Virus record (IMG/VR): IMGVR_UViG_3300032277_000023
Coordinates: 1 to 39,481 of that record
DNA length: 39,481 bases
From: a virus
Lineage: Duplodnaviria > Caudoviricetes
Direction: 5' to 3' (one strand)
Within the stretch, counting starts at the first letter, position 1. Each line of letters opens with the position of its first letter. A program made the position numbers and the translations under genes. A model generated the notes under the pieces. That model did not search any database. It was not told the origin of the DNA and worked only from the letters and a program-made list of their open reading frames with translations. Positions 1 through 39,481 of the stretch are shown here, one piece after another.

Positions 1-58
1 GGGTGACCCCGCACAATTTTAGGGCTCCAAGACTTTTTCAGGGCCCCAGGACCATCCG

Positions 59-289
59 ATGCCCATTGACCCCTTCCAAAAACTACTCGACAGAATACCC
101 AAGCCAGACCACAACAGTGACGAATGGCGCACCGAAAACCCATGCTGTATCGCGTGTTGGGGGTTCAAGCCTCAGACGACCATGATCCTTTGCCCGAAAT
201 GTGGCAACAAAAGGTGTCCCAAAGCAACCGACCACAACAACCGGTGCACCGCATCGAACGAGCCGGGCCAAGACGGCTCCGCATACTAG
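59..289 (+). CDS. Small Cys-rich phage protein (putative Zn-binding)
   Basis: Contains MILCPKCGNKRCPKATDH...CTASNEPGQDGSAY, a motif I recognise as recurrent in small phage proteins; 76 aa. Confidence 0.75.
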   Translation: MPIDPFQKLLDRIPKPDHNSDEWRTENPCCIACWGFKPQTTMILCPKCGNKRCPKATDHNNRCTASNEPGQDGSAY

Positions 290-297
290 GACCACCG

Positions 298-423
298 ATG
301 CCGACCAAAATTCGCCGTAACGCGACCAAACGAACCCGCAAGGCCCTCCGGGCCGCACTAAAAGCGATGGGCCGAACGAAACGCCCCACCGTCAACCCCG
401 AAACCGAGGAAACGAACCAATGA
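298..423 (+). CDS. Small basic hypothetical protein (41 aa)
   Basis: ATG at 298 after AGGA; Arg/Lys-rich MPTKIRRNATKRTRK...; stop overlaps next start (ATGA). Confidence 0.5.
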   Translation: MPTKIRRNATKRTRKALRAALKAMGRTKRPTVNPETEETNQ

Positions 424-704
424 GCGACTCCCGAACCCGAGCCGAGGACCGCGCAGCCGAGGCCGAAGAAAACCAACGCCAGATGTTGCAAGCATCCGAC
501 CCCCCAACCCTGTTTAAGGCAACTAACATTGCCCAGGAGATGGGTAAGCGCCAGGCCGAGACCCCGGAGGTTCGCACCACCTGTGGACCGGTCGAAATCA
601 TCGGCAACCGCGTCAACATTGGCGGACTCCACATGACCCCAGCCGACGCCCGTCGCGTGTTCGATGCGCTCGGGGCCCTCATCGATGCCCAGGTGTTGCC
701 GTGA
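420..704 (+). CDS. Hypothetical protein
   Basis: GAGGA upstream; coupled to neighbours by ATGA/GTGA overlaps; 94 aa. Confidence 0.6.
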   Translation: MSDSRTRAEDRAAEAEENQRQMLQASDPPTLFKATNIAQEMGKRQAETPEVRTTCGPVEIIGNRVNIGGLHMTPADARRVFDALGALIDAQVLP

Positions 705-844
705 GCCCGGAAAAACTGAAACACCAGGCGGCCCACGTCGCCTATCTGAACCGCGAATTGTGTGCCCGTGGCGAGCGTCCGGTATGGGACGCGTCCCGCC
801 TTGCGTTGGCCGTGGCCATGGGGAGTTCCCATGGTAAGCGCTAG
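701..844 (+). CDS. Hypothetical protein (47 aa, not in ORF track)
   Basis: GTGA overlap with previous stop; reads MSPEKLKHQAAHVAYLNRELCARGERPVWDASRLALAVAMGSSHGKR. Confidence 0.45.
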   Translation: MSPEKLKHQAAHVAYLNRELCARGERPVWDASRLALAVAMGSSHGKR

Positions 845-1061
845 CCTCCGAACCTTGACACGGAATCCAGCGTTCCTGCGCAATTTCGCATCGTCCACCC
901 GCAAAACCGCCGACCTGTGGCACCAATGCGGAGCTCCATCGAGGCTAGCCGCCTTGTTGCGGGGTGTGGCCGACGAGACCGACGCATGGGCCCAATCCAT
1001 TGAAAAACAAGCGGAAAACAACGGGGCCGACGTGTTACCGTTCCGAAAAGAGACGCCATGA
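831..1061 (+). CDS. Hypothetical protein
   Basis: ATG at 831 preceded by GGGGAG; ends in ATGA overlap with next ORF. Confidence 0.5.
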   Translation: MVSASLRTLTRNPAFLRNFASSTRKTADLWHQCGAPSRLAALLRGVADETDAWAQSIEKQAENNGADVLPFRKETP

Positions 1062-1228
1062 TCAACCCAAACATCCCGAAATATCAGGCACGTTTGTGCT
1101 ACGTGTATGCGGCCGAGCGTCTGAGGCGCCTTGGGCCACTAAGCGCCAGATTCCCGGCCATGCTGAAAGAGTATGCAGCGTGGGACCTCCGGCGCATCGA
1201 AGCCGGGTTCCAGAACTGGGGCCCATGA
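1058..1228 (+). CDS. Hypothetical protein (56 aa, not in ORF track)
   Basis: ATGA overlap; MINPNIPKYQARLCYVYAAERLRRLG...FQNWGP fills the gap up to the late promoter. Confidence 0.5.
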   Translation: MINPNIPKYQARLCYVYAAERLRRLGPLSARFPAMLKEYAAWDLRRIEAGFQNWGP

Positions 1229-1272
1229 GCCCGACCCACCGACCCCAACCAGCCCCGGCACGATGGCCGGGG

Positions 1273-1301
1273 TTTATTTTTGGCCAGATATGTGGTAAAA
1301 T
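1273..1301 (+). promoter_or_regulatory. Putative late promoter upstream of the packaging genes
   Basis: TTTATT-N17-TAAAAT with extended -10; TGTGGTAAAAT (1291-1301) is identical to 5093-5103. Confidence 0.6.
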
Positions 1302-1331
1302 CACCCCAAATCCCCACAATTCGAGGTCCAC

Positions 1332-1544
1332 ATGCCCCAAGATCCAACCCCATTGGCTGAATTCCGCGTTGCCATCGGCGACGCCGACCAAAACGGCCAA
1401 GCCGACATCGACGCCGTGTTTCTTTTTAAGGGTATGCCCGTCTTCGATCCCGACCCAATCAACGCCGACCCAATCCTCGTCATGCGAGCCCTCAGTTTTC
1501 TGGGTGGCTTCGTGTCGAAATTCCGCGGCCTCGTGGGGCTCTAG
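1332..1544 (+). CDS. Small hypothetical protein with DxDxNG Ca-binding-like loop
   Basis: GAGG RBS; GDADQNGQADID motif; hydrophobic/amphipathic C-terminus; 70 aa. Confidence 0.6.
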   Translation: MPQDPTPLAEFRVAIGDADQNGQADIDAVFLFKGMPVFDPDPINADPILVMRALSFLGGFVSKFRGLVGL

Positions 1545-1547
1545 GCC

Positions 1548-1832
1548 GTGGCCTGGGAAAAAGGGAAATCCGGCAACCCAAAAGGCCGACCCAAAGACCC
1601 CGAACGCGCCAAATTGCGCGAATTGGCACGGACCCACACGGAATCGGCGATCGCAACCCTCGTCGAGGCCATGAACGACACCAGCGCCAAGTGGGTTTCG
1701 CGCCTAAAAGCCGCGGAAATCCTTTTGGACCGTGGCTGGGGCAAAGCAACCCCAATTGTCGAGGAAAAAGGCGACGAAACCGAAAAGGTTACGGTTCTTA
1801 TCGACGTGGCGCCGCCGTCCGAGGACCCCTGA
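1548..1832 (+). CDS. terS: Terminase small subunit
   Basis: N-terminal WEKGKSGNPKGRPK (DUF5681-type motif) and AAEILLDRGWGK; directly upstream of and overlapping TerL. Confidence 0.8.
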   Translation: MAWEKGKSGNPKGRPKDPERAKLRELARTHTESAIATLVEAMNDTSAKWVSRLKAAEILLDRGWGKATPIVEEKGDETEKVTVLIDVAPPSEDP

Positions 1833-3091
1833 TGCAGTTGTTCCCAGCCCAACGGATGCTATTGGCCGCCACCGAGCGGCTAGTGGCGTTTGTGGCTGGG
1901 TACGGCTCCGGAAAAACGTTCTCGGCCCTGATCAAACTGGCCCAATTGGCCGGCAAGAACGCGGGTGTGGAAGGAGCTTACGTGGCCCCGACATACCCGA
2001 TGGCCGAGGACTTGGGATTCCGCGCGTTCCTGGCCCTGTGTGACGAGCTCGGGATTCGCCACAAGGAGAACAAAGCGAAGCTAAAAGTCTGGGTCTATAT
2101 GGGAGAGGACCCAACCTGGACCCTGATCCACTTCCTTAGCGGCGACAAGCCCGACTCGCTCAAGGGCCTAAACCTAGGCTGGGCTCTCGTCGATGAAGCC
2201 GGCATGTGCGACGTGGAGGTGTGGAAGCAGCTGCTAGCCCGTGTCCGCGTCCCTTGCCCCCTGAGTCAGCTAATCGTGATCGGGACCCCAGAAGGTGGGC
2301 CGGGCTCCTGGTTCGGCCAAGTCGCCGAATTCGGCCCCGAGGGCGAAAAAGCCCAGCGTCTTATCCGTGCACGAACCGCGGACAACACCACGTTGCCCCC
2401 GGAATATCTCGCTAACATGAAATCCCGCTACACCGAGGAGGAATTCCTAGGCTATTGCGAGGGCTATTTCGTGGCGGCCGGTGGCCAGATCTACCGATTC
2501 GATGCAAAACGCCACGTCCGACCATGGCACGCGGCCGACCGGACCGGGGACATCCAAATTTTCGCCGACTTCAACGTGCAAAAGGTGGTCTGGCTCCTGG
2601 CCCACGTGCACAACGGTGTAGCCCACGTTTTTGACGAGGTCGTTAGCCAGAACAAATACACCGACGAACAAGCCGCGTCCACCAAGGAACGCCTGTGGCA
2701 ATGGGGATTCGACCCCACCGGCCTCCCGATGTTCCACGACTCCAACACGTCGAAAAAGTCGGCATCCGCGCGACGTGACGAGGTCTCGAGCTCCGACGTT
2801 ATCGAGGTCAAAAAAGCGGGATTCCGCTCCAAAGCCCAACGCCAAAACCCCCCCGTCCGCGATCGCATATCGTCCGTCAACGCAATGCTGAAGGCCGGGA
2901 CCCTATTCGTAGACCCCCGATGCAAAGAACTCATCGCCTCCCTGTCAACCCAGGGCCGCGACTCCAAGGGCCAACCCGACAAATCAACCGGGCTCGACCA
3001 CGCCGTGGACGCCCTAGGCTACGGGATCCACTACCAGTGGCCCACCCGTCACCGTACCGACCCAGACGCGGTCAAAAACTACCTGAACTAG
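1832..3091 (+). CDS. terL: Terminase large subunit
   Basis: ATG at 1832 (TGATG overlap); Walker A AGYGSGKT, Walker B ALVDEAG, motif III GTP, nuclease FADFN and DHAVDALGY; 419 aa. Confidence 0.95.
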   Translation: MQLFPAQRMLLAATERLVAFVAGYGSGKTFSALIKLAQLAGKNAGVEGAYVAPTYPMAEDLGFRAFLALCDELGIRHKENKAKLKVWVYMGEDPTWTLIHFLSGDKPDSLKGLNLGWALVDEAGMCDVEVWKQLLARVRVPCPLSQLIVIGTPEGGPGSWFGQVAEFGPEGEKAQRLIRARTADNTTLPPEYLANMKSRYTEEEFLGYCEGYFVAAGGQIYRFDAKRHVRPWHAADRTGDIQIFADFNVQKVVWLLAHVHNGVAHVFDEVVSQNKYTDEQAASTKERLWQWGFDPTGLPMFHDSNTSKKSASARRDEVSSSDVIEVKKAGFRSKAQRQNPPVRDRISSVNAMLKAGTLFVDPRCKELIASLSTQGRDSKGQPDKSTGLDHAVDALGYGIHYQWPTRHRTDPDAVKNYLN

Positions 3092-3100
3092 GACCCCTCT

Positions 3101-4567
3101 ATGCTGTTTCAAGAAATCACCGATCGCATCTTGCGGGCCCTCCGTTCGGGGGCCGCGGGAAACGCATCCTCCATCGTCGAGGACGTCAAAGCCGCCTCTC
3201 GTCGTCCCCGCGAAATCACGGACCTTCCACGCGACTATTTCGAGGGCCGCCACCTGGGCCATTTCAAGGCGTTCCTGGGCACCCACTATAAAAGAGCCAT
3301 GCGCAAAAACGAGATCCTGCCGGTTGCCCCAGCCCTGGTGCGCACGTGGTGCGAAACCGAATCCGACATCTATCGGAACGGCCAACCACACCGAAAGGCC
3401 CAAAACGACGCCGCAACGGCCCGCATCGAAGCACTATGCCGGCAAGCCGAAACGGAATCCGCGTTGCCAGAAGCCGAGGTCCGCGCCGTAGCCGGGCGCC
3501 AGATGTTTTTGCGCGTCGGACGCAACCCGTTGACCGACCGAGTTGAAATCACCCGCCACTGGCCGGATGCGGTTTGGGTCGTAGCAAATGGCGCGGCCCC
3601 CACGTCCCTGGAACACGCCCACGCGGTGATGATTCAGCGGGGCCCCGAGCTCTATGAAATTTGGCGCAAAGTCCCTGGGGGCTGGTCCGCGGAACAAATC
3701 GACCACAACGCCGACAACCCGACCATCAAGCCCGTTTTTGAGGCGGATGCGGTCTACGCGGGGCGGTTGCCTATCGTTGCCCTCCGCACGGGGCTTCTCG
3801 AGGGCTCGCCCTACCTATGCGACAATGCGGACATGATTGACGTTGCCAACGTGCATATGTTGCTGTGGACCGAGGCCACCCACGTAGCCCGCCACCAGGC
3901 CCATAACCCCATCATCTACAGCGGGAATGACGACGACATCACCCCGGAAGCCGGGCCAGGCGGCATCACCCGCATTTCAGGCAACGCCACCATGACCGCG
4001 TTGCAGGTGAACCCGCAAATTGACCAGCTACGCGAACTAACGAACGATTTCGGCGGAGCCATCGCCCGGAGCCGCGGCCAGTCCCCCCGTGCTAACTCGG
4101 TGAATCCACCACCATTGAACTCGGGTGTCGCGTTGCGCGTCGACAACCAAATTGCAGAAGAAAAACGCCCCCAACGCGTGTCCCTGTTTCGCCGTTTCGA
4201 GCGCTTGGAGCTCTTGCCCGTGTTGGACGAGGTGGAGCGATTGCAGGCCCCCCAGGACCCAACCAACCGCATCCCAGCGGCGGATATCGATTGGGACGCG
4301 GTCCGGGTCACGTTCCCACGCGCGCCGACAATCGAGGACCCAGCCCAGCGGAACCTGCGCCTGGAACACGCCCAGACCACCGGATGGATTTCACCGGCCC
4401 GCGCGGCAACCGAGGCAGGCTATTACGAAAACATCGAAGAAGCCGTAGACGCGGGACTCAGCAACACCGCGCAGCCGTCGGAATCCGTGACCACCGACCT
4501 CGGGACGTCCGGCGAACGCGGCCCCGCGCCTAGCATTACGCAAAACGGAAACCGCAACAATGACTAG
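3101..4567 (+). CDS. Portal protein
   Basis: 488 aa directly after TerL; SGVALR motif typical of SPP1-like portals. Confidence 0.8.
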   Translation: MLFQEITDRILRALRSGAAGNASSIVEDVKAASRRPREITDLPRDYFEGRHLGHFKAFLGTHYKRAMRKNEILPVAPALVRTWCETESDIYRNGQPHRKAQNDAATARIEALCRQAETESALPEAEVRAVAGRQMFLRVGRNPLTDRVEITRHWPDAVWVVANGAAPTSLEHAHAVMIQRGPELYEIWRKVPGGWSAEQIDHNADNPTIKPVFEADAVYAGRLPIVALRTGLLEGSPYLCDNADMIDVANVHMLLWTEATHVARHQAHNPIIYSGNDDDITPEAGPGGITRISGNATMTALQVNPQIDQLRELTNDFGGAIARSRGQSPRANSVNPPPLNSGVALRVDNQIAEEKRPQRVSLFRRFERLELLPVLDEVERLQAPQDPTNRIPAADIDWDAVRVTFPRAPTIEDPAQRNLRLEHAQTTGWISPARAATEAGYYENIEEAVDAGLSNTAQPSESVTTDLGTSGERGPAPSITQNGNRNND

Positions 4568-5078
4568 GCGTCCCAGCCAATTCGCGAGCCCGAATTTTTC
4601 GGTCAAGGTGAACCGGTGGCCCATCCTCGACGGCCGCCGAGTCACCAAGGCGTTTGGTAAAGAGGCGGTCAAACTCATCAAGGCCCGGCTCAAACGAGGA
4701 AAACAGGCCGACGGGACCCCGTTGCCGCCGTATTCCGACCAATACGAGGCAGAATTGCGCCGCTCGGGGGCCTCAACCAAACGGGACCTGAGCCTATCGG
4801 GGTCCCTCGTCGACTCTATCCGCGTCCTGAAATCGGGCCGCAATTCGGCCACCGTCGGATGGAACAACCGAACCCGATCAAAAAACGTTATCCGCGCCGA
4901 TGGTGGACTGTTGACCGGACGGGGTCCGGGCCAAAAGCACCGCGACATCGTCAAGCGTTTGGCCAAGGGCACCCGCAACACGGACCCGCGCGAAATTCTA
5001 GGACTCACCAAGGCCGACCGTAAACGGCTTGCCAAGTGGCTAAAGGCCCGGCGTGCATGGATTCTCCGCGTCCGTTGA
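4560..5078 (+). CDS. Virion morphogenesis protein (Mu gpG / tail completion-like)
   Basis: Basic 172 aa; GKQADGTPLPPYSDQY...DLSLSGSL..SI and PREILGLT motifs; sits after portal. Confidence 0.65.
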   Translation: MTRRPSQFASPNFSVKVNRWPILDGRRVTKAFGKEAVKLIKARLKRGKQADGTPLPPYSDQYEAELRRSGASTKRDLSLSGSLVDSIRVLKSGRNSATVGWNNRTRSKNVIRADGGLLTGRGPGQKHRDIVKRLAKGTRNTDPREILGLTKADRKRLAKWLKARRAWILRVR

Positions 5079-5103
5079 TTTTTTCATTTGCCTGTGGTAA
5101 AAT
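5075..5103 (+). promoter_or_regulatory. Putative strong late promoter for scaffold/capsid genes
   Basis: TTGATT-N17-TAAAAT with TGn extension, in an AT-rich intergenic gap. Confidence 0.7.
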
Positions 5104-5182
5104 AACCGCGTCCCGGCCAGTGGGCTAGGGCAAAAACACCACACCACATACCACGCAAAAGCGCACTGTTTCAGGGGAAACG

Positions 5183-5788
5183 ATGAGCGACCAAACGACC
5201 ACCACCGAGGCCCCGGCGGCTTCGGCGGAATCAACCACGACGTCCGCACCAGACCAGGCACCCGACCCACGCGATCAGCGGATTGCAGAATTGGAAAGGG
5301 CAGCCAACGCCAACGCGGAACAAGCCAAGAAATACCGGCAAGCAAAGGCCGCCGAAAAAGAGGCCAAAGAAGCGGCCCTCGTCGAGAACGGCAACTTCAA
5401 AGCCCTGGCCGAATCGCTCCAAGCGGAACGGGATGCCCTGAAAAACCAATTGGGCGAACTGGGACCCCTTGCGGCCGAATTCAAAGCCGACAAGGAAGCC
5501 CGTAGCGCGGCCCTCGAGCAACGCATTTCGGGACTCAGCGACGACGACAAGGCCCTGATTCAAGGTGCCGGGAATCTCGCGAACCAGGAGGCCCTCGCCT
5601 CCCGTTTGATGGGCCTCAAGCCCACCGTGACGCCGAACGCGGACACCGAATCCGGCACTAAGCCCCCATCGGGGCCCCCCAAGTCGCTGGCCGACATGAC
5701 CGGCGCAGAAATCGCGGCCCATGCGCGCAAATCGCGCTCGGACGCACCAGCCACCACGTTCGGTGGACTGATCCCCCGCAAACAGTAG
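5183..5788 (+). CDS. Capsid scaffolding protein
   Basis: Low-complexity N-terminus, long Ala/Glu/Lys coiled coil, immediately before the major capsid gene. Confidence 0.75.
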   Translation: MSDQTTTTEAPAASAESTTTSAPDQAPDPRDQRIAELERAANANAEQAKKYRQAKAAEKEAKEAALVENGNFKALAESLQAERDALKNQLGELGPLAAEFKADKEARSAALEQRISGLSDDDKALIQGAGNLANQEALASRLMGLKPTVTPNADTESGTKPPSGPPKSLADMTGAEIAAHARKSRSDAPATTFGGLIPRKQ

Positions 5789-5828
5789 CGCCCCACACCT
5801 GGGGCCCCTTCACTAAGGAAAAATCCCC

Positions 5829-6800
5829 ATGGCAGTTACCTCCAGCTCAACCCAAAGCGACCTTTATTTTAGCGAAGTACTCGGCCGCGGCGCACTTGCA
5901 GCCGCCCAGCCACGTCCTATCGCAATGCAATTCGTCAACCAGTACAGCATCGCTGGCCGGCGCGCGGACAACCTGAAACTGAACCGATACACCGATATCG
6001 GCCCAGCAGGCACCGCTACCGAGGGCACCCCATACACAACCATCACGACCATGGGTGTGGAAACTCCGGTCACCCTTACCCCGACGGAAGCCGCGGTTTT
6101 GATGGCCGAGCTTACCGACGACGCCATTGAACTCGTGGGCGGATTCGAATCGGCCCGCGCCATCATCGAAGACGGCTCCCAAGATGACAAATTGGCCCTT
6201 CTGTTGCCTACCGCTGGCCGCCTGGCCCGTAGCGCCATCGAAAAAGCCGAAACCGACCTGGTGGCCGAATACGGCAACCTCACCACGTCCGTTGGCACAA
6301 CCACCGTGGACCTCGACCTCGGCGTGTTCGAAGAGGCGATTTACAACCTCGACATCGCGGAAGCGCACACCCAAGCCTACGTCGCCAACCTTCACGCTCG
6401 CCAGGTCTCGGACCTCCGTCGCGCGATGGCGGTTACCTCTGGCGGCCTCGCGGGCTCCGTGCACGTCGGTTCCAGCGTGGACCACCTTGCATCCCCCAAC
6501 GGATTCAAGTTTAACTTGCTCGGCGTCCCCGTCTTCCAATACGACAAGTCGGCCGAACTCACCGCTAACACCGGGGCTGACGTCGTCGGCGCTATGTTTA
6601 TCCGTGGCATCGGCAACCCCGAAGACCCGATGGGCGGTTCGGGCGAAGTCGGCGCGTTCGCCATGTGTGAAGCTCGTTCCATGCAGTTCGGCTTTGAGCC
6701 CGACCTCGAGGGACGCAGCATCAAGGTGATGGTGAATTGGAAATACGACACCGCGGTCCGCGATGCTGACTTCGGCGTGAAAATCGTCACCGACGCATAG
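5829..6800 (+). CDS. Major capsid protein (HK97 fold inferred)
   Basis: 323 aa, strong RBS (TAAGGA), follows scaffold, followed by terminator; ATEG and LLGVPVF segments typical of MCPs. Confidence 0.85.
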   Translation: MAVTSSSTQSDLYFSEVLGRGALAAAQPRPIAMQFVNQYSIAGRRADNLKLNRYTDIGPAGTATEGTPYTTITTMGVETPVTLTPTEAAVLMAELTDDAIELVGGFESARAIIEDGSQDDKLALLLPTAGRLARSAIEKAETDLVAEYGNLTTSVGTTTVDLDLGVFEEAIYNLDIAEAHTQAYVANLHARQVSDLRRAMAVTSGGLAGSVHVGSSVDHLASPNGFKFNLLGVPVFQYDKSAELTANTGADVVGAMFIRGIGNPEDPMGGSGEVGAFAMCEARSMQFGFEPDLEGRSIKVMVNWKYDTAVRDADFGVKIVTDA

Positions 6801-6815
6801 ACCTCATGAGACCCG

Positions 6816-6857
6816 GCCTCCGGCCCCTAAGTGTGGGGGGGCCGGGGGCTCTTTTTT
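6816..6857 (+). terminator. Rho-independent terminator after major capsid gene
   Basis: GCCTCCGGCCCC / GGGGCCGGGGGC 12-bp stem (one G-U) followed by TCTTTTTT. Confidence 0.8.
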
Positions 6858-6906
6858 AGACCACGCAACCCCACGCACCACGCACCACCATCAGGAGCCC
6901 GCACAC

Positions 6907-7509
6907 ATGGCACGCCCTCAAACCAAATCATTCTGCAGAATCGTCACCCTGAAATCCGTTATCGACGGGTTCACAATCGAACACAAAGACGAGGGTCATT
7001 CCCCGAAGACCCACAACCCAGGCATCGGCCGCCGTCGCATCATCCGAGCTCTTGACACCAAATCCAAACTGGACGGGCTCCCCGCATTCAAAGTCGTGGC
7101 CGTTGGCCCCGTTCCGAACCGCCTGGACTTCGACATCCCTGCGTCCAAAGTGCCCTCGTTCCCCGATTTCGGCGCCCACCTCATGTGGGGCCCCGAAGAC
7201 GACGACCGACGCGAGGCCCACGCCGACTATCGCAACAAAGTCAGCTCGGAAGCCCAGGCGGCCGGCATCGCCGAGGCACGACGCGAGGCCGACAAGCAAA
7301 CCAACGTTAGCGAAATGGCCGCAGCCGTGGCCGTTGCAATGAAGGCCGTTAAAGACGCCGAAAAAGCGGAAGCCGCCGAGGCCCAGGCCGCCGAGGACGT
7401 ATCCAAAGCCAAGGCCGACGCCAAAGGCACCGCGAACACCAAACCCAGCGCACGCAGGCCCAAGGCAGCACCCAAGCCAGAAGCCGCCGCACCGTCGGAG
7501 GAATCGTGA
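6907..7509 (+). CDS. Hypothetical head-associated protein with Ala/Lys/Pro-rich tail
   Basis: AGGAG RBS; 200 aa; position after MCP. Confidence 0.7.
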   Translation: MARPQTKSFCRIVTLKSVIDGFTIEHKDEGHSPKTHNPGIGRRRIIRALDTKSKLDGLPAFKVVAVGPVPNRLDFDIPASKVPSFPDFGAHLMWGPEDDDRREAHADYRNKVSSEAQAAGIAEARREADKQTNVSEMAAAVAVAMKAVKDAEKAEAAEAQAAEDVSKAKADAKGTANTKPSARRPKAAPKPEAAAPSEES

Positions 7510-7655
7510 GCGACTCCCGACCCAATGACCAGAAACACCGCGACGCCCGTGCCAAACTCGAGAAGCGCTACCGCGACTCCGGCATGAAACCGGAGGCTGC
7601 GCGCGAACGGGCCCGCAACACCCAAGACCGGGCCATCCGGAAAGGCAATTCATGA
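7506..7655 (+). CDS. Small basic hypothetical protein (49 aa, not in ORF track)
   Basis: GTGA and ATGA overlaps at both ends; GGAGG upstream; MSDSRPNDQKHRDARAKLEKRY...KGNS. Confidence 0.6.
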   Translation: MSDSRPNDQKHRDARAKLEKRYRDSGMKPEAARERARNTQDRAIRKGNS

Positions 7656-8026
7656 GCACCGCCAAGAAATCCAGTTTATTCGCCGTCGCTTTTCTGGTGT
7701 TGGCGATTGTGACTTCCCTTGCCGTCCCCCAAGCCGTTGCCCTGGCGGGACCCGTCACGCCGGACTCTTGCGCCGTTACCTGCGGGACCAGCGCAACCCC
7801 CATCGTGTGCGACGGTATCGCGGTCGGTGGGTTCAGTAGCGTCTATATCCAGAACCTTAGCACTACAACCGTTGCCATCGGCGACTCGGCCCTTAGCACC
7901 ACCACGGCCCCACTCATCTGTAATGATGCGGCGTGCGCCAACGTAGCTCAGTGGTCCGGCGACGCCCGCGGCCTGTATTGCCGGGGATCCTCGAGCCAAT
8001 CCATCCGCGTTATCGCGGGAAAGTAG
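7652..8026 (+). CDS. Signal-peptide-bearing small beta-sandwich protein
   Basis: KK + hydrophobic h-region + AVALA cleavage-like site; SVYIQN..TTVAIG motif; six Cys. Confidence 0.7.
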   Translation: MSTAKKSSLFAVAFLVLAIVTSLAVPQAVALAGPVTPDSCAVTCGTSATPIVCDGIAVGGFSSVYIQNLSTTTVAIGDSALSTTTAPLICNDAACANVAQWSGDARGLYCRGSSSQSIRVIAGK

Positions 8027-8031
8027 GCCCC

Positions 8032-8808
8032 ATGCTGCGTGGAATTCTAGCCGTTCTAGCGGCAGGTGCACTGGGCTCCGGTAGCCTAGGCAACGGCGCA
8101 ATGGGTGGCGGATCCCTCGGAGTACCTACCACGATGCAGTCGGCGACGACGGACTGCCTAGCCGGGGCCCTGTTGGACTACGACGCCTATGCCCTGTCAT
8201 CGGGGGCCCTGTCCGCATGGGCAAACGACGGCTCAGGGGGTAGCGGTTGGGATATGGCACAGGGCGTTGGGGCAAACCGACCGACGGTAACGGGGACCTG
8301 CGGCTCTGCCTCTGGCAACTGTGTGCATATGGTGGATGCGAGCGACTACATCACCCAGTCCGCCGCGTCTGCGGCATCATGGGACGAGACGTTTATATGC
8401 GCAGCCTTTGTAGACGATGCGACTGGGACAAATTACCTGATGTCATGGGATGACGTGACGTCGTCTAACTACATCGGTACAGATGAGACGTTCGGCTATT
8501 TCATGCGAGGCAATGCCGGGACAACTCTCCAATCTGGAGGTACCCAATCCTCGGGATGGCACACGGTGTGCTTGGACATGACAGCCCCAGCGACGGCAAC
8601 ACTATGGGTTGACGGGGTGGCAACGCTATCATCCGTCGACATTAGCCCCGCAACCGACCCGGTTAGAATGTCAATTGGCGCCATCGCGTCCTCGGGTACC
8701 ACGGACGCAACCGGCGTCAAATTTGGACGGGTCATGGCGTGGAACGGCTCCCATTGCACGGCATCGGAAATTCACGACGCGATCTTCGCTCAACGGGGAT
8801 TGCCTTAA
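8032..8808 (+). CDS. LamG/concanavalin-like domain protein with hydrophobic N-terminus
   Basis: ATG at 8032; YDA...AWANDGSGG..WDMAQ...RP, GWHTV and LWVDGV patterns typical of phage lectin-like domains; 258 aa. Confidence 0.65.
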   Translation: MLRGILAVLAAGALGSGSLGNGAMGGGSLGVPTTMQSATTDCLAGALLDYDAYALSSGALSAWANDGSGGSGWDMAQGVGANRPTVTGTCGSASGNCVHMVDASDYITQSAASAASWDETFICAAFVDDATGTNYLMSWDDVTSSNYIGTDETFGYFMRGNAGTTLQSGGTQSSGWHTVCLDMTAPATATLWVDGVATLSSVDISPATDPVRMSIGAIASSGTTDATGVKFGRVMAWNGSHCTASEIHDAIFAQRGLP

Positions 8809-8936
8809 CCAGTCCATAGCAATCCCGCCAACGTATCACGCGTCCACAGGATCTACCCAGTGAACGCCTATGATGATCTAGGGGACTCGGTGGCGTCGTT
8901 TCTTCTTTGGCTGGGACAGCAATAGGGGCAGCACTG

Positions 8937-9200
8937 ATGAAAGCCTGGCAACAAATCGCAATCGCCGTAGCCGGAACCGTGCTAGCGTCCATCCTAATTG
9001 GGGGCGTCACGTTCGCTAACGCCATGGACAACCGGACCCAGGCCCTCGAGGCGTCATCTAAGGCCCAGGGCGAAAAAATCCGAGACCAGCGGCTTAACAT
9101 CCGCGACATGCGCCAAGACCTACGCGCGATGCGGTCCATGTTGACGTTTTTGGCAGCCAAGGCAGGCTACGCACCAGCGGAAATGGGGTCCACCCAATGA
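8937..9200 (+). CDS. Single-TM coiled-coil protein, holin or i-spanin candidate
   Basis: N-terminal TM IAIAVAGTVLASILIGGVTF then coiled coil; coupled (ATGA) to endolysin. Confidence 0.55.
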   Translation: MKAWQQIAIAVAGTVLASILIGGVTFANAMDNRTQALEASSKAQGEKIRDQRLNIRDMRQDLRAMRSMLTFLAAKAGYAPAEMGSTQ

Positions 9201-9652
9201 TTCCCGTTGAATGGGCCCTAGAATTCGAACGCCTCGGAATCGCCGAGACCGCCGGCAACAATGACGGGCCCCCGTCCATCCTGTTCATGCGCGGCGAGAA
9301 ACTGGCTTGGTGTGCGGGGTTCGTTTTGACCTGCATTCAGCTAGGGTTGGAGCTAAGCGACGGCGACGTGGACTACTGGCATAACAGGAACGTGGGCGCC
9401 TTCGAAGCGTGGACCCAACGCCAACGAAAATGGTTTCAGGCCGGAGAATCCCCATGCCGCGGCGACGTTGTCTTTTTCGGAGATCGCGGCCTATCCGATA
9501 CCGGGCCGGGCCGACACTGTGGGTTTGTGACTGGGGTTGGTCTCGATGGCGACATCTTGACCGTTGAGGGCAACGTCGGAAATCGCATCCAATCCCGACG
9601 CTATAGCCCCACCGATCGACGTATCACCGGTTATGCGAGGTTTGGACGATGA
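9197..9652 (+). CDS. Endolysin, CHAP-domain amidase/peptidase
   Basis: AWCAGFV (catalytic Cys), GDVVFF, HCGFV (His), TVEGN; 151 aa, no obvious cell-wall-binding domain. Confidence 0.85.
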   Translation: MIPVEWALEFERLGIAETAGNNDGPPSILFMRGEKLAWCAGFVLTCIQLGLELSDGDVDYWHNRNVGAFEAWTQRQRKWFQAGESPCRGDVVFFGDRGLSDTGPGRHCGFVTGVGLDGDILTVEGNVGNRIQSRRYSPTDRRITGYARFGR

Positions 9653-10503
9653 GTACACAGCAAGTGCCGCAAGGCCAGACCGCGACCCTCGTCGCGTATC
9701 CACCAGAACACCTACGCGGGACCGTTAGCGCGGCAACCGTTAGAATCGGCACACCCAACGTCAGCATGCCAGACACCGGCACCGCGGCAACCGTGAGCAC
9801 GTTGGACACGTCCACCGACGCGGCATCATCCCGTGGGTCCCGCACCATTAGCGTAGCAAGCGCAACCGGGGCCACGGCCGGAAGAAAAATCCTGATCGGG
9901 GACCTGGAATCCGAACTAGAATCCATTTCCGGCACCACGTTAACCCTACGGCTCCCCCTGCCGCTTGACGTGGCATCCGGCACCACCGTCAAAGGGCTCG
10001 ATATTTCGATTGCCCTCGACGCCACCGACACGGCCCAGGCGGGAAACGCTCTCGCTATCTGGACCGTCGGCACCGAGGATTGGACCCAGCCATTTGTGGT
10101 GGCGTATCGGTCCGTAGCGTACGGCCTGGACGCCGTGGGCCTCCGCATCCGCTACCCAGTTATCGACCGGCTAAGCGGCCGTGATGCGGACCTCAGCGAC
10201 TCCATCGAAGGGGCCTGGCTCACCGAATTGGAACCTCACCTTCTGGCCAACGAACTGCAGCCGGAAAACATCATTTCATGGGCAGCCATCGACGATTGGC
10301 ACGCTGCCGCCGTGGTCTATCGCACGGCCCTGAATGCCCCTCGGCTAACGCAAGAGGCAGTCGACACCTGGCACACCAATTTGTCCACCGCACGTAGCCG
10401 GGCCCTGGATTCGCGCCGTTTCTGGTACAGCGAGACCGATGAAATCAGCGGGGACCAACCCGACAACCCGGTGGGCCGTTCGCGCCTATCGTTCGAGTTT
10501 TAG
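9649..10503 (+). CDS. Putative head-tail adaptor with N-terminal beta domain
   Basis: 284 aa between head and tail genes; Ser/Thr-rich beta N-half, helical C-half. Confidence 0.5.
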   Translation: MSTQQVPQGQTATLVAYPPEHLRGTVSAATVRIGTPNVSMPDTGTAATVSTLDTSTDAASSRGSRTISVASATGATAGRKILIGDLESELESISGTTLTLRLPLPLDVASGTTVKGLDISIALDATDTAQAGNALAIWTVGTEDWTQPFVVAYRSVAYGLDAVGLRIRYPVIDRLSGRDADLSDSIEGAWLTELEPHLLANELQPENIISWAAIDDWHAAAVVYRTALNAPRLTQEAVDTWHTNLSTARSRALDSRRFWYSETDEISGDQPDNPVGRSRLSFEF

Positions 10504-10504
10504 C

Positions 10505-10996
10505 ATGGCGTCCCAATTCCCCACCGTCCGCCGCAAGATCGTGGACATCGTCACAGCGACCACCGTGGACCACGACACCGCGTTTTCGGGCCGTCTGGGG
10601 TTCCGGGAACTCGGGGATGGCTGGGTTGACGAGGATCATCCGCTCCCCACGTCGCGTTCATTCGTGCTCGAGGCCCAAGGCGGCGCGGTTCAGGACCCGT
10701 CCAGCTTCAAGAACAAGGGCCGGATGCGTATGGTCTGTTCCCTTATGGTGTTCTATGCCGAGGACGTGGCCGACGCCGTTGCCCTCGACGAGGTCATTGG
10801 GTCCGACACCGAAAACCTAGCAGCCCAGCTACTGGACCCCACCAATTGGGACCGAGGAACCACCGGAATCGAGCTCATCGGAGGCCGTGACGGTGGACAT
10901 GAGGCCCTAAAATTTGATATAATCGCGGGCGACGGGGTCCGCGTCCTCGAGTTCGCTTTTGACGTTGTTTATCGTCGTGGCGTCGAAACCAATTAA
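10505..10996 (+). CDS. Putative tail terminator/completion protein
   Basis: ATG at 10505; acidic 163 aa immediately before tail tube, ending in beta strand FAFDVVY. Confidence 0.55.
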   Translation: MASQFPTVRRKIVDIVTATTVDHDTAFSGRLGFRELGDGWVDEDHPLPTSRSFVLEAQGGAVQDPSSFKNKGRMRMVCSLMVFYAEDVADAVALDEVIGSDTENLAAQLLDPTNWDRGTTGIELIGGRDGGHEALKFDIIAGDGVRVLEFAFDVVYRRGVETN

Positions 10997-11013
10997 ACCA
11001 AGGAAAAGGCCCT

Positions 11014-12207
11014 ATGTCAATCACCGACTCCCATCTGCTGCGCTACGCAAAACAAACCACCGGACTCGACCAAAACGTAACGTCCGGCCTCTTGAACCTG
11101 TGCACCGAGGGCACCCCCGAAATTGTGGGCGGCCTTACTCAGGGCAAAAATGACCGTAACCTGGTTTGCGGCGATATGCAATCCACTGTCCGCGTCAACG
11201 GTGCCAAAGGGTCCGCGATCTCGTTCACAACCGAGGCCTACGGATGCTACACGGCCGGCGCATCGGGCGTTGCGGCAGTTTCAGCAGAATCCCTGAAACC
11301 GCTTTTTGAGGCGCTTTTCGGGGCCGCTGAATCCGTGGCAACCGGGGACACCGTGTCCGGCGCCTCGGCCCTTGAACTCACCGTGGCCGGGTCCAACCTG
11401 GCCGACAACGATTATTGCCTGGTGGCCGGCGCCGACTCCGGCGACTGGCAGGCCCGCCAAATCGTATCTGGTGGAGGAACCACCACGCCGGACATCGATC
11501 GCGCGTTGACGAATTCCGGCTCCACCGAGGACCCGGCAACCGGCATCGTGTATGGCGGCGTGACCTACGCACTCGACACCACCAACGCGGACCACGACAC
11601 CCTCATGTTCGATTTCGAGGGCGACACCACGCGACACCGTGTCCGTGGCGTGACCCTCGGCACCCTCACTATCACGATTCCCAGCGACGGCGGGAAAGTG
11701 ACCTGCGCGTGGGCCGGCGAGGGTAACGACTTCGACGCCGACCAGGCGCTTGCAAGCCCATCGTTTAGCGCCGAAAACGACGGTTCGCCTATCGTGGCCC
11801 TGGATTCCCCTGTGTGGATCGGTGCCACGGAATACGCGGTTCGGGACTTGGTTGTCACTATCACCCTTCGCCAGACGCGCCGGACCACCCAGCTCGGAAT
11901 CAACGGTTACCACGGGCACGGTACCGTTGGCGCGGACGTCACGGTTTCCGGTGGGCTGTATCTCGGGTCCGATACCTACGAAGCCGCCAAGGCATTCAAA
12001 GAGACCCTGAATACCAGCCTCTCGACTCAAGATCTCCTGATCCAGGTGGGCCGGGACGCTGGGGCCGCGATGTGCATCCATATCCCCGCTTGTGATTTCA
12101 CGGCCACCCAGACTTCTTTTGATGGCCTGGACGGGCTCCAGATCGAGGGCATGGCCACCCGTACTAGCGACGGCGGATCCCAACCCGTCCGCGTTACCTT
12201 TTTCTAG
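11014..12207 (+). CDS. Major tail (tube) protein
   Basis: 397 aa, AAGGA RBS, beta-rich; precedes the chaperone/frameshift/tape-measure block. Confidence 0.75.
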   Translation: MSITDSHLLRYAKQTTGLDQNVTSGLLNLCTEGTPEIVGGLTQGKNDRNLVCGDMQSTVRVNGAKGSAISFTTEAYGCYTAGASGVAAVSAESLKPLFEALFGAAESVATGDTVSGASALELTVAGSNLADNDYCLVAGADSGDWQARQIVSGGGTTTPDIDRALTNSGSTEDPATGIVYGGVTYALDTTNADHDTLMFDFEGDTTRHRVRGVTLGTLTITIPSDGGKVTCAWAGEGNDFDADQALASPSFSAENDGSPIVALDSPVWIGATEYAVRDLVVTITLRQTRRTTQLGINGYHGHGTVGADVTVSGGLYLGSDTYEAAKAFKETLNTSLSTQDLLIQVGRDAGAAMCIHIPACDFTATQTSFDGLDGLQIEGMATRTSDGGSQPVRVTFF

Positions 12208-12249
12208 GACCCTAGGGCCCCCACTTGGCCCGCATCCCACACGGCCCAC

Positions 12250-12816
12250 ATGTTCGTAATCGCTCCGGGGTTTCAGACCCCATTTATCCCGCTGAATGAG
12301 GCCATGCGCCTCGCACGCGAAAACCAAATCAAGGAACACCAGGCCCGCGCAGAAAAGCGCAAAAAAGCCGGTGCGCCAGCGTCCGACTCCGTAGACTATG
12401 CCCAGGTAGCGGAGGCCCTCGGGGCCGCCAAGGAAGCCGCCGAGGCGGGGGACGACGAAGCAATTTTCGCCGCGTTCGATGCCGTGGCCGATGGGATGAG
12501 GACCGCAAGCCGGGCCCCCGACCCCTTCGAACCCGTGGCCGAGTGGGACGGACTCACCGTGTCTTGTACCTTGCTAAGCCGGGCCGAGTGGTCCGACGGA
12601 TTCGCAGATATCGCGATCGCTGACGATAACGAGGCCCTGAAAAAGCTCCTGGGCCGTTGTGTCCGCGTTGAGGGTTTCGACGTGTCCGGCCAAATGGAAA
12701 ACGGCCCCGAGCTCTGGGAGCACGCCGGAATCCACGGGCATCTGTTCGCGATTGCGCGTCACTTTCAGACGATCACGTTTGAAGAAAAAAAGCTCTATGG
12801 GTCGCCAACGCCGTAG
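12250..12816 (+). CDS. Tail assembly chaperone (gpG-like)
   Basis: Between tail tube and tape measure; ends just after slippery heptamer A_AAA_AAG. Confidence 0.75.
   Translation: MFVIAPGFQTPFIPLNEAMRLARENQIKEHQARAEKRKKAGAPASDSVDYAQVAEALGAAKEAAEAGDDEAIFAAFDAVADGMRTASRAPDPFEPVAEWDGLTVSCTLLSRAEWSDGFADIAIADDNEALKKLLGRCVRVEGFDVSGQMENGPELWEHAGIHGHLFAIARHFQTITFEEKKLYGSPTP
12786..12792 (+). other. Programmed -1 ribosomal frameshift site (A AAA AAG)
   Basis: In-frame GAA GAA AAA AAG; the -1 frame is open from here to the stop at 13133. Confidence 0.8.
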
Positions 12817-13133
12817 ACCTCGGCCCGTATGACTGCGACGTGTGTCCGCAAAAACGGCGCAGGCGTCTAGGGTGCCTAGCCCCGAAACAAGGCGGGCCCC
12901 ACAAATTCGGCGATTTCGAGTGGGACCGGTGCCCAAAAAGGGCCGTGCTCGATAATCCGTGGATCGGTGGCGTCTGGGCCGCGTCGGACCTGGTGACTCT
13001 GGAACACTCGAACCGGGCCCACGACGCGGTTTCCACGGCCAAGGCCGCCGAGGGGTGGCGCCACCGGCAGGAATTCGAGGCCCGAGAACGCGATTCCAAA
13101 GCCAAGGCAGCCGCGGCCAAGGCCCGAAGGTAG
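12792..13133 (+). CDS. Tail assembly chaperone gpGT-like C-terminal extension (frameshift product 12250-13133)
   Basis: -1 frame reads ALWVANAVDLGPYDCDVCPQKRRRRLGC... and ends 6 nt before the tape measure start. Confidence 0.75.
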   Translation, partial: ALWVANAVDLGPYDCDVCPQKRRRRLGCLAPKQGGPHKFGDFEWDRCPKRAVLDNPWIGGVWAASDLVTLEHSNRAHDAVSTAKAAEGWRHRQEFEARERDSKAKAAAAKARR

Positions 13134-13139
13134 GACCCT

Positions 13140-15047
13140 ATGTCAGACGTCGAATTGAAAATCTCACTACAACTGGAGGAATCCAATCGAAAATTGGACG
13201 CCCTGGCCGGGAAATTCGACAAGGCCAACGCTCGTGGCAAAAAGTTCGCGGACGACCAGGCCAAGGCATCCGCCAAAACCGGGAAAAGCCTCGACGGACT
13301 GATCACCAAGGTCGGGGCCCTCGGCGCGGCGTATCTGACAACCGCGGGGGCCGCCAAAGCGTTCGGGATCGCAGCATCGTCCGCGCGTGTTCAAGACAGC
13401 ATCAAGATCCTCGAGGCGTCGGGCGGCAGCATCGCCGAACTCCGAAAGCAAACCAAAGGCTTCGTTACCGACGCCACGCTGGCCAAGAACGCCAACCTTG
13501 CACGCATCATGGGGATCAACGCCGAGGAATTTGGACGCCTGGCGAACATGGCCCGCGCCGCGGCCAAACTTACCGGCGAATCGACTGAGTTCATGTTGGA
13601 CTCCGTTGTCAAAGGCACCGCCCGCGGGTCCAAGTTGCTCCTAGACAACCTGGGTATTTTGGTCGACGTCAAAGGGGCCAACAAAGCCTACGCAAAACAG
13701 CTGGGCCTCAACGTAAAAGCGCTCACGGACGAACAGAAAAAACGCGCGTTCAAGCTGGAAGTCCTCAAAAAAGAAGAGGAAATGGTTAAAAGCGTCACCG
13801 ACGCCGGGGCCACCCAATCCGACATTTATGACCGACTCGAGGTGAGTCTCAGCAACCTGGCCGACACTTTTGGTCAAGCCCTGGGCCCGGCCGTTACGTC
13901 CGTGATTCAGCCTCTTAATGACGTGGCAAACTGGATGCGTGACATCCTAAACCTCAGCAATGAGATGGAGGGCGGGACCGCGATTAGCGGAAAGGCCCAG
14001 GCCCGCGCATTCCAGCTTAAGCGGGCCCAGAATCTCGGCAGCCGGCTCGGGCTCCCCGCCGCCGCCACCTTAGGCCAGCTACGGGCCAAGGCGGGGTCTC
14101 TCAAGGCGGAGGATAACGCGGGGGCCAGCGAGTCCACGATCCGTGGAATCAAGATGCTTCGGGACACCCTCCGGGCTTACGACGCGCTGAACAAAGAAGT
14201 GGGGCAAATGGCCGTGGTCCAGAAACGCGGAAAAAAAGGCCGCCGCGGGCGGGGCAGAGGAGCCGGAAAATCCAGCTTCGTGGAAGATTCAGCCCTGGAC
14301 TTTGGCCGTGCCGAAGACACCGCTATTACCGATGAATTGGCCGCGGCCCGTGCCGAGGAAGCGCGAATTGACGCCGAAGCCGCCGCATACGCCGATGAAC
14401 AACTGAGCATCCAGCGACGGGAAAACCGGGCTATGGAACGTGACCAGGAAATTGGCCTCGAGGCCGGCCGTATGGATGCCAAGCGCGCCGAAATGGAATT
14501 GGAGCGATTCAACCACGAAGAACGCCGGGCCATGAACGATGAGGCCCAGGCGTGGACCATGCACGGCATCAACACCGCGGTCAACCTGGCCCAGTCCGGC
14601 ATCCAAATGTTGGCCGACGAACAAGACCACATCCTGGAACGGCTCGGAATCCAAGCCCTGGCCGAGGTCGGCAACATCCTCGTGGCCGAGGGCACGCGAT
14701 ACGCCGCGGAGGGTGCCGCGCTCCTCATCAAATCAGGCGGAACCGACCCCCGCGGCTACGCTATGGCCGGACTCGCAACCGGGGCCATTGCGGCCGGTGT
14801 CGGCATGGGCGGCGCGGCCGCGTTCGGATCGGCGCATTTCGCACGCATGGACGCCGGGTCCAGCGATTCGGTAGGCTCCAACGCAACCCGCGTGCGCACG
14901 TCGGCATCCCGCGCCACGTCGTCCGGCACCGACTCCGGCTTCAATTTGACGGTGGTTTACAATGGCGTGGGTCCTGGGGCCGACGAACAGGCAAAGGCGT
15001 TCGCTAAACTGGCCGACACCGCCAAACGAAAAGGGTACCTGCCATGA
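13140..15047 (+). CDS. Tape measure protein
   Basis: 635 aa Ala-rich helical protein; GTARGSKLLLDNLGI motif typical of TMPs; canonical position. Confidence 0.85.
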   Translation: MSDVELKISLQLEESNRKLDALAGKFDKANARGKKFADDQAKASAKTGKSLDGLITKVGALGAAYLTTAGAAKAFGIAASSARVQDSIKILEASGGSIAELRKQTKGFVTDATLAKNANLARIMGINAEEFGRLANMARAAAKLTGESTEFMLDSVVKGTARGSKLLLDNLGILVDVKGANKAYAKQLGLNVKALTDEQKKRAFKLEVLKKEEEMVKSVTDAGATQSDIYDRLEVSLSNLADTFGQALGPAVTSVIQPLNDVANWMRDILNLSNEMEGGTAISGKAQARAFQLKRAQNLGSRLGLPAAATLGQLRAKAGSLKAEDNAGASESTIRGIKMLRDTLRAYDALNKEVGQMAVVQKRGKKGRRGRGRGAGKSSFVEDSALDFGRAEDTAITDELAAARAEEARIDAEAAAYADEQLSIQRRENRAMERDQEIGLEAGRMDAKRAEMELERFNHEERRAMNDEAQAWTMHGINTAVNLAQSGIQMLADEQDHILERLGIQALAEVGNILVAEGTRYAAEGAALLIKSGGTDPRGYAMAGLATGAIAAGVGMGGAAAFGSAHFARMDAGSSDSVGSNATRVRTSASRATSSGTDSGFNLTVVYNGVGPGADEQAKAFAKLADTAKRKGYLP

Positions 15048-15847
15048 GTGTGCAAATCCATTTGTTGGTCCCCGAAATCCGCATCGTGGCCGGCGTAAAC
15101 GATACGTTCCAAGTCGACGACGGTGGTGGCAACGATACGTGCACCATCGCGGCCGGGTCTTATTTCATGACCGGTATCGGCGACGCTACGGACCTCCTGG
15201 ACGGGGTAACGGATGCCATCGCGTCCAGCGCGTCGACTGCCGCACTTAGCCCAGCGCTCGAGATCCAGAACACCAGTAACGACGTCAAGGGGGTCAACGC
15301 CCTGTTGGAATTCGGTGGAACCACCGGAATCACATGGGGGACGTTCGACGGCACGGCCCTCGGCCACACTACCAACAAATCCGGGTCCGATAGCTACGAC
15401 TCCGACGCGAATCCTAATGGGTGGTTTCTGCCATCGTTCCCAGCCGAAATCGTGGAAACCCCCGTCCGCGCCGAGGGCACCCAATTCCACACCGTCGGGG
15501 GCCAGACCTACACCCATGACCGTAGCGGCCAGGTGTTTGACGATCTGGTTCTTCAATTCTCGTGGATCGACGAGACCCAGGCCAAGGCATCCGCGAACAC
15601 GACGGACCCACAACGCACCCTGCAACGCTGCTGGGGTCACTGGCGCGATGGCCGCCAAATCCGCGTATACAGCGTGCCCTACAATGAGACCACCGGGGTC
15701 CCAAAGGAACCCACGAACTCCGATTTGGTGGGCACCTACCACCTGGGACCGGGGGACCTTGAATCCCTGCCTCTGACTCGTCGTGGCCCCGAGCTTCCAT
15801 ACTATTCCACTAACCCCCTTCGTTTCCGCCAATACGTGGCAAAGTAG
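15044..15847 (+). CDS. Putative distal tail protein
   Basis: 267 aa, ATGA-coupled directly after TMP. Confidence 0.55.
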   Translation: MSVQIHLLVPEIRIVAGVNDTFQVDDGGGNDTCTIAAGSYFMTGIGDATDLLDGVTDAIASSASTAALSPALEIQNTSNDVKGVNALLEFGGTTGITWGTFDGTALGHTTNKSGSDSYDSDANPNGWFLPSFPAEIVETPVRAEGTQFHTVGGQTYTHDRSGQVFDDLVLQFSWIDETQAKASANTTDPQRTLQRCWGHWRDGRQIRVYSVPYNETTGVPKEPTNSDLVGTYHLGPGDLESLPLTRRGPELPYYSTNPLRFRQYVAK

Positions 15848-15853
15848 GCCCAA

Positions 15854-18061
15854 TTGTCCGCATTCCGTTACGCCGTAACCATCGAGGGAATCCCGGTCGC
15901 ATTTGCAGAGCCCGGATTCCCATCGTCTGAATTGGTGGCGTGGGCGTCCATCCTGCCAACGCTACACGATCTTAGCGAATCCGAAACCACGTTGGACCTG
16001 GGGGCCCGTCGTATGCTCGGGGCCTCGTTCAATTGGAAAGTCCGCGATGACGCGGATCGCGCCGTCCGGGCCCTGGTCAAACCTCGCCAAGACCCGGTCG
16101 CATGGCTCGTGGAATCATCGATCCCAGCAACCGGAACCACCGTGGCCCTAGTCGAGGTGAGCGACGTCAGCAACGTTCCACAACCATTCTATGCCGGAAA
16201 CGAAACCCTGAGCTACTCCGGAACGTCTGGCACCGATCTAACGAGCGTGACGCGGGCCCTGTACGGGTCCACGGCCCAGAAACACTATGGCGCGTCTAAT
16301 GATGGCTCGGCTGTCGAGCTCTACGGGGCCCCTCGGCGATGGACCGGGCGCAAGGTAACCCTGTGGGAATCGGAACGGGATGCGGCCGGAAACTGGGGCG
16401 CCAAGACGTCGATCGGTGTGGCCCGTATGTCGGATGCGCCTGGGTTCGATGGCGCGGACGTGTGGTCTTTTGGGTCCAATAATCTGGCCGAATGGATCGC
16501 GGACCGGCCGTTGGTTCAAGGACTGGAGCCCGTTTTCCCTAAGGACACCGTGCAGCTGGACGCGCTGTCTACCACCGTGACCCTAGACGCGGACTCTGTG
16601 ACGCGGTTGTGGAACGGGGTGTCATTCGACGCGGCCCGCGTTATCTGGAAAATGGATTCAGGGGCCCAGTGGATCCTCCCTATCGAGTCATCGACGTCAA
16701 CCACGTTAACCCTTGACTTCGATAAACTAGACACCCCGATGAATGCGCCGCTTCGTGTTGAGAATTCCGGCCCGTTCGGGTCCCCTATCCCTGTTGCCAA
16801 CACCTACACATGGACCGAGGCCCAACCGGTGCTCTATTGGGAAGGGGATCCCGTCGACATCACGCTAGCGTTGCTGGTGTCTAAGTTGGGGGATTCGTCC
16901 CTAGGCACATGGGACGTGTTACCCGGTCTCGAGGCCGAGGAATTTGGCGGAATCAATTTCCAGGCGGGCGCCGGTATCATCCAAACCGACATCGACACCG
17001 ACGCATTCAAAGCCCTCCGTGGCGGGTCCGGTTGGCGTATCGTCCTCACGGACCGTATGACCGTCAAAGATCTGTTGGCCGAATTCTGCCAAACAACCGG
17101 ATCCTATTGGTATGTCAACGCGGCCGGCCTTCTCACAGTCCAACGGCTAACGGAACGCCTCCCCCCGTCGAGCGCCGCGGCATCCATCACGGACGCCCTG
17201 TGGGGAACGTCAAGCCCGGATAGCCTCGGAGCCACCGAATCCACCGTTTTCCACACGGTCCGATGGTCCGGCAACTGGGACCCGGCCGCCGAGCGCCACC
17301 GTGTCAAATTGACCGTCGTGGATGCCAAGGCTCGACACGAGGCCCCGAACGACGATAAAGCCCTAGAAATATCGACCAAATTCGTGAATTACGATGTCGG
17401 GGACTCGCTGGGGCTTGCGGACCCGTCCGGCTACCGTCCAGCCAATCCCGTTAGCCGCGTGGACCTGGAAACCAGCCTCAGACGAATCCAACAATACAGC
17501 AAGCGTCCCGCGGCCGAATTCGTGGTAGAGGTCCCAGTCACCGACGGAACCAAGGCAGTTAGTCCCGGCGTAGTTGTCGACGTGACGAATTCGCGGATCC
17601 CGGACCTCGAGGGGGCCACCCTAGACACGGACCTCGCCCTGTGTCTGGGGTCCCAACGAAACTACGACGAGGGAACCTATAGCTGGCGCGTCCGGCTATT
17701 GGACAACGGCTATCTGTTTGCCCCGGCCCTAGAAATCACCAACGTGGTCGGGTCCACCGTCACGGTGTCCACCTCGACGCCATACGGAACATCGACCCCG
17801 ACGGCCCAAATCGCTGTGGGCTGGACAATCGAGGACACCGAATCCACGTGGTCCGCAACCGTGGCCACCATCGCATCGGCAGCCGTCTTTACCGTGTCCG
17901 GCGTCACCGGGACCCTGGCAATCGGGGACGTCCTGATCCCCAAAATGGACGGCACCCTAAGCACGGCCACGAACGCGGACGGCTACGCTATGGGCGATTT
18001 TTGTGCTATGGTGTCGGACACCGGGTCCACGCCTAGCGCGGCCCTTACCCGTTGGAGCTAG
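15854..18061 (+). CDS. Putative tail hub / central tail-tip protein
   Basis: 735 aa (TTG start); YWYVNAAGLLTV and VSPGVVVDVT segments typical of hub proteins. Confidence 0.65.
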   Translation: MSAFRYAVTIEGIPVAFAEPGFPSSELVAWASILPTLHDLSESETTLDLGARRMLGASFNWKVRDDADRAVRALVKPRQDPVAWLVESSIPATGTTVALVEVSDVSNVPQPFYAGNETLSYSGTSGTDLTSVTRALYGSTAQKHYGASNDGSAVELYGAPRRWTGRKVTLWESERDAAGNWGAKTSIGVARMSDAPGFDGADVWSFGSNNLAEWIADRPLVQGLEPVFPKDTVQLDALSTTVTLDADSVTRLWNGVSFDAARVIWKMDSGAQWILPIESSTSTTLTLDFDKLDTPMNAPLRVENSGPFGSPIPVANTYTWTEAQPVLYWEGDPVDITLALLVSKLGDSSLGTWDVLPGLEAEEFGGINFQAGAGIIQTDIDTDAFKALRGGSGWRIVLTDRMTVKDLLAEFCQTTGSYWYVNAAGLLTVQRLTERLPPSSAAASITDALWGTSSPDSLGATESTVFHTVRWSGNWDPAAERHRVKLTVVDAKARHEAPNDDKALEISTKFVNYDVGDSLGLADPSGYRPANPVSRVDLETSLRRIQQYSKRPAAEFVVEVPVTDGTKAVSPGVVVDVTNSRIPDLEGATLDTDLALCLGSQRNYDEGTYSWRVRLLDNGYLFAPALEITNVVGSTVTVSTSTPYGTSTPTAQIAVGWTIEDTESTWSATVATIASAAVFTVSGVTGTLAIGDVLIPKMDGTLSTATNADGYAMGDFCAMVSDTGSTPSAALTRWS

Positions 18062-18065
18062 CCCT

Positions 18066-19424
18066 ATGGCCCGCAATGTAAACGTATCATTTTCCGGCGT
18101 CGTGGTGTCCGACGTGGACCCCAACGCCCTAACGCGGACCCGGTGGCTAGATGAATCGGTGGCTGATACGGCCCTGGTTCACGATCTAATCACCGGGGAA
18201 AACACGCCACCAGCAACCCTGGATCACAGCGGACCCGGAAACGGTTGCGTCCTGGGGATACCTGTGGCGAATCAGGCTACCCCCCGATACACATTGTCAG
18301 GGCACCTAGGGAATCGCATCCTCTGGGCGGTGCCTTTTATGCAACCGGCCGGCGAAACCACAATGGGGGCCCGCGTTACGTTTGACGTGGGCTTTCCCAA
18401 CGACACCTTTCTAGAGATCATGGACACATCATGGGCCGTAGTAGCATCCGCACCTCTGATTAGGCTGGGTGTTAGCGGTAGCTTTGAGGCGACGGCCACC
18501 GGGCTAACGGAGAACACCGCCTACTTTGCGCGTATCGCTTCACTGGAAACGTCCCCCACCGGCTACATTGGAAGCTATAATCTTACGGGCATTGCTATGG
18601 GCTATTTCCGCAAGGCACCAGCAACCCGAGCCCTTATTAGGCGACTAACGTCCGACGTTGAGGACTCCACCGAGCTCAGCACCAAGACCGCATCCAGTGC
18701 AACCGTTATTGATTTCGTGGACCTTGACACCGCCGAAACCCAGGACGGCCAGGCGATCTCCGGATACCACACAACCACCCTAGCCCAGAATCAACACGCA
18801 TTGGCTGAGATGTTGACCGGGGCCCCTGCTGGCACCAACTCGAGCCGGACCCTAGCAGCGTCCGCAACCCAGGCAACCCACTACGACCATGGCCGCCTAG
18901 GGTCCGAGTGGGCATCAATGCCCCTGGTTCGTCGGATCCCTCTTTTTGCGTTTGGACTAGGGCTGGCGCCGTACGACGGGGGAAACGGTACTGATGGGGC
19001 TGGGGGTTTTAGTAGCAATAAGAAATGCCCAGGATGGACCGCGGCGGCATCTGTCGGCACCTCCTACCGCAACCTATTGTCCACCACATGTTGGATGCCC
19101 TACCACACACAGAGCACGTTACGGGTCCAAGTGTTGGCCTACAGCCCGGACGGTGCCCTCGGCGGCCTAACCACGCCGGACGTGCAAATCACCGTTATCA
19201 ATGCCAATTCTGGGGCAACGGTGGACACCCAGGCCGCGGGAACCACACCCACCCAGATGGGGTCCACGAATTGGTATTACTGGGACGTAACTGGAATCGA
19301 TTTCGTGCAAGCCGGGGCCAACCGTATCGAAGCCGCATTTAGCATCGCGACGCCGGACGCACCCAAAGTCAATGGCGGAACCCTACGGATCGCAGGATGG
19401 TCCGCATGCCTCGAGGGAGCATAG
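18066..19424 (+). CDS. Minor tail / receptor-binding protein candidate
   Basis: ATG at 18066; 452 aa Thr/Ser/Gly-rich, two internal modules. Confidence 0.6.
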   Translation: MARNVNVSFSGVVVSDVDPNALTRTRWLDESVADTALVHDLITGENTPPATLDHSGPGNGCVLGIPVANQATPRYTLSGHLGNRILWAVPFMQPAGETTMGARVTFDVGFPNDTFLEIMDTSWAVVASAPLIRLGVSGSFEATATGLTENTAYFARIASLETSPTGYIGSYNLTGIAMGYFRKAPATRALIRRLTSDVEDSTELSTKTASSATVIDFVDLDTAETQDGQAISGYHTTTLAQNQHALAEMLTGAPAGTNSSRTLAASATQATHYDHGRLGSEWASMPLVRRIPLFAFGLGLAPYDGGNGTDGAGGFSSNKKCPGWTAAASVGTSYRNLLSTTCWMPYHTQSTLRVQVLAYSPDGALGGLTTPDVQITVINANSGATVDTQAAGTTPTQMGSTNWYYWDVTGIDFVQAGANRIEAAFSIATPDAPKVNGGTLRIAGWSACLEGA

Positions 19425-19427
19425 ACC

Positions 19428-20084
19428 ATGAGCCTTGTATCATCATCTTGGCCCCATAGCCTGGACACCGCCACCGTGGACAATCAATCCCCGGCCGTTG
19501 CCGAGACCGCCCGAATCCTGGCGGGCCGTGCGCGTTGGCTCTATGAAATGGCCACCGGGGAATCCGGGGACTCGGCCGAATCACCGATTATCCCGGTCAA
19601 CCCGCAAGGGCTATATGGTGTGGACCATAGCGGCCCGCCCTATGGGGTCGCGTTGCGTCACGGTGTAATCCACGGTGGCAGCTCCATCGATCCCACAAGG
19701 AACTCTAGCTATTGGACGGATGCGGACCGGGACACGGTGGCCGATGAGGCCCCGTTGACGGTGCAGACGGTTGTATGGGTTAAGCCGCACGTTGACGGGG
19801 TGGGGCCCTATGCCTACGGCTACCTTGATTTCGTGGCCGCTCGGGTTGGCGGCTCCACCGTGACGGTTACCGCCACCGTCGAAAATATCAGCGCTGGCCA
19901 AGAATCCGCATCGGGCACCCTGGCTATCACATCGGGTGCCTCCATTAATGAGTTCGCTGGCACATCCGTCAAGGTGCCCATGGTATCTGGCTGGAACCGC
20001 ATTCGGGTCACGTTTGAGGCTGATGGGACCGCATATATCGCCGGGTGGTCCATCAACCAGGTTAACCCGTTTAGGGACGACTAG
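19428..20084 (+). CDS. Minor tail protein
   Basis: 218 aa; shares EMxTG...DHSGP motif with preceding gene; C-terminal GWNRIRVTF beta-sandwich pattern. Confidence 0.6.
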   Translation: MSLVSSSWPHSLDTATVDNQSPAVAETARILAGRARWLYEMATGESGDSAESPIIPVNPQGLYGVDHSGPPYGVALRHGVIHGGSSIDPTRNSSYWTDADRDTVADEAPLTVQTVVWVKPHVDGVGPYAYGYLDFVAARVGGSTVTVTATVENISAGQESASGTLAITSGASINEFAGTSVKVPMVSGWNRIRVTFEADGTAYIAGWSINQVNPFRDD

Positions 20085-20221
20085 GCCCATGGGCGAGGAC
20101 TCAATCCGGCGTCTGGGTCGTACGTACCTGCGTCGTGGTAATCACGCGGCGGCACATCGTCACAAGCGGCCGAAAAGAGGGTCAAGAGCACGGCGAACAG
20201 AATAGTGGTCTTTTTGGTCAT
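20081..20221 (-). CDS. Small lipoprotein (46 aa)
   Basis: MTKKTTILFAVLLTLFSAAC: basic n-region, h-region, lipobox-like Cys; has its own promoter. Confidence 0.7.
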   Translation of the reverse strand: MTKKTTILFAVLLTLFSAACDDVPPRDYHDAGTYDPDAGLSPRPWA

Positions 20222-20227
20222 AGTGCC

Positions 20228-20256
20228 ACGGTAGCAGCGGGCCCCCAGGGCGTCAA
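20228..20256 (-). promoter_or_regulatory. sigma70-type promoter with leaderless geometry
   Basis: TTGACG-N17-TACCGT-N6-ATG. Confidence 0.7.
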
Positions 20257-20792
20257 GCGCCCTTGTGGAGGCGAACGTCCCTGCCCACGGCCCAAAGCCC
20301 AATGCCCACCGCGTCCACAACGTCGGAACGCTGGTCCGGGCTCATCGGCGCTAGGATGCCGGCCAACAATTGTTCCTCGGTAGAGCCCAATTCGCGGGCC
20401 ACCCATGCCGCGATCATGGCCTTCGTGTAGGTGGATTTCCAGTCCTTGACTTGGACTAGGTAGCCGTTGTCCGCGGCCCCACAAGCCCATCCCGACACCG
20501 CGTTCAATTCCAGTAAGGACGTCGTCTTGAACGAGCGCCCCCGAGCCTGCATGAATTCCGCGCAACAATTGAAACGGCCCCCCCGATCCCTGGCCCATTC
20601 GACCACGGCCCTTGACGTCATTTCGGTCAAAACGTCGTTAGGCTCGCGAACCCCGTCCCCTGGGTCCGGCCGCCCGGCGTCCCATAGCGTTTTCCCGCGA
20701 AACAAGGCAAGACCGGCGTAGCGCTTGCCAGGGTCCACGGCCAAAAGAGGCAAATCGGAGTCATGAAATAGGGGGGTTGTGCGGTGTTCCAT
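20253..20792 (-). CDS. RuvC-like Holliday junction resolvase
   Basis: LAVDPG..AGLA, central Glu, and DVVDAVGIG acidic motifs of the RNase H/RuvC fold. Confidence 0.8.
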   Translation of the reverse strand: MEHRTTPLFHDSDLPLLAVDPGKRYAGLALFRGKTLWDAGRPDPGDGVREPNDVLTEMTSRAVVEWARDRGGRFNCCAEFMQARGRSFKTTSLLELNAVSGWACGAADNGYLVQVKDWKSTYTKAMIAAWVARELGSTEEQLLAGILAPMSPDQRSDVVDAVGIGLWAVGRDVRLHKGA

Positions 20793-21030
20793 GGTCCCGA
20801 GGATAGCACAAGGGCCACCGTTTTGCCATCCATAGCAGGCCGTTTGGGCATTCGCACGTTAGCCGGAACAGGACACTCTTTTCGCGCATCACGTCCACCG
20901 CGACCCGTCGTCCTCGTATCACGCGGAAACCGCGGCCGGGCACCCGCTCGACGACCGGTTGCCAGGTCCACCCTAGCGTGGCGCAGCGTCCACACCGGGG
21001 GCCCGTTGGCGTTGGCGTCCTAGGACTCAC
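20761..21030 (-). CDS. Small Zn-finger-like hypothetical protein
   Basis: CGRC...CECPNG; ATGA-coupled to the methyltransferase. Confidence 0.6.
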   Translation of the reverse strand: MSPRTPTPTGPRCGRCATLGWTWQPVVERVPGRGFRVIRGRRVAVDVMREKSVLFRLTCECPNGLLWMAKRWPLCYPRDHGTPHNPPIS

Positions 21031-21593
21031 AGGAGCTCATTTCCTACGCGGTCCCACCCGGCCACAATGTGACGAGAAAACAATTCAATCCGGGGCCGGT
21101 CCCCATAACACTCGACAATTGAATCTCGAATCTGTGCAGGTTTCTCGCTATGTGCACCTCGAGGCGCCGGCACCACCTGGCGCACCTTGGACGACACCAG
21201 CGGAAACGGCCGGCCCTTCTTACAGGTGGTGAACAATAGACAGAGCTCCGACGTAGGTTTCACGGCCGTTGGCGGGACCCCTTGGGCACCGATAAGGGCC
21301 CCGTCTTTGGTGGTCTTAACCCAATTGAAAGCGACACCGCGATAATGGAGCCCCCAGGCACGCCCCGCGTCGATGGCCAGCGGCAAGAGCGGGCACGTAG
21401 CCCACACGAACGCGGCGCCCCGTTTTGGGTCCCGGAAAAGGCTGGCCACCGGCAATGCGTTGATCTGTTCGGGAGTCATCGACGCGGCGTACTCCTTGCC
21501 CGCGGCCCCCATTTTCGTCTGGGACCCGTAGTAGGTCCATGCGGGATCGGCATAAACGATATCGTATTTCCCGAAATAGGGTTCTAGGTTCAC
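21027..21593 (-). CDS. MT-A70 family (N6-adenine) methyltransferase
   Basis: GTG at 21593 overlaps thyX stop; YDIVYADPAW, FVWAT, FNWVK, SELCL, HSEKP, RIELFSR..GWD..GNE. Confidence 0.9.
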   Translation of the reverse strand: MNLEPYFGKYDIVYADPAWTYYGSQTKMGAAGKEYAASMTPEQINALPVASLFRDPKRGAAFVWATCPLLPLAIDAGRAWGLHYRGVAFNWVKTTKDGALIGAQGVPPTAVKPTSELCLLFTTCKKGRPFPLVSSKVRQVVPAPRGAHSEKPAQIRDSIVECYGDRPRIELFSRHIVAGWDRVGNELL

Positions 21594-22369
21594 GGTGCAC
21601 GTCCTTCGTTGAAAAGGGCCAGCGTACGCGGAAACGACGTCTCGAGCAACGCGGCAACCTGGTCCGAGTATTGGCGAATCTCCCACTGGGCGTGGCTATC
21701 GGACCGGAGCCCCACGAATTTAAGCCAGTTCAGCAAATTAGCCTTGGCACGGAAAACGGTGTAGCGCGACACAGGCAAAACGCACCTGGCAAGCTCCTTC
21801 GGAACCCCCGACTTAAGTAGTCCCCGATAAACATCCGCGGCATACTCGAATGCCCGATCAATATCGTCCGAGCAGTGCATGGCCTCCGTCTCGTCCAACG
21901 CGGCACCGGTTCCCTGGGCTTGCTTGTTGGCCGTGTCGACGTTCAAGAGCCGTTCAACGCTCGGCACATAGTCTTCCGTCGCAAGCGGCGCGTATCGAGC
22001 GCTGGCCTCGTTGTAGCTTTGGGTCCGGTGTCGCATCCATTGGCGGGCCACGAAAATCGGTGCCTTGATTTCGAAAACGGCTTCACACATTTCGAACGGG
22101 CTAGTGTGTCGGTTGGTCCATAGGTAGCGCAAGAGACGCTCGTCGCCATGGCCCCAGCGGTGTCCGTGCTCCTGGGTAGCGGGACAATCGGTTGGATAGG
22201 CCCCGTATTGCTCCCCGCAATCGCGGCAAATCGGACCCCACCCCTTGAATCCGCCACCGGTCGACATCCTGGCGGCTTCAATGATCCGCTCATCGGACCC
22301 CATGGTTTCTATCAATTGAATGTAGCCGTGGTCCAGGACCTGGCGTTTTTCGGTTTCGGTTGTTCGCAT
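21590..22369 (-). CDS. thyX: Flavin-dependent thymidylate synthase ThyX
   Basis: AARMS, HTSPFE, RQWMRHRTQSYNEASARY (RHRx7SxR), ELARCVLP, HAQWEIR. Confidence 0.95.
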   Translation of the reverse strand: MRTTETEKRQVLDHGYIQLIETMGSDERIIEAARMSTGGGFKGWGPICRDCGEQYGAYPTDCPATQEHGHRWGHGDERLLRYLWTNRHTSPFEMCEAVFEIKAPIFVARQWMRHRTQSYNEASARYAPLATEDYVPSVERLLNVDTANKQAQGTGAALDETEAMHCSDDIDRAFEYAADVYRGLLKSGVPKELARCVLPVSRYTVFRAKANLLNWLKFVGLRSDSHAQWEIRQYSDQVAALLETSFPRTLALFNEGRAP

Positions 22370-22465
22370 CTAGGGTGCCTCCGTAGTGGCTGGATCGGTG
22401 TTATGGTCCATTGCGTCTATCTTCCTTCGTCCTAGCGTCATCTTACATCTTGGGCATGTTTTCAT
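22370..22465 (-). CDS. 31 aa CxxC mini-ORF (possible remnant)
   Basis: MKTCPRCKMTLGRRKIDAMDHNTDPATTEAP; ATGA overlap with polymerase stop; its TAG abuts the thyX ATG. Confidence 0.4.
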   Translation of the reverse strand: MKTCPRCKMTLGRRKIDAMDHNTDPATTEAP

Positions 22466-24411
22466 CTGTCGAAGCTCCTTGCGGTTGCGGGATCCGGAAC
22501 AAGACGGCCTCTATTACGGATCTCCCGCGCCTTTTTACTCCATGCCAGCATCGCATGAGCACCCGCCCTCATTGGCACATCTGGGATCCAACGGGAGGCG
22601 CCACGCTCCATCGACTGCACAAGCCAGTTAGCGGCTGCGTCGACTTCCGCAACAGGCACCTCCAGAATAATTTCATCGTGCACGTAGCACCACAGACCCC
22701 AGGAGTCTCGCTTCTCGGTTTCCACATCCCACAAAGCCTGTTTCGCGGCATCCGCGATCAGGCCCTGAAACATGGTGTTAGCCCGTTGACAATAGCCCGT
22801 CCCACCTCGGCGTCGGCCGCTGAAAGTCTGGGTCACGGCCCCCCGATGGTCCGACGCCCACCGGAAATAGGCAGCAAGGCCCCAGCTTTCTTTGAACCTG
22901 CCTAGGAGCTCCTTTGCGCGGCCCTCGGATACGTTGATCCCGTAGCCCGCCAAATAGTCCACCATCGCCGAGGCGCCGAGGCCCCCAGGGGCCCCGAAGT
23001 TCACTCCTTTGGCCGATTGGCGAGCGTCGGCCCACGGACCATCCAGGGTTCCCGCTTGGTGGGCCTCGAGAATCTGGGCGTATGTGGTCCCGTCGTCCAG
23101 CACATCGGCAGCAAATTTACAATGGGGGTCCCCGGCCGGGTCCTCCTGATAGAATTCCGCGAACCGCGACTCACCGAACAAGTCCAAACACACCTGGCCC
23201 AGGCCCCTGAGTTCGGCCGTGTCGTAATCCGCCGCGACGAGTGCCATGCCCGGACGCGCACAATAGATCTCGCGCATTCCCGCACGCCTAGGCAGGTTCT
23301 GGACGTTGGGCCCCGAGCTCGACGTGCGCCCCGTCTCTTTGAGCGTGTGGTAGCGCGACTGGATGGGGTGGTCCTCGGCGTGGGCCGCGATAACCGGCGC
23401 GATGTAGGTCTTTACCATTTTCTCGGCCGTCGTGAGTTTGGACCACCGGACCAGGGCGTCTGGGGCCGATTCGAAAGCCGCGGCAACGGCCAACGTGCCC
23501 GCGTCCGTTTTGGGCGTCCCCTTGTCTGTGCGTGGGACCGCTTGGCCCTCGGCATCGAATGCTGCAGCAACCAGGGCCCGGCATTCTTTGGCGTTTTTGG
23601 TCATGACCTCCGGGTTTTTGGTCTTCCACTTGCGTTTCATTAGGCCGGCTTCGAGCAACGCGGCCCGATGGCCCTGGGCTTCCGCGTCGAGCTCCTCTTT
23701 AAGGCGGCTAGCGTGGGCCGCGTCGACCCCCATTCCCCGGCGCGACATCGATTCAAGCGCGTAGGATGCGCGGACCTGAAACGCTTCGTCGGGGCTAATT
23801 CGAAGGTCGTTTGGGCCGATGGACGGGTGTCGCGGGGCCTTGCGTCGCTGTGCACGCATTAGCGGAACCAGGTGTTTCACGTCGTCGAGCGCATAGGCGC
23901 GGGCACGTTCGGGCCACTGGTCCACGGGAAACGGCAACAGTTCGCCGTAGCGCATACGCCACCCGTCGTCACCTTTGTCCATCGGCTCGGTGCCTAGGTA
24001 GCGTTGGCATTGGCCGTCCAAACCGAATTGGCGTTTCGTTACCCCGAGACCGTGGATAACGTAGCCCATATCTAAGGGGCTCGCGATTCCGATCAATTCT
24101 TCCCTGCGCTGGGTACACACGAATTTGCCGGCCCGGAGCCCGTCGATGATCCACGACGCATCGGCACCAATCGAATGGAGATAGTCGCGGATAACGATGA
24201 GGTCGAAGGCGACGTTCTGGGCCACAAGGTAGCCGCGTTGTACGGCTTTCTGCAAACAGGACACCCAGCGTGCAGCGTCGTTTGCGTGATACAGGTCAGA
24301 CCCAATAGCCACACACACTAGGCGTTGGGCTGGGCTCGCGTCGGTTTCGGTGTCCCATCCTGTGAATTCGGCATTGTGCGGGATCGCTGGTTCGGGGTGC
24401 AATAGAGTCAT
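22462..24411 (-). CDS. polA: DNA polymerase, family A (3'-5' exonuclease + polymerase)
   Basis: Exo WDTET, NVAFDL, YALDD; TGRTSSSGPNVQNLP; motif A ADYDTAELR; motif B RQSAKGVNFG; motif C VHDEI. Confidence 0.95.
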   Translation of the reverse strand: MTLLHPEPAIPHNAEFTGWDTETDASPAQRLVCVAIGSDLYHANDAARWVSCLQKAVQRGYLVAQNVAFDLIVIRDYLHSIGADASWIIDGLRAGKFVCTQRREELIGIASPLDMGYVIHGLGVTKRQFGLDGQCQRYLGTEPMDKGDDGWRMRYGELLPFPVDQWPERARAYALDDVKHLVPLMRAQRRKAPRHPSIGPNDLRISPDEAFQVRASYALESMSRRGMGVDAAHASRLKEELDAEAQGHRAALLEAGLMKRKWKTKNPEVMTKNAKECRALVAAAFDAEGQAVPRTDKGTPKTDAGTLAVAAAFESAPDALVRWSKLTTAEKMVKTYIAPVIAAHAEDHPIQSRYHTLKETGRTSSSGPNVQNLPRRAGMREIYCARPGMALVAADYDTAELRGLGQVCLDLFGESRFAEFYQEDPAGDPHCKFAADVLDDGTTYAQILEAHQAGTLDGPWADARQSAKGVNFGAPGGLGASAMVDYLAGYGINVSEGRAKELLGRFKESWGLAAYFRWASDHRGAVTQTFSGRRRGGTGYCQRANTMFQGLIADAAKQALWDVETEKRDSWGLWCYVHDEIILEVPVAEVDAAANWLVQSMERGASRWIPDVPMRAGAHAMLAWSKKAREIRNRGRLVPDPATARSFDR

Positions 24412-24843
24412 GTAATCGCTTTTGTTCGGGTTTCGTGGGCCCTCGACGGGATCGAACCGGTTCGGGCCTTAGGTGCACCCTGCCCATTGCTAGGGCCGCG
24501 GTGTCTGTCTCGTGTTTCTGGTTCATACTCGGGTAACAACACGACTCCGCTACACACGCTGAGCCTTGCCGCGATTTACGTAACTTGACCCAACGTGGGC
24601 CATGTGTGGACCGTCTTTTGTGGGGTCCTACCGGTGCCCAGCCCGCGGAATCCCACCGCGGTGCGTCTACCTGTGTCTACGCTTGCTCTCGTACTGGACA
24701 TAGTGTCCGGTCCGCCTCCCAGGACGTGCCTGGGGCTTGGTGCGACGCCGGACGCGCCGAGACGTGATCACCGTCCTCTCAGGCCCCTAGGTACACTGCT
24801 AGGGGGTTATGGGCCGCAGCCCGTGTGAGAAGTGGTGTCCGCG
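24412..24843 (-). ncRNA. Candidate structured non-coding RNA region with shrunken tRNA-like element (24436-24497)
   Basis: Largest gap without a convincing ORF; several hairpins; GGTTCGATCCC T-loop-like motif inside GGCCCT...AGGGCC stem. Confidence 0.3.
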
Positions 24844-25377
24844 TTATTCGACGCGGCTAAACTCGAAATCGGTAAACTTTTTCGCGTTGCCGTCTTTGTC
24901 GGTGGCGTTGGTGATGACCGCGCGAATCTTGACGCCCTGGAAATAGTCCGTGTTGTCTTGCTTGAGCTTGCCATTTTGGATCACGTCGAACGAGTCCAGA
25001 TAAACCTGGCATGCCTCGGTGTCGTTCGATTTTTTGGGGTCCGGAACCAATGCCGACGGCTTCACGTCGCGGCCCAACTTGGAGCCGATAACGGCGGCCA
25101 TGCCGTTTTTGGCCATGATGATTCCGGAGTCATACATGTAATCGCGGAAAACCGTGACCACCTCGCCGGGCTCGAGTTCGTTTTGATCCTCGTTCACCGG
25201 ATCGCGTGGAAGCCCTTGGTCCAGGACATCGACGACGCGCAATTCGAACACCGTGTAGGGTGTCCCGTTTTGCTTCTCGCCGTGTTTGATCTCTTTGATC
25301 GCGGCCACGAATTCGGACGGTGGTGCATATCGGTCTTCATAGGCTTGGGACTGGGCTTGCAGATGAGGGTTGGTCAT
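24844..25377 (-). CDS. Putative single-stranded DNA-binding protein (OB-fold, DUF669-like)
   Basis: ATG at 25377; 177 aa beta-rich; lies between exonuclease and polymerase; own promoter. Confidence 0.55.
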   Translation of the reverse strand: MTNPHLQAQSQAYEDRYAPPSEFVAAIKEIKHGEKQNGTPYTVFELRVVDVLDQGLPRDPVNEDQNELEPGEVVTVFRDYMYDSGIIMAKNGMAAVIGSKLGRDVKPSALVPDPKKSNDTEACQVYLDSFDVIQNGKLKQDNTDYFQGVKIRAVITNATDKDGNAKKFTDFEFSRVE

Positions 25378-25425
25378 TTTCTTTTGTCTTTCGGTTCGGG
25401 GTTTCGGGGAATCCGGCCCCGGCGC

Positions 25426-25455
25426 AACGTAGCACGCGGGGCCGGGATTCGTCAA
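25426..25455 (-). promoter_or_regulatory. sigma70-type promoter
   Basis: TTGACG-N18-TACGTT upstream of SSB-like gene. Confidence 0.6.
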
Positions 25456-25466
25456 GCGTATTGCTG

Positions 25467-25658
25467 CTACTGCGCTTGGATGTAGCGGGCCACCTCATCG
25501 GAGCCTGGGATAGTCTCGGCGTCCATGATCGCACGGGTCTCGTACACGTAGATCACGGACACCTCCACACCATCGAGTACATCGCAAAAGGTGTCGATGA
25601 TCTCGGCGTCAGGGTGGCGGGTGGCAGCTTCTTCGATGGTGATGGTTTCGAGTTTCAT
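25467..25658 (-). CDS. Small acidic hypothetical protein (63 aa)
   Basis: ATG at 25658 with GGAG upstream; own promoter. Confidence 0.6.
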   Translation of the reverse strand: MKLETITIEEAATRHPDAEIIDTFCDVLDGVEVSVIYVYETRAIMDAETIPGSDEVARYIQAQ

Positions 25659-25698
25659 TTTCTGGTCTCCGTTTTCCGGGCCAACGTGGCCCACGGAC

Positions 25699-25728
25699 AC
25701 CATAGACACGGCCGCCAAGACCCGTCAA
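25699..25728 (-). promoter_or_regulatory. sigma70-type promoter
   Basis: TTGACG-N18-TATGGT in intergenic gap. Confidence 0.6.
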
Positions 25729-25758
25729 CCCCCTAACCCGAATTAAACGTGATTCGCA

Positions 25759-26625
25759 TCACGCATCGATAACCCGTAACAGGTGATCGGCCCTAGACAG
25801 GTGGACCGCGGGCCCAAGGCGCGCGAAATCCTTGCACGGATCCCCGTTGTAATCGCATCCCCAGCGGTATTTGGTGCATGCTGCCGGGGCGTTGCCCTTG
25901 GGGGCCCGTTTGCGTCCTGATGCGCGAATCATCGGCTCCCAAGCCGACAGCCAAAGGGCCGTCAACGCTAGGTCCGACTCGGACCGCGTGAACAGGCGCG
26001 ACGGCTTGGGGCCCAGAATCTTTTTCTTGTTCCTGCTGTGGGCATAGACCCACGTTGCGCGGACCCGTTCGAGTTCCTCCGACTCGGCGAACCCGACCCC
26101 CACATAAAGCGCCACCTGGGGATCCCCCGGCATATCAGCCACCGTCAAAGCCCGGCTAAAATTACCGGTCGTCTTGAGGTCCATTACCTCGATCTCCTGG
26201 GGCCCGTGGCGCCACTCGGTATCGATGAGCCCCGACAGCTGACACATAGCCCGGTCACCGACGTACAGAGTCACCATGAAGCGCCGTTCTGGAATCACGT
26301 TTTCGGCTGGACCGGGGAACTCGGTGCGGATGGCCCGCGCCATAACGTCGGCCCTGCGCAATTCGTCCGGCCCCAGGAACCCCAGCGCGTCCCGTTTCGT
26401 GGTCGCTGGCACGTCGTCCGGCACGTCGTCGGCACCCTTCTGCCATTCCTCGAGGCGGGCGTGGACCTCGGTTCCTAGGGACGCAGCCGCAGACCCCTCC
26501 CAAGGCCGCGTCCTACTGTGGAACCAAGCCGCAGGGCAGTGGAGAAATTTGGCCGTTTGGGTCGCGGAAAAGCGGGGAAGATCCTCGTTCCGGGGTTCGT
26601 GAACCAGGGTTACGCGGCTAGTCAT
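25759..26625 (-). CDS. PD-(D/E)XK nuclease (Cas4/RecB-like exonuclease)
   Basis: SAT..F..CP, GTEVH, E, GLID, DLKT, QVALY, plus three C-terminal Cys. Confidence 0.85.
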   Translation of the reverse strand: MTSRVTLVHEPRNEDLPRFSATQTAKFLHCPAAWFHSRTRPWEGSAAASLGTEVHARLEEWQKGADDVPDDVPATTKRDALGFLGPDELRRADVMARAIRTEFPGPAENVIPERRFMVTLYVGDRAMCQLSGLIDTEWRHGPQEIEVMDLKTTGNFSRALTVADMPGDPQVALYVGVGFAESEELERVRATWVYAHSRNKKKILGPKPSRLFTRSESDLALTALWLSAWEPMIRASGRKRAPKGNAPAACTKYRWGCDYNGDPCKDFARLGPAVHLSRADHLLRVIDA

Positions 26626-26941
26626 CGTCGTCCACCTTGACTGCTGACATGATCGTCAATTTCGTCGACAGAAAACCGCCATCCGCCCCGAGCACCATAC
26701 GCGTGTTCGCGTCCATGATATGGTGGATCTCGTCTTGCCACGTCTCCAGCGCCTCGACGTCCTCCGCCTTGGCGCGGGCCCAATCGTCCTGGGCAATGGC
26801 TAGGCGCGTCTCGCGCTCCTTCAGGTCCAATTCCCACGACTCGAGGACCGCGCGTTTCATGGCACGACGCAACGGGCCTCCTGGCTTGAGGTCCATGGTC
26901 CTCATGTGGGCTAGAATTTGGTCGATGATACGGCGCGTCAT
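26618..26941 (-). CDS. Hypothetical coiled-coil protein
   Basis: ATG at 26941 with GGAGG RBS and ATGA overlap; 107 aa. Confidence 0.6.
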   Translation of the reverse strand: MTRRIIDQILAHMRTMDLKPGGPLRRAMKRAVLESWELDLKERETRLAIAQDDWARAKAEDVEALETWQDEIHHIMDANTRMVLGADGGFLSTKLTIMSAVKVDDDD

Positions 26942-27099
26942 GGCGCGGCCTCCATATTTACTACCAACGCAATGACGGCAATCCACAGAACTAGAAGCTG
27001 AATTCGCTGCATCAGAATCACGGTCCTGTAGTATTTCAGGCGGTCTGTGATCGTCGTCAAGGCTTCAATTGCGCGTTGGGTCTGGTTTTCTTGGCTCAT
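26938..27099 (-). CDS. Small membrane protein (53 aa)
   Basis: ATG at 27099 with AGGA; C-terminal TM IQLLVLWIAVIALVV. Confidence 0.55.
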   Translation of the reverse strand: MSQENQTQRAIEALTTITDRLKYYRTVILMQRIQLLVLWIAVIALVVNMEAAP

Positions 27100-27283
27100 G
27101 GGGTATCCTGTCCGTTCTGTGGGCCACGCTATCCTGGAAGATTCGCTGCCTATCAAGGTATTGCCTAAAGTACCTCGTGTCATCGATAGCCTGGCCTAGT
27201 GCCTGTATGCGCTCGTTGTCCGTTGCACCGTACATCTGGCCCAATCGGTTTAGGTATGCCTGATACAATAATTCGTTATTCAT
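27065..27283 (-). CDS. Hypothetical protein (72 aa)
   Basis: ATG at 27283 with AAGGAG RBS, ATGA overlap with primase stop. Confidence 0.55.
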   Translation of the reverse strand: MNNELLYQAYLNRLGQMYGATDNERIQALGQAIDDTRYFRQYLDRQRIFQDSVAHRTDRIPHEPRKPDPTRN

Positions 27284-29631
27284 GGGGCTCCTTGTCCAGG
27301 GATGTCTTTCCGGCTCAGACCATATCGCACTTGGCCCCCGGTTGTCACGCTCCGGATTGCGTTTCCGCCGGGCATGGCCCTCAATTTCCGGATTAGTTGT
27401 TTCGGTCGGAGTTCCCGTGGTGGGGAAATCGCATTCGACGCGCACCATGTGACCAGGGAATCCATCAATTCGCGCGACGTGGGCAAACGGGCTTTGGTGC
27501 GGCCGTCCTCCGGGTCCACCGCGGCCCACGTATCCCCGAACCAGTCGCTGATGGGGTCGGCCTCAACGCGCCATTCTTCCAGGGCATCCACCGCGGAATC
27601 GGGCATCGTGTAGGCCCCCTGGGCCAGCAGCCGCCTCAGGCCCTCAAACGCCCACGCATAGATTCCCGGCAATTCGGCGCGACACCGGCCCACAAAATCG
27701 GTACGCCGGCCCGCTGGCGTGGACTCCTCATCGAACGCACGGTTGAAGCTGAGGACCAGGAATTTGCGCCAGTAGCCCTTGGTGTTGTCTCCCGATTCCC
27801 ACGGACTGTTGACTGCCCAGACGTGGGCCGCCGTGGGCCGAAACGAAAACGGGGCCTCGCGAATCGGCCGAGCCTCGATCTTGTCGCCTGAGATGATCGC
27901 TTTGATGACCTCGGGACTCATGGCCCTATTGGTCGGGGCCTCGGCACACAGATTCACCGCGGCCGACGCTAAAGCGGCCTTGGCGTAATTGCCACCGGAC
28001 CCACCCCACGACTGGGGCGTCTGGCTAACGGTGGCGCCGTCGGGGAAAAGGAGCTCCAGGATCTTGATCACGGTCGATTTGCCGTTGGAGCCCGAGCCAC
28101 TTAGGACCAGGGCCCGGTCATATTCGGTCGCTACGCCACCAATGGCCGCCCCTAGAAATTCTTGGAAAGCCTTAATCTTTTCAGCCTTGTCACGGTCATC
28201 CCGGAAAACCGCACCCATCACGTCGAGCCAGGCCGGACACGTAGCCTCCGGGTCCCAGTCGACAGGGACGGTGAATGTCGCTTTGTTTCGCGGTGAATGT
28301 GGCCGGAGCTCCAGGCTCGATTCCGCCGACTCCAGGCTAACGAACCCGTTGCCGAACGCAACGCCGGGCGTCCGCACGTTGAAAAACGATTCGTCGAACA
28401 GGCTCCATTCGACCGCCTTGGCCACGTCGGACGTCTGGCGCGTCGAGCGTCGGAAAACCCGGCGTTTCTGGCCCGTGCCGATGATGCCGCCGTCGAGGGC
28501 CTCCAACGTGTCCCAGACATCGGAGCGGGGACGCGGTGACCAGGTGCCCCGGCCCTCGACATAGGACCAAAACGCGCCGCGCGTATGGACGCAGTGGTCT
28601 TTGGATCCCCAGCGGTCCACGACCCAGTCAACCAATTGGCTGTCGCTATCGTCGTCGAGGGTGATAGGCTGGGCCTCGAGGTCACCAAGGTCCGCGTAGG
28701 ATTCCGGAATCCCGTGGCGTTGAAGCTGTAGCCGGGTTAGTTTCTCGGCCAGCGACTCGCGACGCCGGGCCACCTCGAACGGGTGGGGGTCCATCGCGGC
28801 GTGCGACTGGTCAAAAAGTGCCGCCGTGGTGTCAGGGTCCAGGCCAGGATGCTCCTCAACGATGGCCGTGGCAATTTTCAGGCGCCACAGGTCCCGCTCC
28901 CCTGGGTCCGAATATGGACGCCCGACTAGCGCATCCCCCATGCGCCGGCCGATTTCCGCGGCTACCATGTTGGTACGTTTCCGGGCCAGGCGGTCCGCGA
29001 TGTCGCGCAGCGTTAGTTCGTCGGCCTGTTGCGTCTGGATACCGTAAACGTCGGCCGGTTTGGCGTGTCTCCACATTTCGGACACGTCGAGGGGATTACC
29101 CGGTTCGACGTGGAACGTGTGGACGACATCCGATCCCGAGGCCCACCCCGGCAAAAAATAGATCCTGTCCGCATTTTTGCACGCTGGATCGTTGGCCCCC
29201 CCGGATGCCCGATTTAGCGCGGTCCACGTCGAGGGCCACGATTTGGCGTCGACGGGGGTTGCCAGGGGGCTAACGACTCGCCAACATCCCCGGCCCCCCT
29301 TGGCCTCGGTCATATGGGACGCGGTTGTGTGGACCAGATACGCGGCTCCCTGGGCCTTGAGCCACCCCGTAACACCGAACAGGGTCTCAGGAGTTTCGGC
29401 GTCCAGGTCCCATACCGCACAGGTCACGTTCGCGATATTCGCTTTTGTGTGGCGGGTTTCCGGTGGCCGCGATGCCGGGCTAAACGCTTCGTGACTCAGT
29501 TTGATGAAGTGGTCACGCTCGCGATGGGATGCGCGGAAACGCGCGACGAGGGCCGACCACGTGGTGGACTCGGTTGGACTCGTCTTGTCGGTGGCACCGT
29601 TCAGGTATGTGATTTCAAGGGCTTGCGTCAT
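27280..29631 (-). CDS. Primase-helicase (prim-pol N-terminus, P4/D5-like SF3 helicase C-terminus)
   Basis: VWDLD, HTTASH, WRVVSPL, DPACKNADRIYFLP; VAFGNG, Walker A GSGSNGKST, KAIISGDKIEAR, WAVN. Confidence 0.9.
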   Translation of the reverse strand: MTQALEITYLNGATDKTSPTESTTWSALVARFRASHRERDHFIKLSHEAFSPASRPPETRHTKANIANVTCAVWDLDAETPETLFGVTGWLKAQGAAYLVHTTASHMTEAKGGRGCWRVVSPLATPVDAKSWPSTWTALNRASGGANDPACKNADRIYFLPGWASGSDVVHTFHVEPGNPLDVSEMWRHAKPADVYGIQTQQADELTLRDIADRLARKRTNMVAAEIGRRMGDALVGRPYSDPGERDLWRLKIATAIVEEHPGLDPDTTAALFDQSHAAMDPHPFEVARRRESLAEKLTRLQLQRHGIPESYADLGDLEAQPITLDDDSDSQLVDWVVDRWGSKDHCVHTRGAFWSYVEGRGTWSPRPRSDVWDTLEALDGGIIGTGQKRRVFRRSTRQTSDVAKAVEWSLFDESFFNVRTPGVAFGNGFVSLESAESSLELRPHSPRNKATFTVPVDWDPEATCPAWLDVMGAVFRDDRDKAEKIKAFQEFLGAAIGGVATEYDRALVLSGSGSNGKSTVIKILELLFPDGATVSQTPQSWGGSGGNYAKAALASAAVNLCAEAPTNRAMSPEVIKAIISGDKIEARPIREAPFSFRPTAAHVWAVNSPWESGDNTKGYWRKFLVLSFNRAFDEESTPAGRRTDFVGRCRAELPGIYAWAFEGLRRLLAQGAYTMPDSAVDALEEWRVEADPISDWFGDTWAAVDPEDGRTKARLPTSRELMDSLVTWCASNAISPPRELRPKQLIRKLRAMPGGNAIRSVTTGGQVRYGLSRKDIPGQGAP

Positions 29632-29664
29632 ATTGGCCGCGTCCTGGGTTCGGGTCTAGCCTCG

Positions 29665-29693
29665 GTTCTACGCCGATTTCGGGCGGGCGTCAA
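29665..29693 (-). promoter_or_regulatory. Putative leftward promoter for replication block
   Basis: TTGACG-N17-TAGAAC (imperfect -10) just upstream of primase. Confidence 0.4.
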
Positions 29694-29854
29694 GAGCCGA
29701 GCGGGAGTTTCGAGAGTTAGTTTCGGGCCCCCGCCAAACACTATAAGAGAATATAACATGTTTCAAATCCCTATAGCGCTTTAAGAGGACCCCCGAATCT
29801 ACCACCGTAAGTCACGCAACGTGACGCGCGACACACGAAAAACCGAACCGCGGC

Positions 29855-29884
29855 TTGACACGCAAAACACAGCCCCCTACAAAT
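29855..29884 (+). promoter_or_regulatory. Putative rightward early promoter
   Basis: TTGACA-N17-TACAAAT; near-duplicate at 35744-35773; ATG follows 6 nt after the hexamer. Confidence 0.65.
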
Positions 29885-29889
29885 GGAGC

Positions 29890-30123
29890 ATGATAGAGCT
29901 ATTTATTCCAGGAACCCGAAACGACGGCTCCGGCGAAGGCTCCGGCGAAGGCTGGGGCTCCGGCGACGGCTCCGGCGACAGCTACGGCTCCGGCTGGGGC
30001 TACGGCTCCGGCTGGGGCTACGGCTCCGGCTCCGGCTGGGGCTACGGCTCCGGCTCCGGCTGGGGCTACGGCTCCGGCTGGGGCTACGGCCGCGGCTCCG
30101 GCTCCGGCTTCGGCTCCGACTAA
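29890..30123 (+). CDS. MIELF-(Gly-X)n peptide, copy 1 (77 aa)
   Basis: MIELFIPGTRNDG then GS/GW/GY dipeptide repeats. Confidence 0.75.
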   Translation: MIELFIPGTRNDGSGEGSGEGWGSGDGSGDSYGSGWGYGSGWGYGSGSGWGYGSGSGWGYGSGWGYGRGSGSGFGSD

Positions 30124-30154
30124 CTAACTAACCCACACCCAGGAACGACCCACC

Positions 30155-30217
30155 ATGAACCTCTTCGACGATCCCGAATCCCCCGTGGACGCCTTGGACC
30201 AGGACCCCGAGGAATGA
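30155..30217 (+). pseudogene. 20 aa internally deleted paralog of 30510-30914
   Basis: MNLFDDPESPVDALDQDPEE matches the N-terminus (NLFDDPE) and C-terminus (VDALEQDPEG) of the 134 aa gene. Confidence 0.7.
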
Positions 30218-30513
30218 TAGAGCTATTTATGCCAGGCACCGAAAACGATGGCTCCGGAGACGGCTTCGGCTCGGGCCGCGGCTACGGTAAAGGCTCGGGC
30301 CGTGGCTCCGGTAGAGGCTCCGGCTCCGGCTCCGGCTGGGGTTACGGCTCCGGCTCAGGCTGGGGTTACGGCTTCGGATTCGGCTCCAGCTCCGGCTACG
30401 GTAAAGTCTCCGGAGACGGCTCCGGTAGAGGCTCCGGTAGAGGCTCCGGTAGAGGCTCCGGCTCCGGTAAAGGCTTCGGCTCCGGCCAACTCAACCCAGG
30501 ATACCAACCATGA
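30214..30513 (+). CDS. MIELF-(Gly-X)n peptide, copy 2 (99 aa)
   Basis: MIELFMPGTENDG then GS/GR/GK/GW/GY/GF repeats; ATGA overlaps at both ends. Confidence 0.75.
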   Translation: MIELFMPGTENDGSGDGFGSGRGYGKGSGRGSGRGSGSGSGWGYGSGSGWGYGFGFGSSSGYGKVSGDGSGRGSGRGSGRGSGSGKGFGSGQLNPGYQP

Positions 30514-30914
30514 AAAACCTCTTCGACGACCCAGAACAACCCGACCCCTTCGCCGACGCCCTAGACGCGGCCAACGAGGCCCAGGTAACGGCCGAAAAAG
30601 CCTCCGAGCGCATGGCCCAGCTGGTGGACCGTATCCGGGAACTCGAATCCGGCCACGACGCTTTGCTGTCCCAGATGCGGGACATCCGCCAGACGACCGC
30701 GGACATCATGCGCCGCTTCGACCAGTACACCGACCGTGTGGACCTGTTGTCTGGGCTGGATCCCGACTGTAATACAGCAAACCCGTGCACGGGATGTCCC
30801 GATTGCGGTGTAACGCGGCACAGCGTACCCCCTCCAGCCAGCGCCATGCGGGCGTCACGTGAAAGGGCTCATGCCGCGGCCGTGGACGCCTTGGAACAGG
30901 ACCCCGAGGGATGA
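30510..30914 (+). CDS. Coiled-coil protein with Cys cluster
   Basis: 134 aa; heptad region then C....PCTGCPDC. Confidence 0.7.
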   Translation: MKNLFDDPEQPDPFADALDAANEAQVTAEKASERMAQLVDRIRELESGHDALLSQMRDIRQTTADIMRRFDQYTDRVDLLSGLDPDCNTANPCTGCPDCGVTRHSVPPPASAMRASRERAHAAAVDALEQDPEG

Positions 30915-31111
30915 TAGAGCTATTTATTCCAGGAAACCGAAACGAGGGCTCCGGCTCCGGCTACGGATACGGATGGGGCTGCGACTCCGGCGACGGCCGC
31001 GGCTGCGGCGACGGCTGGGGCTGGGGCAACGGATCCGGCTGGGGCTCCGGCAACAGCTCCGGCAGCGGATCCGGCTACGGCTACGGCTCCGGCTTCGGGG
31101 ATATCGAATGA
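30911..31111 (+). CDS. MIELF-(Gly-X)n peptide, copy 3 (66 aa)
   Basis: MIELFIPGNRNEG then Gly-X repeats including two Cys; ATGA overlaps at both ends. Confidence 0.75.
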   Translation: MIELFIPGNRNEGSGSGYGYGWGCDSGDGRGCGDGWGWGNGSGWGSGNSSGSGSGYGYGSGFGDIE

Positions 31112-31437
31112 ATGCCAATCCACCGTGGCGTTGGACGTGCAACGGCGACGCCTTCGAACTGATCGCGACACGTGACCTGAAATCGGCCTGTCCCGGAGCC
31201 GTCGTAATCCGCGTAACCGGCCGCAATGGCGCCTATTTGGTGCGGGGCTCCGGTCTGTTCGTGACGCTCCGCATCGGGGCGCCCTGCCCCGTGCGTCGAA
31301 GCCGCAACCCGAACCGTCCCCACTATCCCCGCGAACCCAAACGCATCAAATCATTCCAGGACCTACTAAAATCGGCCGAGGCCATCGCCCGGCATCACGG
31401 CCTACACCGACCACCCGAAACGAGGATAAACCGATGA
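31108..31437 (+). CDS. Hypothetical protein (109 aa)
   Basis: ATG at 31108 overlapping copy 3 stop. Confidence 0.55.
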   Translation: MNANPPWRWTCNGDAFELIATRDLKSACPGAVVIRVTGRNGAYLVRGSGLFVTLRIGAPCPVRRSRNPNRPHYPREPKRIKSFQDLLKSAEAIARHHGLHRPPETRINR

Positions 31438-31730
31438 AACCCGTACAAGGCCCCAGCCACCTAGACATCCACCAACGTGCTAGGCTAGAACACCTGGAAC
31501 AGGAACATAGGGGAGCGAGAATCGTGATCTGGTATCTGTTGGTCGCATCCGTGGCCGCCGTAGTGACCATTGCATACCAACGGGACCAGATCGACACCAT
31601 GCGCGCGGTCCACGGGTCCGAGTGTTCCGACGTCATCCGTCGAGCGATGGTGTTCGATTGGGGTCCACGGAATACGTGGCGTATGACCGCGTGTGGGTTC
31701 CGCGTTACCATGGCCGTGGCCGACCGATGA
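31434..31730 (+). CDS. Single-TM hypothetical protein
   Basis: GAGGA RBS; TM IVIWYLLVASVAAVVTIAY; 98 aa. Confidence 0.6.
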   Translation: MKPVQGPSHLDIHQRARLEHLEQEHRGARIVIWYLLVASVAAVVTIAYQRDQIDTMRAVHGSECSDVIRRAMVFDWGPRNTWRMTACGFRVTMAVADR

Positions 31731-31975
31731 TAGAGCTATTTATTCAAGGGAACCACAATAACGGCCGCGGCTCCGGATGGGGCTCCGGCTCCGGCTCCGG
31801 CGACGGCTCCGGCTGGGGCTCCGGTGAAGGCTACGGCAACGGCTACGGCTGGGGCTCCGGCGACGGCTGGTGCTCCGGCTCCGGCACCGGCTCCGGCAAC
31901 GGCTCCGGCCGCGGCAACGGCTCCGGCCGCGGCAACGGCTCCGGCTACGGCAACGGCTCCGGCTTTCGACGCTAA
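31727..31975 (+). CDS. MIELF-(Gly-X)n peptide, copy 4 (82 aa)
   Basis: MIELFIQGNHNNG then GS/GN/GW/GR/GY repeats; ATGA overlap upstream. Confidence 0.75.
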   Translation: MIELFIQGNHNNGRGSGWGSGSGSGDGSGWGSGEGYGNGYGWGSGDGWCSGSGTGSGNGSGRGNGSGRGNGSGYGNGSGFRR

Positions 31976-31983
31976 CAGAATCG

Positions 31984-31992
31984 TGATACAAT
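31984..31992 (+). promoter_or_regulatory. Possible extended -10 promoter
   Basis: TGATACAAT in the short gap before the phosphoesterase; no good -35. Confidence 0.35.
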
Positions 31993-32020
31993 GGGCCCCT
32001 GAGCCCTAGCCGGAGAAACC

Positions 32021-32809
32021 GTGGCCCCAACCGTAACCCTCGACGTGATTTCAGATATCCATTTCGGAGCCGGGTCCGAATCCCATGCTGCTACCGAATC
32101 CTATGCCCAGTTCGCCGCGGTCCACCCACCAGACATCCGCGTGTGGCTTGGGGACATCGCCGAAATGGAATCGTGTTCGGCCCATGGTGGGGCCCGCGAA
32201 CCGCCCACCCTTGCCGACGACATCACGGCCACCGTGGACGGGATCGACCGTATTCAGGACTGGGCCCCCGTTGAACGCGAAATATGGGTCCCTGGCAACC
32301 ACGAAGACCGATATGCCCGACGACTAACCCAGGACGTTGGCAACCTGGCCAACGGACTCCCTACCCTCGAGGATCTGCTGGAGCTTGGCCGCCGCGGATT
32401 CCAGATGCCAGGCGACTCGTGGTCGTTTCGTGGCGTCCTGTTCACGCATGGATTCGTCCGATCCCAGCACCACGGGGCCCGCATGCTGCAATTGTTTCCG
32501 GATTCCGCGGCCGTAGTGTATGGACATCATCACCGGGCTGGCGTGACATGGCGCAAGCGAGCGAATTACGGCGGCCCCACCCCTCTGACTCCGGACGCCC
32601 AGTCCAAAGGGAGCCGGATGGCCATCGCGAACCCATGTCTAAGGGACCTGGACCCGACGTGGATCCGCGGCCCATCGGGCTGGGTTAACGGGTTCACCCG
32701 GCTCGTTTTTCATGAAGCCGGATTCAACCACCAAACCCATCTAATGCACGGCGAACGTTGCGCGTTCTATGCCGAGGGCCAGTTGTGGGACCGGGAGTCG
32801 TTACTATGA
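32021..32809 (+). CDS. Calcineurin-like metallophosphoesterase
   Basis: SDIH, LGD, GNHE, THG, GHHH motifs in canonical order; GGAG RBS. Confidence 0.9.
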   Translation: MAPTVTLDVISDIHFGAGSESHAATESYAQFAAVHPPDIRVWLGDIAEMESCSAHGGAREPPTLADDITATVDGIDRIQDWAPVEREIWVPGNHEDRYARRLTQDVGNLANGLPTLEDLLELGRRGFQMPGDSWSFRGVLFTHGFVRSQHHGARMLQLFPDSAAVVYGHHHRAGVTWRKRANYGGPTPLTPDAQSKGSRMAIANPCLRDLDPTWIRGPSGWVNGFTRLVFHEAGFNHQTHLMHGERCAFYAEGQLWDRESLL

Positions 32810-33018
32810 TAGAGCTATTTATTCCAGGGTCCACTAACGACGGAGACGGAGACGGCGACGGAGGGGGCAACGGCTACGGCTACGGCTCCGGCAACGGCTG
32901 GGGCAACGGCTACGGCTACGGCTACGGCGACGGCTACGGCGACGGCTACGGCTACGGCTACGGCGATGGCGACGGCTACGGCTCCGGCTCCGGCTGGGGC
33001 TCCGGTGCACCATGCTAG
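32806..33018 (+). CDS. MIELF-(Gly-X)n peptide, copy 5 (70 aa)
   Basis: MIELFIPGSTNDG then GD/GY/GN repeats; ATGA overlap upstream. Confidence 0.75.
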   Translation: MIELFIPGSTNDGDGDGDGGGNGYGYGSGNGWGNGYGYGYGDGYGDGYGYGYGDGDGYGSGSGWGSGAPC

Positions 33019-33257
33019 AGGACATCCGGGAATACCTGCCGTTGATCCTGGTGGAATTGTTCATGGCCATAGCGTGGCGCCTGATCGTCGTCGAGGGGCG
33101 TTGGTTCGGGCGCACCATGCCGGACGAGGAGCCCGACGCGGACGCGGACGCGGATGAATGGATCGCAAACCCCGACGCCGTTGTCGAGCTACAAGACGAC
33201 GTGGCCCAATTAACGCAGCGCGTCATGGAACTAGAACTAGCGCAGGAGACCGAATGA
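33012..33257 (+). CDS. Small membrane protein with acidic coiled coil
   Basis: N-terminal hydrophobic segment, acidic linker, LQDDVAQLTQRVMELE. Confidence 0.6.
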   Translation: MLEDIREYLPLILVELFMAIAWRLIVVEGRWFGRTMPDEEPDADADADEWIANPDAVVELQDDVAQLTQRVMELELAQETE

Positions 33258-34348
33258 GACCTAATCCCCATGTACAACGGGCCCTGAGTGCCCTATCCCA
33301 ATCCCACGGTGTCGACGGCCGCGCGGCCAGTGGCAGAACCCTAAGCACGCTGCAACGTGCCATGATAGCCGTAGCCGGAACCATCGTGACCAGCGGGTGT
33401 TATGTGCCGGACCAGTCGACGCTTGCCATTATCCCCGAGCGTTACGGATTCATCGGCGAAGAGCACTATATGCAGGTTAGCTCCCACGTAACTGATGGGG
33501 TCGAGGTGGACCTACACACCGACATCCAGACCAGCGCGACCGACGACGGTGACTGGGTCGGCGTGACCATGGACTCAACAACGCCCCGCGTCTATGTGGT
33601 GGCCGAGTCCTACGCCAGGGAAGGCGAAGACCGCCAAGCCTGGCACGCGGGCCTCTTCACCGGGGTCCAAAAAGCCACCGTGGACGGCGGCGCCACCGTC
33701 GTGAACATGGGAGACAGCATCACGGCCAACGGCTCCATCACCGCCCGAATCCAAAGCCATCTAGCAGAGCTCGGCGTCACGGTCCACAACCACGCCGTTA
33801 GCGGCAAAACGTGGCAATGGTATGCGGCCGATGTGGAGGGAATCGCCGAAACGGACGCGGCCATTGCCCGAGCCCCCGACGTAGTGACCTGGATGCTAGG
33901 CACCAACGGCCTATTCACCGCCTACCCGAGCGCATCCGGGCTGACCGGCTACCCAGCATACGTTGCAGCCGAAATCGACGCAGCCGAGCGCCTTTTTGCC
34001 CGGTTCCCCGCGACCACCGTGCACCTGGTTGCGCCACCACCTCCGGGAAACGACGTAGAATCAACCTACCTGGTGTATGAGCCATATGACGAGCCCCACC
34101 ACCCGAACGCCGGCATCAGCACCCGACAACGCTGGTTGTTTCGGACGCACGACGTTATGACCGAGTATAAGGCAGCCTGGGCCGACCGGGACGACGTTGT
34201 CTTGGTTCCAGCTCGGTCATCGATCCACCGGACCGACGGATACGGCGGGGACACCGTGCACCCTGGAGTCATCGGGCTAAATCAGTTAGGCGACGCCTTC
34301 GCGCCTGCTATTCTGTGGGCTATCCAGCGACAACGGGGGACACCGTGA
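33254..34348 (+). CDS. SGNH/GDSL hydrolase, possibly a lipoprotein
   Basis: GDSIT, AVSG, LGTN, DTVHP blocks; hydrophobic stretch ending TSGC near the N-terminus; ATG at 33254. Confidence 0.85.
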   Translation: MRPNPHVQRALSALSQSHGVDGRAASGRTLSTLQRAMIAVAGTIVTSGCYVPDQSTLAIIPERYGFIGEEHYMQVSSHVTDGVEVDLHTDIQTSATDDGDWVGVTMDSTTPRVYVVAESYAREGEDRQAWHAGLFTGVQKATVDGGATVVNMGDSITANGSITARIQSHLAELGVTVHNHAVSGKTWQWYAADVEGIAETDAAIARAPDVVTWMLGTNGLFTAYPSASGLTGYPAYVAAEIDAAERLFARFPATTVHLVAPPPPGNDVESTYLVYEPYDEPHHPNAGISTRQRWLFRTHDVMTEYKAAWADRDDVVLVPARSSIHRTDGYGGDTVHPGVIGLNQLGDAFAPAILWAIQRQRGTP

Positions 34349-34797
34349 ACCGACGAATCAAACGAGCCATCCAACGCGCAGCCTTTGTTGCCGACGTCTT
34401 GACCAACCGGGCCCTAAAATGGTCCATCCAAACCCTGTTGCCCACGCTAACGGCCACGGCCTTTGGCGTCCTGGCCTACGGGGCACTCATCGCGGCCATC
34501 GTGGTGCTGAGCTCGTGTGCCGCGCCTCAGGAGCCCGACCCCACCGAGCCGGACCCGGCGTGCTCCCAAGTCATTGCGGCGGCGTGCACCAACGCGGCCC
34601 AGTGCGTCCCGGTCGATGATGCTGGGGCCGAGTATGCTCGGTGTGTCGCGTTTTTTGGGTCCATTTTCGCGCCCAACCCGTTGTGCGTCGGGGTTCGGGT
34701 GACGGGAAACGTGGATCCGTGCGCCGAATCGCTGGCATCGTGTGCGCCGGAAATCGTGATTCGTGCGCAGTGTGATAAGGTCGAGTGGGGCCCTTGA
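34345..34797 (+). CDS. Cys-rich putative lipoprotein
   Basis: GTG at 34345; hydrophobic segment ending LSSC lipobox; eight further Cys. Confidence 0.7.
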   Translation: MNRRIKRAIQRAAFVADVLTNRALKWSIQTLLPTLTATAFGVLAYGALIAAIVVLSSCAAPQEPDPTEPDPACSQVIAAACTNAAQCVPVDDAGAEYARCVAFFGSIFAPNPLCVGVRVTGNVDPCAESLASCAPEIVIRAQCDKVEWGP

Positions 34798-34822
34798 CAC
34801 CTCCCACCCCGTCCAATAGGCT
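34794..34822 (+). promoter_or_regulatory. sigma70-type promoter with leaderless geometry
   Basis: TTGACA-N17-TAGGCT-N6-ATG; no SD before ATG 34829. Confidence 0.7.
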
Positions 34823-34828
34823 CGCCTC

Positions 34829-35713
34829 ATGAAAAAAGAAACCCGAAAACTCCCTACCTTCGCAACCCACGCCGGATTCACACGGGAACTCATCGTCCCG
34901 AAGCTTCGGGTCCTCAACCTTAGCGGCGGACGCCAATCGACCACCATTGCCGAAATGATAATTCACGGGGACCTACCCCCAGTAGACCTGTGTTTGACCG
35001 CGGATACCGGCATGGAGCACGAAGCCACCTATGCCCATATCAAGGACCTACACAAGCGCCTAAACCAAGCCGGAATCAAGGCCGCGGTAGCACCGGGACC
35101 TAACCTATGGGATGATCTGGTGACGCTGGGGCCGCGCAAAGCGACTCGCCTAGACAATCCGCCCTATTGGGTACAGAAGGAGAACGGGGGCCGCGGCCGT
35201 CTGGTCCAGAAGTGTACCAAACACTACAAAATAGCCCCCATGGACCGGTATATCCGGCAGGAATTGCTCCGAACCCATGGAATCAACCCGGAGGCCCGGC
35301 GCATCGGGCACAACATCGTGGAGAAGTGGATCGGGTTTAGTGCAGACGAGACCAGCCGGATGAAGCTTCCGGGGCAAAAATACGTATACTTCGGGTTCCC
35401 GCTCGTGGATCTGGGATTCAACAAGGACGACTGCATATCCTATCTGGAGTACAGGGGCCGTCCGGTGCCCCCTCCCTCCGTGTGTGTGGCGTGTTTCAGC
35501 AACCCGGCCGCATCCTATAAGACCATGGGACCCACCGATTTCGAGCGGGCCCGCGCCGTAGACGAGAGCCTAAGTCAATGGGCACAAATCGGAATCAAGG
35601 GAGATGTGTACGTCTCAAAAACGCTTCGCCGACTAAGCGACATCCGGGCCGACGAAGAAACCGAACCGGACACCGACGAAGGATCGTGCGATGGCGGATA
35701 CTGCTTCGTGTGA
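34829..35713 (+). CDS. PAPS-reductase-like (PP-loop adenine nucleotide alpha-hydrolase) protein
   Basis: LSGGRQS PP-loop, ADTGME, CT..YKI.P, WIGFSADE..R, FPL, SVCVAC, C-terminal CDGGYCFV. Confidence 0.85.
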   Translation: MKKETRKLPTFATHAGFTRELIVPKLRVLNLSGGRQSTTIAEMIIHGDLPPVDLCLTADTGMEHEATYAHIKDLHKRLNQAGIKAAVAPGPNLWDDLVTLGPRKATRLDNPPYWVQKENGGRGRLVQKCTKHYKIAPMDRYIRQELLRTHGINPEARRIGHNIVEKWIGFSADETSRMKLPGQKYVYFGFPLVDLGFNKDDCISYLEYRGRPVPPPSVCVACFSNPAASYKTMGPTDFERARAVDESLSQWAQIGIKGDVYVSKTLRRLSDIRADEETEPDTDEGSCDGGYCFV

Positions 35714-35743
35714 CCAGAATCACAGGAATCCGCACCCAAGGGG

Positions 35744-35773
35744 TTGACACCCGAAAACCGAGCCCCTACAAAT
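35744..35773 (+). promoter_or_regulatory. Putative early promoter (duplicate of 29855-29884)
   Basis: TTGACAC..AAAAC..AGCCCC-TACAAAT with 17-nt spacer. Confidence 0.65.
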
Positions 35774-35821
35774 AGTCCAGGGCCACCAACGGCCCAGAAA
35801 CCGAACCAAGGAAACCCGAAC

Positions 35822-36136
35822 ATGTTCAAAGACTACATTGGAAAATTCGTTATCGTGCGCAGCGACAAGGACGGCGTCTGGGCCGGAACCCTGAAAGCCC
35901 TCGAGGGCTCCACCGAGGGCGAAAGCCGCATGACCGCCTCCCTCGAAAACTGCCACCTGGTCCACTCGTGGCAATCGACGGCGGCAACCGCTGGCCTGGC
36001 CGTGTTCGGGCCCGGTGAGGGCTCCAACGTCAGCGACGCAACCCCAGCCCACATTTGCGCGGACGTGGTCGGATTGTCGGTCGCCACGGCATCCTCCAAG
36101 AAGCGGTTCGCCGACATCAAAAAGTGGAACCCATAA
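35822..36136 (+). CDS. DUF6948-like small beta-barrel phage protein
   Basis: YIGKFVIVRS..DGVWAGTL...L.N......W......GLAV.G pattern; AAGGA RBS; family recalled from memory, not searched. Confidence 0.7.
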   Translation: MFKDYIGKFVIVRSDKDGVWAGTLKALEGSTEGESRMTASLENCHLVHSWQSTAATAGLAVFGPGEGSNVSDATPAHICADVVGLSVATASSKKRFADIKKWNP

Positions 36137-36140
36137 GCCA

Positions 36141-36362
36141 GTGATAGAGCTATTTATGTCAGGAAACCGAAACGACGGCTCCGGCAAGGGCTCCGGCTCC
36201 GGCAAGGGCTACGGCTCCGGACGCGGCTACGGCTCCGGCCGCGGCTCCGGCCACGGCTCCGGCTCCGGCTCCGGCAAGGGCTCCGGCCACGGCGACGGCT
36301 ACGGCGACGGCTACGGCCGCGGCGCCGGGCCCAAAACCGAACCGAAAGAAAACGAAACATGA
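36141..36362 (+). CDS. MIELF-(Gly-X)n peptide, copy 6 (73 aa, GTG start)
   Basis: (M)IELFMSGNRNDG then GS/GK/GR/GH/GY repeats; 4 nt after DUF6948-like stop. Confidence 0.7.
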   Translation: MIELFMSGNRNDGSGKGSGSGKGYGSGRGYGSGRGSGHGSGSGSGKGSGHGDGYGDGYGRGAGPKTEPKENET

Positions 36363-37051
36363 AAACCGAAATCATCCAAAAAATCCAAGAGCTCCTAGCG
36401 ACCCCCCCAACCGCGGACGTGTTGGAGGCTGCCACGGATGCCGCAATCGAGCACCTAGACATCGACGGCGACGAACTCAGCATCATCTGGGACACCAAAA
36501 AACCCCGACGTGACGCAATCGAGGTCCCCGGCTTCCGCGCGTCCCAGGTGCCATGCATCATCCTGCCGAACACCAGAGGCACCGCACTGAGTCCGGCCGA
36601 AAAAGCCGAAATCCTGGCCGCCGTGGACTGCAACACCCTGACGTGGGACGGCCGAACCGGAGCCCACTGGATCGTCATCAAGATGCGCCACCTCAAAGGT
36701 CTCCGGGCCTGGGCAATCGTCGACAAATCGGCAACCCTAGGCGAGGACCCCACCCGTATCCTCACCGAATCAGGCCCCCTTGCCCTGTATGCGCTCGAAA
36801 CCGAGGGCCACCTAGTTCGGGAGGGCCGCCTAGCCCGCCATTGTATCGGAAGCAGGCAGATGGGCTACAGGAGGTCCCTAGGGTCCGTGGACATCGCCTA
36901 CGTATCCGTGCGCCGAAAAGAAGCCCCCGAACTCCCAGTGGCCACGGCCGAGATCCGCGGAACCCGCATCATCCAGATCCAAGGCCGCAGCAATTCGGCC
37001 GTTAGCCAGGACACCCGCGCGATCGTCGAGCGCTACGCAGCTACGCGATGA
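36359..37051 (+). CDS. PcfJ-like domain protein
   Basis: C-terminal L..EG....HCIG...SVR......ATAEI....IQIQGRSN pattern. Confidence 0.75.
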   Translation: MKTEIIQKIQELLATPPTADVLEAATDAAIEHLDIDGDELSIIWDTKKPRRDAIEVPGFRASQVPCIILPNTRGTALSPAEKAEILAAVDCNTLTWDGRTGAHWIVIKMRHLKGLRAWAIVDKSATLGEDPTRILTESGPLALYALETEGHLVREGRLARHCIGSRQMGYRRSLGSVDIAYVSVRRKEAPELPVATAEIRGTRIIQIQGRSNSAVSQDTRAIVERYAATR

Positions 37052-37221
37052 TCGAACTATTCATACCAGGGACCACCAACTACGGCACCGGCACCGGCGA
37101 CGGCTACGGCTGGGGCTCCGGCGAAGGCTACGGCGGGGGTAACGGCTGGGGCTCCGGTGACGGCTGGGGCGACGGCTACGGCCACGGCTACGGCCACGGC
37201 ACCGGCTCCGGCTCCAACTGA
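37048..37221 (+). CDS. MIELF-(Gly-X)n peptide, copy 7 (57 aa, not in ORF track)
   Basis: MIELFIPGTTNYGTGTGDGYGWGSGEGYGGGNGWGSGDGWGDGYGHGYGHGTGSGSN; ATGA overlap upstream. Confidence 0.75.
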   Translation: MIELFIPGTTNYGTGTGDGYGWGSGEGYGGGNGWGSGDGWGDGYGHGYGHGTGSGSN

Positions 37222-37239
37222 ACCGAAGGAAAACGAAAA

Positions 37240-37635
37240 ATGCCAAAGAACAACCTGCCCCTAACAGGGCCCACCGACCCCCAAAAACTGGCCCTCATCC
37301 TGGCCACCGTGTTCCAGGCGGCCAGCGTACCCTACACCAGGGGCCAATTCGACCCAGGAACGGCAACCATCGACCGTTGGCAACGCCTGACATGCGACAA
37401 CCCGGAGGCCATCGGACTCGTTTTCTGGGAGCTCACGCAAACGATGCTGATGCGGGATGCGGTTGCCCTATACCTAGGTCTTGCACAGGCCGCCGTGGCG
37501 CACGACACAGATGGCGTAATCCCAGACGTGGCCGTGGACCGAATAGCAGGGCACTGCATGCTCGGTAAGGCGCCGCATGCCCTGGGAATGACGGTTCTAG
37601 GGGCGGCATGGGCCGCGGAAAAGAGGCAACGATGA
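37240..37635 (+). CDS. Hypothetical protein
   Basis: AAGGA RBS; 131 aa; ATGA overlap downstream. Confidence 0.6.
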   Translation: MPKNNLPLTGPTDPQKLALILATVFQAASVPYTRGQFDPGTATIDRWQRLTCDNPEAIGLVFWELTQTMLMRDAVALYLGLAQAAVAHDTDGVIPDVAVDRIAGHCMLGKAPHALGMTVLGAAWAAEKRQR

Positions 37636-38081
37636 GTCAGGAATTCAAAATTGGCGACAAAGTCCGTTTAACGGATCCGCATTTCCGAACAGACGAGGGG
37701 AAATTATGCCCCCTGTCAGACGACTGGAACGGAGTAGAAGGGACCGTGGCGGGTAACCCGGACCGGGAAGGGGATATCCCCATCCGTCTAAGCGAATTTC
37801 GATGTGAGCGGGTGTCTCCGCATTGCCTGGTGCGTATCACGGACCCCGTATCCAACCCATCCCACTACAAGGCCCCAGGGCTCGACGTCGAGTGCATGGA
37901 CGTCATCCAGGCATTAGGGCTGGACTTCCCAACTGGTTCGGCGCTAAAATACATCTGGCGTCACCGAAACAAGGGCCGCCCACTCCAAGACCTCAAAAAA
38001 GCAAGAGCCAACCTTGACCGAGCAATCCAAGCCATCGAAAACGCCGATCCCCCCTCAAAAAGCGATGCTACGGACACCTGA
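37632..38081 (+). CDS. DUF3310 (T7 gp1.7-like nucleotide kinase) domain protein with N-terminal SH3/KOW-like domain
   Basis: FKIGDKVR N-terminus; DPVSNPSHY..ECMDVI...F..GSALKYIWR...KG...DLKKA. Confidence 0.85.
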   Translation: MSQEFKIGDKVRLTDPHFRTDEGKLCPLSDDWNGVEGTVAGNPDREGDIPIRLSEFRCERVSPHCLVRITDPVSNPSHYKAPGLDVECMDVIQALGLDFPTGSALKYIWRHRNKGRPLQDLKKARANLDRAIQAIENADPPSKSDATDT

Positions 38082-38170
38082 CGGCCGTTTGGTGCTGTGC
38101 TGGGTCCACGTGGCCGAGCAAATCGAACCAGAACCCCAAAAAGAGCCCCACTGAAAAGGAAGCAGGAACC

Positions 38171-38389
38171 ATGGCCCAAAAACCCGAAATCGGACAAAAA
38201 GTCCACTGCAAATACACCGACGCCAACGGAACGTGGCACCATGAAACCCTGGTGGTGCGTGAAATCGGCGACGGGTCCTACTGGTGGGACCTCCGGGCCA
38301 GCTACGGCCCCGAAAGCGCTAACACGGTCTACGTGGGCCGCGACTGTTGGATTTCGGCCGACCTGGCCCCAGAGCCCGTGCATGCGTGA
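38171..38389 (+). CDS. Hypothetical protein (72 aa)
   Basis: AGGA RBS; EIGQKV small beta-barrel-like start. Confidence 0.6.
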   Translation: MAQKPEIGQKVHCKYTDANGTWHHETLVVREIGDGSYWWDLRASYGPESANTVYVGRDCWISADLAPEPVHA

Positions 38390-38567
38390 CCCAACCCCAT
38401 CCCAAATCGCAATCCTGAGGTCCCAGCTCCATTTCAGCCGCCACACGATCGCGGCCCTGCACGAAGAAAACCGAAACCTAGCCCAGCAAGTGGACCTTTT
38501 GAAGTCGATCTGTATCGCTGGCGGATTTCTGTTGCTAGCGGCCGTGTGTGCTGCTATTTGGACCTAG
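38382..38567 (+). CDS. Coiled-coil protein with C-terminal TM (61 aa)
   Basis: ATG at 38382; LHEENRNLAQQVDLL then ICIAGGFLLLAAVCAAIW. Confidence 0.55.
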   Translation: MRDPTPSQIAILRSQLHFSRHTIAALHEENRNLAQQVDLLKSICIAGGFLLLAAVCAAIWT

Positions 38568-38599
38568 GGCCACCGAGCCCCCAACGCGAAAGACGAAAC

Positions 38600-38782
38600 A
38601 TGCCAACCGGACCCCATAAAATCACAATGAGACGAAGGCCGGCTGCCAAGCGCCCCATGTGGGTAGTTGAGAAGGACGGCGACACCTGGATAACCGACAC
38701 GGTTACCTTGGACGCTGAAAACTTCCACAAAAATGCCGAGATCCACATCATTGTGGACCCCAACCCGAAAGACGAGCCATGA
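38600..38782 (+). CDS. Hypothetical protein (60 aa)
   Basis: ATG at 38600 after A/C-rich leader; ATGA overlap downstream. Confidence 0.55.
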   Translation: MPTGPHKITMRRRPAAKRPMWVVEKDGDTWITDTVTLDAENFHKNAEIHIIVDPNPKDEP

Positions 38783-39390
38783 ACCCGATCCCAAACGACC
38801 CATCCGAAATCAGCTACCTCCTTGTTGATCACCCGAAATGGGGTCACGGCCTTATCAAACGAGTCCGCGGCAGACGATGCACGGGCCGAATTAGCCGAGC
38901 CGTGATACTGAAGCGCCCAGGAAAACCGGATCGCACATTCGCGTCGATGTCGGAAGCCAGGGACGCCATGGGTGTGACGGCCATCCGTCCGGGACTCGTG
39001 GACCACCCGACCATGCTCCAGGAGGGGGCCCGCCTGGTCAGTGCGTCGGCATCCCGCATCAAAGGCGCTATTCCCCGAGTGATCGATCAGCGCTCGGCGC
39101 CTAGTGAAGTTAAGCCCACGGAGCCTATGAGGCCGACTACAGCGGACTTCATTGTGCGGCGTCGAGAACCTCCTATCCGAACCACCAAACCCGAGGCCAC
39201 CGAGCCAACGGTCCGCCGAATCACCGGCAAGGCCCTCCGTAACTTGGCCTACCTGGTGAAAGCTGTGGACGTGGCAACGGATGCCGTGGCCGATTGTGAC
39301 GATGTGGCGGCGGCCGAGGTCAAGACGGTGCTGGATGCCCTGGTGGCCAAGCGGGCCAAGACGGTGCTGGGTCTGGAGGTGCGACTGTGA
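38779..39390 (+). CDS. Hypothetical protein (203 aa)
   Basis: Coupled start; VDHPKWGHGLI resembles the SH3-like V.HP.(F/W)G.G motif. Confidence 0.6.
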   Translation: MNPIPNDPSEISYLLVDHPKWGHGLIKRVRGRRCTGRISRAVILKRPGKPDRTFASMSEARDAMGVTAIRPGLVDHPTMLQEGARLVSASASRIKGAIPRVIDQRSAPSEVKPTEPMRPTTADFIVRRREPPIRTTKPEATEPTVRRITGKALRNLAYLVKAVDVATDAVADCDDVAAAEVKTVLDALVAKRAKTVLGLEVRL

Positions 39391-39481
39391 AGGTGGATAA
39401 GTACGTGCAATCAACCACTTAGACCACCTACCCACAACGGAACAGGACCCCCAGTATTCTCACAGGGGGCCCATTTCGCGG

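Follow-up and report, generated by a model that had tools for sequence, protein, structure and literature searches.

Seven dispersed Gly-X genes in a microbial-mat phage as possible partners of a predicted Sm-like DUF6948 barrel

The closest described counterparts of the locus reported here are pairs of phage genes. In Pectobacterium phage Sabo, a DUF6948 gene (XDF89730) is followed downstream by a Gly-(Ser/Tyr/Asp) gene (XDF89731), and Ralstonia phage NK-7 carries the same pair (XCO36016/XCO36015), annotated there with 'fibroin heavy chain-like protein'. Our locus shares with this module a barrel gene followed at once by a short-leader ORF of alternating Gly-X residues, and hexamer arrays with uniform silent positions. 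What sets it apart from typical DUF6948 loci is the presence of seven copies that are scattered along 7.3 kb between unrelated genes and share a leader of 13 residues seen in no other record searched, together with a Trp content of 10% and bodies that in two cases are basic. No paper on DUF6948 or on the barrel/Gly-X pair was found among the openly accessible article texts searched, and only the barrel has a name, via Pfam.

Three other systems offer partial parallels. Acinetobacter Hfq is described in PMC11617691 as having a disordered GGFGGQ-repeat tail that is needed for function and in which redundancy matters. Here as well, an Sm-fold core, in our case a predicted one, is associated with a repetitive Gly/aromatic region, in our case one predicted to be disordered. 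The Hfq tail is fused to a core that is a shown RNA chaperone, whereas here a separate gene encodes Gly-X repeats beside a predicted barrel. For the T4 early proteins GoF, MotB.1 and Frd.2, predicted LSm-like folds have been reported (PMC12152347); likened to the barrel by fold description, they too are small phage proteins in accessory regions, and the abstract of that article names no Gly-X partner. The PeSL elements of T4-type phages, characterized in PMC2839356 as non-coding promoter and stem-loop elements, likewise recur at scattered sites between accessory genes and so provide homology through which these can be shuffled. By that description they are non-coding, whereas the Gly-X repeats are selected coding sequence.

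The window, by which we mean the whole stretch of 39,481 nucleotides that was analysed, comes from a tailed phage from a microbial mat. Its terminase matches are about 32% identical, and neither an Rfam family nor a tRNA was found in it. The Gly-X genes sit within the accessory gene block, which has the following features:

29855-29883, plus strand: promoter-like TTGACA-N17-TACAAA, 6 nt 5' of the copy 1 ATG, suggesting a leaderless-type start
29890-30123, plus strand: Gly-X copy 1, 77 aa, S/W/Y body; opens the plus-strand block
30155-30217, plus strand: 20-aa ORF MNLFDD...DALDQDPEE, a duplicate of 30510-30914 with an internal deletion; TGA overlapping the copy 2 ATG
30214-30513, plus strand: Gly-X copy 2, 99 aa, S/R/K/Y/F body with a net positive charge
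30510-30914, plus strand: 134-aa ORF MKNLFDD...DALEQDPEG, duplicated along with a Gly-X gene; its TGA overlaps the copy 3 ATG
30911-31111, plus strand: Gly-X copy 3, 66 aa, S/W/Y/D body that includes two Cys
31727-31975, plus strand: Gly-X copy 4, 82 aa, S/N/W/R body; overlaps ORF 31434-31730 at an ATGA
32806-33018, plus strand: Gly-X copy 5, 70 aa, acidic Y/D body; ATGA overlap with the metallophosphoesterase gene 32021-32809
35744-35772, plus strand: second TTGACA-N17-TACAAA, upstream of DUF6948
35822-36136, plus strand: DUF6948 (PF22253), 104 aa, single copy; predicted Sm/LSm-like barrel
36141-36362, plus strand: Gly-X copy 6, 73 aa, GTG start 4 nt 3' of the DUF6948 stop; basic S/K/R/Y/H body
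37048-37221, plus strand: Gly-X copy 7, 57 aa; overlaps the PcfJ-like gene 36359-37051 at an ATGA; leader synonymously diverged

An ORF check placed all seven ORFs of 57-99 aa on the plus strand at the starts given in the initial annotation, and the 13-residue leader MIELF(I/M)(P/Q/S)GxxN(D/E/N/Y)G agreed with it as written. The Gly-X alternation described there is indeed strict, with Gly at 202 of 211 alternate positions and zero phase shifts. A six-frame scan of the window gave no eighth copy, and 100 order-3 Markov shuffles of the window contained 0 [MV]IELF matches and 0 (G-X)10 runs. In five of the seven Gly-X genes the start overlaps a stop lying upstream. The C-terminal tail of copy 2, like that of copy 6, extends across the initiation region of the following gene and is unconserved. 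The two promoter-like motifs were not listed by a sigma-70 consensus scan. The exact peptides are absent from the protein collection, which may merely reflect small-ORF calling. The nearest ESM Atlas clusters are unnamed viral proteins of 66-80 aa (0.95-0.96, a weak recognition), and the atlas gave nothing useful for the 134-aa neighbour. Pfam TrAA12 matches lay under the cut-off and were rejected as compositional.

Read data bear on whether the copies are real. In Logan contigs of X1, a run that is possibly the source of the reads, each leader stands in its proper flank and shows 0 differences. These contigs break within the arrays of copy 1 (30010-30061) and copy 2 (30303-30432), so that unit counts there are unspanned. 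Contigs of X2 and X3 also place leaders in distinct flanks, which argues against the assembly artefacts considered initially. Runs other than X1 also contain the sequence flanking copies 3, 4 and 6; run X4 contributed a small share only and did not align to the copy-6 locus.

The bodies differ from copy to copy, yet the proposal of a distinct X chemistry for each was overstated, as Ser is the commonest X overall (73 of 205) and makes up 35-46% of X in five copies, and copy 3 owes its Cys label to just two residues. Body charge ranges from -0.25 to +0.18 per unit, and aromatics from 0.17 to 0.43 per Gly-X unit. Trp occurs in 21 of 199 window units versus 0 of 2055 comparison units, and bodies are net positive in 2 of 7 versus 1 of 67 comparison arrays, a set derived from a different barrel subtype with the motif VRTYSAGV. 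Trp-containing bodies are also present at four other loci (L027, L028, L030 and L132), so Trp marks a variant of the module.

The bodies are under protein-level selection on composition. Stops in the Gly frame number 0 against 11.7 expected, and all seven frames are intact; observed and expected counts are 2 and 21 for Cys, 1 and 8.7 for Ala, and 21 and 4 for Trp. The 67 other arrays show the same pattern (Ala 44 versus 193 expected, stops 0 versus 30). Silent positions are uniform inside arrays while X is mixed, and hybrids giving Ala, Pro, Cys or a stop are lacking. Uniformity of at least 90% is seen in 51 of the 67 arrays at hexamer position 3 and likewise in 51 at position 6, and between arrays these positions differ only synonymously in the Gly frame (GGC 54, GGT 6, GGG 4, GGA 3). 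As products, the other frames were rejected: +2 (Arg-Leu) is interrupted by stops in 3 of the 7 bodies and in 27 of the 67 other arrays, and +1 (Ala-Pro/Thr) is open in the bodies but has a stop at its beginning and encodes different residues in GGC, GGT and GGG arrays. AlphaFold predicted no fold for the peptide (pLDDT 34, with just 7 sequences as input).

Two explanations can be judged largely on these patterns. Variation by a DGR-like reverse transcriptase from a GGC-AAC template would, through mutagenesis of the adenines in AAC, change the fourth and fifth positions of the hexamer, and changes are found there. The two positions are however not independent, Asn is a minor X, GGA is the majority codon in three arrays and the record has no RVT_1. 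Together with assembly artefacts, this explanation is largely refuted and hardly credible. RiPP-like precursors, with modified Gly-Ser/Cys cores and a cleaved leader, had also been proposed. The leader-plus-core layout would suit them, and the Gly-Ser runs resemble the cores of microcin B17. Neither radical SAM nor YcaO was matched in the 39.5-kb record (rated 35% complete; host enzymes are possible), Cys is depleted, and the 61 partner leaders of the family have neither a conserved cleavage site nor a conserved sequence, making this option very improbable.

The leader is under purifying selection within this lineage. Copy 7 differs from copy 1 by 5 synonymous and 0 replacement changes (p ~0.001), and the selection leaves room for a local binding role. 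Elsewhere the leader was not found. MIELF followed by a Gly-X body occurred in neither of two viral DNA scans (10 and 9 loci) nor in a metagenome scan, whose 22 loci were 5 from the window's own contig and 17 without Gly-X; a single-sequence search gave no match, and the 40 Gly-X proteins returned by a profile search included 0 with the leader. The 61 partner leaders examined are mostly 1-12 residues long and lineage-specific, some being merely M, MD or MA, which speaks against a family-wide docking tag.

In a proposal that builds on the initial annotation, the constant leader docks on one partner and delivers locus-fixed, distinct chemistries to different host targets. Purifying selection on the leader, the span of body charge and the rarity of Trp and net-positive bodies in the comparison set agree with this proposal. 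The short leaders elsewhere, the restriction of MIELF plus Gly-X to this record among those searched and the prevalence of Ser do not, and the chemistry is not fixed by locus: the copy-6 body is W/D in a related strain versus K/R/H in the window. These results weaken the idea of distinct chemistries in a fixed panel that is read through a docking tag, and we consider it quite unlikely.

In the X2 and X3 contigs, the leader at the copy-6 locus is identical to that of copy 1 over 38 nt, with the W/D body in frame. The presence of copy 1's leader with another body behind DUF6948 suggests that copies likely exchange sequence. Copies 1-3 lie within a visible tandem duplication of a Gly-X and an MNLFDD gene, six of the leaders have DNA in common, down to ATA, a codon rare in this genome (7 of the 217 Ile codons of 11 large genes), and an X3 contig lacks 34790-35720, which lies between two promoter-like motifs. 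All this would also be expected if one copy worked and the extras were near-neutral recombination products, serving as dispersed homology that shuffles accessory genes, for which PeSL as described in PMC2839356 is a precedent. On the other hand, the seven frames are free of stops, the copy 7 leader protein was kept through five silent changes and other runs again contain the flanks of three copies (3, 4 and 6), so we regard near-neutral extras as unlikely.

The DUF6948 protein matches PF22253 with 31.1 bits (curated cut-off 27), occurs once in the record, and differs between strains by 15 changes of which 14 are synonymous. Its AlphaFold2 model (mean pLDDT 94.5) has Sm/LSm chains as best solved structural matches, and VIA-align against the Lsm chain 6ppv_A gave Z 8.7 and rmsd 2.1 over 67 aligned residues; in Foldseek the best E was 0.0065, with none at E <=0.001. 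The model thus predicts an Sm/LSm-like fold. No sequence match to solved Sm proteins was found, and weak domain matches (E 0.05-0.08) were to LSM14 in 2 and SM-ATX in 1 of 29 barrel members. The Sm uridine pocket is formed by Asn and Arg-Gly. The residues invariant in the barrel alignment (R13, G18, G22 and W50) do not include these, so RNA binding is not given. Close relatives amount to one protein at 76%; the viral and genome scans for such relatives yielded 0, 0, 1 of 27 and 0 of 1 loci with a barrel.

The initial annotation referred to Gly-X genes beside DUF6948, and this relation was borne out. Copy 6 lies directly behind the barrel gene, and of the 59 non-redundant loci that have the DUF6948 motif and 900 nt or more of sequence downstream, 55 carry a same-strand Gly-X ORF between -700 and +900 nt. 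Among control loci that match the pattern by chance, 0 of 27 without a barrel had Gly-X; the 28th, L192, has both. The partner's ATG overlaps the barrel's C-terminal Trp codon in 37 of 61 cases. Cultured phages carry the pair, and about 640 stored viral stretches carry one barrel-motif subtype, nearly all of those sampled with a Gly-X partner. Copy number runs from 1 to 8, with one copy in 81 of 114 loci, and the typical locus has one acidic S/Y/D copy (median net charge -7). The set had been put forward as without precedent. It is unusual in being dispersed, Trp-containing and endowed with two basic bodies, but shared-leader pairs exist at L072, L075, L132, L030 and G017, and another 39-kb phage, G033, has eight Gly-rich ORFs. 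New here are the seven dispersed copies, the Trp and the basic bodies; the underlying module is already widespread in phages.

We tentatively favour an explanation in which paralogous, composition-selected Gly-X genes, likely spread by duplication and recombination, encode predicted-disordered, multivalent partners of the DUF6948 barrel, likely acting early in infection, a timing suggested by gene context. Slippage and gene conversion would reshuffle the bodies and homogenise the leaders, so that selection would act on a Gly spacer with aromatic (Tyr/Trp/Phe) and small polar residues, not on exact sequence. Because the start ATGA(TAG) supplies a stop to any preceding gene, the cassette could settle behind unrelated genes with coupled translation. 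The peptides may bind the barrel through repeated aromatic side chains, by analogy with a Gly/aromatic Hfq tail supplied in trans, and thereby tune barrel assembly or its action on RNA; seven copies would mainly raise dose and widen composition. The bodies may also co-assemble as low-complexity peptides, like [G/S]Y[G/S] condensate or hydrogel domains.

Several observations count against partnership with the barrel. Six of the seven copies do not adjoin it, barrel charge and body charge are uncorrelated (rho 0.01, n 65), Gly-X stretches are also fused to other domains such as DUF7666, and at the Gly-X locus L176 no barrel was found in 20 of 31 kb. In-frame barrel-Gly-X fusions occur in 0 of 73 loci, although they might be expected of a detached tail. 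Barrel-independent decoys would explain some of this: peptides made in bulk would sequester proteins of the host, be they proteases, kinases, ADP-ribosyltransferases or defence proteins that bind single-stranded nucleic acid, and the DUF6948 link would reflect only co-expression. Selection on composition, the six distant copies, Gly-X arms on many other phage domains and the variable copy number fit such a role. No search result indicates a host target, and unrelated phages conserve the gene's overlap with the barrel (55/59, and 37/61 at one offset), so decoys have a minor chance of being correct. A rather improbable further explanation treats Gly-X chains as single-stranded nucleic acid mimics which, as extended chains with an aromatic ring at every second residue, roughly one per nucleotide length, would thread Sm/Hfq-type and other RNA-binding pockets. 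The barrel would be a carrier, and the purine-like Trp and the basic units of a self-reshuffling seven-gene library would widen the range of host RNA chaperones and defence proteins that are jammed.

The arrays are a clear case of concerted evolution in which selection preserves composition, not sequence. The genome also offers a natural test set of seven peptides with one leader and one barrel, in which leader can be set against body and acidic against basic. If the peptides are partners of the Sm-like barrel, as we tentatively propose, phages would own a split version of the 'Sm core plus low-complexity tail' for control of RNA or condensates.

The record is linear (39,481 nt, 61% GC, CheckV 35%) and carries tailed-phage genes, among them those for terminase, DNA polymerase A, primase-helicase and Thy1; the sequencing runs that contain it are labelled microbial mat metagenome. 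A plus-strand block of small accessory genes, starting at about 29.9 kb and divergent from the primase gene, holds all seven Gly-X ORFs, which were recovered where the initial annotation had placed them. An eighth copy was not found in the record.

Start 29890, plus strand: copy 1, 77 aa
Start 30214, plus strand: copy 2, 99 aa
Start 30911, plus strand: copy 3, 66 aa
Start 31727, plus strand: copy 4, 82 aa
Start 32806, plus strand: copy 5, 70 aa
35822-36136, plus strand: DUF6948 (PF22253) gene, 104 aa, the only copy in the record
Start 36141, plus strand: copy 6, 73 aa, GTG start
Start 37048, plus strand: copy 7, 57 aa

Glycine occupies 202 of 211 alternate positions and the phase never shifts, and neither the MIELF leader nor a long Gly-X run appeared in 100 Markov shuffles. 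In five of the seven, the start and the preceding ORF's stop overlap as ATGA, copy 6 begins 4 nt downstream of DUF6948, and a TTGACA-N17-TACAAA motif lies 6 nt ahead of copy 1, the same motif preceding DUF6948. The leaders of copies 7 and 1 differ at five sites in codons 2-8, all silent (p ~0.001, with 5.3 synonymous sites of 21). Against an expectation of free mixing of the three X-codon positions, i.e., free recombination within the hexameric Gly-X unit, the 199 units of the window are depleted in Cys (2 vs 21), stops (0 vs 11.7), Ala (1 vs 8.7) and Pro (0 vs 5.6) and enriched in Trp (21 vs 4); this deficit is support rather than proof, because shared descent of the units also reduces hybrids. 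At the sequence level, the seven ORFs are real genes under selection. The same region encodes a GDSL/SGNH hydrolase (33254-34348) and a metallophosphoesterase (32021-32809), which, like the MT-A70 methyltransferase at 21027-21686, are usual phage accessory genes.

Logan contigs of run X1, possibly the source reads of the window, place every leader in its own flank with 0 differences, and their breaks are confined to the arrays. An assembly artefact, or variation by a diversity-generating retroelement (DGR), for which no RVT_1 was found in the record, is therefore highly improbable. RiPP precursors are nearly as improbable, since neither radical SAM nor YcaO was found in the record, which is rated 35% complete. 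The distinct chemistry proposed for each copy is real but milder than claimed: Ser fills 73 of 205 X positions, and per Gly-X unit the bodies range from -0.25 to +0.18 in charge and from 0.17 to 0.43 in aromatics.

The AlphaFold2 model of the DUF6948 protein (pLDDT 94.5) is a predicted barrel whose best structural matches are Sm/LSm chains (Z 8.7, rmsd 2.1, 67 residues). The best Foldseek hit had E 0.0065, with none at 0.001, and a sequence search against solved Sm proteins gave no link. The peptide model, built on an alignment of seven sequences, showed no fold (pLDDT 34). Between strains, 14 of 15 differences in the window's DUF6948 gene are silent. Scanning for another barrel subtype gave a set of 120 loci sampled from about 640; 114 were non-redundant, and 59 of these had at least 900 nt downstream. 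A Gly-X ORF lay beside the barrel motif in 55 of those 59, vs 0 of 27 control loci lacking the barrel, which links the two genes on comparative grounds. Two or more copies occurred in 9 of the 114 loci, a count to be read with the flanks of just 300 nt in 40 of the 120. The partner ATG overlaps the last Trp codon of the barrel in 37 of 61 loci, and cultured phages Sabo and NK-7 carry the pair. Under a looser rule, eight Gly-rich ORFs, though less regular, lie within ~4 kb of the barrel in the 39-kb record G033; they flank DUF6948 on both sides (locus L178, 8600-13000), and several contain Cys and have a head that terminates in D(N/S)MN(L/M)Y.

Partner leaders are mostly 1-12 residues and unrelated from phage to phage. 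Viral DNA, metagenome and protein searches returned no other MIELF leader with a Gly-X body, but under the same looser rule leaders shared among copies occur in L072, L075, L132, L030 and G017, and are therefore a recurring outcome of local duplication.

Several loci were irregular. Behind DUF6948 in Chlorobiaceae phage CV-1-33 (L182:2780-3025) the annotated gene encodes a (Met-Ala)n peptide (QOE32032.1), which resembles the +1 frame of a GGC-NNT array and is possibly a wrong-frame call. The minus strand of L176 (G048; 5774-7600) has three Gly-X ORFs with a common tail (YPLITDDPLVAL..) and Thr-rich heads; DUF6948 was not found in the 20 kb taken. Frameshifts interrupt the array on the minus strand of L125 (~5559-5760), a broken gene or assembly error. 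The DUF6948 query also matched very long or repetitive proteins, P0044 (4364 aa), P0063 (6839 aa), P0058 and P0064, at as many as 22 places.

Across 67 further arrays there is little variation at hexamer positions 3 and 6 inside a single array (for each position, 51 arrays show at least 90% uniformity), positions 4 and 5 remain mixed, and differences between arrays at positions 3 and 6 are all silent in the Gly frame. The majority Gly codon is GGC in 54, GGT in 6, GGG in 4 and GGA in 3; X codons are NNC in 43, NNT in 22 and other in 2. Because of this silent-site pattern the Gly frame is the conserved product; what the +1 and +2 frames would encode is altered or interrupted. Ala (44 vs 193 expected) and stops (0 vs 30) are scarce. 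Codon usage of this kind indicates selection on composition, and we infer that fast slippage sweeps silent sites and selection keeps the Ser/Tyr/Asp mixture.

Copies 3, 4 and 6 keep their flanks in contigs of runs X2 and X3, which come from two further studies in the same year and habitat and represent related strains. At the copy-6 locus the leader in these contigs equals that of copy 1 over 38 nt, followed in frame by Gly-Trp-Gly-Ser-Gly-Ser-Gly-Asp-Gly-Trp in place of the window's Lys/Arg/His body, so the idea of a chemistry fixed to each locus does not hold. Copies 1-3 lie within a tandem duplication that includes the MNLFDD gene (30510-30914; shortened duplicate 30155-30217). From the strain swap and the duplication, leaders are likely homogenised by exchange. 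A panel of bodies docked through a common leader thus seems decidedly unlikely. That one copy works and the rest are by-products of recombination shuffling accessory genes is unlikely, but less so.

In one contig of X3, position 34790 is connected to 35720 through 16 nucleotides of other sequence; missing from it is the PAPS-reductase-like gene at 34829-35713, which sits between TTGACA promoter-like motifs at 34794 and 35744. The segment may be a cassette bounded by promoters that is gained and lost. A/C-rich initiation regions (AACCGAA..GAAA) recur ahead of accessory genes, and one of them is traversed by the tail of copy 6:

35790-35821: A/C-rich initiation region
36326-36358: A/C-rich initiation region
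37222-37239: A/C-rich initiation region
38579-38602: A/C-rich initiation region
38758-38781: A/C-rich initiation region

Our tentative reading, plausible though short of probable, is that the peptides would act as a disordered, multivalent Gly/aromatic tail supplied in trans to the barrel, extra copies raising peptide dose and widening composition; peptide-barrel binding, RNA involvement and early timing would all be part of it. The analogies are Hfq with a Gly/aromatic tail (PMC11617691), predicted LSm-like folds of T4 early proteins (PMC12152347) and, for the alternative of shuffled accessory genes, PeSL cassettes of T4-type phages (PMC2839356). Against a tail in trans count the absence of a barrel/Gly-X fusion in 73 loci, the lack of co-variation between body and barrel charge, the six copies that are not beside the barrel, and Gly-X arms that in other proteins are attached to DUF7666 or unnamed domains. 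Decoys acting independently of the barrel are a doubtful alternative.

What sets this phage apart is seven copies scattered over 7.3 kb behind unrelated genes, with Trp in 21 of 199 units vs 0 of 2055 and net-positive bodies in 2 of 7 vs 1 of 67 arrays, both comparisons being with another barrel subtype. Trp-containing bodies are present in L027, L028, L030 and L132, and the one further locus that shares its barrel motif type with the window, L192, encodes just one body, of S/Y/D composition. Searches by name, motif or topic, outside supplements and subscription papers, found no publication on DUF6948 or its Gly-X partner, and the module is represented by a database name for its barrel. The window set is a dispersed, seven-copy, Trp-containing and basic variant of this widespread module.

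What the first reader, a model, noticed from the sequence alone, without database searches (positions are those of the whole stretch)
37048..37071. Copy 7 keeps MIELFIPG despite four synonymous changes
Seen: the consensus leader is ATG ATA GAG CTA TTT ATT CCA GGR, while copy 7 is ATG ATC GAA CTA TTC ATA CCA GGG. That is four third-position changes and no amino-acid change in 8 codons. Inference: the leader is selected as a peptide, so the family is translated and is not just a DNA repeat. It also identifies the Gly frame as the real one.
Basis: partly seen in the sequence, partly recalled or inferred. Interest (0 to 1): 0.72.

Follow-up and report, generated by a model that had tools for sequence, protein, structure and literature searches.

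The report
Seven-copy phage glycine-repeat peptide family
A phage carries seven small open reading frames for glycine-alternating peptides with one shared start sequence; they are likely translated and likely an amplified form of a widespread, apparently unstudied partner gene of a barrel protein predicted to have an Sm-like fold, which the shared start would help them bind.

Summary
Alone this is modest evidence: P about 0.03-0.06 after allowing for seven copies. Other copies carry I6M, P7Q and P7S, and without copy 7 the leader shows no signal (2 synonymous, 3 non-synonymous). Translation is better supported by the bodies: 202 of 208 Gly slots are kept, with 27 synonymous against 6 non-synonymous departures. 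Five of seven starts also overlap the upstream stop (ATGA). Copy 6 follows a DUF6948 gene predicted to have an Sm/LSm fold. A (Gly-X)n ORF follows DUF6948 in 76 of 80 other viral loci, each with its own genome-specific leader; 6 of 80 have extra copies. One low-depth contig from a co-occurring strain carries a copy-6-like leader at the copy-7 locus, so cassettes are likely swapped or converted. That would explain both the near-identity of six leaders and the outlier. No MIELF homologue was found outside this population, so the proposed dN/dS test could not be run. The scan has noted the DUF6948/Gly-X module before on other DNA. New here: seven dispersed copies, Trp/Arg-rich tails and a divergent barrel. 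Function is untested.

The parts
37048..37071 (+). Leader of copy 7 (MIELFIPG), the divergent-synonymous allele
   Evidence: identical in X1 and X3 contigs, a second allele in X3
37048..37221 (+). (Gly-X)n ORF, copy 7, 57 aa; start overlaps the PcfJ-like stop (ATGA)
29890..30123 (+). (Gly-X)n ORF, copy 1, 77 aa; ATG 7 nt past a promoter-like -10 box (possible leaderless start)
30214..30513 (+). (Gly-X)n ORF, copy 2, 99 aa (I6M); -4 overlaps at both ends
30911..31111 (+). (Gly-X)n ORF, copy 3, 66 aa; -4 overlaps at both ends
31727..31975 (+). (Gly-X)n ORF, copy 4, 82 aa (P7Q); -4 overlap upstream
32806..33018 (+). (Gly-X)n ORF, copy 5, 70 aa; -4 overlap with a metallophosphoesterase gene, -7 with the next gene
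36141..36362 (+). (Gly-X)n ORF, copy 6, 73 aa (GTG start, I6M, P7S); 4 nt after DUF6948, the canonical position of this gene in other phages
35822..36136 (+). DUF6948 gene (104 aa), predicted Sm/LSm fold, divergent member
   Evidence: Pfam PF22253 31.1 bits against cut-off 27; model pLDDT 92.2; VIA-align Z 8.6 to Lsm1-7
36359..37051 (+). PcfJ-like gene between copies 6 and 7; its stop is supplied by the copy-7 leader
30155..30217 (+). 20-codon internally deleted duplicate of ORF 30510-30914; both end in the same 30 nt joined to a leader, marking a gene+cassette tandem duplication
29855..29883 (+). Promoter-like site (TTGACA, 17 nt, TACAAA) before copy 1
   Evidence: pattern match and repeat D20; not listed by the stricter scan
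35744..35772 (+). Second copy of the promoter-like site, before DUF6948
   Evidence: (D20)

Best explanation
The seven ORFs share a start M-I-E-L-F-x-x-G-x-x-N and a strict (Gly-X)n body; they are likely translated, likely spread by duplication and gene conversion from the partner gene of the DUF6948 barrel (predicted Sm fold), and the start is likely kept at the peptide level as a tag that would dock on that barrel. Shown: the ORFs, their junctions, the synonymous excess, the gene pairing in other phages, and two alleles at the copy-7 locus. Inferred: ribosomes finishing the upstream gene re-initiate at the overlapping ATG, and the leader's first bases supply that upstream stop, so a copy placed behind any early gene is expressed at once. 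Exchange between copies keeps six leaders nearly identical in DNA, rare codons included. Copy 7 is an older or imported allele that escaped this homogenisation, and so shows what selection preserves. Inferred and weakest: the short hydrophobic leader would add a beta-strand to the barrel, and the disordered Gly-X tails would act as variable arms of an early host-directed complex.
For: Leader: 6 synonymous: 3 non-synonymous changes in codons 2-8 (P 0.011-0.030). Bodies: 202 of 208 Gly slots kept, 27 synonymous against 6 non-synonymous departures from GGC, or 11:6 counting each codon once per copy (P 0.008); no stop in 524 codons, 118 of them one step from a stop. Junctions: -4 overlap upstream in 5 of 7 copies, and in 13 of 23 junctions of the operon. 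Identity between copies starts at the ATG: the 30 nt upstream agree at 3-12 positions, except the duplicated pair 2/3 at 28. Gene pair: (Gly-X)n ORF directly after DUF6948 in 8 of 9 phage records, upstream in the ninth, and in 76 of 80 viral loci. Six of 80 loci hold two or more such ORFs, mostly with a shared genome-specific leader. Barrel: Sm/LSm fold, Z 8.6, rmsd 2.2 A over 67 residues. Exchange: an X3 contig runs from the PcfJ-like gene into a copy-6-like leader (record 11). Co-divergence: the barrel lacks many family residues, and the tails have 10.7% Trp and 7.5% Arg in X slots against about 0% and 0.1% in the other loci.
Against: Without copy 7 the leader has 2 synonymous: 3 non-synonymous changes (P 0.42). 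Changes among copies are not independent, and repeat slippage inflates the body counts. Leaders in other phages are not conserved in sequence, and in L096, L126 and L166 paralogous leaders differ by non-synonymous changes. Six of the seven copies are not next to the barrel gene. The second allele rests on one contig of depth 3.3, although three of its upstream variants also occur in an X2 contig and one in protein P0005; its first four codons cannot be read from the output. The 80 comparison loci were ranked by likeness to a Ralstonia phage query and are distant from this barrel. The structural model leaned on an alignment of 17-35% identical relatives, and Foldseek gave no match at E <= 0.001. 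There is no proteomic or ribosome-profiling evidence.
Confidence: 0.55

Rival explanations
1. The ORFs are translated, but the leader matters as an mRNA junction, not as a peptide. It supplies the upstream stop (TGA then TAG), an overlapping start and an AU-rich, weakly folded initiation region. Amino-acid identity is a by-product of recent copying.
For: Leader GC is 33-42% against 51% for the first 24 nt of other genes and 61% for the contig; rare codons such as ATA (4% of Ile codons) are kept in 6 of 7 copies. There is no SD-like motif before copies 4, 6 and 7, and start regions fold weakly (-3.2 to -7.2 kcal/mol). Identity begins exactly at the ATG. Short overlaps are required for coupling (PMC10666635, abstract).
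Against: An mRNA-level constraint gives no reason for all four copy-7 changes to be synonymous, one of which removes the second stop. N11 and G8 are invariant while codons 9, 10 and 12 vary freely.
Confidence: 0.25
2. The copies are mainly DNA repeats that act as recombination sites for shuffling early genes (PeSL-like); the peptides have no function.
For: The allele swap at the copy-7 locus, the tandem duplication of a gene plus cassette, and a different copy-6 body in X2 and X3 (joint 36196 to 29941).
Against: There is a synonymous excess at Gly slots and an unbroken frame in 7 of 7 copies, and the same ORF type sits single-copy beside DUF6948 in most other phages. The two gene-sized deletions seen in strains (34791-35719 in X3, 38599-38777 in X2) do not end in these repeats. 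No promoter-terminator unit lies in the repeat.
Confidence: 0.12
3. The peptides are RiPP-like precursors (conserved leader, variable Gly/Ser/Cys core, as recalled for microcin B17) that are modified by an enzyme.
For: The leader-plus-variable-core layout, with Gly/Ser-rich cores and occasional Cys.
Against: No modifying enzyme, protease or exporter family among 49 ORFs scanned with Pfam and NCBIfam. The conserved neighbour in other phages is DUF6948. Cys occurs in only 4 body codons.
Confidence: 0.04
4. Another frame is the real one (Arg-Leu repeats in +2, Ala-X in +1, or an antisense frame).
For: The +2 frame is open through the body in 4 of 7 copies and +1 in all seven. One antisense frame shares third positions.
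Against: +1 opens with a stop in all copies. +2 changes 3 of 7 residues in copy 7 and has stops in 3 copies. Only the Gly frame has a shared start, all neighbouring genes lie on +, and homologous ORFs in other phages start in the Gly frame.
Confidence: 0.04

Closest known systems
Pfam DUF6948 (PF22253) with its unnamed downstream (Gly-X)n ORF, e.g. Ralstonia phage NK-7 XCO36016.1 plus XCO36015.1, annotated 'fibroin heavy chain-like protein'
   Same: Small barrel gene directly followed by a short leader and a strict Gly-X repeat; 76 of 80 viral loci.
   Different: Seven copies over 7.3 kb, six of them away from the barrel (at most 4 in the comparison loci, which had a median length of 14 kb, so those counts are lower bounds). 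The start lies 4 nt after the barrel's stop rather than at or before it (59 of 70 elsewhere). The tails are rich in Trp and Arg, and the barrel sits on a very long branch.
Sm/LSm/Hfq proteins with low-complexity extensions: Borg Sm proteins with amino-acid tandem repeats (PMC9879509, passages read); Acinetobacter Hfq GGFGGQ tail (PMC11617691, search listing and start of abstract only)
   Same: Sm-type core associated with a repeat-derived, probably disordered segment.
   Different: There the repeat is fused to the Sm core. Here it is a separate, multi-copy gene. RNA binding and ring formation of DUF6948 were not tested.
PeSL cassettes of T4-type phages (PMC2839356, abstract and outline seen)
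   Same: Dispersed repeats among non-essential early genes, with exchange between copies.
   Different: PeSLs are promoter/stem-loop elements. These repeats are ORFs under codon-level constraint that begin at the start codon.
Translational coupling by termination-reinitiation at ATGA overlaps (PMC10666635, abstract; PMC6728339, search listing)
   Same: -4 overlaps at 5 of 7 starts.
   Different: Here one repeated leader supplies the same junction to several unrelated upstream genes.

Membership tests
Pfam DUF6948 (ORF 35822-36136) | HMM score above the gathering cut-off | tested here: met
   31.1 bits against 27, residues 8-93
DUF6948/(Gly-X)n phage module | (Gly-X)n ORF directly downstream of DUF6948 | tested here: met
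   copy 6 starts 4 nt after the stop
DUF6948/(Gly-X)n phage module | Strict Gly at every second position | tested here: met
   202 of 208 slots
DUF6948/(Gly-X)n phage module | Acidic tail of almost only Ser/Tyr/Asp (typical trait in the comparison set) | tested here: not met
   Trp 10.7% and Arg 7.5% of X slots; 3 of 7 whole peptides net positive. Elsewhere Trp occurs in 2 of 86 bodies and none is net positive (bodies only were scored there)
Sm/LSm fold (DUF6948 product) | Five-stranded Sm-type barrel | tested here: met
   Predicted model, pLDDT 92.2; best Z 8.6, rmsd 2.2 A over 67 residues, top rows almost all Sm/LSm; Foldseek best E 5.6e-3
Sm/LSm/Hfq RNA chaperones | Ring oligomer | not tested
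   no homo-oligomer job was run
Sm/LSm/Hfq RNA chaperones | RNA binding | not testable with these tools
   needs a bench assay
RiPP precursor (microcin B17 type; features recalled) | Modifying enzyme encoded in the cluster | tested here: not met
   none among 49 ORFs; many ORFs are unassigned and the contig may be incomplete (CheckV 35%)
PeSL shuffling cassette | Promoter plus terminator stem-loop in each repeat | tested here: not met
   no such unit at the repeats
PeSL shuffling cassette | Gene gains and losses end at the repeats | tested here: inconclusive
   two gene-sized deletions end elsewhere; joints between bodies have short sides and may come from other organisms

The most novel reading that the evidence does not exclude
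One divergent Sm-fold barrel is loaded with a panel of seven peptides that share a docking tag and carry hypervariable, convertible Gly-X tails. Barrel and tails have shifted together (lost family residues; Trp/Arg-rich tails). This would be a phage system that diversifies the arms of a ring-like complex by gene conversion, to engage or decoy host factors early in infection.
Probability: 0.15. Interest if true: 0.75.

Novelty: new variant of a known kind. Interest (0 to 1): 0.42.

Why it matters
The DUF6948/(Gly-X)n pair is very common in phages (at least 7,987 barrel sequences) and I found no paper on it. This contig separates the two genes: six peptide copies lie away from the barrel, and the leader no longer overlaps the barrel's coding sequence. 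Selection on the leader can therefore be read without the confounding overlap seen in 59 of 70 other loci. That names a small testable motif (I-E-L-F, G8, N11) for binding and mutagenesis assays. The four-codon observation by itself is a modest statistic, not a discovery.

Tried and rejected
Leader homologues outside this population: none found.
- Viral contigs: 1 chance hit; 69 hits, 0 with a Gly body; 0 hits.
- Metagenomes: own contig plus 1 hit inside an unrelated opposite-strand gene.
- GTDB genomes: 26 hits, 0 with a Gly-X body.
- Profile searches: 1 unrelated protein among 1.84 billion; 29 weak hits among 3,899 candidates of 22-70 aa, Gly-X proteins with other leaders.
- None of the 7 exact peptides is in the 15-billion collection.
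Close relatives by DUF6948 or primase: no loci; one 76%-identical barrel without DNA (P0002).
Pfam, PHROGs and NCBIfam name no copy (the TrAA12 and CFAP143 rows are below cut-off). The Atlas gives only unnamed, mostly viral clusters. Rfam: no match in 27000-39481.
Complex prediction, barrel with copy-6 residues 1-40: no verdict, score 0.01; not used as evidence.
A fancied likeness of the leader to the barrel family's IEIIP strand: no profile match.
No RNA holder listed.
Whether the copy-6 leader is unchanged in X2 and X3 could not be settled: no rows were shown in 36141-36196, but 296 rows were hidden.
Joints between Gly bodies were set aside as likely repeat or foreign matches.
The DUF6948 tree is poorly resolved. 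Multi-copy loci are scattered (6 changes for 6 rows; L088 was left out of the group by oversight), which fits independent expansions but does not prove them.
The first barrel model from a 2-sequence alignment was poor (pLDDT 56.6).
Paper searches for DUF6948, phage/glycine-rich/GYGDG (42), Sm-like/phage-encoded/low-complexity/glycine (69) and phage gene conversion terms (76) returned 0 papers; the fibroin search returned 2 irrelevant listings. Subscription journals are not covered, and no supplements were read.

Full report
Setting. The window is a whole 39.5-kb virus contig of 61% GC. It has terminase, tail, CHAP, ThyX, PolA and primase genes, followed by a rightward run of small genes from 29.9 kb to the end. 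CheckV rates it 35% complete, so more copies may lie outside. The host was not determined.

The observation. A six-frame and mismatch search finds exactly seven copies of the leader, all on +, at 29890, 30214, 30911, 31727, 32806, 36141 and 37048. Copy 7 differs from the majority codons at the third base of codons 2, 3, 5 and 6, all synonymous. Contigs of runs X1 and X3 match it without a difference. About 25-31% of possible changes in codons 2-8 are synonymous, so four of four has P 0.004-0.009, or 0.03-0.06 for the best of seven copies. All seven copies together give 6 synonymous and 3 non-synonymous changes (P 0.011-0.030, omega 0.17-0.22). Without copy 7 the count is 2 and 3 (P 0.42). Codons 9-12 hold 9 non-synonymous and 2 synonymous variants, with N11 invariant. 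The conserved core is therefore M-I-E-L-F, G8 and N11, not the full octapeptide.

Are the ORFs translated? Each leader opens a 57-99 aa ORF with Gly at every second position. Of 208 Gly slots, 202 are Gly. Single-base departures from GGC are synonymous 27 times and non-synonymous 6 times, where 1:2 is expected; counting each codon once per copy to limit slippage effects gives 11:6 (P 0.008). No stop occurs in 524 codons, of which 118 are one step from a stop. Five starts overlap the upstream stop by 4 nt, copy 6 starts 4 nt after its upstream gene, and 13 of 23 junctions in the operon are -4 overlaps. Copy 1's ATG lies 7 nt past a promoter-like -10 box; the stricter scan did not list this site. 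Short overlaps are what translational coupling needs (PMC10666635, abstract). The +1 frame opens with a stop in every copy. The +2 frame changes 3 of 7 residues in copy 7 and has stops in 3 bodies. One antisense frame shares the third positions, so the four changes alone do not fix the frame; operon context does. I put translation at about 0.9. There is no direct expression evidence.

What family is it? Copy 6 follows a DUF6948 gene. In 9 phage records examined, a (Gly-X)n ORF follows DUF6948 in 8 and precedes it in 1; Ralstonia phage NK-7 annotates it as 'fibroin heavy chain-like protein'. In the best 80 of 559 confirmed viral loci, 76 have it directly downstream. Of the 4 misses, two are cut by contig ends (one shows the start of such an ORF), one has a very short version and one a looser Gly-rich ORF. 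Leaders there have a median of 8 residues, differ between genomes, and have Ile, Val or Leu at position 4 in 49 of 70; 59 of 70 start at or before the barrel's stop. Six of 80 loci hold two to four such ORFs (L088, L096, L126, L128, L155, L166), mostly with a shared genome-specific leader, and paralogous leaders there differ by non-synonymous changes. Expansion with a shared leader thus recurs, and sharing alone is explained by descent. The barrel is predicted with pLDDT 92.2 from a 103-sequence alignment and matches Sm/LSm proteins (Z 8.6, rmsd 2.2 A over 67 residues; Foldseek best E 5.6e-3). This phage's barrel, with P0002, lacks many family-conserved residues and sits on a very long branch. 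Its tails have Trp in 10.7% and Arg in 7.5% of X slots, against about 0% and 0.1% in the comparison loci.

Why six alike and one different? Identity between copies starts at the ATG; the 30 nt upstream agree at background level, except for copies 2 and 3, which come from a gene-plus-cassette tandem duplication. Related strains occur in runs X2 and X3. Of 34 variant positions in six neighbouring ORFs, 33 are synonymous. These came from the rows shown; I left out 4 rows in Gly bodies, 2 intergenic rows and 3 rows beside a compensating indel pair in the PAPS-reductase-like gene, and 296 rows were not shown. One stretch has 11 synonymous differences in 12 codons, so copy 7's divergence is within what ordinary genes show between strains here. 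Run X3 holds two forms of the copy-7 locus. One is identical to the window. The other (record 11, depth 3.3) leaves the window's sequence within codon 5 and continues in frame as M-A-G-N-Q-N-D-G-S-G, a copy-6-like leader. Three of its upstream variants are shared with an X2 contig and one with protein P0005. It is a single low-depth contig, and its first four codons cannot be read. The simplest reading is that cassettes are converted or swapped, which homogenises leader DNA including rare codons, and that copy 7 is an allele that escaped.

Mechanism. Shown: ORFs, junctions, codon statistics, gene pairing and allelic exchange (the last on thin data). Inferred: expression by re-initiation, spread by duplication and conversion, and purifying selection on the I-E-L-F/G/N core (about 0.7). 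Least secure (about 0.35): the leader docks on the barrel as a beta-strand, and the tails serve as variable disordered arms in an early host-directed complex. The main rival is that the leader is a portable AU-rich stop/start junction. The two roles can coexist.

Comparison and novelty. The nearest published analogues fuse a repeat to an Sm core: Borg Sm proteins (PMC9879509, passages) and Acinetobacter Hfq (PMC11617691, listing only). PeSLs (PMC2839356, abstract and outline) share the dispersed-repeat layout but are non-coding. My searches found no paper on DUF6948 or its partner. Earlier notes of this scan describe the same module, including five-copy arrays, on other DNA; these are unchecked and not independent support. 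The new points here are seven dispersed copies, a leader free of overlap with the barrel gene, shifted tail chemistry and evidence of allele exchange.

Verdict. Observation confirmed; interpretation partly supported; a new variant of a database-visible but apparently unstudied phage module. Interest 0.42.

Noticed in passing
window 34791-35719: A strain contig in run X3 skips the PAPS-reductase-like gene with its promoter-like site; the gene looks like an optional cassette between two promoter-like sites.
   Followed up: no
window 38599-38777: A strain contig in run X2 lacks the small ORF 38600-38782.
   Followed up: no
window 29855, 34794, 35744: Three TTGACA-17-nt promoter-like sites. The ATGs of copy 1 and of the PAPS-reductase-like gene lie 6-7 nt past the second box, suggesting leaderless starts.
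   Followed up: partly
window 30155-30217: A 20-codon remnant of ORF 30510-30914 keeps only its two ends and the ATGA overlap; it may persist as a coupling spacer.
   Followed up: partly
L155 about 7900-8800: A second, more divergent DUF6948-like gene is followed by Ser-X repeat ORFs (Ser-Trp, Ser-Arg, Ser-Gly) beside the Gly-X module.
   Followed up: no
L080, L087, L116, L121, L130, L143: In some phages the Gly-X tract is fused to a C-terminal extension of about 140-175 aa.
   Followed up: no
window 21027-24411: An MT-A70-type methyltransferase, ThyX and a PolA-family polymerase lie together on the minus strand; with the PAPS-reductase-like gene this hints at DNA modification.
   Followed up: no
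window 33254-34348: A GDSL/SGNH hydrolase gene sits among the early genes.
   Followed up: no
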